A DNA stretch of 61,323 nt from a virus (Duplodnaviria; Caudoviricetes), in the IMG/VR virus record IMGVR_UViG_3300044714_000062, positions 1-61,323 of that record, one strand, 5' to 3'. The position numbers and the translations under genes are program-made. Below, one piece after another: positions 1 to 61,323 of the stretch. Numbering within the stretch: the stretch's first letter is position 1; every line of letters starts with the position of its first letter. The notes under the pieces were generated by a model. It was not told where the DNA came from. It made no database searches and saw only the letters and a program-made list of their open reading frames with translations.

Positions 1-127
1 TGGATCTTACCGGGCGACAGCCGTTGTTACCGTGCGATGAGCCATCTTACCGCACCCTTCCCGCCCATGTCAAGGGCTCCGGCATAATTTTTTTGAGCGG
101 TGCGCATCTGCCCCTCGAACCGCTCCC
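1..127. repeat. Terminal direct repeat, copy 1 (identical to 61197-61323); circular assembly overlap
   Basis: Exact 127-nt identity between the two window ends; 127 is a common assembler k-mer size. Confidence 0.95.
7..94 (-). promoter_or_regulatory. Early promoter (TTGACA-18 bp-TAAGAT, upstream A-tract) with TTACCG operator-like repeats
   Basis: -35 at 68-73 and -10 at 44-49 on the minus strand; TTACCG at 7, 27 and 47; points across the junction into the early operon starting at 61152. Confidence 0.75.
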
Positions 128-1019
128 GCCGCCGCCCCACAGACTCCTCGCCGAACCGTAGGCCCTGCACGCTCTCGGCCAGCTCCTCAAGCCCTGGACG
201 GTCCACGTACACGCTCGCCGTGGTGTTGACGCTTGCGTGACCCATCATCGCCTGGGCGGCCCGGAGGCCGGCATGCCGGGCGATGTGGTCCCCGAAGGCG
301 TGGCGAAGAAGGTGCGGCGTGACGTGCCGGGCGATCCCCGCCTGGTGCGCAACGCGGGCGACGAGGTGCCCGAGCGCGCTATGGCTGATCTTGTAGGAGG
401 GGGCACGTTGGTTGCGCCCGCTGTTATCGCACGCCCGGATCACGGTGTCATTGACGCCGACGGTAGCGCGGATGTCCGCGATGACGGGCTCCAGTTCGGG
501 CAGCACTGGCACCCAGCGTTCGCGTTTGCCCTTCGCGATGTCCGGGGAGAACCAGACGAACCCGGGCCGGTCGAAGTGCCTTCCGCGGAACCCTTTCAGC
601 TCCACCGCACGGGCGCCGGCGCAGGCACCGAGGAGCATCACGCGGCGCTCCCGGATGTCCTGGCACGCGGCGATCATCGCCAGAACCTCCGCCCGGGTGA
701 GACGCGCGATCTCCGGTTTACGGGTCTTCGCCCGCGCGACCTGCCGCGCGGGGTTGTCGGCCCGGTGGCCCTCCGTCAATGTCCAGTCGTAGAAGCTCGT
801 CAGGATGGAGTGCTGTAACGCGCGGGTGTTCGGGTACTCCCACCGTGCGAGGGTCCGCTTCACGTCCTCCCGCGTTGACCGGAGCGGCCCCGCGGAGGTG
901 TCATGGGCGTGCGCAGCAAGCGCCCGCCGGTAGGACCGCACCGATTCCTCGCTGTTGATTCTCCCTGCCTGCCGCTGGTCGCGCAGGTACTCGCTGATCG
1001 CGTCATGCCACCGCATCAT
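27..1019 (-). CDS. int: Tyrosine recombinase / phage integrase
   Basis: N-terminal core-binding region (ADNPA); catalytic GARAVEL (R), AKGKRER (K), PHLLRHAF (HxxR), MGHASVNTT..VY (H, Y). Confidence 0.93.
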   Translation of the reverse strand: MMRWHDAISEYLRDQRQAGRINSEESVRSYRRALAAHAHDTSAGPLRSTREDVKRTLARWEYPNTRALQHSILTSFYDWTLTEGHRADNPARQVARAKTRKPEIARLTRAEVLAMIAACQDIRERRVMLLGACAGARAVELKGFRGRHFDRPGFVWFSPDIAKGKRERWVPVLPELEPVIADIRATVGVNDTVIRACDNSGRNQRAPSYKISHSALGHLVARVAHQAGIARHVTPHLLRHAFGDHIARHAGLRAAQAMMGHASVNTTASVYVDRPGLEELAESVQGLRFGEESVGRRRERFEGQMRTAQKNYAGALDMGGKGAVRWLIAR

Positions 1020-1439
1020 GCCCCCTGTCTGGGCGCAGCGACGCGGTATCCTGCCGAGCGCGCCGCGACCCTTACCGTCGCGTTGCCATGCCCCCGGCGA
1101 TCCTTAGTCGCGCGGGGGCCCTTATCGGCGCGAAACCGTAGCAGAACACTCCGGGGAAACTACCGACCCCACTGTTCGCATCTTGGGAACCCTCCCTTCC
1201 TGGCTGTCCCTGCCAACAGTAAGTATGCCCGCATTTCCTGGTGATGTCAAGGAATGGAAGCGCCCGGCTCCCCACGTCAGTCTTAGCTGCGGGTGCGCGG
1301 CGCCTGCCCGATGGTTCCAGCAGAGGCAGGCCACCTTCCCCCAAATCGCGCTGGTCTCCGGCCGCCACGCACACCGCGTGGTCTCTCACGCCACCTGGGA
1401 GTCTACCTCCCGCTCCGGCGCCCCCATAGACGCACGAAA

Positions 1440-1460
1440 GCCCCAGCGGGTAGCTGGGGC
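1440..1460 (-). terminator. Intrinsic terminator-like hairpin after the RHH-like gene
   Basis: GCCCCAGC-N5-GCTGGGGC stem followed by TTT on the minus strand, just after the stop at 1466. Confidence 0.65.
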
Positions 1461-1465
1461 TCAGG

Positions 1466-1684
1466 TCAGTCGGAAGATGGCGCGGTGAGGTCCGTTGAAA
1501 GCTCGCCGACGATCCCGTGCTCCCACGCTAGTAGCAGATCGCGGAGTGCAGAGGAGCGCGTGGTCTCCTTGGCGAGTCGTTTAGCGGCGACCATTGGCTG
1601 CCGTTCGTAGTAGGCGCGGAATGCGATGACGAGGCGGTCGAGGCGGTCGGCGTCGTCCTGGTCGATGCGTATGTGTAGGTCCAT
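1466..1684 (-). CDS. Small ribbon-helix-helix-like DNA-binding regulator (leaderless)
   Basis: MDLHIRID beta-strand, DADRLDRL helix, TRSSALRDLL helix; extended -10 TGcTACACT 7 nt before the ATG. Confidence 0.6.
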   Translation of the reverse strand: MDLHIRIDQDDADRLDRLVIAFRAYYERQPMVAAKRLAKETTRSSALRDLLLAWEHGIVGELSTDLTAPSSD

Positions 1685-1743
1685 GCCGCATAGTGTAGCA
1701 TGGTTGTGTTGACAGTGTGCTGAGCATGTGCTACGATACGCCT
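1685..1743. promoter_or_regulatory. Divergent overlapping promoters
   Basis: Plus: TTGACA (1709-1714)-17 bp-TACGAT (1732-1737). Minus: TACACT -10. Repeated AGCA/TGCT boxes. Confidence 0.7.
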
Positions 1744-1769
1744 ATGGCTCTCGAAGACCCACTCGCGTT

Positions 1770-2018
1770 CGGAGGCGACCAGCGATGACCACGACCGAGA
1801 AGCAGTATGGCTGGCATATCGACCGGGGCGGCGCCGTGCATCGCCTCCGTCGCCCTGCTCGTCACGGCCGCGCCCACTTGGCGAGCGCTTATCTGATCGG
1901 CTACGTGTGGCGCGAACGGCGAGGCTGGCGCAACGACCAGTGCTGCGACCACTTCCCGACGCAGCGGGCCGCGGCGGAATCGCTGGACCGGATCGTTCCC
2001 GGAGGCGACCAGCGATGA
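1770..2018 (+). repeat. 19-bp direct repeat CGGAGGCGACCAGCGATGA (1770-1788 and 2000-2018)
   Basis: Exact repeat containing the RBS and an ATGA start/stop overlap. Confidence 0.9.
1785..2018 (+). CDS. Hypothetical protein
   Basis: GGAGG RBS; ATGA-coupled to the next gene. Confidence 0.6.
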   Translation: MTTTEKQYGWHIDRGGAVHRLRRPARHGRAHLASAYLIGYVWRERRGWRNDQCCDHFPTQRAAAESLDRIVPGGDQR

Positions 2019-2224
2019 GCGGGCGCACCCAGCCGAGGGAATGGACGCTTGCGAATCCGTTTGGTACGGGGATGGTTGCGGACGGTCCCGAGATCAGCCT
2101 CAGCGAGGAAGTCAGAGTCATCGAGCTTGAGCCGGTAGTCGACATGTTGAAGAACAACTATGACCCCGGCTTCCGCGACGACGATGTAGAGCAGTTTCTC
2201 CGCGCCCATGGGAGGCTCCAGTGA
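2015..2224 (+). CDS. Hypothetical protein
   Basis: GGAGG RBS, overlapping start/stop; MSGRTQPREW... Confidence 0.6.
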   Translation: MSGRTQPREWTLANPFGTGMVADGPEISLSEEVRVIELEPVVDMLKNNYDPGFRDDDVEQFLRAHGRLQ

Positions 2225-2459
2225 CCGTGCCTCTCTCCTACTTCCTGGACAGGCCACGATGAGCGACGCCGCTACCACATCGTTGATCTCCGACGAGATC
2301 CTGGAGGCCGTGGATATTTCGGCCTCCCTCCAGGCGGGAGCACCCAACGGCTCCCCGGAGCGTATGCGGGGAATCACGCTGCGGGTTCTCGTCTCCCAGT
2401 TCCGCCAGATGCGCAGCCGACTTGCTGTCGTAGACCCAGGCTGGAGGCCCACCAAGTGA
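2221..2459 (+). CDS. Hypothetical protein (start uncertain)
   Basis: ORF within the same plus-strand cluster. Confidence 0.4.
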
Positions 2460-2698
2460 GCGCCGGGTTCGGCATGTGCGCAGGCTGCGGCAACCCGCTG
2501 ACCGACCGAGAGATGCTGCTCGGCGACGTGTGCGACCCGTGCGGTGATGAGCCCAGCATCATGTGTGGCCCGAGTGCAGGGGATGACCTTGTGGACCCGT
2601 GCTATGGCGACGAGGAGGAAGCGTGATGTCTGAGGGGTTGGGGCGCTCCCCCGGCAGGCCGGCCACCGGAGAGCCATCGTGATGGCGCCACGCGCACC

Positions 2699-3034
2699 GT
2701 GGGAAGTCGCGGCAGACACGTGCCAGAGCGAATCGCTCAATGCGAGCGCGAGGGGTTTCGCAAAGGCTGGGCTGCGGCCCGCGACCACCACCCACCTTCG
2801 ACGGGCTACGAGGTCAAGATCACGCGCTCCCTCCTCGGCATCTACTACCCCCACGTCTCACTCGATGGGGAGTCCGTGAGCGCAAGCATTGTGGGTCCCG
2901 TGATGGGCTGCATGACCCACAAGTCCGCTGTCGCCCTCGGACGCCGAATCGCTGAGCGCCATCAAGAGAACTCGCAGCCACCCGTCCCGCTCGACCCCGG
3001 TGCCCCCGAGCGGCTGGCGTACAACCCCCCCTGA
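2699..3034 (+). CDS. Hypothetical protein
   Basis: Globular-looking C-terminal half; ends just before a terminator. Confidence 0.45.
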   Translation: MGSRGRHVPERIAQCEREGFRKGWAAARDHHPPSTGYEVKITRSLLGIYYPHVSLDGESVSASIVGPVMGCMTHKSAVALGRRIAERHQENSQPPVPLDPGAPERLAYNPP

Positions 3035-3041
3035 GACGCGA

Positions 3042-3074
3042 GAAGGCCCCCAGCCAAAACGGCTGAGGGCCTTC
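3042..3074. terminator. Hairpin between convergent transcription units
   Basis: GAAGGCCC.CAGCC-AAAAC-GGCTG.GGGCCTTC inverted repeat. Confidence 0.65.
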
Positions 3075-3263
3075 AAGGGTCCCGCCAGAGCGCGAACGGT
3101 CGGCGGGAAGGAATGGTAGGGCGGCTAACCGACTGCGCCTGCCGGCCGCCCACGTTCTTCTTCCGTCACGCCAGCAGTTCGGTAGCTATTCTCCCGGGGC
3201 TCTGCGATGAAGGGCGCGAAGACGAGTGAGTTTATACGGCGCCCCGGATAGCGGACGAGGCGC

Positions 3264-3536
3264 CTACGGGGCGAGAGCCCGAGAAAGCAACTCCGCCTGC
3301 TCCCCCGTCAGCTCGACATCGCTCTTCCCGCGACGAGCACGCCACAGGCCAACCCACTCCCGCAACCCAACGCCACGCGGAGGGACCATGCTCATCTGGT
3401 CACGCGGACAGCCGCTGGAGAACTCGATGCGCCAGACACAGCCGTGGCAGTCGCCGCCGCAGTCCATCGCGGGGTCTCTCCGCTTGGCGGTGCGGTGGTC
3501 CACAAGCTCCCGGCCGCAGATTCCACAAGCGCTCAC
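3264..3536 (-). CDS. Cys-rich hypothetical protein
   Basis: CxxC and DCGGDCxxC motifs. Confidence 0.5.
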   Translation of the reverse strand: MSACGICGRELVDHRTAKRRDPAMDCGGDCHGCVWRIEFSSGCPRDQMSMVPPRGVGLREWVGLWRARRGKSDVELTGEQAELLSRALAP

Positions 3537-3545
3537 CAGCCGAGT

Positions 3546-3908
3546 CTACTTCACGACCTGGACACGCTCAACGCGCCGGCCGAAGACGATCGCGGTCTGG
3601 CAGTCGGGCGTGTAGAAGTCCAACTGCGACCCTGCGCCTATGCGATCCTCGACGACGAACCGCGTGCGCCCCCACACCGCTGGGGAGACCACCAGGTGTG
3701 TGCCGAGCGGCCACATGTTGTTGGCGACCTCGCCGACGAACGGGGCCTGCCCGGACGCCGTGATGGTGCCCTGGCAATAAGCGGTCCCGGATAGTGCAAC
3801 AGCGTGAGTTGCTGCGAGTATGGCGAACAGAAGTCGGATGCATCCTTCTCCCTCCTTCGGAACGGTGCAGCCACGGCCGCACCCGGTCACGCCGAGCTTT
3901 GGTCTCAT
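3546..3908 (-). CDS. 3D-domain (MltA-like) cell-wall hydrolase with signal peptide; start uncertain
   Basis: TAYC..ITASG..VA..PLGT..VEDRIG..LDFY..AIVFGRR pattern; hydrophobic N-terminal segment. Confidence 0.8.
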   Translation of the reverse strand: MRPKLGVTGCGRGCTVPKEGEGCIRLLFAILAATHAVALSGTAYCQGTITASGQAPFVGEVANNMWPLGTHLVVSPAVWGRTRFVVEDRIGAGSQLDFYTPDCQTAIVFGRRVERVQVVK

Positions 3909-3980
3909 GGGCTGCGTCGAAATTGAGCAGACCGAAACGAGACCAAAGCTGAGGCGTCTTCCCGCCCGAAGGCGAGGCCA
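3860..3980 (-). ncRNA. Candidate structured RNA leader (three hairpins)
   Basis: 12-bp perfect stem 3895-3906/3939-3950 with inner and outer extensions; cUUCGg hairpin 3961-3976; hairpin 3864-3883. Confidence 0.45.
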
Positions 3981-3985
3981 ACCCC

Positions 3986-4261
3986 CTATTCGGGTTTGAG
4001 AGCCGTGAGCGCCTGCACCGCAGGGTCGAGCCCGTTCACCGCTTCGGTGAGTTTGGTGAGGTCCACGGGCTGCCCTTCGTTGATCTTGGCCTGGAGTTCG
4101 TTCAGCTCCGTCTGTAGCGTGCCCTTCGCTGTGGCGAGGTCGGTGGCGACCTGGGCGACAGCGGTTTCCAGCGCGGCGACATTTTCCTGCTCGGCCATTT
4201 GTTCTCCTTCGATGTCGGATACACGTCTCTCCAGAGCGGCGAGACGCTTGAACAACCTCAT
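3986..4261 (-). CDS. Coiled-coil hypothetical protein (alternative start 4198)
   Basis: Heptad pattern; strong RBS before the internal ATG. Confidence 0.65.
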   Translation of the reverse strand: MRLFKRLAALERRVSDIEGEQMAEQENVAALETAVAQVATDLATAKGTLQTELNELQAKINEGQPVDLTKLTEAVNGLDPAVQALTALKPE

Positions 4262-4731
4262 GCGGCGCGGGCCTCTTCTGGGGGGCCGACAACCCCGATC
4301 TCGTTGTTCGCCAGCGCCGTGATGACATGTTTCGGGTCCGTCGAGGTGCGCAGCACGTTCCACTCGGGGGTCGGCAACGAGTGGACACCCTCCTGGCCCC
4401 GGTGATGGAGAACGCACAGGGGCTCCAGATTCCCCTCCTGCTCAACATACTCTTGGAACTCCTCGTCGGACAGGTGCAGCCCGTAAGCGTGGTTGAACTT
4501 TTCGAGGTCGATGTCACCAATGTGCGCGTACTCCACCTTGTCGTGGTGCAGCTCGATCCCGCCGTAGTGATAATCGGATTCGACGTTGCACTTGAGGAGG
4601 CCCTGTCGCTTCAGGCGCTCTTTGGCCTGGTGGAATAGCTTGTAGTTGGGGTCCTTCTCGCGGGGTTCGTGAGCGGGCCAACGCTCAATGAACCGCACCG
4701 TCACTTCCTCTTCGTGGGCTGGCGTGCTCAT
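4258..4731 (-). CDS. HNH-like nuclease-fold protein
   Basis: IELHH...NLEPLCVLHH...GVH. Confidence 0.55.
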   Translation of the reverse strand: MSTPAHEEEVTVRFIERWPAHEPREKDPNYKLFHQAKERLKRQGLLKCNVESDYHYGGIELHHDKVEYAHIGDIDLEKFNHAYGLHLSDEEFQEYVEQEGNLEPLCVLHHRGQEGVHSLPTPEWNVLRTSTDPKHVITALANNEIGVVGPPEEARAA

Positions 4732-4943
4732 GTAGTTTTCTCCGCGAGCTCGGCGGTCACGACGTCCCCGTAATGCGCGTTGCCGTCCGTCACATCCAAC
4801 GACAACCATGGCGCGTGCTGAGTCGTGCTCTCCACGTCAGCGCCCTCGAAGACCGCGACCTGGACGGCCTCCACCCCGTTCTCCTTCGCTACTTCGGCCA
4901 AGCGCTCTAGTTCTGCGGCTGGGATGCTCCCCTGGAGACTCAT
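4728..4943 (-). CDS. Hypothetical acidic protein
   Basis: RBS, coupled ORF. Confidence 0.55.
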   Translation of the reverse strand: MSLQGSIPAAELERLAEVAKENGVEAVQVAVFEGADVESTTQHAPWLSLDVTDGNAHYGDVVTAELAEKTT

Positions 4944-4947
4944 ATAC

Positions 4948-5682
4948 TCACCTCTCTGTATAGACGCCAGCTTCGCCGCCTTCGCGGAGTAGCTGGTCGA
5001 AAGTCGCGGTCGGCATCCAGCACACGGAGGCGCCCTCCCCGGGGTATGCGAGGCCCCAAGAGTTCTCGAACGGGACGGCCTCTGCGCCTTCTCGGCCGAG
5101 TGCCTTGAGTACTTCCTGGATGCTCGTCGCCCACCGGATCGCGGAGATACCATCGATCGGGTTCGGGGGGTCATCACCGACTTCGCGGGTGCAGACCTCC
5201 TCGCCAGCCTGCACACGGTGGCCCTTGGAGAGCAGGATCTGTGCGCCGGCGTGAACCGTCGCGCCTTCACCGGACGGGTAGGTGCCTTCGAGACGCCTTG
5301 CTTCATCGTACAGCCAGAACGCATCGAAGAACAACTCTTCTAGACGGGTGATCGTGATGGCCCGGCTGTTACCGAACCCAACGCACGCGCCTTCCTCGCC
5401 CTGGTTGTAGAACACCTGCGCCGCTTGGCGATTGCGCTTCACGGCGCCCATCGGCTCGAAACAGAAGCAGTGACCACCCCGGACGGTGCCGAGGTCTTCG
5501 TCCTTCGCCACATCCGGCAGGTGGAAAGACCCGTCGATCACTTTCGGTTCGTCGAACGACGTGTACCAGGGGAAGCCGACCACGACCGGCACATCGGTCG
5601 GGAAGCCCGCTGGCGCCGCGGCGAGAGGTTTCTCCGCGACGTGCGGTTTCTCTGCGGGGATGATGCAGCCGAGAGGCCCCAT
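4948..5682 (-). CDS. Papain-like (C1-type) cysteine peptidase with permuted motif order
   Basis: GGH (H71), NQGEEGACVGF (Q94, C100), ENSWG (N207, W209). Confidence 0.85.
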   Translation of the reverse strand: MGPLGCIIPAEKPHVAEKPLAAAPAGFPTDVPVVVGFPWYTSFDEPKVIDGSFHLPDVAKDEDLGTVRGGHCFCFEPMGAVKRNRQAAQVFYNQGEEGACVGFGNSRAITITRLEELFFDAFWLYDEARRLEGTYPSGEGATVHAGAQILLSKGHRVQAGEEVCTREVGDDPPNPIDGISAIRWATSIQEVLKALGREGAEAVPFENSWGLAYPGEGASVCWMPTATFDQLLREGGEAGVYTER

Positions 5683-5684
5683 CG

Positions 5685-5924
5685 TCAGACCTTCGCTTTC
5701 GCGGCCGGCGCGTAGTGGCCGCTCAGCACATGGTGAGCGGTCAGCCAGCCGAGGGCGGCGGTGATCCCGAACACGGCGACCTGCGAGACCACGCTCGCGA
5801 TCGTCGAGGCTCCGAGGTGGAACAGCGCGAGGAAGTGGACGTGGACGACGAGCCATGTCGCGGCGGCGCCCGAGACGACAGGTACGACGACTGCGGCTAG
5901 CCACGCCTTGATGGTTTCAGCCAT
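5685..5924 (-). CDS. Holin-like membrane protein
   Basis: 79 aa, two hydrophobic segments, lysis-region context. Confidence 0.65.
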   Translation of the reverse strand: MAETIKAWLAAVVVPVVSGAAATWLVVHVHFLALFHLGASTIASVVSQVAVFGITAALGWLTAHHVLSGHYAPAAKAKV

Positions 5925-5947
5925 TTGCTCCTTCTCCTTTGGTTGGG

Positions 5948-6211
5948 TTACTCTCCGGTGTAGGTCAGGGTGAGCGTGACGGTCGTGCCCGGCTCGACGG
6001 GTACCCCCGGCTGCGCCCCAGGGACACCCGTGATGTAGGCAAACCCGGAAGCTTCGTTGGCGGGGTTCGGGCAGATCGCGCGCACGACGCCCTTGTCGGA
6101 GCTCGCGCCCTGGATGCCGGACTCCAGGCTCACGTCCAGGGGGATTTCGGCGAGCGCGGTCCCGTCGCCGCGGACCTCCAGTTCGACTGTCTGCGTGGTT
6201 GTTTCTCCCAT
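5948..6211 (-). CDS. Hypothetical beta-rich protein
   Basis: RBS AGGAG; plausible ORF. Confidence 0.55.
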   Translation of the reverse strand: MGETTTQTVELEVRGDGTALAEIPLDVSLESGIQGASSDKGVVRAICPNPANEASGFAYITGVPGAQPGVPVEPGTTVTLTLTYTGE

Positions 6212-6425
6212 GCTGGTCTCCTTTGGTTAGGCCGCGAGGGTTTCTGCGCGGCGTATCGACTGGTATTCACGCGGCGGCACAACGGGCTCGCCGTGCCGAT
6301 GAAGCCATGCGGCGGGGAACGGCAGCACGGCGATACGTGTGTCGCTCTCCCTCCCCCTGGCTGGGGCGAGCTTCAGCGCGCCACCACAAGGCGGACACTT
6401 CACAAGGACTCCCTTCGTCGGGGCA

Positions 6426-6746
6426 TCAGCACTCACGCCAGACGCCATGCTCAAGCCAGCCGTGCCAAAACTCGCCAGGCGTCTTAACCTCTCCGACCAG
6501 CGCGACAACGGGCACGACTTGGCCACCCATGATCGAGCCTCCCACACTGATCGAGCCGTCGGGGTACTCCGTGATGAGGTGGCGGTTACCGTTCCGGTCG
6601 TCCTCATCCACCCACAGACGAGTAGTCGAGCCATCGGGGCAGCACACGAACCAGCCTGCATCGCACTTGCCGTAGTCACCGGGCTCGATCCTGCCGTCGG
6701 CTGCGCGACTCAGCCACTCGCCGTCGGGGAGGCGCCTTCCCCCCAT
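6426..6746 (-). CDS. DUF6527-like small metal-binding protein
   Basis: CCPDG...SISVGGSI...WHGWLEHGVWREC pattern. Confidence 0.5.
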   Translation of the reverse strand: MGGRRLPDGEWLSRAADGRIEPGDYGKCDAGWFVCCPDGSTTRLWVDEDDRNGNRHLITEYPDGSISVGGSIMGGQVVPVVALVGEVKTPGEFWHGWLEHGVWREC

Positions 6747-6873
6747 CAGCGCTCCCCCTCCCTGGTATGCTCAAGCACACAAGTTGGCCCCGCGTGCGTG
6801 CCGATGGGCGACAGCACTCGAACAGCGCCACAACCGACGCGCAGCCCACCAATAGTCAGCCGCGTGCCCTGCA

Positions 6874-7389
6874 TCACGCCAAGCCGTGAGCAACGAAGCG
6901 GTCGTGCCAGATTGCGGCCCAGCGCATCGCGCGTTCCGCGTACTCCTGCGCGGCCGGGCCGCTGCCGTTGTACGCCTCGAAGCCTCCCTGCGTGCCGTGC
7001 TCGACCATCAGCCCATGCAGGAAGTGGAATCCAACGTCGCAGTTGAACCGGGGCTGCCAGCAGCCTCCGAGGTCCTGCGCCTGGATCTGCAACGCGGGGT
7101 CAGTGATCTGCGTCGGCCCGACACCGTTCGGGGTCATCCCGCGGTCCCGGCGTTCCCTGTAAACCACGTACCGCGGCTCGGTGACCTCCTGCTCATACCA
7201 CTCCACGGGGCACGCTGAGCCTTCCCCGCCGAAGATGTTATGGCCAGCGGACTCGTTCTCGATCATCGCCAAGCACTGCGACAGGTCCGGGCGGTCGGGG
7301 CTCGCGGCCTGCGCTTCGACGATAGCCTGCGCGTTCTCGATGCCGTACGCGGCGATCATCCGGGCGCGCTTCTGCTCTAGCTCCGTCAT
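6874..7389 (-). CDS. Endolysin, lytic transglycosylase (SLT-like)
   Basis: MIENES (catalytic E), GVGPTQIT, N..VG..FL, AYNGSG motifs. Confidence 0.8.
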   Translation of the reverse strand: MTELEQKRARMIAAYGIENAQAIVEAQAASPDRPDLSQCLAMIENESAGHNIFGGEGSACPVEWYEQEVTEPRYVVYRERRDRGMTPNGVGPTQITDPALQIQAQDLGGCWQPRFNCDVGFHFLHGLMVEHGTQGGFEAYNGSGPAAQEYAERAMRWAAIWHDRFVAHGLA

Positions 7390-7566
7390 GGATACCTCTC
7401 CTTTGATTGGTCGCAGGGGCGCAGCAGGCGGAGAGGGAGGAGGGAACCTGCCGCGCCCCCACGATTAGAAGCTGACGGTCGGGCGCTTGTAGCCGCGTCA
7501 CTCGGTATCCGCGGTGGCGTCTTGGGTGATGGTGGCGAGCCCTCCGCTCGGTAGCCGCCGCGTGTT

Positions 7567-8097
7567 TCACGTCGTGGCATCGTGCCCCTCCCCTACTACG
7601 GGCTCAGTGGACGGTCTGATCGGTTCGAGCGCAGGACACGGGATCGCCCGCACCGCTTCGAGGATCGTCTTCAGCCCACCCTCAGTTTCCAGGCTCATCG
7701 CGTCGAGCAGCTTCTCGCTGTTCTGCTCCGTCGCCTCCGAACGAGCATCCGACGCCAAACTCTGCACGTTCTGGCCGACCATAATGACCGACAGCAACAC
7801 CAGCTGAATGTATGTCTGCGCGACCCACGCAACGATCAAGATCAACCCCGGGGAGATAAGGAAGTGCGGGAACGTGCCGCTCGGCACCCACCCCGCCTGC
7901 GTGAGGATCGCGGGGAGGCTGCACAGCGCGATCACGCTGAACAGATAAGCGCAGCCCATCGACCCCACGCCCTTGGTGATGAACACCGCGAACTTCGCGT
8001 TGAATCCCTCGACCTCCCCCATCGCCTTGGCGACCTCAGCCGGGTTGAACCGCACGGCCCTCGCGAGATGGTGGTGTGCCTTCACTGGCCTACTCAT
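7567..8097 (-). CDS. DUF1003-like membrane protein
   Basis: FNAKFAVFIT..VGSM; QLVLLSVIMVGQN..DARSE. Confidence 0.7.
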   Translation of the reverse strand: MSRPVKAHHHLARAVRFNPAEVAKAMGEVEGFNAKFAVFITKGVGSMGCAYLFSVIALCSLPAILTQAGWVPSGTFPHFLISPGLILIVAWVAQTYIQLVLLSVIMVGQNVQSLASDARSEATEQNSEKLLDAMSLETEGGLKTILEAVRAIPCPALEPIRPSTEPVVGEGHDATT

Positions 8098-8281
8098 CTG
8101 CCTCTCCTCTGATTGCTTTCTTGATCTCCTCATGGCGCCGGCGAGCGGGCCGCACAATGTGACGGTGGCCAAGCCAAATCAGGAGCGCGCCTACCGCGAG
8201 GCTTGTGGCTGAATCAGCGACCCATTCGCGCATCACTACGACAGCGATCGCGTCCACCGGACCCCCTACAATTCAGATGTT

Positions 8282-8554
8282 ATGTACAGCTACGGCGTAC
8301 TCATCGAGATAGAGCCCGGTGTCACGAGGCCCGCGATTGCGTGTAACGCGGATGACCTCGCGCACGCCCGCGCCCTCGAAGCGCACCGCGAGACCATCCG
8401 CGGCGAACTCGCCGGGCTGATCGCGGACGCGATCCGCTACGACCTCCAGCTACCCGCCGAGCTCCGCGAGCGAGTCTCGCTCTGGGCCGGGGGCATCGCT
8501 GACGGCGAAGCACTCAGGGACGAACTGCGGGACGCTCTCCTTCAGCTGGCGTGA
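8282..8554 (+). CDS. Antisense moron, hypothetical protein
   Basis: TACAAT -10 just upstream; opposite strand within the late operon. Confidence 0.45.
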   Translation: MYSYGVLIEIEPGVTRPAIACNADDLAHARALEAHRETIRGELAGLIADAIRYDLQLPAELRERVSLWAGGIADGEALRDELRDALLQLA

Positions 8555-8783
8555 CCGGGGTCGCGGGGATCTCCCCGCCCTGCGCCTGGATCGACCGGAC
8601 AAGCTGCTCGTTACGCGCGACGAGATCCGTCATCGTGCTATTGACGATCGCGTGGATCTCGACGACCTGCCGCCGGTTGCGTTTCGCCATCACCACTGCG
8701 GCCAAGGCGCTGACCGCCGCAGCGCCGGCTGCTACCAGTGTGCCGACACCCGCCCAGCTCGAAACGAACACCAACCCCGCCAT
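8514..8783 (-). CDS. Membrane-anchored hypothetical (lysis accessory)
   Basis: N-terminal TM; EIHAIVNS coiled segment. Confidence 0.65.
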   Translation of the reverse strand: MAGLVFVSSWAGVGTLVAAGAAAVSALAAVVMAKRNRRQVVEIHAIVNSTMTDLVARNEQLVRSIQAQGGEIPATPVTPAEGERPAVRP

Positions 8784-8798
8784 GAGCGCCTCCTACGA

Positions 8799-9158
8799 TC
8801 AGTGGGCAGTAAGCACAGCTACGACTAGGTAGCTCACGCTGCCGAGGACACCCGCGACCACAGCGCCGACCACGGCGAACGTGAGGCCCTGTCGCCAGGT
8901 CAACCTTCGGCTGCTCGCCACGTCCGCAGCCTTGATGCGCGCGGCCTCTAGTTCCGTAGCGCGTTCTTCGTCGCGCTTGATAAGCGCCAGTTCGATCGTG
9001 TGATCTTTCACGGTGCCATTCGTTTTCTGCGCGAGCGTCCGGGTCTCTTCCCCGGTCTGCTCGATTGCCTTCAGTCTCTCGCCCTCCCAAGCCCTGTGCT
9101 GCGCGGTCGCCTGCTCCTGTGCCTCCAACCGTGCTTCCAGCTTCCCTATGCCTAGCAT
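8799..9158 (-). CDS. Coiled-coil protein with C-terminal TM (lysis accessory)
   Basis: TGATG coupling; KTNGTV motif; C-terminal hydrophobic helix. Confidence 0.65.
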   Translation of the reverse strand: MLGIGKLEARLEAQEQATAQHRAWEGERLKAIEQTGEETRTLAQKTNGTVKDHTIELALIKRDEERATELEAARIKAADVASSRRLTWRQGLTFAVVGAVVAGVLGSVSYLVVAVLTAH

Positions 9159-9475
9159 CAGGGTCCCGGCAGCGTGATCGTGTATGCCCATTCCCTGACA
9201 CGCTCCAGGTACGGCCCCACGCCCCCGCGTAGAAACGCCTGGATCGTCGCCGTGGCTGTCACGGTACCCGGACCTGGAGTCACCCGGAGCGGGATGCTCA
9301 CCCCGCAGTCCACGCGGGTACGCGCGACTCGCTGGCATGACGTCGCTGTGCCCCCCTGCGTGACCACATAGCGCTGGATCGCCGCGTGAGCGTGGGAGGT
9401 CGTCAGATAGGGCTTTGATGCCCAGGCTCCCGCTACCCCTAGAATGAGGATGGAAAGGATTGTGCGCTTGGGCAT
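9158..9475 (-). CDS. Secreted hypothetical protein
   Basis: Signal-peptide-like N-terminus; Cys pair. Confidence 0.55.
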   Translation of the reverse strand: MPKRTILSILILGVAGAWASKPYLTTSHAHAAIQRYVVTQGGTATSCQRVARTRVDCGVSIPLRVTPGPGTVTATATIQAFLRGGVGPYLERVREWAYTITLPGP

Positions 9476-9921
9476 CAGGATGCAGCTATAACGAGAACGG
9501 AGAACGCAACCTGTATCTTTTCAGCGGTGGCCGCGTTTGTGGTGGCGATTTCGAAATATTCAGTTTTCTGGGCCACGAGAGACGCCACGCGATTATCCGT
9601 AAGCCCGTTCACAGTAGCAAGAGCCAAGTATCTGGCGCTAGTCTTGGCAGTTTTGAAAGTGACCTTATATAGGCCCATTTCCGGGTTAGTCACCGTGAAA
9701 TCACCGGAGCTATTTTCTATGGCCCCACTTGCGCCTATTGCCGCCCATGACAGAAAGTTGGGCGAGTTCGCCCCGCCCTCCAGGAGAACCGCACGCCCAT
9801 ATAGTACTTCATCGATCTTTTCCGCGAGCTTTTTGAACCCTGTCCCGATGTCATGAATCGGGTTTTTTCCCGTCAACGCCGGGAGTTTGAAGTGCGTACT
9901 TTCAAAGTATTCTTCGGGCAT
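9475..9921 (-). CDS. Short tail fibre / receptor-binding protein
   Basis: N-terminal KLP..DI..FKKLAEKID anchor; beta-rich C-terminus; follows the baseplate wedge gene. Confidence 0.6.
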   Translation of the reverse strand: MPEEYFESTHFKLPALTGKNPIHDIGTGFKKLAEKIDEVLYGRAVLLEGGANSPNFLSWAAIGASGAIENSSGDFTVTNPEMGLYKVTFKTAKTSARYLALATVNGLTDNRVASLVAQKTEYFEIATTNAATAEKIQVAFSVLVIAAS

Positions 9922-11072
9922 CAAGTCACCTGGGCTAGTGTTGCGGTGAGTATTTCGGCGCTGACTTCTTCGATCAACAGCGTACCCTCGTCAATGTACG
10001 GGTCGGTCTGCAACGGTTCTTCCGTGACCACGTATTCCGGAACGAGCCCCGCGGGCTTTGTGCCTTTCACATACCCATCGAGCTGCGTTGTGTTGCCTTC
10101 CGGGACTAGCTGCTGCGGATGGCACAAGACCGTGAAGTAGTAGGCGTTCGATTCACCGTTTGCCTTCTCGCGTGGCAGAAGTTCATACTGCGTAGCAATA
10201 TTGATCAGCGTTAGGGGCTCGGGGGGTGTGGCTGCCGTGAAGCCGGGACCCGTATCCGTGTATTCCGTGACCGCCCCAACTTCATGGACGACGCTCTCCC
10301 CGCCCGGTGTGCTGCCGCGGTACACCCGGTAGTTAGTCGCGCTGGGTACCGCAGACCATTTCAGTTTAGCTTTCCATTTGTTCGTCCCGCCAGCGTCAAA
10401 GCTCCGCTCGTTCGAGACCCCCGTCTCCACGCCCGCCACGATCGCGGTGATGGTGTAGTAGTAGAGGCCGGGGCCGAGTTCGCCTCCCGTTTCGCTCGCG
10501 CTGATAGGTTCCAAGGTTGGTGGTGTAACACCACTCGGGATGACGAACGTTGCCCCTGAGGTGAATGTCTCCGTTACTTCGTAGCACAGCAGGGAGCCCG
10601 GTGTGGATTCGTGCCGGACCAACTGCCCTTCCAAGTATTCCGTGTCCGGCGCCCAGAACCGGCTGATACCGCGTTCGATCGCTGCCTTCACGGAGGCTTC
10701 GGTGCCGCGTTCTAGGCCGCTCTCGGCTTTGATGAGCGCCCGCGCTTCCGCTTCGGTCACGCCGGTCGGGAGGATCACTCCGACATACATTGCTAGGTAT
10801 GGCAGCGCACTGGCTGGCGCCGTGGTGACGTCTAGTAGTGTCCCCCATGCTGGCGTGTAGTTAGGCGAGCCATCTTCCCCCGATTCTGCGGCGAGCACTT
10901 CGACGGGTTCGAACATCGTCGCGAGCGAACGCAGGTAACGGTCAAGGTCGGTGCTTCCGACGATAGGCGGCCCCGTGTCCCACGGCTCCATGCGGGCGAT
11001 GAGGCGTTCAGCGAAGGGCGAGAGGCCCCCAATCGTAAAGGGGATAACGAGGTCTTCAGAGAGGGTGGGCAT
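9921..11072 (-). CDS. Baseplate wedge protein (P2 gpI-like) with CBM-like and Fn3 insertions
   Basis: APASALPYLAMYVG..RGT..; C-terminal KPAG; inserted WAPDTEY..GQLV and YYYTITA..LKWSAV..YRVYR..YTDTG. Confidence 0.75.
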   Translation of the reverse strand: MPTLSEDLVIPFTIGGLSPFAERLIARMEPWDTGPPIVGSTDLDRYLRSLATMFEPVEVLAAESGEDGSPNYTPAWGTLLDVTTAPASALPYLAMYVGVILPTGVTEAEARALIKAESGLERGTEASVKAAIERGISRFWAPDTEYLEGQLVRHESTPGSLLCYEVTETFTSGATFVIPSGVTPPTLEPISASETGGELGPGLYYYTITAIVAGVETGVSNERSFDAGGTNKWKAKLKWSAVPSATNYRVYRGSTPGGESVVHEVGAVTEYTDTGPGFTAATPPEPLTLINIATQYELLPREKANGESNAYYFTVLCHPQQLVPEGNTTQLDGYVKGTKPAGLVPEYVVTEEPLQTDPYIDEGTLLIEEVSAEILTATLAQVT

Positions 11073-12548
11073 CTATAGTTCCTGGTAGAGTACTTCATCT
11101 TCGATAGTGAAGTGTTCCCCGCTGACCTTCCATTTCCAGCCAGGGGGAACAAGAAAAGTCAGCGTCTGGATGACGTACCCCGCGTTCGTTGACTGCTGCT
11201 CCGCCAACCCTACTTCGATCTCGGCCGCACCTTCGATATTTTTGATGTACGCCTGCGCGTAGGCAAGTTTGCCACCTTCCAACTTGACCTGGACCGACAC
11301 CAGCACCGGGTATTCCGTGCTCGCCACAACTTCTTTATTGACTTCCCCCGCCACGGTGCGAGGTCCGTTAGCGACACCCGCCGGAGGCCAGCCCGCGATA
11401 GCGACATTGGAGATAGAGGTCCTGCGGGCCACAGCATAAGCCGTCAGGGTCGTGCCCGCAGGCTTACCGTATATCCCCCAGCCCGTCGAACTGTTGTTGT
11501 AGATCAGGACGCCTTTCAGCCATCCTTCGCCATAGTATTCCCATGCTTTTTCTAGGATCTGCTTAGTTTTTTCTGCTTGTTCTTCTTCCTTGATCGCTTC
11601 CGTGCCCCCCGAGAGGGTTTCGCGGTTATACCCACACTCCGTCACGTACATGTTGTTAGCGGCCACCGCCCCCTGTGACACAAGAATGGCGTGGGCCGAT
11701 GCGGCTGCCGCGAACCCGAAGTCTTGTCCACCGTAGACATTCTGGGATGTGTTGCTGCCGTACCCGTGGAAGCTGTAGGTGTTGACCTTTTTCTTGCCTT
11801 CCGGCCATGCGGCGAAGAAGTCCACGATCCAGCCTTCGCCTTTGCTCGGGCTCGACACCGACCCTTCCACATTTTCGGAGGTCTTCTTCGTGTAGCTCCC
11901 CCAGGTGAAAACCGACAACGACGGCATCACCGCGATCGTTTTGGCGGTAACCGCCGCTTCGACATAGGCATATACTTCCTTGCAGATTTCGGCGTATTCT
12001 TTCGCGTTGCTGCCTTTCGGCCCATTTGGGGAATAGTAGGGCTCGTTGATGATCTCCCACAAGGTAGCCGTGGGATGAGCGGCCATCGTTTCTTCGATGA
12101 GTTTCGCGGCGGCTTTCCCGAAGTTTTTCGCGTTGATTTTCCCCAGGTACACTTCCGCGTCGATCTGGATGACGGGCGTCAAGCCAGCGGTCAACCGTTC
12201 GCCGACGGCTGTAATGAACGATGCGACGCTGCTTTTCCCTTCGCCTTCCATTTTTTCCGTGGTGTTGTTCCACACCGCAACGATGGAACCACCACGATCA
12301 CCCACGACATTTTTCCCCGTCCAATATGCATGGTCGTTGAAAGCGCCGTTGACACCAAAAAGGAAGGGCGCGCCACTGGGAGCCCCCGATGACACGATAG
12401 CTTCCACTTCGGCTTTCGACAGGCCACTTTTCGCTAGGGCTTCTTCAGCCGCCGTTTTGGCTTCCTGGACGCCTTCCTCTAGGTTATTCACTTCGGCAGC
12501 ATTCCACTGCGTGACACGTTCAATCGCTTTTCTGAAAGACCACGCCAT
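11073..12548 (-). CDS. Virion-associated clan GH-A glycoside hydrolase
   Basis: WEIINEP (acid/base), SFHGY, VTECGY (nucleophile); N-terminal fibre-anchor motif. Confidence 0.75.
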   Translation of the reverse strand: MAWSFRKAIERVTQWNAAEVNNLEEGVQEAKTAAEEALAKSGLSKAEVEAIVSSGAPSGAPFLFGVNGAFNDHAYWTGKNVVGDRGGSIVAVWNNTTEKMEGEGKSSVASFITAVGERLTAGLTPVIQIDAEVYLGKINAKNFGKAAAKLIEETMAAHPTATLWEIINEPYYSPNGPKGSNAKEYAEICKEVYAYVEAAVTAKTIAVMPSLSVFTWGSYTKKTSENVEGSVSSPSKGEGWIVDFFAAWPEGKKKVNTYSFHGYGSNTSQNVYGGQDFGFAAAASAHAILVSQGAVAANNMYVTECGYNRETLSGGTEAIKEEEQAEKTKQILEKAWEYYGEGWLKGVLIYNNSSTGWGIYGKPAGTTLTAYAVARRTSISNVAIAGWPPAGVANGPRTVAGEVNKEVVASTEYPVLVSVQVKLEGGKLAYAQAYIKNIEGAAEIEVGLAEQQSTNAGYVIQTLTFLVPPGWKWKVSGEHFTIEDEVLYQEL

Positions 12549-12557
12549 CACACACCC

Positions 12558-13799
12558 CTATTCAGCGGTCACGAGTACATACGAGTTTTCTGTCTCGGGC
12601 AACGGCGCTTCGCCCGTGAGCGTGATGTCCGCTGTCCCGGACGGCGAAGCCGATGTGCCCGTTTTCAATCCTTCCGAGCCCGCGAACACGTATGCAACGC
12701 CCTGCGTGCGCTCGATTAGGCCGATGATCTGGTTATATCGCACGATCCCATAGCCCTGGGTGGCGTTCAGCCAGGAGTTAGCGCCGGTGGTTGCGGCTTC
12801 GGGGTTCCCCCATGTTTCCGCGCTCAGGTAGGAGACGATCGCTGCTTTCACGTTAGCTTCGACAGAGACCGTACTGTAGTTCGGGAGAACCTTGACCTTT
12901 GTCGTCACATACACTTTGGTATATGTGGGTGGTTCTACGAACACCACAAAGTTAAGCTCACGGAAGCCCTCAAGGTATTCCTTGATCGCTTTGCGGGCTT
13001 CCACCGCGTGCGTTTCGGTTTCTGCCGTAGGCGTATCGTTCCTGATCTTCACGAACACGCAGACGGTGCGCTCGTTTTCGCTGGTTTTCGTTTCTGGGTT
13101 GTACCCGTCGATCGCGGTCGCCCGGCTAATCTCCACCCCTGTCGGGAGGAGCGAGCTAGGGGCCACCAGCGCCATTTCGGCGAAGTTCGCCGCGGTGATA
13201 GGCCGGGGTGCCTGCAATACAAGCTCCGCCGCCAGCCGCGACTGGTATTCTTCGTCGGTTTCCTGGTCCACCCCACCGGAGGATTCCCCGACGATTTTGA
13301 CTTCGCTGACCCAGTCGATCGCGTCCACGAGCTGGATGGTTTCTTTCAACCCATTGTATTCCGTGCCGCGTTCAGCGGCCACGAGCTGCACGGTGGCGGA
13401 CGATTCACCTTTAGCGACTTTGACTTCGCTTTCGACATAGAACGCGAGTTCGCCGATCGTTAGCTGCGTCCCAGCTTCAATGATCCGAGCGGGGTATTCG
13501 CCGCCTTCTTCGAGTAGCGTCCATTTCGTATTGCATGTCGCGTTCGCGCCTTCGTTATAGGCAACGCCGAGTAGTTCGGTGCCGTATTTACGGAAGATCG
13601 CCGGAGGCACGACCGCCGCGACATTCGCCGCGTAGGACGCCATGAGCGAGATTGCGCCAATCTGAATGATCTCAAGGTCGCTGTCGTTCGGTTCCCAGCC
13701 GACGACACCCCGCGCTTCGAGTTCTTCTTTGAGCTTTTCGACCGCGAGATCCGCGAGCTGCTGCGCGCTAGTCGTGATCTGAACTTCGAGGTAGCTCAC
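12558..13799 (-). CDS. Baseplate J-like protein
   Basis: IIEAGT; GTEYNG; GGVDQETDEEYQSRL..RPITAANF. Confidence 0.9.
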   Translation of the reverse strand: MSYLEVQITTSAQQLADLAVEKLKEELEARGVVGWEPNDSDLEIIQIGAISLMASYAANVAAVVPPAIFRKYGTELLGVAYNEGANATCNTKWTLLEEGGEYPARIIEAGTQLTIGELAFYVESEVKVAKGESSATVQLVAAERGTEYNGLKETIQLVDAIDWVSEVKIVGESSGGVDQETDEEYQSRLAAELVLQAPRPITAANFAEMALVAPSSLLPTGVEISRATAIDGYNPETKTSENERTVCVFVKIRNDTPTAETETHAVEARKAIKEYLEGFRELNFVVFVEPPTYTKVYVTTKVKVLPNYSTVSVEANVKAAIVSYLSAETWGNPEAATTGANSWLNATQGYGIVRYNQIIGLIERTQGVAYVFAGSEGLKTGTSASPSGTADITLTGEAPLPETENSYVLVTAE

Positions 13800-14095
13800 G
13801 GGACCCCCACCACGATCTGACGGTCAGCCGGTATCAGCCCTTCGAGTTCCTGCGCTGTGACCTCGATCCCTGTCCAGCGTTCCACGGCAGCCCGGAACGG
13901 CCCGAGTTCCAACGGGACGATGCCGAACAGCAATGACGGCGCCCCGTATTCAGGGAGGTCTTCCCTGAAGCCTTCTTCGCAGACCAGCACGTTCAGGACA
14001 CGCATCGCGTTGCCTTCCGGGGAGCCCTGCACGGTCGTCCTGGCGCGGCCCTGCGCGTTGAACGCGAACGGCGACGAGAAGTGCTGCGGTTCCAT
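13796..14095 (-). CDS. Baseplate gpW/gp25-like protein
   Basis: HFSSPF..QGS..GFREDLPEYG pattern; upstream of J. Confidence 0.75.
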   Translation of the reverse strand: MEPQHFSSPFAFNAQGRARTTVQGSPEGNAMRVLNVLVCEEGFREDLPEYGAPSLLFGIVPLELGPFRAAVERWTGIEVTAQELEGLIPADRQIVVGVP

Positions 14096-14105
14096 GCGCC
14101 CCCCT

Positions 14106-14387
14106 TTATGAGTGCGGGCCGTCCCACCAGACGACCTTCGGGACCTGTTCCCCGTCAAAGACGACCGTCATCGGGGTCCCCTGGATGGGGAGCGTGTTGC
14201 CGTGGATCGCGGGCCACGCTAGGGGGCCTACGGGGCGTTCGGTGGAGTGTTCGGGGAGGATCACCCACACCGGGTCTTCGAAGGTCGCGGGGGCTGGTTT
14301 GCTGGTGCTGACGTAGCCTGTGGCGACCGGGTACTGTTCGATCGCGCCGGGGGGGTTCGGGAGCCCGTGGAGCTTGCGAGGGTCCAT
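14106..14387 (-). CDS. Minimal baseplate spike (gpV OB-fold-like)
   Basis: VWVILP..GP..W..LP.QG..VVFD; synteny. Confidence 0.6.
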   Translation of the reverse strand: MDPRKLHGLPNPPGAIEQYPVATGYVSTSKPAPATFEDPVWVILPEHSTERPVGPLAWPAIHGNTLPIQGTPMTVVFDGEQVPKVVWWDGPHS

Positions 14388-14493
14388 CGGTGGCTCCTTC
14401 GTTCCATACTCTGATACGCTCCCCGGCCAACATCAAGCGCCCCGGCGGCGATGGCACGCCCCGGGGCCGACCGGAACCCCTGGAGGTCCCGAC

Positions 14494-15381
14494 ATGCCCA
14501 AGCTAGCAGCAGCACTACTCGCAGTACCGTTAGTCGCCGCCCTCTCCGGCTGCGGCGTTACGACGATCAAGACGAGTGCCCACGCATCGAGGGCATCCAG
14601 CTCCGGAACGACCGCGACCAAGGCACCCTCGGGTCCATTGACGATCGGGAGCACCGCGACTCTCTCGGGCGAGAGCGAAGGCGAAAAGCTCGAAGTGACC
14701 CTCCTTCGCTTCGCTCCTCACATCAGCGGCGGCGAATACGACGAACCATCGGCTGGGATGCAGTACGTCGGCATCACGCTACGCATCCGCAATATTGGAA
14801 GCGCCGCATACTCCGACTCCCCGTCCAACGGCGCCACTGTCCTATCGTCCACCGGACGCCCCGGCAAGACGGCCCTCCTGACCTCGGGCGAATGCGGTGA
14901 ATCCTTCGCTACGCGTGTCAACATCCCACCTGGCGAAGCGCAGGAAGGCTGCATCCCATTCGAAGTGCCAGAAGGGACAGAAGTCGCCAAGGTTCAGTGG
15001 ACACCGAGCAGCGGCTTCTCCGAAGAAACCGCAGAGTGGCAGCTACACGACCCCCAAGCCGCACCCGTCTCCGAAGACGGTCCAGGCACCGGATCGGGTG
15101 CCAAAAGCTGCGGCGAACAGCTCAGTGGAAGCGAAAACGCCTCATGCCCCTTCGCTAAGGCCGTACTCACGGCGTTCGTCGAACGACTCGCTGAAGAAAA
15201 CGCACCGCCTAAGAGCGTCTCGGCCTACAGTTCCGTCACTGGTAAGCACTACACCCTCTCATGCGCCCTAGTTGAGAGCGGCGCCGAGGTCGAGTGCTCG
15301 ACACCTGGAAGTTCCGGCGCTACTGTCACCTTCCCTTTCCTCGCCGCCCAGGAAATCCGCGTCGAATCAGAAGGGGGTTGA
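14494..15381 (+). CDS. Lipoprotein with DUF4352-like Ig domain
   Basis: Lipobox LSGC; IG.TATL..YVGITLRIRNIG..IPPGE..G.IPFEVP; C-terminal SCPFA..V..YS.VTG..Y...C domain. Confidence 0.8.
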   Translation: MPKLAAALLAVPLVAALSGCGVTTIKTSAHASRASSSGTTATKAPSGPLTIGSTATLSGESEGEKLEVTLLRFAPHISGGEYDEPSAGMQYVGITLRIRNIGSAAYSDSPSNGATVLSSTGRPGKTALLTSGECGESFATRVNIPPGEAQEGCIPFEVPEGTEVAKVQWTPSSGFSEETAEWQLHDPQAAPVSEDGPGTGSGAKSCGEQLSGSENASCPFAKAVLTAFVERLAEENAPPKSVSAYSSVTGKHYTLSCALVESGAEVECSTPGSSGATVTFPFLAAQEIRVESEGG

Positions 15382-15386
15382 TCCCA

Positions 15387-15740
15387 ATGGGCTTTCGTGA
15401 GTCGGTCAAGCAGCGCGCGGAAGAGAAAGCCAACACCTTCGGCCAAGTGCGTCTCTACGGCGGGAAGGTCTTCAACGAAAAGACCAGTGAGGGTGGGTGG
15501 GTCAAGGGCGCTCAGGCGACGGTCGAGACCTCGGGCCAGCTCGAAAAGCGCGTCACGGTCACTCGGCTCGTGACCCTCAATATCCTCGCCTTCGGCCTGC
15601 GCAAGAAGAAGGATTCGCGTCAGCTCTTTCTCACCGTCGAAGGGGAGGACTTCGCGTTTGTTGTCGAGGTCGATCCGAAGCGCGAGCGGCAGGCCCGCGA
15701 GTTTGCGGCGAAGATCAACACGGCGGCTCGCCAGGGCTAG
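15387..15740 (+). CDS. Hypothetical protein (single hydrophobic patch)
   Basis: KRVTVTRL..LAFGLRKKKD..LFLTVE..AREFAAKIN. Confidence 0.65.
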   Translation: MGFRESVKQRAEEKANTFGQVRLYGGKVFNEKTSEGGWVKGAQATVETSGQLEKRVTVTRLVTLNILAFGLRKKKDSRQLFLTVEGEDFAFVVEVDPKRERQAREFAAKINTAARQG

Positions 15741-17791
15741 CTCTTGACTTCGTAGTAGCCGAGCAGGTCCGGGCGGTAGTCGGCTTCGAGTTCGGTCGGG
15801 TCGCCTTCTTGGCCCATGCTGATGACCTTCCCGCCGCCGATGTAGAGCGTCACGTGGAGCGTGTGGGCTTCGCTCGAACCGTAGAAACAGAACGCCCCCG
15901 GTTTGGGGTTGCTGACCTTCTTGCAGTTCGCGATCATCGTCGAGGTGTCGCCGATCGGGGTGTAGTCTTTGTTGGAGGGGTCCGGGAGGCCAGCGGCCTT
16001 GTAGTCGAGCGTGCAGAACGCGGAGCAGTCCATTGTGCGCGGCGATGGTCCGAACAGCGTCCCGTTGTTTTCGCGCGCTGGGATTTCCTCCGTGTACCTG
16101 TAAATGTGTTTTTCCTGCTGTTCTTTCAACGCCTTCTTTGCGGCTTCTACGGCCGAGTTCGCGGAGCCTTCCGCGCCTGGTTCTTTCGCGGTGCTCGTTT
16201 TTTCTGTGGCTTCCGGCTCCGGCAATGGCGCAACCGGGGGCTCCAACGTGAACGTGGTGAACGTGTCTTTGAGACAGTTGCGCGTAGCGTCGGTTACGAT
16301 CCAGCGTTTGTTGATCGGCCCAGACCCCACGAATTCAAAGACATCCCCAGCACGGTAGTCTTCCGGGGCGCACACCAGGTTGAGTTTGATCTCGGATGGT
16401 GTAGATGGTTTGCTAATCCTCGACTTGCGCTGCGTGCGACCTTTCAGAGCATGTGTCGCGCGGTATTCGAAAGCGGTGTTGTCGAAGTTCGCTGTGAGCG
16501 GAACCGCTATCGCCCCGGCCTGCTCAACCTTATGGCCCTTCACATCGCGGTAGACAAGGTTTTCCGGGACGTTCAGGAACAGCGAGACGGCCTGGTCACG
16601 GAGAGAGGGGCCATCCATGTAGAACAGGGTGTCGCCATTGCTGAACGCGAACCACGCGACCTGCTGCGCCAACCGGGTGATGCATTCCCATGAGTCTTCG
16701 TCGGGGTTGCTCGTGCTGCCGCGTTTGAGCTGCTTCACGTCGGATTCCCCTGTGGCCTTCTTGCCGAGCGTTACGCCGCCGTAGGCGTGGACGATCACTT
16801 CCGCCTCAGCCTTGTATGAGTTGAAACCAGCTTCGGTGCCGCCGCCCTCTACTTCAAAGGCGACCTTTCCAGCAGACCACGATGGGTTTTTCTGAGCCAG
16901 CCCTATGCCGCCGCCCCGCCCGTAATAGCCCGTCTCCAGCCAGTATTCTGCCGTGGCCTGTGTGTCCTGCGGGTCAAGGCCGGTATTTTTCGCCGTGTCT
17001 GGTTCAAGCTGGAAGACGCCTTCCGCGTCAGTTTCGGACTTCGCGGTCGGCCTGAAGCTCGATTCCGCTATGGCGGCCTCGACAATCGCGAGCGTTGCGA
17101 GCGGCCCAGCGATCTTGAGGTTGCAAACCCCCATGACGGTGTTGATCGCTTTGATCTGTTCCATGTCGGGCTTCGTGCCCTTGACCGTCACCGCCGATGC
17201 GGCGCTGACCGCCCGCGTCTTGTTGGCTTTCGCCTTCGCGGTTTCAGCGGACGCTTCCGTTTCAAGTTCTCCTTCTACCTTTGTTTCCACTGGCTGCTGC
17301 ACATTTAGTTCGGGGCACACAAACCGGATCGCGGGCTCCTTGCCGGATACCCCCACTTCGTCCACAAGCGCCTTTACGAACTGTGCGCGGGTCGTCGTAC
17401 CCGGTGGCACGTTCCGCCCCCCCCACTTCTTACGCAGCCGCCCGATGATCTTATCCTCAAACGTCAGAATCAAATTGGGTTGCGTCACATCGTTAGTGAT
17501 TTCAATAGCGCAGAGCACCCAAAGCCAACCGGACTTTTCGGGAAATTCAACTTCGATTTCGTCCAGCAACCCTTCTTCCGTCACCTCCAGCCAGCCCGAT
17601 GTCGCCAGCACCCAATATGGGTCGATGCAGTGGACTTTGATGAACGAGGCGCCCGCGATCTGGGTCTCTAGTTCGATCTCGCTAATAGAGCTAGCGAGCT
17701 GCTTAGCATCCGGTGTTTGGCCCTTCGCGGACTTTACCATCGCCGTAGCGACAAAGCTGCTGACGAGCTGGGAGCTTAGGGGTTCGCTCAT
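15737..17791 (-). CDS. Baseplate hub / tail lysin with transglycosylase-like and NlpC/P60 domains
   Basis: AIAESSF..GVFQL; C-terminal DCSAF..HVTLYIGGG. Confidence 0.8.
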   Translation of the reverse strand: MSEPLSSQLVSSFVATAMVKSAKGQTPDAKQLASSISEIELETQIAGASFIKVHCIDPYWVLATSGWLEVTEEGLLDEIEVEFPEKSGWLWVLCAIEITNDVTQPNLILTFEDKIIGRLRKKWGGRNVPPGTTTRAQFVKALVDEVGVSGKEPAIRFVCPELNVQQPVETKVEGELETEASAETAKAKANKTRAVSAASAVTVKGTKPDMEQIKAINTVMGVCNLKIAGPLATLAIVEAAIAESSFRPTAKSETDAEGVFQLEPDTAKNTGLDPQDTQATAEYWLETGYYGRGGGIGLAQKNPSWSAGKVAFEVEGGGTEAGFNSYKAEAEVIVHAYGGVTLGKKATGESDVKQLKRGSTSNPDEDSWECITRLAQQVAWFAFSNGDTLFYMDGPSLRDQAVSLFLNVPENLVYRDVKGHKVEQAGAIAVPLTANFDNTAFEYRATHALKGRTQRKSRISKPSTPSEIKLNLVCAPEDYRAGDVFEFVGSGPINKRWIVTDATRNCLKDTFTTFTLEPPVAPLPEPEATEKTSTAKEPGAEGSANSAVEAAKKALKEQQEKHIYRYTEEIPARENNGTLFGPSPRTMDCSAFCTLDYKAAGLPDPSNKDYTPIGDTSTMIANCKKVSNPKPGAFCFYGSSEAHTLHVTLYIGGGKVISMGQEGDPTELEADYRPDLLGYYEVKS

Positions 17792-18648
17792 AGCTGCATC
17801 GCCGTCTGTGGCACCTTGACCCTCGTGCCTCGCTTCAAACGCTTGTCGGGCCTCGATCCGATCGCACGGTTCCCCGCGTTCGCCTTGACGAGTTCACTGA
17901 TTGCCGTCGCGCTCTTACAGTAGTATGCGGCGATTTCGCCAAGGGACCTGTACCGGCCGTCCACCGGGACCGTCACCGTTTCGTACTGGTGTTCAGCTTT
18001 TTCTCGCGCCTTCGCTCGCGCGGCAGCAGAGTTCAGGCCCACATCATAGGCGGGTTGGACGAACTCCGTGAGCGTGACGACGCAAGCCTGCCTAACGCGG
18101 CTGCCTTCGTTGTCGCGCAGTACGCCAGTCCCTACCGTCCGGTCCCATTCGATGCCCGTCCCCGACGAGGCTGAGACCACCCACTTGAGGGTCGGCGTCT
18201 GGTACTGGTAGGGGACAAGTAGCGTCTCCTTGCCATCGCTCGCAACGCTATGGATCTGCACGAGCGGGCTGTTGCCTTCCCCCGGCGTCCCGACGCCGCC
18301 TTCCTGCGGTGTTTTGAACTTCACGCCACGGCCCGCCATCCATTCCAGCGCCTGCATATCTTCCTCGATGCTCCCAGGATGCCCGCGCCACCGTTCGCTC
18401 GCCGCCCGCATTTCTGCCGTCGATTCGTCAAACAGCAACGGGACGGTGATCGCCATTGGTTCATAGCCTTCAAGAACTGTGATCGACTTGCGCTGCGGCC
18501 GTTTCACGCGGGCGTAGATCGCGTACCCTTCGATGGCCTCGATCGCTTCGTTGTTAGCCAAAGCCCAGAAGTCGTTTTTTTCTCCACGGCCAGCGAGGTT
18601 TGTGTTTTCACCAAGGAAGTGGATGGCGCGGCGTGTCAGTCCGCTCAT
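17788..18648 (-). CDS. Tail tube initiator / LysM-domain protein
   Basis: C-terminal SLGEIA..Y..LVKAN..LKRGTRVKVP. Confidence 0.7.
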   Translation of the reverse strand: MSGLTRRAIHFLGENTNLAGRGEKNDFWALANNEAIEAIEGYAIYARVKRPQRKSITVLEGYEPMAITVPLLFDESTAEMRAASERWRGHPGSIEEDMQALEWMAGRGVKFKTPQEGGVGTPGEGNSPLVQIHSVASDGKETLLVPYQYQTPTLKWVVSASSGTGIEWDRTVGTGVLRDNEGSRVRQACVVTLTEFVQPAYDVGLNSAAARAKAREKAEHQYETVTVPVDGRYRSLGEIAAYYCKSATAISELVKANAGNRAIGSRPDKRLKRGTRVKVPQTAMQL

Positions 18649-20393
18649 GCCCGCGCCTGTAGCTTTTTGGTATAGAGCGCCATACCCTCCGTCAATGTTC
18701 TCGCGCCCCCAGGGTCACGTACGATCGCTTCCGCTAGCTCGCGGCCACCACCAGAACCGATATGTAGATGGACGTGGAGGTCGCGGCCACGGTGCGCCGC
18801 TGGGTGGTGATCGTCGGATTGGGTGTGCGCGTCAGGTTTAGTCTTGCCTACTTCGCCGAGTTCCCCGATGGTTTTGATGTTGTTAGTCGGTTTGAAGACT
18901 GACGGGATCGCGTTGTAGCCTTTGATGACGAGGTTGATGGCTTTGATGATCAGGTTGACGCCTTTTATGACCCCGTTCACGATGCCGTCGAACACGGTGG
19001 ACACGAACGACCCGATCCCGTGAAAGATACTTTCGACCCCCGTCTTTAGCTGCTTGAAGTGTTTGATGACCTCCACAAGCGCGAAGAGTGGGAGTGCGAA
19101 TGTGGCGAGGAGGATTTCCCAGTGCTGTTTGATGAATCCCACGGCGTCGAGTACGATTCTCTTGACGGCACCGAAGACCGCGTTTACTACTTCGCGGAAG
19201 GTTTTGAAGTGCATGTAGGCGTACACAACGCCGGCTACTAGGGCGGCTATCCCGATGACGATGAGGGAGACGGGGCTCGTGAGTAGAAACAGCATGTCGG
19301 CCGCGAACTCGATGGATGCGCCCCATGCCGTTGTGGCGATGGTAGCGAGCGCCATCGCGCCATTGTAGGCAAGTATCGGGATAACGACAGCGCCGACCCC
19401 TATCGCTAGGGCCTCGACAATCTGGTGGTACTTGATCGTCCATTTGATGATACTGGCGATGACACCGATCCCTACCTTGATGACTGCGCCGATGACCGCG
19501 AAGACGACCTTGAGGACTGCGCTGATTTGCGTCCAGTGGCGCATCACGCCCTGCGCAAGATGGCTAAGGAAATTGAAGGCTTTCGTCTCGATCGGAAGGA
19601 GTTTGCGCCCGATGCGCTCCGTAATGACATCCAGTAGGTTTTTGAAGTTGTTCATGGCGCCGGACGCGGTTTTGCTGTAAGCCTGCGTGGCACCTTTGTA
19701 TTTTTCGAGGACGACCCGGTTGATCTCCATCGCCGTTGCTTGTTTGTCGAGCAGTTCGGCGTGACGTAGTAGTTCCGGGTTCTGTTTCTTCTGCGCTTCG
19801 GTGAGCTGGTCAACATACGTCTTGACGGGCTGGATGATCCCTAGGTACTGTTGAGCCCTACCCGCCGTGCCGGCCTGCGCACGAGCAACGAGTTTCAACG
19901 CAGCGGAGTATTCGATGTGGGCGCCCCGCGCGAGGTTGACCGCGCTCGCGTTCAACTTGACCGCTGTCGAATACTTCCCCGTTACGTTGATGAGCTGCGT
20001 GAGTCCACGGGCTTCTTCGACCGGCGAGAACCCTCCATGCGTCGAGGAGTGCTCAATCGCCTGGTTAGCCTGCCGCATGGTGGACTTGCTTAGCTCCCCC
20101 GTGTTCCTGAGGGCGTTCTGAAGCTGCGCCTGCTGTTCCTGCCACTGTTTGCCGCCCTGCACCACGTCTTTCAACCCGAACACCACGGTCCCGAGCCCTA
20201 GCGCGCCGGCACCGTACCCGATGACGTTCTTCATCCCGCCGAATGCTTTGCTGAGTAGCCCCACGTGCTTGCTCGTGTCGTCGGCCGTCTTGCCTGTTTT
20301 TTCGAAGCCCTTCTCGGCCTCATCCTGCGCCCTCAACGCCCCACGGGAGTCACCTGTGAGCAGGAAGCGAACTATGCGGGTCTCGGAGTCCAT
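18645..20393 (-). CDS. Tape measure protein
   Basis: 582 aa helical, hydrophobic central repeats; tail context. Confidence 0.85.
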   Translation of the reverse strand: MDSETRIVRFLLTGDSRGALRAQDEAEKGFEKTGKTADDTSKHVGLLSKAFGGMKNVIGYGAGALGLGTVVFGLKDVVQGGKQWQEQQAQLQNALRNTGELSKSTMRQANQAIEHSSTHGGFSPVEEARGLTQLINVTGKYSTAVKLNASAVNLARGAHIEYSAALKLVARAQAGTAGRAQQYLGIIQPVKTYVDQLTEAQKKQNPELLRHAELLDKQATAMEINRVVLEKYKGATQAYSKTASGAMNNFKNLLDVITERIGRKLLPIETKAFNFLSHLAQGVMRHWTQISAVLKVVFAVIGAVIKVGIGVIASIIKWTIKYHQIVEALAIGVGAVVIPILAYNGAMALATIATTAWGASIEFAADMLFLLTSPVSLIVIGIAALVAGVVYAYMHFKTFREVVNAVFGAVKRIVLDAVGFIKQHWEILLATFALPLFALVEVIKHFKQLKTGVESIFHGIGSFVSTVFDGIVNGVIKGVNLIIKAINLVIKGYNAIPSVFKPTNNIKTIGELGEVGKTKPDAHTQSDDHHPAAHRGRDLHVHLHIGSGGGRELAEAIVRDPGGARTLTEGMALYTKKLQARA

Positions 20394-20878
20394 TAGCGTG
20401 CGTGGCCGTCGTAGTCAGTCGTGATGACTTTCGCGGCCTCCTTGAGTGCTTTCCTGATCTGCCGCTGAGCCTCCGGTAGCGTGATCTCAGCGGCGGGTTT
20501 GAGGAACGGGTGCATTGGCTGCTCCACCCACTGTTCGCGGTTGCCGAAAACGGGGTGCCGAAACGTTTTGCCGCCGCCCTTGCGTCCTTGGTTCCCCAAC
20601 TCAAAAAGGCCCGCGATAGGTGCCTTGGCGCCCCCAGCTTGAACGGAGACGGTGGCGCCCGCGACGCGGACCTTGATGGTGGGGGGTATCTTTTCTGAGT
20701 GCTCAGAGGCGATCGTGCGCGCGGCGATGGCCATGATCTCGCCGCCCTCGCGGAGCTTCTTGCGTAGTTCGCGACTCGTGAGCTTCGCGCTCTTTTTGAG
20801 GGCTTTCGCAGCGTTGCGGTATTCCCGCGTGTCGACCGCCTGACCCGAGCGCTCAGTGCTGGTATGGCTGCGTGCCAT
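20393..20878 (-). CDS. HK97 gp10-like tail completion protein
   Basis: FELG..RHPVFGN..W..Q..HPFLKPAA. Confidence 0.7.
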   Translation of the reverse strand: MARSHTSTERSGQAVDTREYRNAAKALKKSAKLTSRELRKKLREGGEIMAIAARTIASEHSEKIPPTIKVRVAGATVSVQAGGAKAPIAGLFELGNQGRKGGGKTFRHPVFGNREQWVEQPMHPFLKPAAEITLPEAQRQIRKALKEAAKVITTDYDGHAR

Positions 20879-21054
20879 CACCCACTCCTCTCGGCTGCCT
20901 GTTCGGCGATCTCGCTAGCAACGTCATACCGGGCACGAAGGATCGTCAGATAGGCAGGCTCACCATCGACAAACAGACGCCGGTAGTCAACCGGCACACC
21001 GAGGAGGTCGCAGTTCGCAGCCAGCCGGACTAGCTGGCTGCGTCGGCTTCCCCC
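20878..21054 (-). CDS. -1 frameshift extension of the tail assembly chaperone (gpGT-like)
   Basis: G GGG GAA at 21054-21048; -1 frame open to TGA at 20878, which overlaps the next ATG. Confidence 0.8.
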   Translation of the reverse strand, partial: GGSRRSQLVRLAANCDLLGVPVDYRRLFVDGEPAYLTILRARYDVASEIAEQAAERSG

Positions 21055-21566
21055 AACTGCTCCTCGTCGATCCCCTCGTCGATCGTGCCCTGCTTAGCCA
21101 TCAGGAGCCCAGCATGGACGATCACCTGTGTCTGCTGTGGGATGATGAGAAAGACCGCGGCCCGGTCAGTGATGGGCTCTTCGCTGTTCTTGTGCAGGCC
21201 GAGGTATTCGGCGAAAGCCACGTTGAGCTTGTGGTCTTCGGCGTTGAACTTCTCCGCTTCGGCCTTCGTCTGCTCGTCTGAGGGGGCGCGTGCCTCGATG
21301 CTCTCGCAGGCCGCGACGAGCGTGTCAGCGGCGTTGTACAGCTCGGCGGTGGCTTCCGCGTCCTCCTTTGTTTTGCCGCGCACCTTCGCGTTCCGGGCCG
21401 CTATGCGGCGCTGCGTCTTCCAGTCCACCAGATGGTAGAGGCCAACCAGTCTCCCCCCGTAGCCGGGGATAGGTAGCCGCTCGATCGTGTTGGCTTGCTG
21501 TTCGGCGCGCTGGCGCTGAAGCTGCTCCTGTAGCGACTCCGACGGCCGTGGGAGTTCCGCAGCCAT
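21030..21566 (-). CDS. Tail assembly chaperone (gpG-like)
   Basis: Follows the tube gene; slippery site near its 3' end. Confidence 0.75.
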   Translation of the reverse strand: MAAELPRPSESLQEQLQRQRAEQQANTIERLPIPGYGGRLVGLYHLVDWKTQRRIAARNAKVRGKTKEDAEATAELYNAADTLVAACESIEARAPSDEQTKAEAEKFNAEDHKLNVAFAEYLGLHKNSEEPITDRAAVFLIIPQQTQVIVHAGLLMAKQGTIDEGIDEEQLGEADAAS

Positions 21567-21988
21567 CAGCCCACAGCCCCATTCGGGCTCACTTTGAGCT
21601 GGAGCTTCGCCTCTTCACTGGTCCCGGCCTTGTAGTTCGGCCGTGTGCAGCCTGTTAGGACCCCCGTGTACGTTTCGACGTACCCCGTGGATGCCTGTTC
21701 GGGGCCGAGCACTGTGTAGCTCACGGTGACGGCCGCAGCGACGACTACCGCCCGGTCGAGAGCCTTCTTGACCCCAGTCATCGCTTCTGACCAGAGGCGC
21801 TCAACGGTGATCGGCGCACGCTTGGCGACACCCCCCAGTGGGATCTGTTCCTGCATCGCGCCGGGGAACACGACTAGTTCCTCGGCGGTGACGTCGCCGC
21901 CCTCCAGCATGTCCCATACTTCGGAGTCGAGGGAGACGCCAGCGACACTTACGTGGATGGCTACCTGGTCCGAGCGAAATATCCTCAT
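21566..21988 (-). CDS. Tail tube protein
   Basis: 140 aa beta-rich protein directly after the sheath gene. Confidence 0.8.
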   Translation of the reverse strand: MRIFRSDQVAIHVSVAGVSLDSEVWDMLEGGDVTAEELVVFPGAMQEQIPLGGVAKRAPITVERLWSEAMTGVKKALDRAVVVAAAVTVSYTVLGPEQASTGYVETYTGVLTGCTRPNYKAGTSEEAKLQLKVSPNGAVG

Positions 21989-23466
21989 TATGCACCCACG
22001 CTTTCTGTGATCGGTGCTGCAACGATGATCTCGCTGAGCGAGTTGACGAACGGCGAGATCCGCACTTTGAGTTCGGCGTTGAGCTGCCCTTCCTGCTCAG
22101 TCGCAGGCGTATTGATCGGTTCCTGCACGTTCGCTACACCGGCTTCAGGGGCCGAGTTGCCGAATAGGGCGTTCTCTTTCCAGTGTTCGGCTATGACGCC
22201 CTGGAGTTCTCCCTGGAGCTTCGAGAGGAGGATGCCGCGCCCGTCGATCGTGCGGCCAAAGAACTTTTCGAGGAGTTCTTCGGACTGCCACACAAGGTGC
22301 ATCCGCTCCCGACCCGCTGACGCCTGCCAGTAAATCTTGTCCGTGGAGGGCAGCAATGCAGTAACGAACCCGTACAAGCACGGGATACCCGATGGTGTCA
22401 CGTACCACGAGTTGATCCCGGCTTCTGAGAGTTCCGTCATCTGCGCCAGCGTGAACGTGTTCGTGAACCCCGTGACGAAGTTGCTGATGCCTCCGGGGCC
22501 ATAGGCGGGAGGAGCCCAGCCGATCCCTATGGGCGCCTGGTTGTCGTTGCCCGTTGCGGCGACCTGCGCGCAGAGAGCGGCGATCACCCCGGACCCTGCG
22601 ATTCTGCGTGTCGTGTTCGCCGTGATGCCGGGCACGATGCACGAGCCGGAGTGGAAAATCATGTACCCCGCGATGTTCGCCGGATAGGATTCTTTCGCGG
22701 TTATCAGGGTGGCAGGGGTCGCGGAGTCCGCGAGGTCGCAGATAGCGAGCCTGTTGTTTTTCGTCGTCTGGCAGTGTTCGCCCATCAGCACATGGATGCC
22801 TTTTTTGACGGGTTCTTTTTCCGTCGCGGGAATCCACACCTGTCCCGGCCCGTAGGTCTTGAGTATCCGTTCGAGGGCTTCTTTCGCCAGGGCTTCGGTG
22901 ATTTCCGTGGCCGGGTTCGTGCCGCCAGTGAGCGCGGCCGCAGCAACAACTTTGAGCGCTTCGCCTTTGCCGGTAGAATATTCCGAACCTTCCGTGACCG
23001 CGATATACTGCGAGGTGACACCCACGAATTCGCTGGCTTTTGTACCTTTGAACGTTTCGAGGACTTCTCCCGCTTCGTTCTGCACGATCAGTTCCGTGGC
23101 GGTCCCTTCAACCTTTAGCTTGTTACCGAGCGTCCCGGTGTACTTCGCTTTCACAACGAGCACTTTCGCGGCACCAGCGGTAGCGAGTTCTTTGCTGGCG
23201 GCAGCAGCCGAGCTTTCTTTCCCGGCGCGCGTGACATATATCTGCGCCATGCCGAGGTTGAACGCAGCCTGTATATCGTCATACATGACGGAACTAGTCG
23301 CGGTGCGTTCCCCGAACACTTCCACGTACCGTGCCAGGCTCTTGACGAGCGTCGGCGTATATGGTCCCGAGTCGGTCAGCCCGATCGGGAAGCCCGTTCC
23401 AGTGGAGATGGAGGTCCCCGCCGACTGGGCCGTCTCACTGGACGACACTTTGATTCCAAACGACAT
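21988..23466 (-). CDS. Tail sheath protein
   Basis: LTDSGP..PTLV.S...Y...FG; AKYTGTLGN; LTGGT; L.EAGIN; C-terminal VRISPF. Confidence 0.9.
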   Translation of the reverse strand: MSFGIKVSSSETAQSAGTSISTGTGFPIGLTDSGPYTPTLVKSLARYVEVFGERTATSSVMYDDIQAAFNLGMAQIYVTRAGKESSAAAASKELATAGAAKVLVVKAKYTGTLGNKLKVEGTATELIVQNEAGEVLETFKGTKASEFVGVTSQYIAVTEGSEYSTGKGEALKVVAAAALTGGTNPATEITEALAKEALERILKTYGPGQVWIPATEKEPVKKGIHVLMGEHCQTTKNNRLAICDLADSATPATLITAKESYPANIAGYMIFHSGSCIVPGITANTTRRIAGSGVIAALCAQVAATGNDNQAPIGIGWAPPAYGPGGISNFVTGFTNTFTLAQMTELSEAGINSWYVTPSGIPCLYGFVTALLPSTDKIYWQASAGRERMHLVWQSEELLEKFFGRTIDGRGILLSKLQGELQGVIAEHWKENALFGNSAPEAGVANVQEPINTPATEQEGQLNAELKVRISPFVNSLSEIIVAAPITESVGA

Positions 23467-23479
23467 AGCGGCTCCTCCT

Positions 23480-24154
23480 CTACAGGGGGGTTGCGGTTGG
23501 CTCAGCGATCACGTCAACATCTCCGTCTTTTGCGACAGGACGATCCTCAAAGGGTTCTTCAGGTCCCGTGTACCCCGGCGATTCGCTGGGCGTCAAGCCC
23601 GTCGGCCCGTCTAGCTGGTTTACGACCGGGGCAACCCACACATGGAACGTCGTGATCGACGCCTGCTGCCGACGCTTGTCCGGTTCGGGACACTCAACTC
23701 TCGGTACGCCGACCATCCTCGACCACTGCAAGTTCGGGATTTCGAGAGCGCCCTGCTGCACCAGCAACATCACCGCCGCCCCGTACAACGAGACCTGCAT
23801 CCGCGCGGACTCTTCAGGCAGGAACTGCTCCACGCCGTCCTTGCCGAGAGCGACGCACCAGACCTGAACCTCGAAGCCCTGCACATACCCCACGCTCGCC
23901 GAGACCTCGGGTTCACCCTCGGGCTCCACGATCACGATGACCGCCGGCAGTTCAGCGTCGGACCACGAGATCGCTTCCGAGGTCCCCCCGTGGTAGCTCT
24001 CGGGGGCTGGCGGCCGCTCTAGGGTTCTGGGGCGGATGCCGTGCTGGCGCTCTACTTCAGCAAGGTACGCGTCGAGCCATGTGCGGAGCGTGGCGAGGAC
24101 GCCCTGCTCGACGTCCCATAGGCTCACCAGGGGGCCAATCAGCGTTTCGGGCAC
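23480..24154 (-). CDS. Tail terminator / neck protein
   Basis: Synteny before the sheath gene; LPAVIV motif. Confidence 0.55.
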   Translation of the reverse strand: MPETLIGPLVSLWDVEQGVLATLRTWLDAYLAEVERQHGIRPRTLERPPAPESYHGGTSEAISWSDAELPAVIVIVEPEGEPEVSASVGYVQGFEVQVWCVALGKDGVEQFLPEESARMQVSLYGAAVMLLVQQGALEIPNLQWSRMVGVPRVECPEPDKRRQQASITTFHVWVAPVVNQLDGPTGLTPSESPGYTGPEEPFEDRPVAKDGDVDVIAEPTATPL

Positions 24155-24171
24155 CGCGGGCCTCCTGTTAG

Positions 24172-24339
24172 CTATGGGTGCCGTGTGGCGTGCGCTGAAG
24201 CGAGCGTCAGTGTCTCTCCGGGCGTAGCGGGCCGGAAGCCTTTCAGCCAGCGCTCGCGGTCCTGCGCCTCGGTCTGCTGGCGCTCACGGATCAGCTTGTC
24301 GTGCCGTTTACGCCACGCACGGTCAGTCTGTTTACCCAT
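24172..24339 (-). CDS. Small basic hypothetical protein
   Basis: RBS GAAGG; 55 aa. Confidence 0.4.
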   Translation of the reverse strand: MGKQTDRAWRKRHDKLIRERQQTEAQDRERWLKGFRPATPGETLTLASAHATRHP

Positions 24340-24356
24340 GTTGGGTCCTTCCCTGT

Positions 24357-25325
24357 CTATGCGAGCGATGGGTGACGTCTCGTGGGGCTGAGCATCGCTA
24401 CGACGTGGTACGGCAGCGCGACGTGCGGTAGCTGCTGTTCGGTGTCGGCCTGCGTTTCGCGGCCTCTCCCGGTCGCCTGCGTGGTCATCCACCACCAGCG
24501 GATCGTCTCCCGGGCGGCCCTAGCGACGTTCCGAGGGACCTGTTCCTGGCCGGCCTGATAGACCACATGCACGCTCTGCTGCGGGTGGGAAGGGTCGTGC
24601 CACCAGTTGTATGTACCACCACCGGAGGTGCGACGCACAATGAGGCCGAGTTCGTCGTGCGTCATCTCGCTATAGACGGACCCCTGTGTTGGGGTGGGCA
24701 CGATCGAGAGGTTGTACTCGATGGGACCACGGAACTCGCTGACCGCCAGAACATTCAGCAATGGACTCGTGCCGGGACCGAACGAGGGCTTGTGTCGGAG
24801 GCTGATCGTGCTGTGGCCACCTTCATACCACTCATCGAACGTCTGCGGGATGATTGGCCCTGTGTGCTCTTCGATCAGCGGCTGGACGTCTTCGATGAGC
24901 CCCACGAGCTCCGCGTCGTGAACGCGGTCGTTAGCGGGGAGGTTCAGCGTTTGCTTGACTTCGGGGAGCGACACGATGAGCCGTTCGCCTGGGGTGAGTA
25001 GGCTCTCTTCGATGCTGATCCAGATGTAGCCGACGGTCGGCCAGCGCATTTTCGCGCCGCCGCCAAGTACGACCTCCCATGATGCGGCGAACTCGCCGAC
25101 TATGGCGGTGTCTTTCGCGCTGAACGTGTACGAGACGTTGCCGCCCACGGGTTCAGTGATGGCCGCTACGCCTGTGAGCGTCACCGGGGTCGCAGAAACC
25201 AAGGAGCGCATCACCAGGCTCACCGTGGCGCCGGTCAGGTTCGCCGGCTGCCCATTGGTGTATGTCAGGGTATCTGTGAGGATCGGGCTCGTGTCGTTCT
25301 GTGCGATCGTGAAATCGGGCTGCAT
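24357..25325 (-). CDS. Head-tail adaptor fused to an N-terminal BppU-like Ig domain
   Basis: FTIAQNDT.P..NLTGATV..G.VSY..DT..P..GYI.I.I then VSLPEVKQTL..D.EL..IE..G..V.Y.AG..VP. Confidence 0.75.
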   Translation of the reverse strand: MQPDFTIAQNDTSPILTDTLTYTNGQPANLTGATVSLVMRSLVSATPVTLTGVAAITEPVGGNVSYTFSAKDTAIVGEFAASWEVVLGGGAKMRWPTVGYIWISIEESLLTPGERLIVSLPEVKQTLNLPANDRVHDAELVGLIEDVQPLIEEHTGPIIPQTFDEWYEGGHSTISLRHKPSFGPGTSPLLNVLAVSEFRGPIEYNLSIVPTPTQGSVYSEMTHDELGLIVRRTSGGGTYNWWHDPSHPQQSVHVVYQAGQEQVPRNVARAARETIRWWWMTTQATGRGRETQADTEQQLPHVALPYHVVAMLSPTRRHPSLA

Positions 25326-26956
25326 TAGACCTCCCCAGCGACCGATTCGGGAGACACCAGCCCGGCTAGAACAGGTGTGGCACGGATCTTGAGGCTCCCG
25401 GTACTCGTGGAGTTCGCGGCCTGGAGCAAAACCTGCGTCGGGGCATATAGTGGGAGGGTCGTGAGCCCCGGGTAGAGTTCTTCGCTGGGATACAGGTTTT
25501 CGCTGGGTTGCAGCGCTGGACCGCCAGCTTCGGATACCCCCCCCGCGGGGTTCAGGGCGATATCGGTCGTTGCCGTGTCGGTCAGGCTCCCGCTACTGAC
25601 CCCTACGGCAGCGCTGAGCCCGAGATAAGTGATTGCTGTGACCGCGAGAGCTCCCGTGCTGACCCCAGCGGCGGCATGTAGGTCGATGTGGGCGTTCAGG
25701 AAGAGAGTGCCCGCAGAGACCCCAGCGGCGGCTTCGAGAGGGACCTGTGTCTTGGCGGTGACCCCGAGACTGCCGGTAGTCTGCCCGACCGCGGGTTCTA
25801 GGGCCGTCGCGCCTGTCGTCGTAGCTGTCATCACGCCGCCAGACTGGCCCGCTGCCGCATTCAACGGCACCCCAGCGGTCGTGGTGTCCGTCAGGGACCC
25901 TCCGCTGGTTCCCGCGGCTGCCCCGAGCATGACTTGCGTCGGTGCTGTCGCGGGAAGGCTTGGCTGCCCTGGGTAGAGTTCTTCGCCCGGGTAGAGCCCT
26001 TCTTCGGGTTCGAGACCCGGTCCACCGGCTTCTGAGTGGCCAGCTGCGGCCTGTAGCGCGATCTGGGTAGGTGCCGTGACGGCCACGGATGGCCCACTGG
26101 CTCCCCCTGCGGGCGCAAGCGGCGCTAGGGCTGCTGCTGTGAGCGCGGCGCTTGCAGCACTCGTCCCCGCAGCTGGGTGGAGGTCGAGATGGGCGTCGAG
26201 GAAGATTTCACCGCCGCTGATGCCTGCCGCTACACCCAGGGGCGCGCTCGTGGGGGCTGTGACCGCGAGGCTTCCCCCGCTCGACCCCGCGGCGGGATTC
26301 AACGCTACGGGGATCGGTGCGGGCGCAGCTTGGTACGCGGCGATCAGGCCAGCCCAGGTGCCCGTGCTCGAGAACGAGCCCGTAGCGGTCGCTTTGCTCC
26401 CCGCCGTGGGTGCTAGCAGGTACTCGGCGCCCAGGGAGCCACCGGTCTGGTCGGCGCCCGTCAAGCCCGTCGCACTCCCCCCCGCGGTGAACGTCCCAAG
26501 GGATGCTGTGCTACCGAAGACCCCTACCCATGCGTCGCCTTCAAGGAGGTTCCCCGTCGTCGGGCCTGCCGAGACGGAGGTCCCTATCCCGCTACCGTTG
26601 CCGCTCGTGTCGAACCAGCTCGCGGACTTGACCCCCGAGAACTCGAAGGCCGCGGCCTCAACGACGAGGCTGGCGCCAAAACCGTTGACGCTAATCGACG
26701 TGACACCCGTTTTGGTGATCCTCGCGGAGAAGACCATGACGGTGATCGCTACACCACTCGTGATTTCCGCGTCCAGGTTGTAGGTCGTACCCGAGCTGTC
26801 GGAGCATGACGCGGCCCCTGTGGCCGCTGCGGTCGCGACAGCGACGACCAGGGTATTGCCGACTGCGCCAGCTGTGATTGGGAGCGTGACGGAACCCCCG
26901 CCGAGCGGGCTCGTGGTAGCTATTTGGCCGCTATTGCGGACGAGCGCAATCGACAT
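25325..26956 (-). CDS. Repeat-rich fibre/scaffold protein
   Basis: About 13 repeats of ~21 aa (L..AAG.S.GSL..TA), two LxPxxxLYPxxxLYP inserts, N-terminal beta-sandwich. Confidence 0.7.
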   Translation of the reverse strand: MSIALVRNSGQIATTSPLGGGSVTLPITAGAVGNTLVVAVATAAATGAASCSDSSGTTYNLDAEITSGVAITVMVFSARITKTGVTSISVNGFGASLVVEAAAFEFSGVKSASWFDTSGNGSGIGTSVSAGPTTGNLLEGDAWVGVFGSTASLGTFTAGGSATGLTGADQTGGSLGAEYLLAPTAGSKATATGSFSSTGTWAGLIAAYQAAPAPIPVALNPAAGSSGGSLAVTAPTSAPLGVAAGISGGEIFLDAHLDLHPAAGTSAASAALTAAALAPLAPAGGASGPSVAVTAPTQIALQAAAGHSEAGGPGLEPEEGLYPGEELYPGQPSLPATAPTQVMLGAAAGTSGGSLTDTTTAGVPLNAAAGQSGGVMTATTTGATALEPAVGQTTGSLGVTAKTQVPLEAAAGVSAGTLFLNAHIDLHAAAGVSTGALAVTAITYLGLSAAVGVSSGSLTDTATTDIALNPAGGVSEAGGPALQPSENLYPSEELYPGLTTLPLYAPTQVLLQAANSTSTGSLKIRATPVLAGLVSPESVAGEV

Positions 26957-26981
26957 TGCTCCTCCTCACGCAAAGCGGCAG

Positions 26982-28211
26982 TCACGGGGTGAAAGATTCT
27001 ATCGCTTCGAGGGTCTGCCACGGGAGTTTGGGTACGAAGCTGCCGGAGCCACTAAGTTCCTCGGTGATATGCGGCAGCGCTTTGTCTTCCCATGATTTGG
27101 GTGACCATTCTTTGGCCTGGAAACGCCAGTCTGCTGGGGCGCCATAGGTCGGGTCGATGTCAACCCAGGCGTACGGCGAGCCGATATCGACCTGGCTCTC
27201 CAACGGGATACCGACCCCCCTCGCCCCGATATTGTCGGGGACGAATGCCCCGTGCTTGCGGACCGCTTCGTAGATCGCTTTGGCGATCGTCCCGAGACTC
27301 GCGTATTCGCTCGCGCGTGATTCCTTCGGGAAGGCTAGGAACGTGCCATCGGGTACCGCGTCAACATGAGGATAGGCAGGGTTGGGTTTACCTTCGTATT
27401 CTTCTGAGATCAATGAGTCGTATTTGCCTGCGCCGGAGTCGCTGCGTGTCGCAGGGGAAACCCATCCGGGGCCGGTCACGGGAAGAATGAGCGCGATGGC
27501 GTGGTTGATTTCTCCATCGAGTAGGACGTTGATGATGTCCTGCCACATAATCATCCCGCCGAGCATCGCTAGCGACGAGGCGCGGATACCCCAGTTGTTC
27601 GGCCATACCCCGCTGAATGACGAGAGCCCTTTCAGGTAGCCCCCCCACCGGGCCGTGAACGGCCCCGTTTCTTCAGCGCCGTGCGCTTCGAACTTCCAGA
27701 ACTCCCACATCTCACTCGTGTCGAGGTTGATGATCGTCACGCTTTTATCGGAGTTGTTTGGGTCCGCGATGTGTTTCGCCGCGATAGTCGCCGCCGGGGG
27801 GATGGGGACGGCAGCCCACGTTCTTCCGAGACCGTTGTTTTCCGCTTCGGGGAGTTCTTCCCCCGTTTCGGTGACATGCGCGACCCTTACCTTAGGGACC
27901 GCGCTATTGACGAAATAGAAGGTCGAGGAGGGCGTCGAGAGACCGGAGTAGAAGCGCCCCGTGGATGTGCACCCCGGTATCTTGCCGCCCGTGTACGCGG
28001 ACCCATAGAAGTTGGGGGCCGCTTCCGCGTTGTAGCTGTACGCCGGGTCGGTGTAATGCATCTGGTTGGCGAGCATAAGTGCCAGTTCTTGACTCGCGGC
28101 ACGCGGGGCTTTCGTCATGTCCCGCTGAAAAATGTTGGTCGGCGCGAATAGGCTAATCGGAGTAGCCGCGGACACGCCGAACGCACTTCCGCTGAAGAGG
28201 AGCGAGCTCAT
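26982..28211 (-). CDS. Globular enzyme-like protein of unknown function, probably virion accessory
   Basis: VPIP..D..IIN..WEFWK..G.RASSL..LGG..INHAI..PATRSD..P.G..IYEA..KHG.F.D; no signal peptide. Confidence 0.6.
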   Translation of the reverse strand: MSSLLFSGSAFGVSAATPISLFAPTNIFQRDMTKAPRAASQELALMLANQMHYTDPAYSYNAEAAPNFYGSAYTGGKIPGCTSTGRFYSGLSTPSSTFYFVNSAVPKVRVAHVTETGEELPEAENNGLGRTWAAVPIPPAATIAAKHIADPNNSDKSVTIINLDTSEMWEFWKFEAHGAEETGPFTARWGGYLKGLSSFSGVWPNNWGIRASSLAMLGGMIMWQDIINVLLDGEINHAIALILPVTGPGWVSPATRSDSGAGKYDSLISEEYEGKPNPAYPHVDAVPDGTFLAFPKESRASEYASLGTIAKAIYEAVRKHGAFVPDNIGARGVGIPLESQVDIGSPYAWVDIDPTYGAPADWRFQAKEWSPKSWEDKALPHITEELSGSGSFVPKLPWQTLEAIESFTP

Positions 28212-29320
28212 TATGCGAAGCCCATACGAGGGAGCAGAAATTTACCGCCCACTTCCAAGGCTGCAGGAGTCACGGGCGAAGGAAGTGAGCTAGGTATCGT
28301 CTGGCCTGTATTTCCTAGCGCAGCGGTCCGAGGGGATTGGATCTGCAAGTTGTTCTGGATTTCCCGGCTGTACAGTGAGATGCAGGTCCCGGACGTCACA
28401 ACCTCGCACAGAACCGCGTAAAGCAATTCAGGAGCCGACCCCGATTCAATTTGGCTTTCTAGCTTCAAGGCGCATGGCGTATTGGCTTTCAACGGTACAT
28501 TTGTCGCTGAAGTAAAGTCAGCGCTGTGCCCGAGCAATTCATATTTGGCGTTGAGTACAGCGACCCACAGGTGGGTTCGTTTGGTTGGTTCAGTCTCCAG
28601 GGCATCCACAGCGAAAACTACGGCATTGATTTTCGTTTTAGGCGATGTAGGAATCGCCGCCAACACGGGAGTGCCGCTCGGGACCGCCAGGGCGGTGATC
28701 GCAGCAGCTCGCGGGCTCGCAGCATCGTTGTTCGCGACCTCCGCCCGTTCTTCGTTCGTTCCGGCTTCGGGGGTTGTATAGGTTTTAACGGCAGACAATC
28801 GCAGCAATACAAGAGGATTGAAGCCTTCGGACCCCGTTTCTCCCTTTTCGCCCCTCGGTGAGCACAGGATCGCCCAATGGGCACCCCCGTCCATCGTGAG
28901 GAGCACATAGGTGTTCTGTTCGTTCGGCCCCGTGTTAGTCGCAGGGAGAGGCCCGTTGAGGACCGTGAAGGCGTTGGATACCGCGATAGCGTGACCACCC
29001 GCGGCGTTCTGGGTGACCTTCGCGAGCACGACACTCGTTTCCGGCCTGGCGCCCGTCGGGGGCACCAGCGTGACGGCACCCTTGGCGACGTAGGTATGGT
29101 TCTCGACGTAGGTTGTCCCTTCGGTGAGTGACGGGGAGATTTCCCCTTCGACTTCGCCGTGTGATTTGGTGAGGCCGGTATCCACCGAACTCGGCAGCGG
29201 TATCGCCCCGCTAGTCACCTGCGCGGCCAAAGCTTCTTCGGCGGCATTCAGGTTCTGCCGGTCGAGCGCGGTCGGTTCCGGTTCACCTTTGTTTTTCCAC
29301 GGGAAGACGGAAAGCGCCAT
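28211..29320 (-). CDS. Accessory fibre protein (anchor + short collagen-like stretch + beta domain)
   Basis: N-terminal WKN..TALDRQNLNAAEEAL; GEKGETGSEG. Confidence 0.65.
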   Translation of the reverse strand: MALSVFPWKNKGEPEPTALDRQNLNAAEEALAAQVTSGAIPLPSSVDTGLTKSHGEVEGEISPSLTEGTTYVENHTYVAKGAVTLVPPTGARPETSVVLAKVTQNAAGGHAIAVSNAFTVLNGPLPATNTGPNEQNTYVLLTMDGGAHWAILCSPRGEKGETGSEGFNPLVLLRLSAVKTYTTPEAGTNEERAEVANNDAASPRAAAITALAVPSGTPVLAAIPTSPKTKINAVVFAVDALETEPTKRTHLWVAVLNAKYELLGHSADFTSATNVPLKANTPCALKLESQIESGSAPELLYAVLCEVVTSGTCISLYSREIQNNLQIQSPRTAALGNTGQTIPSSLPSPVTPAALEVGGKFLLPRMGFA

Positions 29321-29324
29321 CGGG

Positions 29325-29741
29325 TTACACCAAGGTCAGGGAGAGAACTTCCGCCGCAATAGACGCCGGGGTCTGAGTAGTCGAGATCACCGTGGATGCG
29401 GCGGTCCCCCACATGATGACGTTCCCTTTGCCCGTTTCTTTATTGTCGCACACCGCCCACGCGATGATCGTCGAAGTGCCCCCGGTACAGGCGGCAAACG
29501 TAAAGGCTTCTTTGTTGTTGATCGAACTCGGCGTCCCAGCGACAGCGGAGTTCAACACCGACGCTGGAACTTCCTTGCGGGCATACCCCGTGTAGGTCGC
29601 CTCTGTGATCGTGGCACCCGTGTTGCTGTTAGTCGGTACCACGGTTAGCAACGCCAGCCACATCACGGGCAGTGTGAGTTCTTTCTTCCCCGACACATGT
29701 TCAAGGGTTTTTGTCGCGTACGCTTGGCTGAAACCCGACAT
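29325..29741 (-). CDS. Small Ig-like virion fibre subunit
   Basis: WLAL.T..P..TEA.Y.GYAR..N..FTF..I..WAVCD..GN..WG pattern seen in phage neck/head-fibre modules. Confidence 0.7.
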   Translation of the reverse strand: MSGFSQAYATKTLEHVSGKKELTLPVMWLALLTVVPTNSNTGATITEATYTGYARKEVPASVLNSAVAGTPSSINNKEAFTFAACTGGTSTIIAWAVCDNKETGKGNVIMWGTAASTVISTTQTPASIAAEVLSLTLV

Positions 29742-29744
29742 TGC

Positions 29745-30089
29745 CTAGCCTCCGATTCCGATTTGTACAGGCCCAGGGGTCTGTTCATGGTCCGCCAGTG
29801 CTGGCGCCCCAAGGGCATCCAAGCCGGCCTCTGTCATCTTCCACCGGCCATCCGTCTCCTCCGCCAGACCCCTCTCTCGCAGCCCCCCTAGGAAGGCTGC
29901 TACCTGGTCTTCGGTGCGCCCCGGGATACTCCGATCTCCCAGCAGTCGCGCCGTCAGCTCCCCCACGCTGTACGAGCGGACGCTCTCCTTCGCTCCGCCA
30001 TCAAGCTCCGCCCGGATAAAAGCCTCCTCGTCCGCAGCCCAGACGGGGAGATGACCCAGGACCCGACGCTCGGTATCCGATGCGAACAT
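29745..30089 (-). CDS. Winged-helix-like hypothetical protein
   Basis: L..L.ERGLA..DGRW.MTEAG. Confidence 0.55.
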   Translation of the reverse strand: MFASDTERRVLGHLPVWAADEEAFIRAELDGGAKESVRSYSVGELTARLLGDRSIPGRTEDQVAAFLGGLRERGLAEETDGRWKMTEAGLDALGAPALADHEQTPGPVQIGIGG

Positions 30090-30101
30090 TTGGCCTCCTA
30101 G

Positions 30102-30461
30102 CTAGATAAAAATGACTTGAAAAGTGTCCGGCGGCGACACGGCCCTGAACCGCAGTTCTGTGACCCCGGACGCCAACGGGAGCGAGAAGAACCCCTGTGC
30201 GAGCATCGCCAGCCCCGTATCCCCACTGTCGAGGTTTGTACGCAACGTGACCTGCGACACTTGTTCGCCGCCGATCGTGAAGATCCCCGCGACCTGCACC
30301 GCTTCCCCCGGCACCCTCACCACAAAGTCCGTGTTGGGAGCGAGTTCGCAGTTGATGATCTCGCTGATCGCCGCTTTCCCCGAGACCGTGTTGGGGCCTA
30401 CCGTAACCTGGCCGATCAACAGGCCGTCAGCCATGCCGCCCAAGGTAAGACTGCCAGCCAT
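30102..30461 (-). CDS. Putative virion beta protein
   Basis: Beta-rich; head region. Confidence 0.55.
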   Translation of the reverse strand: MAGSLTLGGMADGLLIGQVTVGPNTVSGKAAISEIINCELAPNTDFVVRVPGEAVQVAGIFTIGGEQVSQVTLRTNLDSGDTGLAMLAQGFFSLPLASGVTELRFRAVSPPDTFQVIFI

Positions 30462-30772
30462 CAGGGTCCCTCGATACGGATGATCGGTTCATCGACGAGG
30501 CCGCGCCTCCGCGCGTCCCGGCGACAGTACCGTTCACACTTCGCCACCAGCCGTTCGCGCGACCTAGCACTCTTCACGCCGTTCTCGGGGCACCCGATCC
30601 CCACGATGATCGTCGCCCACCACGGGGACAGCCATGAGCCATAGTCCCTGTGGAGGCGGATCGTGTACCGGCCCTCCAAGATGCGGATGACGCCGGGCGC
30701 TCGTCGGTCGCGGTACGCGACCACATTCTCTGGGGGGCGCGCGGGCATCGGGTTCCCCTGGAGTGGCATCAT
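30461..30772 (-). CDS. Hypothetical protein
   Basis: Coupled ORF with RBS. Confidence 0.45.
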   Translation of the reverse strand: MMPLQGNPMPARPPENVVAYRDRRAPGVIRILEGRYTIRLHRDYGSWLSPWWATIIVGIGCPENGVKSARSRERLVAKCERYCRRDARRRGLVDEPIIRIEGP

Positions 30773-31047
30773 GCGACCTCCTCCATGCACTCAGGGCACC
30801 TCGCCGCGATCACGTCATGCTCACAGCGCGGCATCGGACGGCGACCCCGGCGCGGCTTCTCGGGGACCACTGTCTCCATCACAGTCGCGTCCTGCGTGGT
30901 CTCCATAGCCGTCTCCCCCACGCCCATGCGGGCGAGTTCGACATCCATATTGCGGACAATGCCGCGATCCCCGCGAGCCCGAGCGTTAGCCCGGGTCTCG
31001 CGGAACATCGCTATCTTCGCGGCACGCCCTGTCTCAACTACCCGCAT
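30769..31047 (-). CDS. Small protein with C-terminal CxH/CxxC
   Basis: Typical post-capsid small gene. Confidence 0.5.
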   Translation of the reverse strand: MRVVETGRAAKIAMFRETRANARARGDRGIVRNMDVELARMGVGETAMETTQDATVMETVVPEKPRRGRRPMPRCEHDVIAARCPECMEEVA

Positions 31048-31049
31048 CG

Positions 31050-31715
31050 CTACTTGAGGAACACGACAGGCGCGGCGGCCTGGAGCGTGAACGTTTCCAG
31101 TTTCGCCGGGGCCGTACCGGTTGCCGAGAGCGCCGTTTTGAAGCACGGCAGCGGGGCACCCGAGAACCACGGGTAGTGTTTCGCCCCGGACGACGCTTTG
31201 GTCAGCGCCGTAGCCGCCGTTTCGATCGTTGCCAGCCCAGGGACGGCCGTGGATGCCACCGCGTACAGTGACACGTACAGCCACCCATGCGGTGCGTTCC
31301 CGGGTTCGACCAGGACGGGTTTTTCGAGTTCCGCTTCATATGTTTCCGTTTTCCCGATTAGCGTTGCACCCGTAGCGTCTTTGCTCTGGGCCAACAGCGC
31401 GGGGAGGGTCGTGTCTTCCCCGGACACCAATGTGGAGAGTCCGGAGTACAGGGCGACGAAAAAGTGTTCGCCGCCTTCCGTGGATGCCGAGGTCGAACGA
31501 ACCCCGATCTTGTTGATTTCCACCCCATACGGAAGGGCGATCGGGACCGTTGTGATTTCAGCCGTTTTCAACGCGGCAGCAGTCGCAACCATCGCGCTAC
31601 CGGGTGCAGCATTTGTCCACATCGGGACATCGCTCTGCGCGATGTTATTCTGCTGCCCCCAAATGCTCCACAGGGGGTTCTGCTGCGGAAACCGTCCGCT
31701 GACGAGATCAGACAT
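31050..31715 (-). CDS. Capsid decoration-like protein
   Basis: Own RBS (AAGGAG) right after the capsid stop; beta-rich; VALY..LLAQS resembles the C-terminal domain of 28211-29320. Confidence 0.6.
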   Translation of the reverse strand: MSDLVSGRFPQQNPLWSIWGQQNNIAQSDVPMWTNAAPGSAMVATAAALKTAEITTVPIALPYGVEINKIGVRSTSASTEGGEHFFVALYSGLSTLVSGEDTTLPALLAQSKDATGATLIGKTETYEAELEKPVLVEPGNAPHGWLYVSLYAVASTAVPGLATIETAATALTKASSGAKHYPWFSGAPLPCFKTALSATGTAPAKLETFTLQAAAPVVFLK

Positions 31716-31725
31716 GTCTTCTCCT

Positions 31726-33480
31726 TTAGAAGGCGTAGCCGCCGAGGGTCGGTTCGGTCGGGGCAGCCGAGAAAGACGTGCCCACCTTGAACGGTTTCCC
31801 GCCAGCGAACTGCAACGACGGGCCATAACGCACCAGCAGCGCAATGTACGCATACACCTGGAACCGGATCTGCAATGTGCCGGACACGACCTCGGGCAGC
31901 ACCCGGGCGCGGAGGTCCGACTCGAAGAACCAGATGTCATCGAACTTCGCTGTCAGGCAGTACGAGAACAGTTCGGAGCCCGATGTGATGAGGGCTTCCA
32001 CTGCTTTGTTCGCTGCCGCGATGATGCTCGCGGAGCTGCCGGTCGCTGTGCTGTTCGCGGACGGCAGGATCGGCGGGATGTTCGCCGACTGGTACACCGA
32101 CGGCCCGAGCGGGGTTTTCAACAGGAACCCCTCAGCTTCCGTGTCCGCCGCGAGCTCACCCGCAATATTGAAGTTCGGGAAGTCCGAGGCGTTGACGAGC
32201 AGCCGTCCCTTTTCCGATTCGGTGTCCGTCGCCGACGCGAGGTACGCGCCGAACGCCGGGTTGATGACATGGTGGACGTTCTGGACGTTGAAGCGTTCCT
32301 TAGCGATATGCGACCAGTTGGCGCCCATCGCAGCGAACATCACCTGCGGTGTGAGAGCCGACGTGGATTCCCTGCGGCCCGCTTTCCATTCGTTCGCCCC
32401 GGCGCCAACCGAGGGGAACAGTCCCCGGATGGTGCCGGCGTTCAGGGTCGTGTAGTTCAGGCCCTGCCCGTAGGACACGTTCTGGTCGAGCTTCAGGTGG
32501 TAGTCCGCCAGCAGGTCTTCCTGGACGACACGGTCGAACACCTGGCCGGGAGACTGCTCGATCAACTGGATCGCTACGTCCTCCTGGCCCGCCAACGTCT
32601 TCACGGCAGCTTCGACGTATTCCGATTCGATGTCCCGTGAGGCGACCCCGGCGTTATCCGCGAGCTGCGGTGCGACTTCCGCGCCGAGCTTGATCTTCGG
32701 AAGTTTGATCGTGTCCGTCCCCAACGGCACCGGCATATTGCGGCACAGGGGGGCAATGACACGCCCAGCACGAAGCGCCGGAATGAAATCGTCCTCCACG
32801 AGCCACAATGGCGGCACGAATTCCCCGCCGGAGCCGGGGGCACGCGACGGGTTGGCGCGCTGTTCAAACGCCCGACGCTCAAACGGAGAGGTCGTCAGAT
32901 CGCCACTGAGGCCGAGACTGGTTCGGAACTCACGCTCCGCGGCCTGGAGCTGGTCTTCCGCCGCGCGCTGTGCTGCTTTCTCGCGCTTCTCGACGGTCTC
33001 CTCCATCATCTTGCCGTGCCGCTCGCGCCGTTCGTCCGCCGCAGCCCAACCGCCGTCCGGCTGGAACCGGCCCCGCAGACTGTTCTCCGAGCCGATCAGG
33101 TCGCGGAAGAAGCTGACCTCGTGCGCGTTGTCCTTGCGATACACCATCGGCTCCGAGATAACTTCCGCGTCGATGGTGTGCGCGTCCGCAACCTTGCGGC
33201 GCTCCGCGCGTTTCTGGAGAGTGTCGATTCGCTCGTTGATCGCTTTGTCCTGGCGATCGAACTCGCGGCTTTCTGTTTTGAACTCTTCCTCGGCGGCGTT
33301 GTAAGCGTCGCGCTCCTCCTCGGAGGGCCGCTCGTCGTCCTTCTCTGCTTTCATCCGCTCGTCGAACTCGACGCGCTCCTTCTCGCGGCTGTCGATCAGC
33401 TCATCCCATTTCGTGCTGATCTCCGCACGCTGGTCTTTGAGCCCATCGAGAACCGTAGGCTCCGCTGTTACTGTAGCCAT
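31726..33480 (-). CDS. Major capsid protein, HK97 fold, with N-terminal scaffold (delta) domain
   Basis: Charged coiled-coil N-terminus; GGEFVPP; IKLPK; KTLAG...VAIQLIEQS; RFQVYAY. Confidence 0.92.
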   Translation of the reverse strand: MATVTAEPTVLDGLKDQRAEISTKWDELIDSREKERVEFDERMKAEKDDERPSEEERDAYNAAEEEFKTESREFDRQDKAINERIDTLQKRAERRKVADAHTIDAEVISEPMVYRKDNAHEVSFFRDLIGSENSLRGRFQPDGGWAAADERRERHGKMMEETVEKREKAAQRAAEDQLQAAEREFRTSLGLSGDLTTSPFERRAFEQRANPSRAPGSGGEFVPPLWLVEDDFIPALRAGRVIAPLCRNMPVPLGTDTIKLPKIKLGAEVAPQLADNAGVASRDIESEYVEAAVKTLAGQEDVAIQLIEQSPGQVFDRVVQEDLLADYHLKLDQNVSYGQGLNYTTLNAGTIRGLFPSVGAGANEWKAGRRESTSALTPQVMFAAMGANWSHIAKERFNVQNVHHVINPAFGAYLASATDTESEKGRLLVNASDFPNFNIAGELAADTEAEGFLLKTPLGPSVYQSANIPPILPSANSTATGSSASIIAAANKAVEALITSGSELFSYCLTAKFDDIWFFESDLRARVLPEVVSGTLQIRFQVYAYIALLVRYGPSLQFAGGKPFKVGTSFSAAPTEPTLGGYAF

Positions 33481-33605
33481 GATCCTTCCTTTCGGGAGAT
33501 GCCCCCGATGGGGGCTTGGGTGGTTATCTCCGGGCGGTGCTCGACTTCAGGCGGCGGTGCGCGTGTAACGGCGTCCAACGGCCATCGCGGAGTCCAACGC
33601 GGGTA

Positions 33606-34787
33606 CTATGATTCGGCTTCGACGAGCGATACGCTCGCGTTGTTGTTGTCCCAGACATTGCCCGACCAGATGAAGTTTGCACCCGATGGGCAATAGGACG
33701 GTTCGCTTACGGTCGGGCAGCCCCAGATACTTTGCGAGCCGCCGCGCGGGAAATAGCCATATTCATCGAATCCTTGATTCCATTTGCCGGTGTTCGCGCC
33801 TTTGCAGAGGTAGTCACCCCCCGAGGTTCCTTCGGCACCGAGGCAGCGAGCAAAACGGTTGCCTCTGATGACCGCCGTAGAAGTACCAGCGCCGCTGCTC
33901 TTGACTTTCCCGCACATCGAGAACTGCTCTTTCGCGCCAGCGACCAGGCTTTCTTCGACGGTCATGTGGTCTTTGCACGCCGGTTTCGTTTCTTCGTTGG
34001 TGTTCAGGAAGATGATCGCGACGTTGTTTTCGGGGTTCAGCAGCGTGTCCTTCTTCGCGACCACCGAGGTTTCGTTGGCGTACCAGTCCTCGCGGTGCTG
34101 CGACGCATCCGGGAGATCGGCGTTCGCGAGGATATAGCTTTCCTTCGCTTCCGCTTCGCCCAACAGGCACTCGACGCAGGACCGGAAGACGTCTTTGGTG
34201 ACTTTGAGGTTCGAGTCGCCCCCGCTGAGGTTTTCGCCCTTCACGCCGTCATCGATATATTCGGTGTTCTGGTGAACACCTTCGACCGTGGAGTTTTCCA
34301 GTGTGAAGACCGTCGTGCCGAGGATCTGGATGACCGCCGTCCCGTCTTTCGGGACATCCGCCTTGAGGCAGTCCTTGTTGAACAGCCACCCGCTGCCCTG
34401 ATTTTCCAGGTACACCGAGCCGCCTTCGGGGACCGAAATGTCCTTTTCTTTGACTTCTTTATGGCTCCCCAAGTAGCTTTCGAGTTCCACGAGGGTCATG
34501 CTCGCCAGTTCGGAGCATTTCTTCCCCGTGGCTGCTTCGGCCCCCACGTTTTCAGGGGACGGGAACGCCCCGCCGGCGAGCGGGCCACTCGTACAGCCAG
34601 TGAGGCGTGTGGTGCCTTCCGTTTCGGGGTTCTCGAAGCATCCAGTGTGCGTCGTTTTGACGACGGGGTTACAGACCCCATGGGCGCCCACCACGCACGG
34701 TCCGGGGTTGACTACATCCCCATATCGCTTCCTCGCCGCACACCCCGATAGGCCGACCAGGATGGCTAGCAGTATCACCCAGCGCAT
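33606..34787 (-). CDS. Lipoprotein with right-handed beta-helix (polysaccharide lyase/hydrolase-like)
   Basis: Lipobox LSGC; stacked beta repeats (LENSTV, VEESLV, IRGNRF, WSGNVWD). Confidence 0.65.
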   Translation of the reverse strand: MRWVILLAILVGLSGCAARKRYGDVVNPGPCVVGAHGVCNPVVKTTHTGCFENPETEGTTRLTGCTSGPLAGGAFPSPENVGAEAATGKKCSELASMTLVELESYLGSHKEVKEKDISVPEGGSVYLENQGSGWLFNKDCLKADVPKDGTAVIQILGTTVFTLENSTVEGVHQNTEYIDDGVKGENLSGGDSNLKVTKDVFRSCVECLLGEAEAKESYILANADLPDASQHREDWYANETSVVAKKDTLLNPENNVAIIFLNTNEETKPACKDHMTVEESLVAGAKEQFSMCGKVKSSGAGTSTAVIRGNRFARCLGAEGTSGGDYLCKGANTGKWNQGFDEYGYFPRGGSQSIWGCPTVSEPSYCPSGANFIWSGNVWDNNNASVSLVEAES

Positions 34788-35086
34788 CAGACCTCTACGA
34801 CCGTCAGCGTGCTATTGCTAGAAGCAATCGCAGTAACGGAGCCCGTCCAGACCATGGGGCCTATCATTCCGTTCCAAGAGCCGCCTTCCTTGGCGATCAG
34901 AATCCCTTCTTCTGCTTTAGCCGTTTTACCTAGCCCGAGGTAGATCGCGTTAGAAGAAATATTGACGAACTGGCACCCGTTGCGGTTTTCGTTCGCTTTT
35001 AGGACTTCTTTACTCGCGGATTCTACGACAAAGGTATTCGGGCTCGACGTCGTTACTTCACTAATCCTGTCACCTACTTGGGGCAT
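34787..35086 (-). CDS. Small jelly-roll-like virion protein
   Basis: VL.AN.NR....VN....IYLG....GI pattern; coupled to the second capsid gene. Confidence 0.6.
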   Translation of the reverse strand: MPQVGDRISEVTTSSPNTFVVESASKEVLKANENRNGCQFVNISSNAIYLGLGKTAKAEEGILIAKEGGSWNGMIGPMVWTGSVTAIASSNSTLTVVEV

Positions 35087-36285
35087 CACTTGAACCCTTC
35101 TACTGGCGTCATGCCAGTACCGACAAGCTTGGAGACACCCGAAGGGTACCGGCCGAGGATCGCCGCAACAGTCCTGCGCAAAGCGAACCGCACTTCCAGG
35201 GTTCCCGAGAGCACATCCGACTCGATCATCGTGACGGGCGCCGAGTCGAACAACACCATGTCCTTCGGGCGCAGCGCGAAGATCGCATCCTGTTCTTTGG
35301 TAGCGCCGTACACGGGCTGGATCGCATCATCCAGGTACACGCCGACGCTCGCAAAGCCCGCATTAGGAAAGTCGGAGTCAGGATAGTCTTCAATACTCAG
35401 CGGCCGGTTCGAGTTATCCTCAGAGGTCGCTAGCCAGAAGAAGCGGCTCGTGTTCACCACAAGCGCTTCCGGTGGTTTGCGGCGTTTCACACCGACCTGG
35501 GCGAGGATTTCGCCGATCTTCGGGACCATCGCGGTCCCCGTGGGCGACCCGCTCGTGTACACAACTTCGTTCGTCCCGGAGAGTTCGATGAGGCCATACC
35601 ATTCTTCGTATTTAGGCCCCAGCCCGTTGATAAACGCTTTCTCCACATCGAAGTCAGACGACTCGAACATGTCTTTGAAGACCACCCAGTCCAGGTGAGC
35701 GCCAATCGGGGACTGCTCCAGGCTCTCGATAGGCCAGTCCGAGATACCCGCAAAGATCACCGCGGGGGACGATGCCGCTTCTGTCGTGAACCCTAAGCTA
35801 TCCACCGGAGAGTTCGGGACCTGTGTACTGACCGTTGAGCCCGTGATGACCCTCGGCAGGTTCACCGACGACACGCCCCTCGGCAGGTCGAACGTCGGGA
35901 TTAGGCGCTGCAATACGGGGCTCGACCGGCGAGCCGTCGCGAACATCTCGTTCACCCACCACGGCGGGGCGAACTCGCCGCCATATCCGATCTTCAAAGA
36001 CGGGTTCACGCGGTACTCGAACTCCGCGCCCTCCAAGCTCCGCGTCTCGTACTTCGGCATCGCGTCCATCTGGCGCCCATGCTGCGCCAGGCGCTCCCGG
36101 GCGGCCGTGTTGCCGCCATAGCGCGGTTCAGCCAGCGCCAGGTCAGACAGGTAGCTGCGGCCGTCGAACTGGTACACCAAGGGCTCCCGGACATGGCGGT
36201 GCGCGTTCGCCTCCGCGGTCTCCGCAAGGGCGCGCTCCTCCTGGGTGGGCTGCTCCTGTAGACGCTCAGCGGTTGTGGTCTCCAT
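35086..36285 (-). CDS. Second HK97-fold capsid paralogue
   Basis: EPLVY, NPS..GYGGEFAPPWW, VNLPRV, AG..D..IE.LEQSP, VLSGTLEVRF are collinear with 31726-33480. Confidence 0.88.
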   Translation of the reverse strand: METTTAERLQEQPTQEERALAETAEANAHRHVREPLVYQFDGRSYLSDLALAEPRYGGNTAARERLAQHGRQMDAMPKYETRSLEGAEFEYRVNPSLKIGYGGEFAPPWWVNEMFATARRSSPVLQRLIPTFDLPRGVSSVNLPRVITGSTVSTQVPNSPVDSLGFTTEAASSPAVIFAGISDWPIESLEQSPIGAHLDWVVFKDMFESSDFDVEKAFINGLGPKYEEWYGLIELSGTNEVVYTSGSPTGTAMVPKIGEILAQVGVKRRKPPEALVVNTSRFFWLATSEDNSNRPLSIEDYPDSDFPNAGFASVGVYLDDAIQPVYGATKEQDAIFALRPKDMVLFDSAPVTMIESDVLSGTLEVRFALRRTVAAILGRYPSGVSKLVGTGMTPVEGFK

Positions 36286-36494
36286 CACTCCCCCTCCGTC
36301 TGGCGTATGCAGAGCATGATCGGCTCGCCATTCCTCGGGCACGGGCACCAGTGGGTCATCGGCGGTTCGCCGTCCTCTAACTCCAGCGGGAAGGTCAGCG
36401 GTTTGAAGGTCAAGCCCTCGTGACCGTCGCCGTGACACCGCGCGCACCCTTTGATGCTCGTTTTGATGGGCTCGGGCAGCTTGATCGCCTCCAT
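36285..36494 (-). CDS. Small zinc-finger protein
   Basis: CARCHGDGH...WCPCP. Confidence 0.55.
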   Translation of the reverse strand: MEAIKLPEPIKTSIKGCARCHGDGHEGLTFKPLTFPLELEDGEPPMTHWCPCPRNGEPIMLCIRQTEGE

Positions 36495-37681
36495 CACGCG
36501 GCCCTCGCTATCGCTTTCGCCCTACGCGCCCGCTCGGCCTCCACGCCCGTCGGGATCAAGACCGCCAGCGGGTCCGCTGTGAGCGGCGGCGTGGGGTCGG
36601 GCTCGTCGGGGGCGCCAAGAATGTCATCGATTTCGCCCTTGATCGCTTCGAGTTTCTGTTTCTTCGCGTTACTGAGGGCTTTCCCGATGCGGTCCTCGTC
36701 GATCCGCAGCTCGAACGCGCCGGCATCGGAGCGCATCGTGATGGTGCCCGACGTGTCCGCGTTCGCGCCGTGCGTGACCATGCTCACGTCGCCCTTATGG
36801 ATCGTCGCGGCCCGTACGACACGTTTGCGGTCACCGTCCGTCCAATCGTCGTCGGTGGCCTTGAACGCGAAGCTCATTTCCGTCAGGTCGCCGCGTTTCA
36901 TCTTCGGCACCAACGCCTGCACATCCGGGTCGGATGGATCGAGGTCCGCGTCCACTTTCAGGCCACGGGTGTCTTCGCTCAACGTCATCGTGCCCGAGCG
37001 AGTCCTAGCTAGCGGGAGTCCTTCGTGGTTGATGAGCAGCACCACGTCCGGGTCTTCGCCCAAGCAGCGCCGGAACGCCCCCCGTGCGAAGGTCTCCTCG
37101 AACCGGCCGACCATGTACGGGATCTCCGTCGTGCTCGCGTACCCCGAGAACCGCAGCCCACCATCGGACGTTTCGCGGATCTCGACTTCGGCTGTGAAGT
37201 CGCGGCGCTCGACGGTACCCTCGATGCTTTCCCGGACACGCTTACGGCGCTCCAGCTCCGCATCGTCTGCCGAGTTGTGCTGTTGGCCGCCAGCTTCGAC
37301 TTCCCCGGTCCCTTCGCACGTTTCGCAGGTAGCGTCGTCCGTCCCGTCGCCCCCGCATGTCGGGCAGACCTCCATGCCAGGCTTGAGTACGCGCGTCTCG
37401 GCGTCGGTCTCGGCCGCACGCCAGCTTTCGGGGAGGCTTGCTGTCGCCTTCAACGCCTCAGCACGCCCCTTGATGTACGCCTTCACCGCGTCACGCACAG
37501 CATCCGGGGCTCGCCCGAGTGCCTGCACGGCGTTCGAGAGGTCGGCGGTGTCCGCGATCGGGAAGCTGTAATGGCCGTCCGGGTTTTTGTACGCCTTCCC
37601 TTCCTTGCCGAGCGTTTCGACCTGCGCGTCGGTGTACTTGGCGCGTAGCTCTGCCTCTGCGCGTATCTCATCATCGGACAT
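36494..37681 (-). CDS. HK97-family prohead protease with extra N-terminal domain and Zn finger
   Basis: GYAST, F.E.F..GAF, LINH..LART, EMSFAF, DVSMVTHGA. Confidence 0.9.
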   Translation of the reverse strand: MSDDEIRAEAELRAKYTDAQVETLGKEGKAYKNPDGHYSFPIADTADLSNAVQALGRAPDAVRDAVKAYIKGRAEALKATASLPESWRAAETDAETRVLKPGMEVCPTCGGDGTDDATCETCEGTGEVEAGGQQHNSADDAELERRKRVRESIEGTVERRDFTAEVEIRETSDGGLRFSGYASTTEIPYMVGRFEETFARGAFRRCLGEDPDVVLLINHEGLPLARTRSGTMTLSEDTRGLKVDADLDPSDPDVQALVPKMKRGDLTEMSFAFKATDDDWTDGDRKRVVRAATIHKGDVSMVTHGANADTSGTITMRSDAGAFELRIDEDRIGKALSNAKKQKLEAIKGEIDDILGAPDEPDPTPPLTADPLAVLIPTGVEAERARRAKAIARAA

Positions 37682-37688
37682 TTGCACC

Positions 37689-39035
37689 TCACTTCGTGGG
37701 TACCGGCACGTTCTTCTTGGGGCCTTTACCGTTCGCCTTCGGCGCTTCAACTTCGCCTTCAGGCGGCACGGCTCCGAATGGCGCGGGCGGCGGGTCGTCT
37801 TCGTGCTTTTCCGCTTCCTTCAATTCCTGCAACGCTTTTTCCAACAGCTCCGTGTTGATCGGCGTGAACACCTTCTTACCTTCACCGTTCGGCAACGGGG
37901 GCATGTCGAAGAACTTGCCGCGGATCTCGTCCGCGATCGTCATACCACCCAGCATCAAAAGGGAACCCGTCTGTGCGCGTTCTAGTTCGCTGCCCCGAAT
38001 GCGATGGCTGATATCGAAGTCAACGAAGTTCCTTGGCGGCAGGCATTCCGTTAGTGCGCGCGCCACCCGGCAGGTGTAGCCCACCAGGCAGTTGGCGACG
38101 AAGGTGCGCTCCTGCTGCTCGATGCCACGCCCAAAGCTCGTGCTGCGTTCGTTCAAGCCGACCATGTGCGGGGGGATACGGAATATGACCCCGCTGATTT
38201 CCTCCGCAGAGTATTTGCGGGCTTCAAGAAGCTGCTGGTCGGCGGGGCTGAGCTGGATCGGGTTGAACTTCGCGCCCTCCGTCAACACCGCCGGCAAACT
38301 CGACTTGGCTGGCCCCTGGTGCGCCGCGTTCCACGACGCCGCCATCTGCTTCGTAGCGGGTTCGCTCAACCCGTTCGGGACTTCGATCACGCCTCGCGGG
38401 TCCGCGCCGTTGGCGTACACGTTCGCTGCGAACACATCCATCACATGGGCGACACCGAACGAATACTTCATCACCTGGATCGGGTTGAGGCCGAGGAGAT
38501 GGCCTGGCATCGTCTGATAGCGGACGTGGAAGACGTCTTCGGTGGGGATGGGTTTCCCCGCGAAGAACCACAAGACCTCGCCGTTCAGCTTCACTTCGGG
38601 CCGCACCACGTCGGGTGAGACGGGCATGATCTGGGTGGGGTACCCCATGTCGTCCCGTTCGATGATCTGCCCGAAGAAGTTGCCTCGCAGGGCCAGCGCC
38701 CAGATGAACATGACGAGCCAGTCCGTGAGGCTGATCGGCTCGTATGGTCGTTCCAGCAGCGGTGGGAGCTTGGTTTCTTTCGCTGTGACCTGGTTAGCGG
38801 GCTTGTCGAGCACCCTGAGCGGCAGGGAGGCCACGGAGTCCGCGAGAAGGGCGCAACAGCCGTACACGGCCGCGATCTGGCTCGCGCTCTCCGTCGTGAC
38901 ATGCAACCCACCAACCGACCCACCAACCGAGCCTGGTGCTGGCGGCGCGGTGCTTCCCCATTCCAAAAAAGGATTGGCGCCGCGTGCCTCAAGTACGTTG
39001 GCGACCGCCCGGCGTACCATCGATGACACGGGCAT
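37689..39035 (-). CDS. Portal protein, HK97 family
   Basis: AVYGC..LLADSVASLP; LRGN; VFHVR; GLNPI; IFRIPPHMVG. Confidence 0.95.
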   Translation of the reverse strand: MPVSSMVRRAVANVLEARGANPFLEWGSTAPPAPGSVGGSVGGLHVTTESASQIAAVYGCCALLADSVASLPLRVLDKPANQVTAKETKLPPLLERPYEPISLTDWLVMFIWALALRGNFFGQIIERDDMGYPTQIMPVSPDVVRPEVKLNGEVLWFFAGKPIPTEDVFHVRYQTMPGHLLGLNPIQVMKYSFGVAHVMDVFAANVYANGADPRGVIEVPNGLSEPATKQMAASWNAAHQGPAKSSLPAVLTEGAKFNPIQLSPADQQLLEARKYSAEEISGVIFRIPPHMVGLNERSTSFGRGIEQQERTFVANCLVGYTCRVARALTECLPPRNFVDFDISHRIRGSELERAQTGSLLMLGGMTIADEIRGKFFDMPPLPNGEGKKVFTPINTELLEKALQELKEAEKHEDDPPPAPFGAVPPEGEVEAPKANGKGPKKNVPVPTK

Positions 39036-39077
39036 CACCCCCTCGGGGTAGACTTAGGGGATGGATCAAACGGCCAA

Positions 39078-39311
39078 TCAAGCGGCCTGCTGAGCCCGTC
39101 GCTGCTGCCGCTCCAAGCGCCGTCGAGCAAGCAGACCCCGAGCCTTGACCCACACGGCCGTCGCCCGCTTGAGCCGCACGTTGTCCGCTGCAACCCCAAG
39201 AAACAACAAGCACGGTGCGGCAGCGATCAGCGCCCAGCCGGGGTTGGTGAGGTAGTCCACTCCGGCGACGAGGCTGGCGAGGCCGGATAGCTCAAGCAGG
39301 TTCGAGAGCAT
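39078..39311 (-). CDS. Small two-TM protein before portal
   Basis: Hydrophobic; common position. Confidence 0.65.
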   Translation of the reverse strand: MLSNLLELSGLASLVAGVDYLTNPGWALIAAAPCLLFLGVAADNVRLKRATAVWVKARGLLARRRLERQQRRAQQAA

Positions 39312-39502
39312 CAGCCTTTGCGTTTCTTCCGCTTCGGCAGTTCGCGGGCGAACCCGAACGGCACCTTCTTGGGCTTCGCCTTAGCCTTGGCTTTCTTCTT
39401 CGCGGGCGTCGCTGCGGGCTCGATGACCTGGATGCGCTCAGGGCTCGCCGCGTCGCTGCTGTTCACGAACCACGGTTCCCCGGACCACTCGTTCCAGCGC
39501 AT
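39311..39502 (-). CDS. Small basic protein
   Basis: Coupled ORF; PFGF motif. Confidence 0.45.
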   Translation of the reverse strand: MRWNEWSGEPWFVNSSDAASPERIQVIEPAATPAKKKAKAKAKPKKVPFGFARELPKRKKRKG

Positions 39503-39780
39503 TACTCGTAGGCGATGATCGCGGAGGCCCGCACGTTGTACGGCGAGCCGTTCGGGTTTTCCAGGTGGAGCACCGCGTCGGGCGCGGGAAGGCCCTCACC
39601 GTTCAAAGCGGCGACCACGGGTGCGACGTCTCGCAGGTTGATCGTCTTGCCTGTGACGAGTTCGATGCTGCCCGGCTCGGCCGGTGGAATGTCGGGCTCC
39701 GGGGCCATCTCGGGCTCAACGGGAGCTGGCGCCTCGGGTGCCTCTGACTGGACTGCGGGGTCAGCAATTGAAGCCTCCAT
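39502..39780 (-). CDS. Hypothetical protein
   Basis: RBS; Pro-rich N-terminus. Confidence 0.55.
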   Translation of the reverse strand: MEASIADPAVQSEAPEAPAPVEPEMAPEPDIPPAEPGSIELVTGKTINLRDVAPVVAALNGEGLPAPDAVLHLENPNGSPYNVRASAIIAYE

Positions 39781-39811
39781 GAGGCCCCCTTTCTGGTTAT
39801 ACTTACATAGG

Positions 39812-40084
39812 ATGGGTGAGGGCTTGGACAAAGCTGTTGCGACCGACGCCCCGGAGAGCTACTTCTTCGGGCCGGTCCACGGGATCAATCTCTCCGACGA
39901 GCAGGCCGTAGACCTGATTCGCTGCATCCCCGGCTCCCGATGCCTTCCCGAGGTACTGATGGGCTACCTTGGCCGACGCTGGCAGTGGACGAACGGCCTC
40001 ATCCTCACCTACGAGGGGAAAACCAAACAGTTCCGGCTCCAGTCCAATGGGCAGCAGTTCGAGACCGGAGCGTTCGACCGATGA
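39812..40084 (+). CDS. Hypothetical protein (leaderless, antisense cassette)
   Basis: TATACT 7 nt before the ATG. Confidence 0.55.
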   Translation: MGEGLDKAVATDAPESYFFGPVHGINLSDEQAVDLIRCIPGSRCLPEVLMGYLGRRWQWTNGLILTYEGKTKQFRLQSNGQQFETGAFDR

Positions 40085-40335
40085 GACGCAACTTGACGAT
40101 CAGCTTCGACGCCGACTTCATCGAGCACATCGACACCGACCGTGGCGAGCTCTCGCGCGGCAAGTTCATCGAAGCCCTCATGCCGGGGCATGGTGAACTG
40201 CTGCTGCGCCCCGGCGAGAAGACATCAGGTGGGTTCGCGATGCTGGAGCCCATGTCACGCGCCCAAGCGGCCGTCGCTCATCGTCCTACGTGCTCTTGTG
40301 CGGTCTGCAAACCACCGAAGGAGAAGAAGGCATGA
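40081..40335 (+). CDS. RHH-like DNA-binding protein with C-terminal Cys/His cluster
   Basis: NLTISFD..IEHID..RG.LSRGKFIE; H..CSCAVC. Confidence 0.6.
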   Translation: MRRNLTISFDADFIEHIDTDRGELSRGKFIEALMPGHGELLLRPGEKTSGGFAMLEPMSRAQAAVAHRPTCSCAVCKPPKEKKA

Positions 40336-40444
40336 CGGGCAGCGATGTGATCGCCGACTTCCGCTATGCGCTCCGCAAGGCCCGCGACGACGGCGAGATC
40401 AACTGCGATGACACGCTCCGCGACCTCGAAGAGCGCCAGGCCGC

Positions 40445-40714
40445 GTGAGCAGTTCTCCAATCTACATCCTGCACTGCATCCGCTACGACGACTGCTGGGT
40501 TGCTGGCGTCTTCTCCAGCGAGCAGGCAGCGTCCATTGCTGCTGCGAACCAGCTTGAGCCGAAGGGCCGCGCGTTCGGTGTCTATGTCGAAACGTGGACC
40601 GTTGATGGCGAGCGCACTGCCTCGGTGCATCACCGTTGCCCCGAAGACGAGAGGGCAGAGCCCGAGATCCAGTGGCGCGCCTGGCCTCGATGCACACTCC
40701 CCCCTCAGACGTAG
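40445..40714 (+). CDS. Hypothetical protein
   Basis: IYIL..GVFSS..A..VE.W.VD pattern of small phage proteins. Confidence 0.55.
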   Translation: MSSSPIYILHCIRYDDCWVAGVFSSEQAASIAAANQLEPKGRAFGVYVETWTVDGERTASVHHRCPEDERAEPEIQWRAWPRCTLPPQT

Positions 40715-42225
40715 TCGTTCAGGTCGATGACTTTCGCGTCACCCGGCACCGCGAGCGTCTGAGCGCCCCACAACGCCAGCGTGACCGCCACCAACGGCGT
40801 GATATCGACCGTGCTGTCCGTCCGTGACCATGCCCAGCGGTCGCTGAGCTTCAGCTTGATCGCGCCGCGGATCGCCTCTTTCAACTCGGGGGTCCCGAGA
40901 TGCCGCAGCTCGCCGTCTTTGACGGCATCGAAGATGATCCCACAGCCCTGCGCGTGCTCCGCTTTCGAGACCGGGGTGACCTCAATCCGGCGTTTCGCTA
41001 GGTCGGGGAGCAGCGCAGCGCCCTGACCTGACACGTCCACGATTATGGACGCTGGCGCATTCTTCGCAGCCACGGCCTCGATCAGATCAGCGATCCAGTT
41101 CGTGTTCCGCTTGTGCTCCAGCACCTCAACATGGAGCTTTCCATCCATCCGGTGCCCGGCGATCGCTACACAAGACCGGGTGCGGTTCGGGTCAACATCG
41201 AACGCCAAGGCGAACGGCCCCGTCGGTGCGGACTCCGGGTCAGCACACGCATCCCACGCCTCGGGGCTGATCGGCCGTTTAGCCGACTCGTCCGTGTCGG
41301 GCCAATCCCCCGCGCCAAGCCTCTCGACGGCGAACGTGCGGGCGCTCATAGAGCGCTGCTCCATCGCAACATGCTCCACGGAGATCCTGACCCCCAAGGC
41401 GGGGTTAGCTTCCGCCCACCGCTCCACGTCCACGGCCATCTCCGGCGTCACCTGATCGGGCCCCTCCGCATCCACCGAGTGCTCCGCATACACGAGCGAC
41501 GGGTCACCGCCCCGCAGCGCGCGCTCACGCAGCCGTGCGAGGACAATCCCATCCGGGTGGATTTCCTGGTCCACCGCCGAACTCGAATACCAGAGCTGCG
41601 GGTTGCCCGTGATCGACTTCGCCGACACGACGGGCATCAGCGCGCCGTGGAACGCCTGCGGGCAATCGTAGGCCTCGTCTAGGTACACCGTGTCCGCAGA
41701 GAAGCCCCTAGCACCACCCCCGGTGCGTGTACGGAACCTGAGCCGTGGTGCGCGGCCGGTCTTTGGATGCCGGTGGAGCTGGATCGCTTCGCTGCCCTTT
41801 CCGCGATCCATTTTCTTCACGCGCCGGCTGAACTCCGGTGTCCCATCGATCAACGCTTCCAGGCGTAGAAACTGCTCGACGCTGGTGTCCGCCATGTGCG
41901 CCGAGTGGATCTGAAGATCTTCTTCGAGCAAGAAAAGGCCCGTCAACTGCCGGACCTCAAGCTCCCCGTTCTTCCCGTTCTGCCGCGGTGCAACCTCCGC
42001 GACCTCCAACGCAGCCCACCGGCCCTCCAAGGTTTCCCCCAGGCCAGCGATCAGGTGCGTGGACTGCCATTCATCGAGGATCAGCCCAGCCATCTTCCCC
42101 AGGTCGATCGCTTCCAACCCCGTCGAGGACGCGAACGGTGGAGCGTGGAAAATCCGGGCTTGCTGGTGGCCCCTAACTGGCGCGGCGCTTCGCTCTCTGG
42201 CGAGCAATATCGTCGAGCCGGTCAT
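40705..42225 (-). CDS. terL: Terminase large subunit
   Basis: Walker A PRQNGKN, Walker B VYLDEA, ANPALG, AFDV nuclease motif, DITPLVA. Confidence 0.95.
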   Translation of the reverse strand: MTGSTILLARERSAAPVRGHQQARIFHAPPFASSTGLEAIDLGKMAGLILDEWQSTHLIAGLGETLEGRWAALEVAEVAPRQNGKNGELEVRQLTGLFLLEEDLQIHSAHMADTSVEQFLRLEALIDGTPEFSRRVKKMDRGKGSEAIQLHRHPKTGRAPRLRFRTRTGGGARGFSADTVYLDEAYDCPQAFHGALMPVVSAKSITGNPQLWYSSSAVDQEIHPDGIVLARLRERALRGGDPSLVYAEHSVDAEGPDQVTPEMAVDVERWAEANPALGVRISVEHVAMEQRSMSARTFAVERLGAGDWPDTDESAKRPISPEAWDACADPESAPTGPFALAFDVDPNRTRSCVAIAGHRMDGKLHVEVLEHKRNTNWIADLIEAVAAKNAPASIIVDVSGQGAALLPDLAKRRIEVTPVSKAEHAQGCGIIFDAVKDGELRHLGTPELKEAIRGAIKLKLSDRWAWSRTDSTVDITPLVAVTLALWGAQTLAVPGDAKVIDLNDYV

Positions 42226-42604
42226 CCGGGACCTCCTTCGGCGCCAGCTCTCGCAGCCGATCCAGAGTATCGCGCATCTCCCGCGCGCACATGCTCTTTG
42301 AGGTCGCCGAGTTGTAGGGATGCTCGATTTCGCGGGCGAGCGCCACCGCCGATGCAGCGAGAGCCGAGTCGCCCAGATCCTTGGCGCGCTTACGGACCGC
42401 CGCGACATCGCGTTCAGCCGCATCGATCACGTTCGCCCTCGCCGACATGCTGAACGGCTCCGGGAACATCGGTCGCGCAGCCTCGGCGGACATTTCGATC
42501 AACACCCGGGCGCCTTTGCCAAACACGCTGACGACTCGCGCTCCCTCAGCGTAGAGATCGACCACGGGCGCCGACGGTTTACTCGGCGTCTTGCGAGGGG
42601 CCAT
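42173..42604 (-). CDS. terS: Terminase small subunit
   Basis: A..LA.EI..AREMR.TL..L..D.LDDIA.QR..R; directly upstream of TerL. Confidence 0.75.
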   Translation of the reverse strand: MAPRKTPSKPSAPVVDLYAEGARVVSVFGKGARVLIEMSAEAARPMFPEPFSMSARANVIDAAERDVAAVRKRAKDLGDSALAASAVALAREIEHPYNSATSKSMCAREMRDTLDRLRELAPKEVPDDRLDDIARQRAKRRAS

Positions 42605-42867
42605 CACCACCACGCCTTCGACCGGCTCCTACGCCCCCCCAACACACGCCGATTCCGCTCCCCCACCCCACACCCCGAATGCTCAGGCCCCGCATAGCCA
42701 CCATTCCGATGGTCATGCCCAAGAAACCAGCGCGACCCCGGCTCAATCCAGCCACCGCACTGCACGCAAAACGCGCCACCAGCCTCAACCACACGCGCCA
42801 CACGCGCACGTTCACGCAAATGCTCCGGGCCATACCCACGCTCATATGTGGTCCCCCGAACCGCCAC
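42604..42867 (-). CDS. HNH endonuclease (packaging-associated)
   Basis: RGYG..H; CxxC; LGH; GPEH..C..N; probable leaderless GTG 7 nt after a TAAGCT -10 (42875-42880). Confidence 0.75.
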   Translation of the reverse strand: MAVRGTTYERGYGPEHLRERARVARVVEAGGAFCVQCGGWIEPGSRWFLGHDHRNGGYAGPEHSGCGVGERNRRVLGGRRSRSKAWW

Positions 42868-43036
42868 CCCCAACAGCTTAAAGCAAGAATGGGGGGATTT
42901 TTGACCTGGAGCGGGTCGTCTAGTGATCATCCCCGACTTTCATACCCGGCGCGAGTAGGGGTCGAGCTAGCTCAGTGCTTGCGTAGCCTGACCGTGACCG
43001 GTCGAGGGAAGACAATCTCGATGAGCTTCCCGAGTT

Positions 43037-43375
43037 CTAGAGCGCGTCTGAGTCGAACCGGGCGATCGCCATAACCCGCTGAGGCTTGGGGTGTGGCGAC
43101 AGAACGGGTGAGAGGTCGTCGTCTGCGCTCGGGTGCGCGTTGTACCCGAGCGCAATGGCGATTGCGTCCGCCACGAACGGCACGACACGCTCTGCCTCGG
43201 CGACCGTTAGCTCGATCCCGAAGCGGTCATCGAGCACGACCGTCATCATGCCGCCGTCATGGACCTGGGCGTGCAGAAACGGCACGCTCCAGCCCGAGAC
43301 GACGACCCCGTGCTGAGAGAACGGGCCAGGGAAAGTGACCCGAGACTCGGGCAGTTCGATAGCGTCTGAATCCAT
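43037..43375 (-). CDS. Hypothetical passenger protein
   Basis: AAGGAGG RBS; 112 aa. Confidence 0.65.
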   Translation of the reverse strand: MDSDAIELPESRVTFPGPFSQHGVVVSGWSVPFLHAQVHDGGMMTVVLDDRFGIELTVAEAERVVPFVADAIAIALGYNAHPSADDDLSPVLSPHPKPQRVMAIARFDSDAL

Positions 43376-43437
43376 CAGCCCTCCTTGAGTTTCGCTTCCG
43401 GAGGCCGAATCCTGCCCCCTGGCGTGGGTTTGCAAGC

Positions 43438-43632
43438 TACGCTGCGTGGAAGGGCCTGTATCGGGGCCGTGCGTCCGTGGAGCGCGCGTTCGGCAGGCTC
43501 AAGAACGAATGGGCGCTGGCGCCGCTCCGCGTGCGCAGGATCGAGCGCGTGCGGCTACACGCCGATCTCACGATCCTCTCGCAGCTATCGAGCGCACTGA
43601 GCAGGGAGCGCGCCCTGGCAGTGGCGGCGTAG
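43438..43632 (+). pseudogene. C-terminal fragment of a DDE transposase (IS4/IS5/IS1182-type YREK region)
   Basis: Translates to WKGLYRGRASVERAFGRLKNEWALAPLRVRRIERVRLHADLTIL..LAVAA*; N-terminal part absent. Confidence 0.8.
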
Positions 43633-43651
43633 CCCGCCACAAGTACGTGCG

Positions 43652-44143
43652 TCAAGCATCGTTGGCCTTTTGGGCCCTCCGTCGTCGCCTATAGCCGAAG
43701 TACATCCGGACGCTCCGCACCAACAGCCCCCGCCCCGTCTTGTCAAAGGCTTCCCGATCCTGCTGTGCGTATTTCGCCTGGATTGCCTTGACGCGAGGGT
43801 CTTCGTCGTACACGCATAGCCGCCTCTGAATGTCTTGGTGCAGCGCGCGAATATCTTGCCGCTTCTGATCGCGAAGCAGCAAGCCGCCAACGAGCAATGC
43901 TGCGCCCAGCACCACGGCAAGGAGCGCATCCCCACTGAGCTTTTCCTTTGCCACCCAGCCACCAACCCCGGCACCCGACAAAAGGGTGCCAAAGGCAAGC
44001 AACGGCGCGGCCCTATCCCAGAGCGCAAGCCTGCCAAGTCGCTGCGCCAGCTCATACAGGTCCACGTAGCGCTCCCGGGTGTGCGCGTGAGCACCTGAGC
44101 GCGGCGTGCCTAGCACCCACACTCTGGACGGCCGCTTTCCCAA
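43652..44143 (-). CDS. Two-TM passenger protein
   Basis: Two hydrophobic helices and a charged tail. Confidence 0.6.
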   Translation of the reverse strand: MGKRPSRVWVLGTPRSGAHAHTRERYVDLYELAQRLGRLALWDRAAPLLAFGTLLSGAGVGGWVAKEKLSGDALLAVVLGAALLVGGLLLRDQKRQDIRALHQDIQRRLCVYDEDPRVKAIQAKYAQQDREAFDKTGRGLLVRSVRMYFGYRRRRRAQKANDA

Positions 44144-44206
44144 CGCGTATGGCGGGGATGATCAGCCTGCGCTGCCGCGATCGTAACAGGCCCTCCGACG
44201 GAAGGG

Positions 44207-44980
44207 TCATGCGGCCATCATCTTGCGGTCGAGGGCTTTGACTTGGCGTTCGACGCCGCGCAGAGTCTTGATTGTCTCCGGGGTGCGCGCATAAGCCCTG
44301 ATCTCTGCGACGACGGCGAGCAGTCGCTCTCGCTGGAGGATGTAGCCGTTGGTGTGGTTCTCCTCGGCGCGCTCGGTGATGCGGTCCTGCACGGTCTCTA
44401 GCACGGCCTCGCCCTCGCTTTTCATCGCCACGGCCTTGCGGGCAGTGTACCCGCGGTCCTCGACGGTTTCCTTCGGACGAGGCGCTCCGCATGTGCAGGT
44501 CGTGATCGGCCTGCCCGTCAGGTAGTCGATGTCTGGGAACGCGCGGCCACACGGCTTGCCCTTCCGTGGACCTGTGGTCAGGACGGCTGTGCAGACGGGG
44601 GCTACGGGTGCGGTAGCACGGAGGAGACGTGCGCGGTCGGTCTTGTCGTGGGCGCCTTTCTCAAACCGCACCAGCCACCAGTCGCCATCACGTTGGACGC
44701 CGTTGTCCAAGACCGTGATCCTCAGGGTCTTCGTTGGGCGGTCGCAGAGGTCGATTAGCGCCAGGACCGCTCGGGCTCGTGTGGGCTGCCGTGCAGCTCG
44801 CTCCCGGTACTGGTCGAACGGCACGCGGGGCTTCAGGGTGTAGACGCCTTGGGGTCGCATCGGGCAGCGCTTCAACTGCGGGTCCCACCGGTCACCCGGC
44901 TTGCCGTACCGTACGGGTAGCCGCAGCTCGCGAAGGGCGGTACGCCTGATGGCCTCGAAGGTCGCCGGGTGGATCAGCAC
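44207..44980 (-). CDS. Hypothetical protein (possible ASCH-like N-terminus, Zn finger)
   Basis: FEAIR..LR.P start; Cys cluster. Confidence 0.5.
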   Translation of the reverse strand: MLIHPATFEAIRRTALRELRLPVRYGKPGDRWDPQLKRCPMRPQGVYTLKPRVPFDQYRERAARQPTRARAVLALIDLCDRPTKTLRITVLDNGVQRDGDWWLVRFEKGAHDKTDRARLLRATAPVAPVCTAVLTTGPRKGKPCGRAFPDIDYLTGRPITTCTCGAPRPKETVEDRGYTARKAVAMKSEGEAVLETVQDRITERAEENHTNGYILQRERLLAVVAEIRAYARTPETIKTLRGVERQVKALDRKMMAA

Positions 44981-45011
44981 AGGGGGATGCTCCGTATCTG
45001 CTGGGCGAGAC

Positions 45012-45560
45012 TCACGCGAAATCCCGGCGCTTGATCTTTGCCATCCGGCCGTCAGGATGGTGCCAGACGATGCCCTCGAAGCTGCGTCTCTGCACCCACT
45101 CGGCGATCGTCTCGAACGTCAACTCGGTGGGGCGGTCAAGGAGTCGATGCGCCTCGGCGTGCGCGACCAGTACGTGCGCCTTGAAGCCCTCCGGGTTGCT
45201 GTTGATCTTTGGCCCGCACAGCTCGTAGGTGCCGGCCGGTGGGTCTTGGAACTCTGGGAAGCTCAGCGCCTGCGTGTGCCACTTCGCGAACCCGGATTGC
45301 TCGATCGGCTCCCAGCCGACCGTCTTGCCCGTGTTCTCGTCCGTCTCGATGGGCTGGAAGTTCTCGGGTGGCTGCTTGCCGGGCTTGACCTCCCTGCGCG
45401 CCCACCAGCGGTCGCCGTCGAACATGCAACACGTCCCGTCGTACTTGCGAGTGGCGACGCCCTCACCGGCTAGCACCCACTCGCAGCCTGGCGTCACCTC
45501 CGGCAGCAGGTGGCGCATGTCCTCCGAGTCGCGCTTGAACAGCGTCGGTATCTTCCTCAT
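45012..45560 (-). CDS. ATP-dependent RNA ligase-like protein (DUF5565 / RLIG1-like)
   Basis: KIPTLF, ATRKYDGT (KxDG), TYELCGPKIN.NP, EGIVW, AKIK motifs. Confidence 0.8.
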   Translation of the reverse strand: MRKIPTLFKRDSEDMRHLLPEVTPGCEWVLAGEGVATRKYDGTCCMFDGDRWWARREVKPGKQPPENFQPIETDENTGKTVGWEPIEQSGFAKWHTQALSFPEFQDPPAGTYELCGPKINSNPEGFKAHVLVAHAEAHRLLDRPTELTFETIAEWVQRRSFEGIVWHHPDGRMAKIKRRDFA

Positions 45561-46027
45561 CCTGCTCCTTTGTGGTCGATGGCCTGAAGCTTGAACTGGA
45601 GCCATTTCTCGATGAGGCCGAGTAGCGCCGCGACGACCTTCGCCTCGTCGCTGACCGCCTCAACCACCCGGAGCACGTGGAGTAGGTACGGCGTGCGTGC
45701 CACCGGTCATAGCCAGCCGGGTCATTCTGCCGGGCTCCCTGAATCATCGGATCGGCGTTGAAAGCGTCGCAGTGCTTCTCGGCCTGCTCACGGGTCATGT
45801 AGAGCGCATGGAGGCAGGAATCCTCCCATTCGTGTGTCCAGACGCCGTAGACGATCATTCAACCTGCCGCCACTCGGACTCTTCGCGTCTCCATTGATGT
45901 TGCAAGCTGTCGCCGGGACGGACTGCGGCGCGCGCCTCCTCCTCATCCCCGGTTTCACACCACAGCGACCCATCCGGCGCCAGCACACGCCACCAACGGC
46001 CCTCTTGCCATTTGGTCGTCGAATCGC

Positions 46028-46624
46028 TCATGCGGCACGTCCAAGTATACGCCGCAGCGTCGTTTTCGGCAGCCCAGTAAGCCACGCTATCTGCCGCTCC
46101 GTATGGCCGTCTTCGGCGAGTGCCCGAGCGCGATCATGCTGGTCCGTGGGAGCGTCGATCACGGTGTCTCGGGGTGCTTTGCCGGTCACGACCGACCTGC
46201 CAGCCTTCAACCTCGCCTTCCTCACGAGCGTCGGTGTGCAGCGCATCGCCAGTGCTACGCGGTCCACGGGCTCGCCCTCGCCGTCCTTGATGATGCGGGC
46301 TTCGAGTTCGCTCTCGGTCTCGCCGACGACTTGGCCCTCTGCGCGCTTACGGTAGCTGTCCAGGTCCGCCTGGGCTTTCTCGATCACACGCCGGCGATGC
46401 CTCGTGATCGGTGCGGACTCGCGGTGTTCCTCCTCCAGGTCGTCGTAGACCGCCTTCTCCCAGCGCCTAGCCCAATGCTCATGTGGGGGCCTGCTCTCGC
46501 CGGTTGGTGGCTTGGTGTCCGCGCTGCCGCCACCACCAGTCGGGCTGTAATTCGTGATCGTCCCATGCGCCAACAGCTCCATGTTGGCGAGGATGCTCCG
46601 CATCTGCTGGGAGAGATCGATCAC
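46028..46624 (-). CDS. HTH protein, candidate late-gene regulator
   Basis: Two HTH-like segments; C-terminal GHTERQIAWLTGLPKTTLRRIL. Confidence 0.65.
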   Translation of the reverse strand: MIDLSQQMRSILANMELLAHGTITNYSPTGGGGSADTKPPTGESRPPHEHWARRWEKAVYDDLEEEHRESAPITRHRRRVIEKAQADLDSYRKRAEGQVVGETESELEARIIKDGEGEPVDRVALAMRCTPTLVRKARLKAGRSVVTGKAPRDTVIDAPTDQHDRARALAEDGHTERQIAWLTGLPKTTLRRILGRAA

Positions 46625-46770
46625 GCGAAGTCCCTCCGCTTGAGCTTCGCCATCCGGCCGTCCGGGTGGTGCGTCGAGTACCACCATGCTCGGCCAGTGA
46701 CCCACCGCAGGGCTGACCATGACCATGCACCGATGCAAGCCCCTAGCCGCATAGAACTCGCGCTCGAAGT

Positions 46771-47070
46771 TCACCGCCCGGTCTCCTTGCACGCCCGGAC
46801 GATCGCCGCACGCTCACGGTCCGTCAGATCCCCGACACGCCGCAAGGACGGCTCTTTGCCCGCGCGTCTAAACGCTCTCCATACCCGCTCCGCTCCCCAC
46901 CCGTACTGTGCGATCAGAAGATCGCAGAGGGACATCCCGTGCGCCTTGGGGTCCATGAGCGCAGCCTCGATCGAGAGTTCGTGCGCCTTCACGGCGCGCT
47001 TCACATCCGCGATGCCGGCACGCACCGCGGTCGCCCTCTCGAGCGCGGTCATATACTGCTCCCGCGTCAC
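46771..47070 (-). CDS. Actinobacterial integration host factor-like (H2TH) protein
   Basis: ALERA..VR...A.VKR.VK..ELS; M...DLL....WG; RVGDLTDRER. Confidence 0.8.
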   Translation of the reverse strand: MTREQYMTALERATAVRAGIADVKRAVKAHELSIEAALMDPKAHGMSLCDLLIAQYGWGAERVWRAFRRAGKEPSLRRVGDLTDRERAAIVRACKETGR

Positions 47071-47333
47071 CGTGGGGCCTCCCGCGTCCGACGGAGTGCC
47101 CGGGCCTCATACCACGCAAGGACGGCCAGCCGGTCAAATATCGCCCCCATCCGCAAGGCCGCTATCGGCTCGGGGAAATCGCGCTCCTCCAGACTCCATT
47201 TCCACGGTGTTGAGCGGCTAACGCCCAACTCCTCCGCGATCTCGGCGCGGCCAACAAGGTCCCACGGGCGGTCGATCGCGTTGTTCACGCTGGCGTTGTG
47301 GGGGAGGGGAGAGCCATACGAGCGGCCTGCCAC
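47067..47333 (-). CDS. AlpA/excisionase-like HTH protein
   Basis: LVGRAEIAEELGVSR..DFPEPI..L..G.IF....V.AW. Confidence 0.75.
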   Translation of the reverse strand: MAGRSYGSPLPHNASVNNAIDRPWDLVGRAEIAEELGVSRSTPWKWSLEERDFPEPIAALRMGAIFDRLAVLAWYEARALRRTREAPR

Positions 47334-47682
47334 GCGAGCTCTTTCTGGACTTTGCCCTCTCGCGCGTACGCAGCCAGGTCCTTCAGCTCGAGGTCACGGA
47401 GACGCACCAGTTCGACGAGTGCTTCGCGGAGAGCCCGCTCGCGCTTCAACGCCGCCGCATAGACGAAGGCGGCGACGAAAACGAAGTCAGGAGGCGCGCC
47501 ACCGATCACACCACCATGGCTATCGGTGTGCCACTCGTCCTCGCCGAAGCGCTCCACACGCTCCTCGGCCCACTCACGGCAAGCGAGCCACGTGTTTTCG
47601 CGTAGAGCCTCGTGCTCATCAAAGGGCACGCTCTCCATCGCAGCGCGTTCCTCAGAGCTCAACTCGCGGTCGCTCACCGTAC

Positions 47683-48333
47683 TCACGCCGCCAGAGCCTT
47701 CGTGATCGCCTGGCGTGAAGCGGTCCACTCATCCACCCAACGCAAAGCCCACGAGGCACGAAACACACCCTCGCTATCCGTGGCTTCCGCCGGATCATCG
47801 AGCGCCATGTCCCCCTTGCGGATCGATAGGAACCACTGCTCTGCCGGCCGATGCCCGTCTTTGGGGAGCCCCACAAGCTCAACATCGACCCCGCGAACAT
47901 TGGCAATCGTGCCGACCAGGCACGCGCACTCTCCGGTATAGGTCGATCCATCCACGCGGCCCTCCGTCAAGGCAGCACGCAAACCCGGGACCTCCTGGGG
48001 AGCCATGTCGAGGATCGACCAGAGGTCCTGCTTGAAAGCCCAGAGCGGATGCGATGGGCTTTCGACGGCGTCGCTCAGGACGGCGCCGCTCAGGACGGCG
48101 CCGCTCAGGACGGCGCCCCTCAGGACGGCGCCCCTCAGGTCGGCGCCCCTCAGGACGGCGCCCCTCAGGTCGGCGCCCCTCAGGACGGCGCCCCTCAGGT
48201 CGGCGCCGCTCAGGTCGGCGTCGCTCAGGACGGCGCCGCTTTTAACAGCCTCTTCCAGCGCCGTCCTCACATCCGAGGCGTTCTGCGCCGCGTAGAGCAC
48301 CTTCCCGTCGATCCAGTTCTTGATCTCGATCAC
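47683..48333 (-). CDS. Pentapeptide-repeat protein
   Basis: 12 A(D/V)L(S/R)(G/D) units; C-terminal [17 protein letters not shown] domain. Confidence 0.9.
48061..48240. repeat. 15-bp tandem repeat x12
   Basis: CAGG(A/T)CGGCG(C/T)C(C/G)CT units. Confidence 0.9.
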
Positions 48334-48755
48334 TGCTCGGCTCTCCTTTGGTTGGTTTGATGGCAGCCCACGAAGCGGACATGGGTCTTGGCGGCGTACT
48401 CGAACCACCGCAGGAAACGCTCACGCATCCAGCCGACATTCCCCGGCGAGCAGGCCACTACCCAGCCGTCAGCGGTCGAGAAACGATGCGGGTGAACAGC
48501 CTCGACCCACAGGCGCGCAGCGTCTCGGCCTTCAGCCTCGGCCGTGTCGCAGATCGCGCGCAGGCATCCAGCGACAGGCGCCCAGCGAGCAGCCAGGGCC
48601 TCGGACGGGCAGCCATCTGGGTGCCGCTCCGTGAGCTTGGCGAGGCGTGTGGCCTCTTCCCTTCGATGCCACGCGACAAGGGCCTCGCGCTCTTCGTAGT
48701 CGTGGCGCGCCGCCGCACCCCGAGCGAGTTTTCGAGCCATCCCCTCAGTAGGCAC
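48330..48755 (-). CDS. DnaA N-terminal-domain-like protein
   Basis: W..V...L......LW.....H....VV..S.....W..ERF pattern. Confidence 0.5.
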
Positions 48756-48929
48756 CAGCGATCACCCTTTCTTGCCCTGGTCCCCGTAGCACTGCTCCAC
48801 CGGGACCAAGGACAACTAGGAGGTTGGTCTGGGGGTGTGGGTAGGGGTATGGGACCGGGACCGCGCGATGCGTGCGCATACGCGAGGCACGGAATCCATC
48901 AGCCATCCATCTGGAATCCGGGCGGAATA

Positions 48930-49253
48930 TCACCGGCTTCCCTTTGCCTTCCGTGCCGTGTCCGCCTCTCGTTTCTGAATCACTGAGGCGCGGGAGGGGT
49001 TGAAGTCGAGGTAGTCGTGAATCACCCACCCGTCGTCGTTGGGCTCCCACAGGCCAGCAACAACCAACAGTTCCGACACCTTCGACGCCCGCTTGCCGGT
49101 GCGCTCGCTCAGCCACTCGGGGTCCACATGCCCGTCCGTCAGCGCACCCGCGGAGTAGCACAGTGAGCGCATCCAGACACCCGAAGCCTCGTTGCCCGCC
49201 CGGCGTATCTTCCGGTGCTGGTCGATGCTGTCGTCGAGCTTGACCCACGGCAT
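48930..49253 (-). CDS. Replication initiator, N-terminal DNA-binding part
   Basis: MPWVKLDD...H.KI..AG..A.G.W.....Y....TDG..L..AGLW....GW.IHDY..NPS. Confidence 0.8.
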   Translation of the reverse strand: MPWVKLDDSIDQHRKIRRAGNEASGVWMRSLCYSAGALTDGHVDPEWLSERTGKRASKVSELLVVAGLWEPNDDGWVIHDYLDFNPSRASVIQKREADTARKAKGSR

Positions 49254-49754
49254 TCACGCCTCCCCAATCGCAGCGGACATGTCGGGTGGCATAAACCCTA
49301 GGGGCTTGAGGATCTTGCCATCCTCTCGCACCAAGCGCTCCCCACGCCCCGTGCCGTCGCAGTGCTCGCATGGGTCACGGGCGCCCACCTGATCCGCGCG
49401 GTCTAAGGCCGCTTCGGCGTCCCCGGTACCATGGCACCACTCGCATGGCGGGTAGAGCTTGTGCATCGCCGCGCGGTGGACTTCAGCCAATGCGGCGTCG
49501 AGGTCGATGTCGAAGGCGTGCGCGGTCCCGTAGGAGACATAAAGGACGTCGGCTAGCTCGCGGGCGAGCTGCGCTCGGTTGATCGCGCGGTCATCAAGGG
49601 GGATACGCTCATCAAATACCAGGGGGCCTAGCTCATCCAGTAGCTCCTTGCCCTCCTCTTCATGCAGTGTCAGCCGGAGGGCGCCGTTGCCACGGCCGCG
49701 TTCGTCGTCCAGCGCCGCGTGGAACTCCGCGAGCATGTCGGCCGCGGCGCTCAC
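49254..49754 (-). CDS. MazG-like / PRA-PH nucleotide pyrophosphohydrolase with Zn-finger insert
   Basis: EFH; LHEEE..EL; ELADVLYV.YG; EVH...M.K; REDGKILKP. Confidence 0.85.
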   Translation of the reverse strand: MSAAADMLAEFHAALDDERGRGNGALRLTLHEEEGKELLDELGPLVFDERIPLDDRAINRAQLARELADVLYVSYGTAHAFDIDLDAALAEVHRAAMHKLYPPCEWCHGTGDAEAALDRADQVGARDPCEHCDGTGRGERLVREDGKILKPLGFMPPDMSAAIGEA

Positions 49755-51117
49755 GTCTGCGCCTCTCCACCCACGGGCACCCAAGGACCGACAAAACGCC
49801 ACTCCAGCGTGTGCTCCGCGTCGGGAATGTCGATAAAGGAGCGCGCGGTGTTCTCCGATACTTCCACAGGTGGGTCGCTGGGCGAGACGGCCCTCCATGC
49901 GACAGTTAGCCCTCTGGCCAAGTCAGCGGCATGGATCGCGGCCTCCATCTTGACCCTCTGCCGGGGAGATTCCGACACGCCGTCGGGTGCGTATGCGGCT
50001 AGCGCGGCCATCACTACGTTGGGTGCTATCGGCTGGTCGCTCATGGCCCCTCCCGCTTGACGTGTGGGCCGGCGTTGTGGCGCTCCACGATCGCCACTAG
50101 GGCCTTACGAAAGTTGGCTAGTTGCTGGCACTCATCGTCCGTCAAGCGCTGACCGTCGGCTGCCCCGTCGAGGATCGCGCAGATATCCGGCGCGTCGTCG
50201 AGGAGGTGTTCGCAGACGAGCGCATCGAAGTCCGCCGTCACGTCTTCTCTGCCGTCGCCAATGACCGCCATGGTGTAGCCGCCATTCTTCAGGGGCTTAC
50301 GCTGATACCGGGTGAGGGCGTAGATGCGGCCCGACAGCGGGCCTTGGCGCAGTAGGATCGGGGTCTTCCGGGCGCTCATGGCTTCTCCCGTCGCCTGCGC
50401 TGCGGACGAGCATCAACCGGCTCTGCGGTGAACTGGATTTCCATCCCTGGCTCAGGCCTGACCGCCGTATGCACGATCCACGCAGCTTCGCCGTTGGGTC
50501 TCACGCCCGCGACGAGACGGAAGCTCAGCGGCACCGGAGGCATCTGGACCCCAACCGCCTCGCCCTCTACAGCGTGCTGCTTGAGCGGAGGAGTCATCGC
50601 CGTCCGAGACCTTTTTCAGCGATCCGGCCGGCCTGCTCAGCAGATACATAGGTAGATCTATCGAGGACGACGATCACTGCCTCCAGGGCCATCCGGTAGC
50701 GAGCATGGCGGGTGGTCGGATCGTCCTGTGGGAGCGCCAGCGCAAGGGCCTCCAGGCGATCCTCAGCGGCGAGAGGAGCCAACGCACGCTCAATCGCTCG
50801 CGCGGCCTTCGCGGGCGCAGGGAGAGCACGAGAAGTGCTCATGCTGCCTTGGCCTCGTCGTAGTGGCCTACACGCTCGGGCTCCTCGGCGAGAAGGCGCT
50901 GCACCTCAGCCTCCACGGCATCCTCCGGGAATCGTTTGCCGTGTGGGCACTCCACGAACCGGGGACGCGCCTCGCCGACGGTCGTGACCTCTACATGCCG
51001 GCCACTCCGCAGCACTTCCGCCAGCAACTCGTGCACATCAGGGCACTCCGCTGTTGTCAGAAACGTCACGCACCCGCAGCGCTCTACCCCCATATACGCC
51101 TTGTCCTGGTCGCTCAT
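49751..51117 (-). CDS. Run of five small coupled hypothetical genes (49751-50044, 50041-50379, 50376-50597, 50594-50842, 50839-~51117)
   Basis: ATGA/GTGA overlaps with RBSs. Confidence 0.55.
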
Positions 51118-51854
51118 GCCGCCATGTCCTGGTAGTGGTGTGGGCGCTCGGGCTCCATGTCGAACAGCCGCTCGGAGCTCAGGGCGACGGCGGGGTGGCG
51201 GGCCTCGCCCGTTTCGCCAGCGTGGCGCAGGAGCGAGAGCACCTTCAAACGCTGGCTCACACGGCACCTCGCAACGGTCGAGCGAGCACAGAGGGCTGGT
51301 AAGAACGGCGACTTGGACGACGGCGCGGCTCGGGTGGGAGTCTGACCTCGACCACGGGTAGATCCCAGTCGGGGTGTGCGGCAGCGAACCGCTGGGAGTC
51401 CCGTGCGTGCGCGGCACGCTTCGCGGCCGAGGTCATACGCCGTTCCTGGGGCAGCACGCAATGAGCGCGACGGGCTCCCCGCTGGGTGCCACCTTGACCA
51501 CCGTGAGAGACGGCTTGCGCTGACCCGGGTAGGTGCCGTGACACCAGCCCCCGTCCGGGTGCAGCCGATCGACTACCTCAAGGAGTTCGGCCGAGACAGC
51601 CTGCGTACACGTGACTGGCAGTACGCCGCCACGCCACCACACGCTTTCCTCGACGCGCCCGAACACCGTGACCTTCAGCAACCCCTCGGCAACTGCCTGG
51701 TATATGGCGGCGAGCGTCATCCACGCGGTGCCAGTGCGCGTTGGGTCTGCGCGCGCAGCGAGGCCGAGTTGCCCCTTGACGAGGAGGTAGCCCTGCGCGG
51801 TGTCCCAGCCCTCTATTACTTCGCGGGCCTCCAGCTCTGGGTACGCCAGTTGAG

Positions 51855-52379
51855 TCACGCCACGGCCTCCATCCGATCCCCAGCAGGCGGGTATTCGCGG
51901 TCGAGCGCCCACTCAAGGTCTAGCTCGCGGGCGAACTCGAACACGCGGGGGGCGTGCGCTTCGAGGACGACACGGGGGATGCGGCGGCTCGCGTTGTGGT
52001 GCGCCGCATGGCACAGCCGTCCCACCGGAAGCTGGTTGCGAAGATCCCAGCGGACAGCTTCAAAGTCCAACCCTCTGAAACCTGCTTCTTTTCGTAGAAC
52101 CTGCACCCTGATTATGTGATGCCCCTCCACGCCCGGGCAGTCGGGGCGTCCACAAACGGCGCAGCACTTCCCGCGCGCATGAACTCCCCAGGGTGCTCGT
52201 CTCCCTCTTCCTTCTCCACGCCTGCTGCGCTTCCGTTTCCCGTTGGCCTGCGCGTACTCCAACGGCGTAGCCATCCGGGTCTCCATCGACCGCTGCCCCT
52301 CCCGTCCGATCGCCGAGTACCGCACGAGCGGGGTGGTGCGCCGCAGCGGCGTCTTACGCTGAAGCTCCGCGCGTTTCAT
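51855..52379 (-). CDS. HNH endonuclease-like protein
   Basis: MKR..L.RKTPL; CAVCG; GHHII; D.RN....CH..HH. Confidence 0.75.
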   Translation of the reverse strand: MKRAELQRKTPLRRTTPLVRYSAIGREGQRSMETRMATPLEYAQANGKRKRSRRGEGRGRRAPWGVHARGKCCAVCGRPDCPGVEGHHIIRVQVLRKEAGFRGLDFEAVRWDLRNQLPVGRLCHAAHHNASRRIPRVVLEAHAPRVFEFARELDLEWALDREYPPAGDRMEAVA

Positions 52380-52571
52380 AGCGAGAGCGGCATCCCTTCG
52401 GCGAGTAGGCGCTCCTCGGTCGCCGCTTCATAGGCGAAGTGGACGAGGCAGTCCAGCTTGGGCGCATACGTGCCGCGCTGGTTTTCGCCGTAGGCTTCCT
52501 GGATCTCGGCGGAGAGCCGGCCAAGCATCCCCTCCCATTCACGCAGGAGGTCGAGCGTCACCTTGGGGGGC

Positions 52572-53556
52572 TCAGTCGCCACTTGGCTCCTCCTCCTTGG
52601 AGACGGACGCCGCGAGAGCCGCACGAGCTATATGGTTGACATCGCTTACGTGTGCAGCGGGGTTGCCTGTCTTGCCAGGATTGGTGCGTTCCTCGATGCG
52701 TTGGAGAGCGCCCTTCAGCGCGTCTCGCTCGGCCTCGGCAGCCGCGAGCTTGGCGTTCCGTTGATCCATGATGCGCTCAAGCTGGGCGATGCCATCTTTC
52801 AATTCTTCGTCTTCCCGCAGACGCTCCTGGTATTTGGCCTTCCATCCATCCCACTCCCGCTCTAGGTCATTCACTCGCTGCTCGGCAGCTACAGCACGAG
52901 CCTCCGGGGCCACCGTTACCGCCGCACCGCTCTCGGCCCTAGAAGCAGCCGCGTTACCCAGAGCGCGCCAGATACCATCCTCGTGGACAAGCGTCCATTT
53001 ACGGTCATCACCCCTGACGGGCCCAGGCATCAGTCCAACTCCTCAACGCGCTTGCCGAGAATGCGCCAGCGGCGCGGGCTTCCCCCTACACGCACTATCA
53101 ACCTGCCCCCATCATCCTGGGCAATGATCTCCACCGCGACGGGCTGGCGCTCCCGCTCGAACCGCTTCCAGGTGAGGAGCGTCTGGGTGCTCACGATCCA
53201 CTGCCGGCGACCCTGCGTAATGACAGCCATGGTCAGCTCCTCCCGTGGCTCTTGAGAAGTGCCATCCCAATTGCCGCCCGGGTTTCGAGGGTGCGCATCA
53301 CGGCCTTCAAGCCTTCCCAGCGCGCCTCGTGCTCCATCCCGAGCATCGCGGTTTCGCGGTCAGCGATGGCGTTGCGTTCGGCGATCGTGCCCGTCGCTGT
53401 CAGGAACTCTTCCGCGCGGGTCTTCTCCTTGTCGCGCTTGCTGCGCCAATGGTCAAGCGCCGCTGCCTCCAGCTCGTTCTGGCGGTGCGCCATATCGCAC
53501 TCGATCTCCTCCAGGCGGCCTTGGACTGCGCCGGGTGCGGTGAGGGTGGCGTTCAC
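52572..53556 (-). CDS. Three small hypothetical genes (52572-53030, 53030-53230, 53233-53556)
   Basis: Coupled ORFs; two are coiled-coil. Confidence 0.55.
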
Positions 53557-54158
53557 AGCCGCCTCCCCCTGTACGCGACCTTGACACGGCGCCTCGGCGG
53601 CGCGACGGACAGCTCGCGTGCACGCTCCAGGGCCTCCGCGACACCCGGCAGCTTGGCGAGCCGGTTAACGCCGGGGACGCTCGGCTTACGCACAGCCCCG
53701 CAGCGAATTACCCGTACAGCGACCCCCGCGATCTCGATGCCGACAGCATCCCGGAGTGCATCTGCCATGCTCTCCGGGCTCGCAGAGAAGGGCACCTCGA
53801 CCTCCATCTCAAGCCCGCGTCCGAGCGCGCCGGCAGCCGCCGTTTCGCTGATCGTCCCAGCCATGATGAGCGTCTGGAGGACTTCCTCCAGCGTCTCGGC
53901 CACATAGACTGTCGTGCCGGCGTTCGCTCCGGGGACCTTCAGCTCGAAGTCGCCCTCCAGCAGTGTGGTTGCCGCCTCATGGTCCATGCGCCGGACGAGT
54001 TCTTGCTGCACGGCGTCCTCTTCTTCGGCGATCTGCCGCCGCAACTCCCCGAGTGCATCGACCCACTCCGCCAGGCGTTTCGTGCTCGCGGTACGCACGT
54101 TCACGATCTCGCCCATGGGGCGGTCGAGGACCGTCAGCTCAGTAGAGGACTCAGACAT
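53553..54158 (-). CDS. Hypothetical protein of the recombination cluster
   Basis: RBS; helical N-terminus. Confidence 0.6.
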   Translation of the reverse strand: MSESSTELTVLDRPMGEIVNVRTASTKRLAEWVDALGELRRQIAEEEDAVQQELVRRMDHEAATTLLEGDFELKVPGANAGTTVYVAETLEEVLQTLIMAGTISETAAAGALGRGLEMEVEVPFSASPESMADALRDAVGIEIAGVAVRVIRCGAVRKPSVPGVNRLAKLPGVAEALERARELSVAPPRRRVKVAYRGRRL

Positions 54159-54687
54159 CGACCGTCTCCTGTGGGTGGTCGGCAAGCCACTTCAGGTATC
54201 CACGTCGGCACCGGACCTCCTCAGCGTTCCACTGCTCGCGGAGAACAGCGAGTTGGCGTGCGTTGAACTCGACGCGCCAGAAGTATTCGACGGGGTTGCC
54301 CTCGCGGATCGAGAAGTGCTGGCTAATTGTGTCTACGCGGATGCCGTAGTTGTTGGCGATGTCCAGCGCCTTCCACGGCTCGCCGTAGATATCCACGGTT
54401 GGGTGGCGATACGAGTGGCCGTCGCCCCCCTGGCAGGACTGGCACGTCCCAACGCCGTGCTCTTTGAGGATGCGCACGACGCGGGCGATCCCGGGGTCGA
54501 TCCGTTCGCCTCGGAAGTGCTCAAGCGCCCAGTGGTAGTCGCTCTGGTCGTCGAGGTTCGGTCCCTCGCGCCAGCCTGGCTCCCTTGGTGTCTCTGCGTC
54601 TTCGAGGTCCCCGATCTGCTTGCGCGGGAGGAGCATGGCGTCCAGCCACCACTCCGGCACGTCGTCGCGTGTACGGCGCTTACTCAT
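54151..54687 (-). CDS. Hypothetical protein (IDPGI..V..L...G..T..SCQG motif)
   Basis: Coupled ORF with a recognisable small motif. Confidence 0.55.
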   Translation of the reverse strand: MSKRRTRDDVPEWWLDAMLLPRKQIGDLEDAETPREPGWREGPNLDDQSDYHWALEHFRGERIDPGIARVVRILKEHGVGTCQSCQGGDGHSYRHPTVDIYGEPWKALDIANNYGIRVDTISQHFSIREGNPVEYFWRVEFNARQLAVLREQWNAEEVRCRRGYLKWLADHPQETVDV

Positions 54688-55595
54688 GCCTGCGCTCCGC
54701 TCTCGGCTGCGAGGATGGCTTCCGCGCGGTCCGTGTCGGGGTCTCGTGTGAACTCCTCGGCGGCCGCCTCGATCGCGGCATCAGTGGAGTCAGCGAGGTC
54801 ATCGCGTGTCTCCTGCGCTAGCGCCTCGCGCCGGTTCTTCACCTTCGACCCAACCATCGCCAAAGACCCCAACACCAACTGCGGCAAGTATCCTCCCGCG
54901 CGGCGTTCGATCTCATCCAACGCGGCACCCACCGGGTTCCCGTCGGGCTCACAGCCCATGAGGTAACCGAGAGCCTGACGGCTAGTAGCGAGCTGCGCGT
55001 CAGAGGTCGCTGGCCCGTACTTCGGGCCGCTCTTGACGTGCTGCGGGGTGTCGTCTACCTCCTCGGCGGACACATCACCCATGCCTACGAGATCCGCGAT
55101 TGCACGGTTCTTCGCCCGCGTCGTCGCCGTTGCACGGAGATCGTTCTCTAGTTTCTGCCGCCCCTTGGCGTCCTTGAAGCGGGGCTCGTCGCTGCTGCAA
55201 TACCCGTCGCCATCCATCGTGCGACCGGCCGGCGTGATAGCGCGTGCGACGGCCTCTGCGCGAAGGGGGTTCCCCTCAGCGTCGCGTTCGGCGTTGAGCG
55301 TGCCGGGAACAAGCTTTACGTCGAGGTCGAACGCGGTGGCGATCTTCCGCCACCCTTTCTTCTTGACGAAACTCCCCGGCTTGTTGGGGGGACCCTGCCA
55401 GTCGTCTGGTGTGAGGAGGCTTCGGAGGAGCCGCTGGTAAGTCGCGAAGCTCTCCAGCACCGCCGCAGGATCGAGGGGGCGTAGAACCTCGCTCCGGCGC
55501 TCCCGGACCGCAGGGAGCATAGCCGCAGTCTGCTCCTCTATGGCCTGCGTGTCCTCGACGCACTCGGCGTCTGGTATCTGCTCGGGGGCGCTCAC
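54684..55595 (-). CDS. Putative single-strand annealing / recombination protein
   Basis: FVKK.GW.KIA; G.G.CSS.E; A.TRAKNRAI.DLVG...VSAEE. Confidence 0.55.
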   Translation of the reverse strand: MSAPEQIPDAECVEDTQAIEEQTAAMLPAVRERRSEVLRPLDPAAVLESFATYQRLLRSLLTPDDWQGPPNKPGSFVKKKGWRKIATAFDLDVKLVPGTLNAERDAEGNPLRAEAVARAITPAGRTMDGDGYCSSDEPRFKDAKGRQKLENDLRATATTRAKNRAIADLVGMGDVSAEEVDDTPQHVKSGPKYGPATSDAQLATSRQALGYLMGCEPDGNPVGAALDEIERRAGGYLPQLVLGSLAMVGSKVKNRREALAQETRDDLADSTDAAIEAAAEEFTRDPDTDRAEAILAAESGAQA

Positions 55596-57110
55596 TTCAA
55601 CTTGCCCTTCAGCAGAAAGCGGAGGTTGGTCTGTATCGACTCAGCGGCCGACGCGCTCACAGCATCCGCGATGCCCTGGAAGTCCGACCATAGCCGCTCC
55701 TTGACTTTCTTCTTGACCTCCCGGGACAGCCATTCCCCGAGCGCGGTGTCCTGGCGGCTGCTGCTGTAGCCCGAGCGGTTCTCGGGGAGCTTGATCTGCT
55801 CCTCGACGCGGGCGGCGATTAGCTCTCGCAGCGTACGCTTCGGGCCGCTACGTGGGTCGCCGTAGGCGTCGGTCGGCTGGAACTCGCCATCAAGCGCCTG
55901 GGTGATCGCTGCCGCGACCGGCTCACGTATCTCCGAAAGAATCTGGCCCTTGACCATCTCGTTAACGTGCTGCTGAAGCGCTTCGTCGAACACCACTCGC
56001 GCCCGCTCCTCGCCGGGTGGCCTCCAGCGCTCCACGGCCATCGCTGCGGCGCGCTCGATGACCTGCTCGCGCAGCTCGCCCGGGTCAATCAGCTCGTCTA
56101 GCACGTTCACGATGCACCCCCCAGGATCTCTACACGAGGCGCATCTACCGAAAGGCGCAGACGCTCACCATCCAGCCATACCGCAAGACTGGCCAACTCC
56201 GGGAAGCCACCCGGAACAAAGAGGCTCATTTCGCAGCCGTGCGCCGTTTTGAGGGTCACCCACCCTCGGCCAGCTATCGCATGGAGACCGTTGGTCAACG
56301 CCGCAGCGATCATCGCTTCGAACTCCGCGACGGTCAGGCCGTGTACGTTCAGATCGACCGTCGCTCCCTGCGGGATGACGATGCCCGCGAAGTGGCCTCC
56401 CCCTGCTGTATTCTGCTCGCCGCTCACTTGGACTCACCCTCCTTGTGGACATGGGTGGCTCCGAGTTCAGGCTCGGGGCCACACTTTTTGAACGACACGC
56501 CGAGCCCGACCGCGCCCAACGCGACCTGTACGAGCCCCGTGTGGGGACGGAGCTCGCTCGCCACGGCGCGCTCCTGACGCTCACCCAACAGTGGGCGCCG
56601 GAGGTCTTCGAGGACGGCGACCTTGCGACGGAACCTCACGATTCGTCCTCCAATACCGCGCGGCAAAGAGACTCAGCGTCTGCTCGGGCGTCGCGGTCAT
56701 CCAAAGCCTGGGCATCCACGTCATCGACAAAGCGTTCCAGCCAGTCGCAGACACGCTCGATCATCCCTGGCGTGATCTTGCCGCTCATCGTCCGGGCCTC
56801 CGGTACCACCCACGCACACGCGCCGGCACCCACTCGACTACTCGAAGACGTCCACGACCTCCTGCTTCACCTTCCGCACCATCGGCTGGAACTCCGCCTC
56901 GCGGACCGCCACGAACGTCCCGGTTTTCTCCTCCAGGCTCGCGGTCGCCTTCTTGATCGCGTCCTTGCGGCTCGTGGCCTTCACCGCTGTTTTCTCGGTG
57001 AGATGCTTCCACGCGCCGTCCATGAACGTGAACACATGGTAGGCGCCGGGGGCCTTGGAGCGCGTCATCTTCGGGGGAGCGGCAGCCACGGCTGTTTCGG
57101 TATCGGGCAC
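55592..57110 (-). CDS. Run of small hypothetical early genes (55592-56110, 56107-56427, 56838-57110 and others)
   Basis: Coupled ORFs with RBSs. Confidence 0.5.
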
Positions 57111-57720
57111 TGGTCTCTCCTATCGTTGATGGTCGTTTGAAAAACGGGCGGCACTCCTCGCAGAACGCGCCGAGGATCAGCTCGTGGTCATCGAGGGGGG
57201 CATCGCATTCCACGCACGTCAAGACCTGGTCGTCGCCGTACACTTCCGGCCCCACGACCATATCCTCATCAGTTAGGTCACGCTCGATCACGGCTGCCCC
57301 TTCCTACGCCGGTGCTCCCGGATCTCAGCGTCAGCGATTTTCGCCACAACACAAAGACACGCGGTGAGCAAACACAAGCCCGTCACCACGAGGAGGGCGA
57401 CGATCCCGACGAGTTCTCCAATCGAGCCCATCAGGTGCCACTCTCGATCGTCTGAGGGCCGGCCGTCCGCGGGTCCCACGAGCCACGCTCGAACTCCGGG
57501 ACACCCATCGCTTCAAAGTCACCCGACGGCGTCGCTTCCTGCGCGCTGACCGTCGCTTGCTGTTTCCGAGAAAGCCCCACGGTGTGCCCCGTCGCACAAC
57601 AGTGGTCGCGTGCCCGACTGATCGCCTGCGGTGCGCTCAACGCCCTCGCGGACCAGTCACAGTCCTGGCATACGGCGCTCGCGTTCCGCGTCTCCCACAG
57701 CGCGACCAGAGTCCGCCTGC

Positions 57721-58539
57721 TCATCGGGACCCTACCTCCAAACGCAACTGCGGTGTCAACCCATCAAGCAGCCGTGTACGCCACCGTCGGGCGTACTCGA
57801 TGCAGTTCGCACAGTTCAAGTGCTGCTCACGGCAGAACGGCAGCGGAGGAGACCTGCGCGCCTGGAAGGACCACGCCATCGAATCGGCGCTCGTCAACAC
57901 GTCCGCGAAGTTCGCCAACCCCCGCACCTTGACCCCAAAAGCGTGGACACTGATCCCGCGCTCGACGATGCACCGGATGATGTCCTCAATCTCCCCCGTC
58001 GCCTGGCGGCGGCAGACCGAGCCGACACCCACAACCGGCTCTTCGCGGAGGTCGATGCCGGCGACGCCATACATGTCGATGCACCGCTCGTAGTCGTCGA
58101 GTGCCCAGCCCTGCAGGACGGGGATGAACGGCAACTCGGGGGCGCGCTCGCGGAGATCGAGGAGGTTCCGGACGGTGCGCTCCTGATGCTCCCGCACACT
58201 CAAGCCGGTCTTGGCGAGCATCACAGGCTCGCACATCCAGTCCATCGGGGCCGCCCAATCCAGACTCCCGATCTCCCGCGCGTACCGCTCGACAGCCTCG
58301 ACGTACTCCTCGGCCGTCGTCTCCCAAGCACCGAACAGTGAGAGCTCGCTGAAGCCACCCGAGTCCAACGCCCACTGGCACTGAGCGGCCGGGAGCGTCT
58401 TGTAGTCCCGCAGCCGCCGGTGACTGACGAACATGGGGCCGACCGATGGGTGGCGCCAAAGCCACCCTGGCCGGTGGGTGCCGAGATAGAACTCAAACTC
58501 GGCCTCGGCCTGCTCACGGGTCAGCACCGGGCGGATCAC
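57721..58539 (-). CDS. dpdA: DpdA / tRNA-guanine transglycosylase-like protein
   Basis: LDSGGF, DWMCEP, PVLQG, GVGSVCRR, HAFG, ADSMAWS, C-terminal C..H.NCANC. Confidence 0.8.
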   Translation of the reverse strand: MIRPVLTREQAEAEFEFYLGTHRPGWLWRHPSVGPMFVSHRRLRDYKTLPAAQCQWALDSGGFSELSLFGAWETTAEEYVEAVERYAREIGSLDWAAPMDWMCEPVMLAKTGLSVREHQERTVRNLLDLRERAPELPFIPVLQGWALDDYERCIDMYGVAGIDLREEPVVGVGSVCRRQATGEIEDIIRCIVERGISVHAFGVKVRGLANFADVLTSADSMAWSFQARRSPPLPFCREQHLNCANCIEYARRWRTRLLDGLTPQLRLEVGSR

Positions 58540-58868
58540 AAGACCCCTTCCGCGAGATCGGCCCAGCGTCGAAGATCCACCTGCACCTGGCGAGGATCTT
58601 CCCCGGGATTCGGGACACCATCCGGGCGCACGATGCTTGAGACGCCGCGCTCATCATCGATTTTGTCCAGCCAGTCGGCGAGGAGGCGCAGCTTGACGGG
58701 ATCAGGAAGTGCGCGGCGTGCCTCGGCGAGCTGGGCCTCGGCCCGCTCAGCACGCTCCGTCACCCGCTGGAGGAGATCCCCGCATCCCTTATGGGTAGGG
58801 ATCGTGTGGCCCTGTCGTGCTTCTCGATCGCCGTCCGCCGCCGGACCCAGCAAATCCCGGCCGGTCAC
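58536..58868 (-). CDS. Hypothetical protein
   Basis: Coupled ORF. Confidence 0.5.
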   Translation of the reverse strand: MTGRDLLGPAADGDREARQGHTIPTHKGCGDLLQRVTERAERAEAQLAEARRALPDPVKLRLLADWLDKIDDERGVSSIVRPDGVPNPGEDPRQVQVDLRRWADLAEGVL

Positions 58869-59553
58869 GATCGACGCCCCTTCGCGGTCTCGCGGTCAAC
58901 GTGCAGGTTGTTTGCGAGCCTGACCCGGGCCGTATGCGGAGACTCAACTGGATCGTGCCAGACCCGGCTCACGCACCCGCGTCCCTTGGGCTGGCCGCAG
59001 AACGGGCACGGGACGTTGACCACTGACACGCCTGGGAGTGGCTTGACGACCCTACTCATGCGGCACGCTCCTCGTGCTCGGGTTCCCGGACAGGACACCC
59101 CGGCGACCCAGGCAGCGGCCGGGCAAGCGGGGAAGGACAGAAAGACCGGCCCGCCTTCCGAGAGCGCGTCGCCTTCGGCAACGCCAAGAGCTCGTCGGCT
59201 TCACCCGGGTCCGTTGGCTGCATGTTGAGATACCAGCGGTCGCTCACGACTTCCCTCGCTTTGCGTGAGGGCAGTGAGGGTTGGGGCACTCCATCCGACC
59301 TTCGAGGCTGCGCACTACACCGCGGCCGAGGCACACCCAGCAGCGCATATCGCGCCAGTGATGTAGGAATGTCACGCTGCGCTCCTTCCAGAGAGAGACC
59401 GAGCCGCGAAGGGACGAGGCCCCAAAGCCTCCTTAGCCAGGTCGCGCAGGCGCTCACATCCTTTGCAGTCACAGCCCAGGGTCGTGAGGCCGATCCTCGC
59501 GTTCGCGGCATGGACACGCTCGAACTCCGCCGGGCTCAGGGCTGCCGCGGCCA

Positions 59554-60393
59554 TCACGCGGCCTTCCGCTCCGACTCGCCCAAACGGACCATGCTCTCCA
59601 GCAACCCCAGGGCGCTCGACTGCAACTCGACCTTCGTAGGCTCAAGAGCGGCCCTCGCAGCGGCCCTCGCAGCGGCCCCCGTAGCGGCCCCCGTAGCGGC
59701 CCTCGCAGCGGCCCTCGCAGCGGCCCCCGTAGCGGCCCCCGTAGCGGCCCTCGCAGCGGCCCCCGTAGCGGCCCCCGTAGCGGCCCACGCAGCGGCCCCC
59801 GTAGCGGCCCCCGTAGCGGCCCACGCAGCGGCCCCCGCAGCGGCCCTCGCAGCGGCCCACGCAGCGGCCCCCGTAGCGGCCCCCGTAGCGGCCCACGCAG
59901 CGGCCCCCGCAGCGGCCCACGCAGCGGCCCCCGCAGCGGCCCACGCAGCGGCCCCCGCAGATTGTGCCTTGTTGATCGTGGCCTGCGCGGAACGCGCGGC
60001 CTCCACATCGACCAACGGAGAAAGGGCGCGGAGCGCCGCTGGCGACTCCTTGACGCCCGCAAGTTCGAGCCACGCAGGCGCCCACACGCGGACCAGCCAA
60101 TCCGTGACGAGCCACGCGCGCTCCTCATCATGCCCGTCACCCGCGGTCCCGATGGTGCGTGGGAGGAACGGCTTGAGTTTCTGCCGGCCCTCGTCGTCCA
60201 AGCCGTCGTTCCAGTCACGCAGAAACGCGCCGAGGACCGGGCTCAGGCACGCCGGGTGGTCGCTGAACGGCTCGTCAGCGAGCCACGACACCAACTCCGT
60301 CGCGCAGTGGCCCTGCTCAAAGCTGGCGTGGTTTGAGCAGTCCAGGGTCAGCTTGTCGAGCAGCACGAGACGATCCCGCACAAGCGGAGTCAT
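59554..60393 (-). CDS. Ala-rich tetrapeptide-repeat protein
   Basis: C..E..SWL..EPFSDHP.C.SPV domain followed by 26 (G/W/R)AA(A/T) units. Confidence 0.85.
   Translation of the reverse strand: MTPLVRDRLVLLDKLTLDCSNHASFEQGHCATELVSWLADEPFSDHPACLSPVLGAFLRDWNDGLDDEGRQKLKPFLPRTIGTAGDGHDEERAWLVTDWLVRVWAPAWLELAGVKESPAALRALSPLVDVEAARSAQATINKAQSAGAAAWAAAGAAAWAAAGAAAWAATGAATGAAAWAAARAAAGAAAWAATGAATGAAAWAATGAATGAAARAATGAATGAAARAAARAATGAATGAAARAAARAALEPTKVELQSSALGLLESMVRLGESERKAA
59647..59958. repeat. 12-bp tandem repeat x26
   Basis: AGCGGCCC(C/T/A)CG(C/T) units. Confidence 0.95.
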
Positions 60394-60626
60394 GCCGCTG
60401 CCGCCTTCCGGTCGGCGTCGGGCCATAGCTCCTCGACCGGGGCCTGCACCACCCGGGCGATCTGCTCACGACGCTCCGGCTTAGGCGTGTACTCACCAAT
60501 GATCCACGCCCGGGCGTTCTGCCGGTCCACGCCCAACGCCCTTGCCAAAGCGGCTTGGCTCATCCCGATCCGCTCCAGCACTTCCCGGAGAGGGGTCGGC
60601 GGGTCACTAGCGAGCTTCGGAGGCAT
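60390..60626 (-). CDS. XRE-family HTH (Cro-like)
   Basis: GMSQAALARALGV......W..G...P......IA.......ELWP. Confidence 0.85.
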   Translation of the reverse strand: MPPKLASDPPTPLREVLERIGMSQAALARALGVDRQNARAWIIGEYTPKPERREQIARVVQAPVEELWPDADRKAAAA

Positions 60627-60931
60627 CACGCAGCCCTCGGTGGTGGCGTGCTAAAAGAGGTCAGGCAGAACTCCATCGGGTTGATCTCGCCCTCGGCTAG
60701 CGCCTCCTCTACGTCGCGCAGGAAGTTCGCGGCGTTGCTCACCGCGTTGCAGTTGCCGCCGATCGAGGTCTTCACGGTTAGGTGCTCCTCGTGGTGCACG
60801 CACTCGTAGTCGCTCAGCAGGTCCGCGGCCCACTCCTCCACGGGGCCGAGTTCAAGCGTCAGATGCACCGTGTCCCGCAATTGGGGCACGCGCTGGTCAG
60901 GCTTCATCGCGCTCTTGGGATGGTTGCTCAC
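60626..60931 (-). CDS. Hypothetical protein
   Basis: Coupled ORF. Confidence 0.5.
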   Translation of the reverse strand: MSNHPKSAMKPDQRVPQLRDTVHLTLELGPVEEWAADLLSDYECVHHEEHLTVKTSIGGNCNAVSNAANFLRDVEEALAEGEINPMEFCLTSFSTPPPRAA

Positions 60932-61152
60932 GAGATCGCCCCCTGGGTGAGGTGCCTGCGACAGAGAGCACAGATGCGGCTATCGGCGATTAGGTGCCGG
61001 GAACTGGGGTCCGCAAAGACAGACGACCGACCATGGCCGTTCGCCCCACAGACTGTGCTGCCGCCTTTGAGCGCGACGTGCCACTTGCTTGAGGGTCCGA
61101 GTGTCCCAAACCGGATCAGTGCCGCCTCTGCGAGTGCGGTTTTTGTGGGCAA
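60928..61152 (-). CDS. First early gene, small Zn-binding protein
   Basis: GAAGGA RBS; WH..CG..CALC. Confidence 0.55.
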   Translation of the reverse strand: MPTKTALAEAALIRFGTLGPSSKWHVALKGGSTVCGANGHGRSSVFADPSSRHLIADSRICALCRRHLTQGAIS

Positions 61153-61196
61153 CGCACTATCCTTCCGATTGTTAGTGGCGTTCTGTCGGTCGGTAA

Positions 61197-61323
61197 TGGA
61201 TCTTACCGGGCGACAGCCGTTGTTACCGTGCGATGAGCCATCTTACCGCACCCTTCCCGCCCATGTCAAGGGCTCCGGCATAATTTTTTTGAGCGGTGCG
61301 CATCTGCCCCTCGAACCGCTCCC
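61197..61323. repeat. Terminal direct repeat, copy 2
   Basis: Identical to 1-127. Confidence 0.95.

Follow-up and report, generated by a model that had tools for sequence, protein, structure and literature searches.

The minus-strand genes at positions 29745 to 24357 of the window (the whole 61,323-nucleotide stretch of DNA that was analysed) probably encode a neck fibre built like beads on a string, a chain-like structure of the kind described as Fiber-1 in phage GP4 and as collar whiskers in phage Bas63. Homology and synteny support well the assignment as a neck fibre built of a rope and links, in which the binding of one to the other is predicted.

Gene content of the module

The window represents the entire 61-kb genome of a myophage. 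The record is a whole virus with direct terminal repeats, and its contractile-tail markers are a sheath gene (phrog_23, E 1.4e-15) together with Baseplate_J and Tail_P2_I genes. The five adjacent genes of the original prediction are all present as open reading frames on the minus strand, and the putative 543-aa rope gene among them sits between capsid and neck genes. The features discussed below are the following:

29745 to 30089, minus strand: 114-aa small protein that weakly resembles winged-helix proteins and is conserved next to Gp80-family genes
29325 to 29741, minus strand: 138-aa Gp80-family link (bead or whisker) protein, by its PF23140 match
28211 to 29320, minus strand: fibre-like protein of 369 aa, in which the N-terminal ~45 aa are conserved and the rest varies
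26982 to 28211, minus strand: 409-aa member of an uncharacterised family, probably active on carbohydrates, as judged by relatives with fused carbohydrate-binding modules
25325 to 26956, minus strand: putative 543-aa rope protein, whole gene
26312 to 26956, minus strand: rope N-terminal globular region, residues 1-215, conserved in 7 homologues
25361 to 26311, minus strand: rope repeats, 13 of ~21 aa, residues 216-532, by periodicity; candidate strands for serial docking of the 138-aa protein
25967 to 26014, minus strand: LYP insert 1, residues 315-330, in repeat 5, by motif
25466 to 25513, minus strand: LYP insert 2, residues 482-497, in repeat 12, by motif
24357 to 25325, minus strand: 322-aa adaptor protein, whole gene
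24990 to 25325, minus strand: adaptor N-terminal BppU_N-like Ig-type domain, residues 1-112, by BppU_N and fold matches; candidate collar or anchor for the rope
24357 to 24989, minus strand: head-to-tail adaptor domain, residues 113-322 plus the stop codon, by PF05135 and fold matches

The 138-aa protein belongs to the Gp80 family

Profile searches establish the 138-aa protein, at the level of homology, as a link protein of the Gp80 family (PF23140), the family of the link protein in Fiber-1 of the Ralstonia podophage GP4. It scored 56 bits in Pfam against a cut-off of 27 (E 6.6e-15) and 55.3 bits in the genome search. When a profile of 27 relatives was compared with the PDB, the sole match was chain a of 8JOU (E 5e-6), which is GP4 gp80 and makes up 10 chains of that entry; the Bas63 whisker was not picked up. 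At E<=1e-3 the protein has 635 relatives, with PF23140 in 120 of the 120 matches listed, and one match in the phage collection bears the annotation 'head protein'.

Most Gp80-family genes precede genes with 20-22-aa repeats

As originally predicted, the 543-aa protein carries about 13 repeats of ~21 aa. Its N-terminal region (residues 1-215) is followed by 13 units that start at residues 216, 239, 259, 280, 301, 344, 365, 386, 407, 426, 447, 468 and 511. Periodicity at lags of 20-22 was 1.37, a value reached by none of 300 shuffles (mean 0.15, sd 0.14, maximum 0.62; z 8.6). The block of seven units that had been proposed to be duplicated is a real duplication: a gapless alignment of residues 239-376 with 406-543 gave 69 identical residues in 138, the unit-to-unit score reached 54.2 at an offset of seven, with 13.7-22.8 for the rest of the offsets 1 to 9, and the motif FLxAHxDLH recurs at residues 252 and 419, 167 aa apart, the same distance that separates the LYP pair. 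Neither 13 units nor a block of seven divides evenly into dimers. Among seven rope homologues, close relatives included, the number of repeats differs, while the N-terminal region is strongly conserved and holds most of the invariant columns. One homologue (P0125) has a Spherulin4 domain (PF12138) fused ahead of this region, and Laminin_G_3 domains occur on ropes of other loci.

We fetched loci with the 138-aa family and searched each for a downstream open reading frame on the same strand, of at least 150 aa, starting no more than 4.3 kb downstream and with a 20-22-aa periodicity of at least 1.0. Gp80-family genes almost always precede such a repeat gene: it was found in 34 of 41 viral loci (near-duplicates L003/L004, L010-L012 and L023/L024 make the independent cases fewer) and in all four MAG loci, from four phyla, compared with 6 of 390 upstream same-strand control frames. 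Four of the seven loci that missed the threshold have less than 3 kb of downstream sequence; the others are L025, in which the periodic frame is present and was removed by the start filter, L031 (0.86) and L036 (0.49). A repeat HMM matched downstream frames in L002-L005, L010-L012, L020, L029 and L033. Across the candidate ropes the repeats number from ~6 to ~43, and sequence comparison indicates that their period is conserved while the repeat sequence diverges. In GP4 itself the gene after gp80 encodes gp79 (325 aa), which has a 20-aa periodicity (z 7.0; reached by 0 of 300 shuffles). We infer that gp79 is the GP4 rope; it is absent from the PDB sequences, and neither BLASTP nor the repeat HMM found similarity between it and the 543-aa protein.

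The repeat protein could instead be an autonomous trimeric shaft of beta-spiral or beta-helix type with a globular head, the 138-aa protein being used elsewhere, perhaps to decorate the capsid or the neck, a reading that we consider unlikely. Its repeats are rich in Ala, Gly, Ser and Thr, as are many fibre shafts, and the gene lies where head-fibre and decoration genes also occur; the 'head protein' annotation would suit a different place for the 138-aa protein, and the AF2 model of the rope (pLDDT 31) is too poor to give a fold or to exclude self-folding. The linkage to Gp80-family genes is family-wide, however, with the period kept as the repeat sequence diverges, and repeat number varies freely among close relatives. 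In the solved structures the rope is an extended chain that lacks its own fold (PMC12609058, PMC13730344).

The adaptor carries a BppU_N-like Ig-type domain

The 322-aa protein had been predicted to be a head-tail adaptor with an extra Ig domain, and its AF2 model (pLDDT 87.7) bears this out: the modelled fold is a BppU_N-like domain followed by an adaptor domain. In VIA-align the N-terminal domain (residues 1-112) matched the TP901-1 baseplate (4v96_AL, Z 10.7, rmsd 2.7, 107 aligned), 80alpha (6v8i_AK, Z 9.8) and 3uh8 (Z 9.0), and Foldseek aligned it with the N-terminal domain of TP901-1 BppU/ORF48 at E 2.5e-7. The Pfam BppU_N score was 19.6 bits, below the cut-off of 23.1, and the profile matches 19 of 60 family members. 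The neck chains of Sf14 (9c39_J, Z 8.5) and Bas63 (connector 9mt4_H, Z 8.3) were also recovered, no better than antibody domains (Z 7.7-8.2). Searching the PDB with a profile of the Ig-type domain found no relative. For the remainder (residues 113-322), the GTA neck (6toa_D, Z 12.1, 163 aligned), Mycofy1 (9lw9_C, Z 11.2), the phage 812 neck (8q01_b, Z 11.1) and the T5 portal complex (9ilp_a, Z 10.5) were matched, and PF05135 (Phage_connect_1) hits 6 of 60 family members (best E 2e-8).

In 14 of the 41 viral loci, this same Ig-type domain is encoded by the gene that directly follows the rope gene. It lies in a short frame (~110-230 aa) in 10 of them and heads a 309-aa frame in L020, and L002-L004 share the adaptor fusion seen in the window. 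The order of link, rope and Ig-type domain is mirrored by gp80, gp79, gp78 and gp77 of GP4.

It is quite unlikely, in our judgement, that the rope-and-link fibre is rooted elsewhere, for example on a capsid vertex, a head-completion protein, the terminator or the sheath, with the Ig-type domain bracing the neck or, for example, holding the 369-aa fibre. The resemblance of this domain to known collars is at a generic Ig level, the window has no member of the Gp77 collar family (PF23148), and by their entry titles the BppU_N domains of TP901-1 and 80alpha belong to baseplates, where such domains anchor receptor-binding proteins. The GP4 fibre docks on the capsid as well (PMC12609058, PMC13730344). 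Set against this, the Ig-type domain keeps its place directly after the rope gene both where it is fused to an adaptor and where it is not, a pattern that associates it with the rope and not with the adaptor.

Accessory genes

Relatives of the 114-aa protein adjoin the Gp80-like gene in the window and in 32 of 41 viral loci (iterated HMM); its only domain matches are weak ones to winged helix-turn-helix proteins (Pfam HTH_45 in 3 of 18 members; best PDB profile E 0.025). The 369-aa and 409-aa genes are lineage-specific insertions in the module. The first 40-46 aa of the 369-aa protein share 87% and 67.5% identity with the N-termini of the 743-aa (L002) and 763-aa (L003) proteins encoded at the same position, beyond which the proteins differ; no Pfam or PHROG family was found for it, and Atlas leads to phage fibre families all scored below 0.9 and are leads only. 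The 409-aa protein has 446 relatives at E<=1e-3. Its proposed enzyme-like nature gains indirect support from the 52 aligned family members, in which Malectin, CBM_6, CBM60, CBM_35_2 and CBM_5_12 domains occur in one member each and Big_7 in two, so that it is probably carbohydrate-active; the core itself matched no Pfam family and, by profile, no PDB relative. Invariant residues are P138, D155, H237, P253 and G321.

The LYP inserts

The motif LxPxExLYPxEELYPG occurs, as predicted, in units 5 and 12, with LYP at residues 321/327 and 488/494. At the DNA level a tandem repeat of period 18 (25966-26002) lies at the first insert. By alignment, conservation in the repeat region peaks at this insert, with 5 of the 13 invariant columns of residues 216-543 (alignment A2) falling within residues 311-335; the second insert is absent from three of seven homologues (P0122-P0124).

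The original prediction saw in these inserts docking sites for the N-terminal anchors of trimers, the 369-aa fibre and the 492-aa enzyme, giving a branched modular display. We regard this as very unlikely. The conservation of the first insert would suit it, as would the kept N-terminal segment of the 369-aa protein with distal parts swapped in L002 and L003, and inserts and anchor do occur in the same phages. They do so, however, only in one close clade (the window, L002 and L003/L004), so their co-occurrence is inseparable from shared ancestry, and none of 12 other ropes examined has LYP-type inserts. Nor does the number of inserts follow the number of candidate cargo genes (two inserts and one fibre in L002, one of each in L003). 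The anchor said to be shared by the 369-aa and 492-aa proteins was not recovered: the best BLASTP match between their N-termini was 7 of 7 residues at a non-significant E of 2.9. The 492-aa gene lies inside the baseplate block, between the Baseplate_J and Tail_P2_I genes. Enzyme display on the filament is likewise unsupported. The LYP inserts could equally be hinges, or a segment that locks into the collar.

Comparison with known fibres and a model

Published structures of GP4, A1002, Bas63 and Sf14 show dimers of Gp80-like proteins strung on a 'rope' polypeptide, which in GP4, Bas63 and Sf14 is held at the neck by an Ig-like collar (PMC12609058, PMC13730344). GP4 has an independent rope protein with five dimers, interlocked with its collar; Bas63 whisker dimers are structural homologues of GP4 Fiber-1, sit around the rope domain of the collar 'such as beads on a string' and have incomplete beta-sandwiches that the rope completes; and in A1002 augmented beta-sheets form between 11 dimers and the rope.

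The module resembles GP4 Fiber-1 (PDB 8JOU) in a link protein of the same Pfam family detectable by profile, a separately encoded rope, a ~20-aa periodicity in the gene after the link gene, and an Ig-type domain gene downstream; the GP4 rope is held by the Ig-like fibre-tail adaptor gp77. GP4 is a podophage with five fibres of five dimers, whereas the window is a myophage with 13 repeats; a BppU_N-like domain fused to the adaptor takes the place of a Gp77-family protein, and the rope, without sequence similarity to that of GP4, bears LYP inserts and, at its N-terminus, a 215-aa domain that is conserved. The Felixounavirus myophages Bas63 and Sf14 (PDB 9mt4, 9c39) share the contractile tail and have twelve Ig-like collar domains at the level of the adaptor and a rope strand that completes the bead dimers. 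The Bas63 rope is a short N-terminal extension of the collar protein with two dimers, and the collar is a protein of its own, joined to the adaptor. In the window a 543-aa protein encoded on its own is the putative rope, and the Ig-type domain lies within the adaptor chain. Pseudomonas podophage A1002 (nozzle-rope gp39, gp40/gp41 dimers) also has a long rope (11 dimers, about 300 A) with many serial docking sites, beta-sheet augmentation and a globular Ig-like domain. That rope is fused to the nozzle, its fibres wrap the tail tube and its links are two paralogues, whereas here a single link gene is present and the rope gene adjoins the adaptor gene. Anabaena myophage A-1(L) likewise bears bead-chain-like fibres at the neck, but these are head-to-tail trimers (gp82, ~14 gp81, gp80) on pentadecameric gp5, without a rope or Gp80-family dimers. 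The best fold match to residues 1-114 of the adaptor protein is TP901-1 BppU/ORF48 (4v96, 3uh8). BppU belongs to a siphophage baseplate, whereas the domain here is fused to a head-tail adaptor at the neck.

In our model the 543-aa protein would be the rope, and each of its 13 repeats would supply a beta-strand to fill the groove of a single 138-aa subunit, with ~13 subunits, or 6-7 dimers, per rope. Given one subunit per repeat, repeat number would set fibre length. The number of subunits per repeat is uncertain: ~20 aa per monomer fits GP4 gp79 and Bas63, while the fibre-dock residues stated for A1002 give ~24-30 aa per dimer. The BppU_N-like domain, fused in this clade to the N-terminus of a dodecameric head-tail adaptor, would hold the rope at the neck. 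The conserved N-terminal globular domain may be the free end, since a homologue has an enzyme domain fused there and other ropes carry lectin-like domains; this polarity is a guess. A strand-donating rope rooted by an Ig domain had been foreseen, and its analogy to the GP4, Bas63/Sf14 and A1002 architectures, the Gp80 family and the gene order in 41 viral and four MAG loci all point to it, with the binding step standing as prediction. The whole fibre probably serves to adhere reversibly to polysaccharide on the cell surface, to brace the joint between head and tail, or to do both, the roles proposed for the GP4 and Bas63 fibres (PMC12609058, PMC13730344). The core idea is sound and not new, as the fibre design has already been solved in a few other phages; what would set this fibre apart from the known ones is a separate 13-repeat rope in a myophage and a collar domain fused to the adaptor.

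A Gp80-family protein and a candidate rope

The original prediction described a neck filament in which each repeat of a long protein donates a strand to one small Ig-like subunit. The genes concerned lie side by side in a five-gene module:

29325-29741, minus strand, 138-aa link protein
28211-29320, minus strand, 369-aa fibre-like protein
26982-28211, minus strand, 409-aa protein
25325-26956, minus strand, 543-aa candidate rope
24357-25325, minus strand, 322-aa adaptor

The 138-aa protein was matched by the Pfam family PF23140 ("Podophage GP4 fiber I protein gp80") over profile positions 2-127 of 128 with 56 bits (E 6.6e-15; 55.3 bits in the genome search), well above the curated cut-off of 27 bits. 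A PDB search with the single sequence returned nothing useful, and a profile of 27 relatives matched chain a of 8JOU, which is GP4 gp80, over residues 1-111 (E 5e-6). The family comprises 635 proteins at E<=1e-3, and PF23140 was found in all 120 of those listed. A tblastn search with the 138-aa protein gave three weak records, and no cultured phage matched the five-gene region at the nucleotide level. Complex prediction with four copies of the protein and a segment of the 543-aa protein (residues 333-430) yielded scores of 0.47, 0.37 and 0.34, compared with 0.00, 0.26 and 0.00 for the controls; these values speak neither for nor against binding.

In the 543-aa protein, an N-terminal region (residues 1-215) precedes 13 units, each about 21 aa long. 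Its periodicity score of 1.37 was equalled by none of 300 shuffled sequences (mean 0.15, maximum 0.62). An ungapped alignment of residues 239-376 with residues 406-543 has 69 identities in 138 positions, and unit-to-unit similarity peaks only at an offset of seven units (54.2 versus 13.7-22.8 at the others). The motif FLxAHxDLH recurs 167 aa apart, and units 5 and 12 each carry an insert of the form LxPxExLYPxEELYPG, referred to here as the LYP insert. The repeats, the inserts and the seven-unit duplication reported from a first reading of the sequence are all present in the window. A phmmer search of the PDB with the 543-aa protein gave no hits, and its AlphaFold2 model, built from an eight-row alignment, had a mean pLDDT of 31, too low to speak to self-folding of the repeats or to the fold of the N-terminal region. 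Seven close homologues have a nearly invariant N-terminal domain and differ in their number of repeats.

Conservation of the gene pair across loci

We collected 41 viral loci encoding members of the 138-aa family and measured BLOSUM62 autocorrelation over all of their ORFs. An ORF was counted as a candidate rope if it was on the same strand, at least 150 aa long, started within 4.3 kb of the Gp80-like gene on its downstream side and had a 20-22-aa periodicity of at least 1.0. Such an ORF was found in 34 of the 41 loci, several of which are near-duplicates so that the independent cases are fewer than 41, versus 6 of 390 upstream same-strand ORFs. Four of the seven misses (L006, L009, L040 and L042) have less than 3 kb of downstream sequence. 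A fifth, L025, was excluded by the start filter and has an ORF of period 20 with a score of 1.72; L031 (0.86) and L036 (0.49) fell below the periodicity threshold. Four MAG loci, labelled Solirubrobacteraceae, Binatia, Phycisphaerae and Chloroflexi, all had a periodic downstream ORF.

The same arrangement is seen in GP4, where gp79 (325 aa), encoded directly after gp80, has a 20-aa periodicity (z 7.0) that none of 300 shuffles equalled. None of nine tested neighbours of gp79 had its best lag at 20-22. No significant match between the 543-aa protein and gp79 was detected by BLASTP, and gp79 is absent from the PDB by sequence. An HMM of the window repeats matched ORFs in 10 loci and did not match gp79. 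The repeat period is conserved but the repeat sequence is not, and the candidate ropes are diverse among themselves, with an estimated ~6 to ~43 repeats. A fixed period with free sequence and number is the pattern expected of a spacer whose sole constraint is how large its partner is. Sequence and synteny support the assignment of the 543-aa protein as the rope.

Some candidate ropes are very long, with 2,005-2,296 aa and about 40 repeats of 20 aa (L017, 12953-19840; L028, 12841-18855; L032, 2131-8316). Ropes also differ in the globular domains that precede or separate their repeats. One of the seven close homologues (P0125) has a PF12138 Spherulin4 domain at its N-terminus, and lectin-like Laminin_G_3 domains occur in the ropes of two viral loci (L019, 10417-13107; L037, 4466-8134). 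The presence of these domains on ropes suggests that the free end may bind or cut glycans.

Next to the link gene, at 29745-30089 on the minus strand, is a gene for a 114-aa protein with an N-terminal F.SD.HRRVLG motif and a weak winged-helix resemblance; a PDB profile search with its family returned only weak winged helix-turn-helix entries. Relatives adjoin the Gp80-family gene on either side in 32 of the 41 viral loci as well as in the window (for example L005, 9540-9836, and L037, 4230-4475). The protein does not appear in the available portions of the GP4, Bas63 and A1002 descriptions. It may act in assembly or form an additional part of the fibre.

Genome context

The window has direct terminal repeats and represents the whole virus record of 61,323 bp. 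Its GC content is 0.58-0.70 and it contains no tRNA genes. All of its structural genes are on the minus strand, and those with assignments are:

37689-39038, minus strand, portal (phrog_12)
36494-37750, minus strand, protease
35086-36447, minus strand, capsid-like gene (phrog_2263 "major head protein", E 1.5e-12)
31726-33480, minus strand, second capsid-like gene (phrog_2263 "major head protein", E 9.8e-27)
21988-23466, minus strand, sheath (phrog_23)
12558-13799, minus strand, Baseplate_J gene
9921-11072, minus strand, Tail_P2_I gene

The order of transcription is portal, protease, the two capsid-like genes, several small genes, the five-gene module, a 224-aa gene, the sheath, and the tail and baseplate genes. 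Given the sheath and the tail and baseplate assignments, the phage is a myophage. A 393-aa gene without a family (33606-34787) lies between the two capsid-like genes. The window capsid protein is about 30% identical to capsid proteins of Mycobacterium phages, and from this likeness an actinobacterial host is a reasonable guess. The tail module also encodes a 684-aa protein (15737-17791, minus strand) with SLT transglycosylase and NlpC/P60 peptidase domains, which is probably a virion-associated cell-wall hydrolase.

A candidate neck anchor

The root of the filament had been placed in an extra Ig domain of the head-to-tail adaptor. The gene for the 322-aa protein is two genes upstream of the sheath gene, and the AlphaFold2 model of the protein (pLDDT 87.7) has two parts. 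Residues 112-322 match head-to-tail adaptors, including the GTA neck (6toa_D, Z 12.1), Mycofy1 (Z 11.2), phage 812 (Z 11.1) and T5 (Z 10.5); apart from the GTA neck, six neck or portal-complex entries have Z values of 9.2-11.2. PF05135 (Phage_connect_1, gp6-like) matched 6 of 60 family members, with a best E value of 2e-8; it did not match the window protein itself.

Residues 1-114 match BppU-type N-domains, namely those of TP901-1 (4v96_AL, Z 10.7), 80alpha (Z 9.8) and 3uh8 (Z 9.0). The Z values for this fold were 10.7, 9.8, 9.4 and 9.0 against an Ig background of about 8, and Foldseek gave the match an E value of 2.5e-7. PF10651 (BppU_N) scored 19.6 bits with the window protein, under its cut-off of 23.1 bits, and matched 19 of 60 relatives at E<=0.01. 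The domain also aligned with residues 69/70-166 of the Sf14 neck (Z 8.5) and Bas63 connector (Z 8.3) proteins; this modelled resemblance is not distinctive, because antibody domains reach Z 7.7-8.2. A PDB profile search with the domain gave nothing useful. No BLASTP match was obtained between the 322-aa protein and GP4 gp77, and a six-frame search of the whole record with PF23148 (Gp77), to which gp77 itself scores 85.9 bits, found no match at E<=10. Neither Foldseek nor VIA-align placed 8JOU among the 50 entries that it listed for the model of the 322-aa protein, which is no proof that the folds differ.

The genetic linkage provides a stronger argument for an anchor than the fold match. With an HMM of the N-domain, we located the domain immediately behind the rope ORF in 14 of the 41 loci. 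It is fused to the adaptor in three (L002-L004), as in the window, heads a 309-aa ORF in another (L020), and occupies ORFs of ~110-230 aa in the other ten. The domain thus travels with the rope, like gp77 in GP4.

The LYP inserts and the inserted genes

The original prediction extended the filament to a display system in which the LYP inserts are docking sites for proteins with a shared N-terminal anchor. We found no support for this extension. The likeness between the proposed anchors of the 369-aa and 492-aa proteins is not significant, and the gene for the latter (11073-12551, minus strand) lies among the baseplate genes, between the Baseplate_J and Tail_P2_I genes. The 492-aa protein had no Pfam, PHROG or PDB match, and its earlier label as a GH-A enzyme rests on short motifs only. 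LYP inserts are present twice in the window rope, twice in L002, once in L003 and in none of 12 other ropes examined, and the anchor motif is confined to the window and L002-L004. The two do co-occur in the window, L002 and L003; these belong to a single clade, so the co-occurrence carries little weight.

Of the 13 columns in residues 216-543 that are invariant, 5 fall in the first LYP insert. This unusual conservation probably reflects a specific role, whether that of a hinge, of a collar lock or of a socket. It is improbable, in our estimate, that the rope is more than a ruler for a single kind of bead and that the two Pro/Glu/Tyr-rich inserts are dedicated sockets, which recruit the 369-aa fibre by its conserved first 45 residues and perhaps also the 409-aa carbohydrate enzyme. 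If true, the socket reading would mean a branched neck fibre with cargo that can be swapped by exchange of gene cassettes. In a weaker version, the inserts may lock the rope into the Ig-type domain of the adaptor, so that arms would point up and down from the neck.

The 369-aa protein matches no family. Its N-terminal 40-46 residues are conserved at the starts of a 743-aa protein in L002 and a 763-aa protein in L003, the remaining sequences of which differ from it. This is the usual pattern of a fibre with a fixed attachment end, and the Atlas leads, all below 0.9, point to fibre families. A proposed resemblance of its C-terminal part to a 221-aa ORF at 31050-31715 was rejected (E 0.88).

The 409-aa protein belongs to an uncharacterised family with 446 members at E<=1e-3, in which P138, D155, H237, P253 and G321 are invariant. 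The protein itself has no Pfam match, and a PDB profile search with the family found no relative. Some members carry Malectin, CBM6, CBM60, CBM35 or CBM5/12 modules, and for this reason the protein is probably a carbohydrate-active enzyme; the family may be an undescribed one. No homologue of it is encoded in L002 or L003. Neither the 369-aa nor the 409-aa gene belongs to the conserved module.

Discussion

A rope with beads and a candidate Ig-like root at the neck is supported here by homology and synteny and matches a design that has been solved; the docking sites do not share this support. The core of the original prediction is thus a correct rediscovery of that design, which is known also at myophage necks. 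In the available parts of the published accounts, the GP4 fibre-tail adaptor gp77 is an Ig-like protein of 93 aa that forms a 15-mer ring round the adaptor (PMC13730344; PMC11445570), and the myophage Bas63, like Sf14, has twelve Ig-like collar proteins at the interface of adaptor and head-completion protein, in a complex that its authors regard as homologous to that of GP4 (PMC12609058). What sets the window apart from the known systems is the fusion of a collar-type domain to the adaptor, a long rope encoded separately in a myophage genome, the LYP inserts, the added genes for a fibre and an enzyme, and a conserved winged-helix-like neighbour gene. A collar fused to the head-to-tail adaptor would be a new mounting mode, and it would tie the copy number of the collar to that of the adaptor, a dodecamer.

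A figure of about 20 aa for each subunit agrees with GP4, where by our count its putative rope gp79 has 10-11 units for 10 chains in 8JOU, and with Bas63, where the rope domain, judged from the structural alignment, has ~69 residues for four monomers. For A1002, the stated domain limits give ~24-30 aa per dimer. The likeliest load of the window rope is ~13 subunits (6-7 dimers); the alternative is 13 dimers. If the rule of one strand per subunit holds, the length of a fibre could be read directly from sequence, and at one bound subunit per repeat L017, L028 and L032 would have fibres that exceed every solved one several-fold in length.

To date, only a handful of cryo-EM structures (GP4, VP1, A1002, Sf14 and Bas63) have shown fibres of the rope-and-bead kind. 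We suggest a genomic signature for them that consists of a PF23140 gene, a nearby gene with ~6 to 43 repeats of 20-22 aa, often a gene for a BppU_N-like Ig domain right after the rope, and, adjoining the gene for the link protein, a small winged-helix-like gene. Viral contigs carry this signature, as do MAGs from four phyla. The result leaves the known working of these fibres unchanged, extends their range and gives testable predictions.
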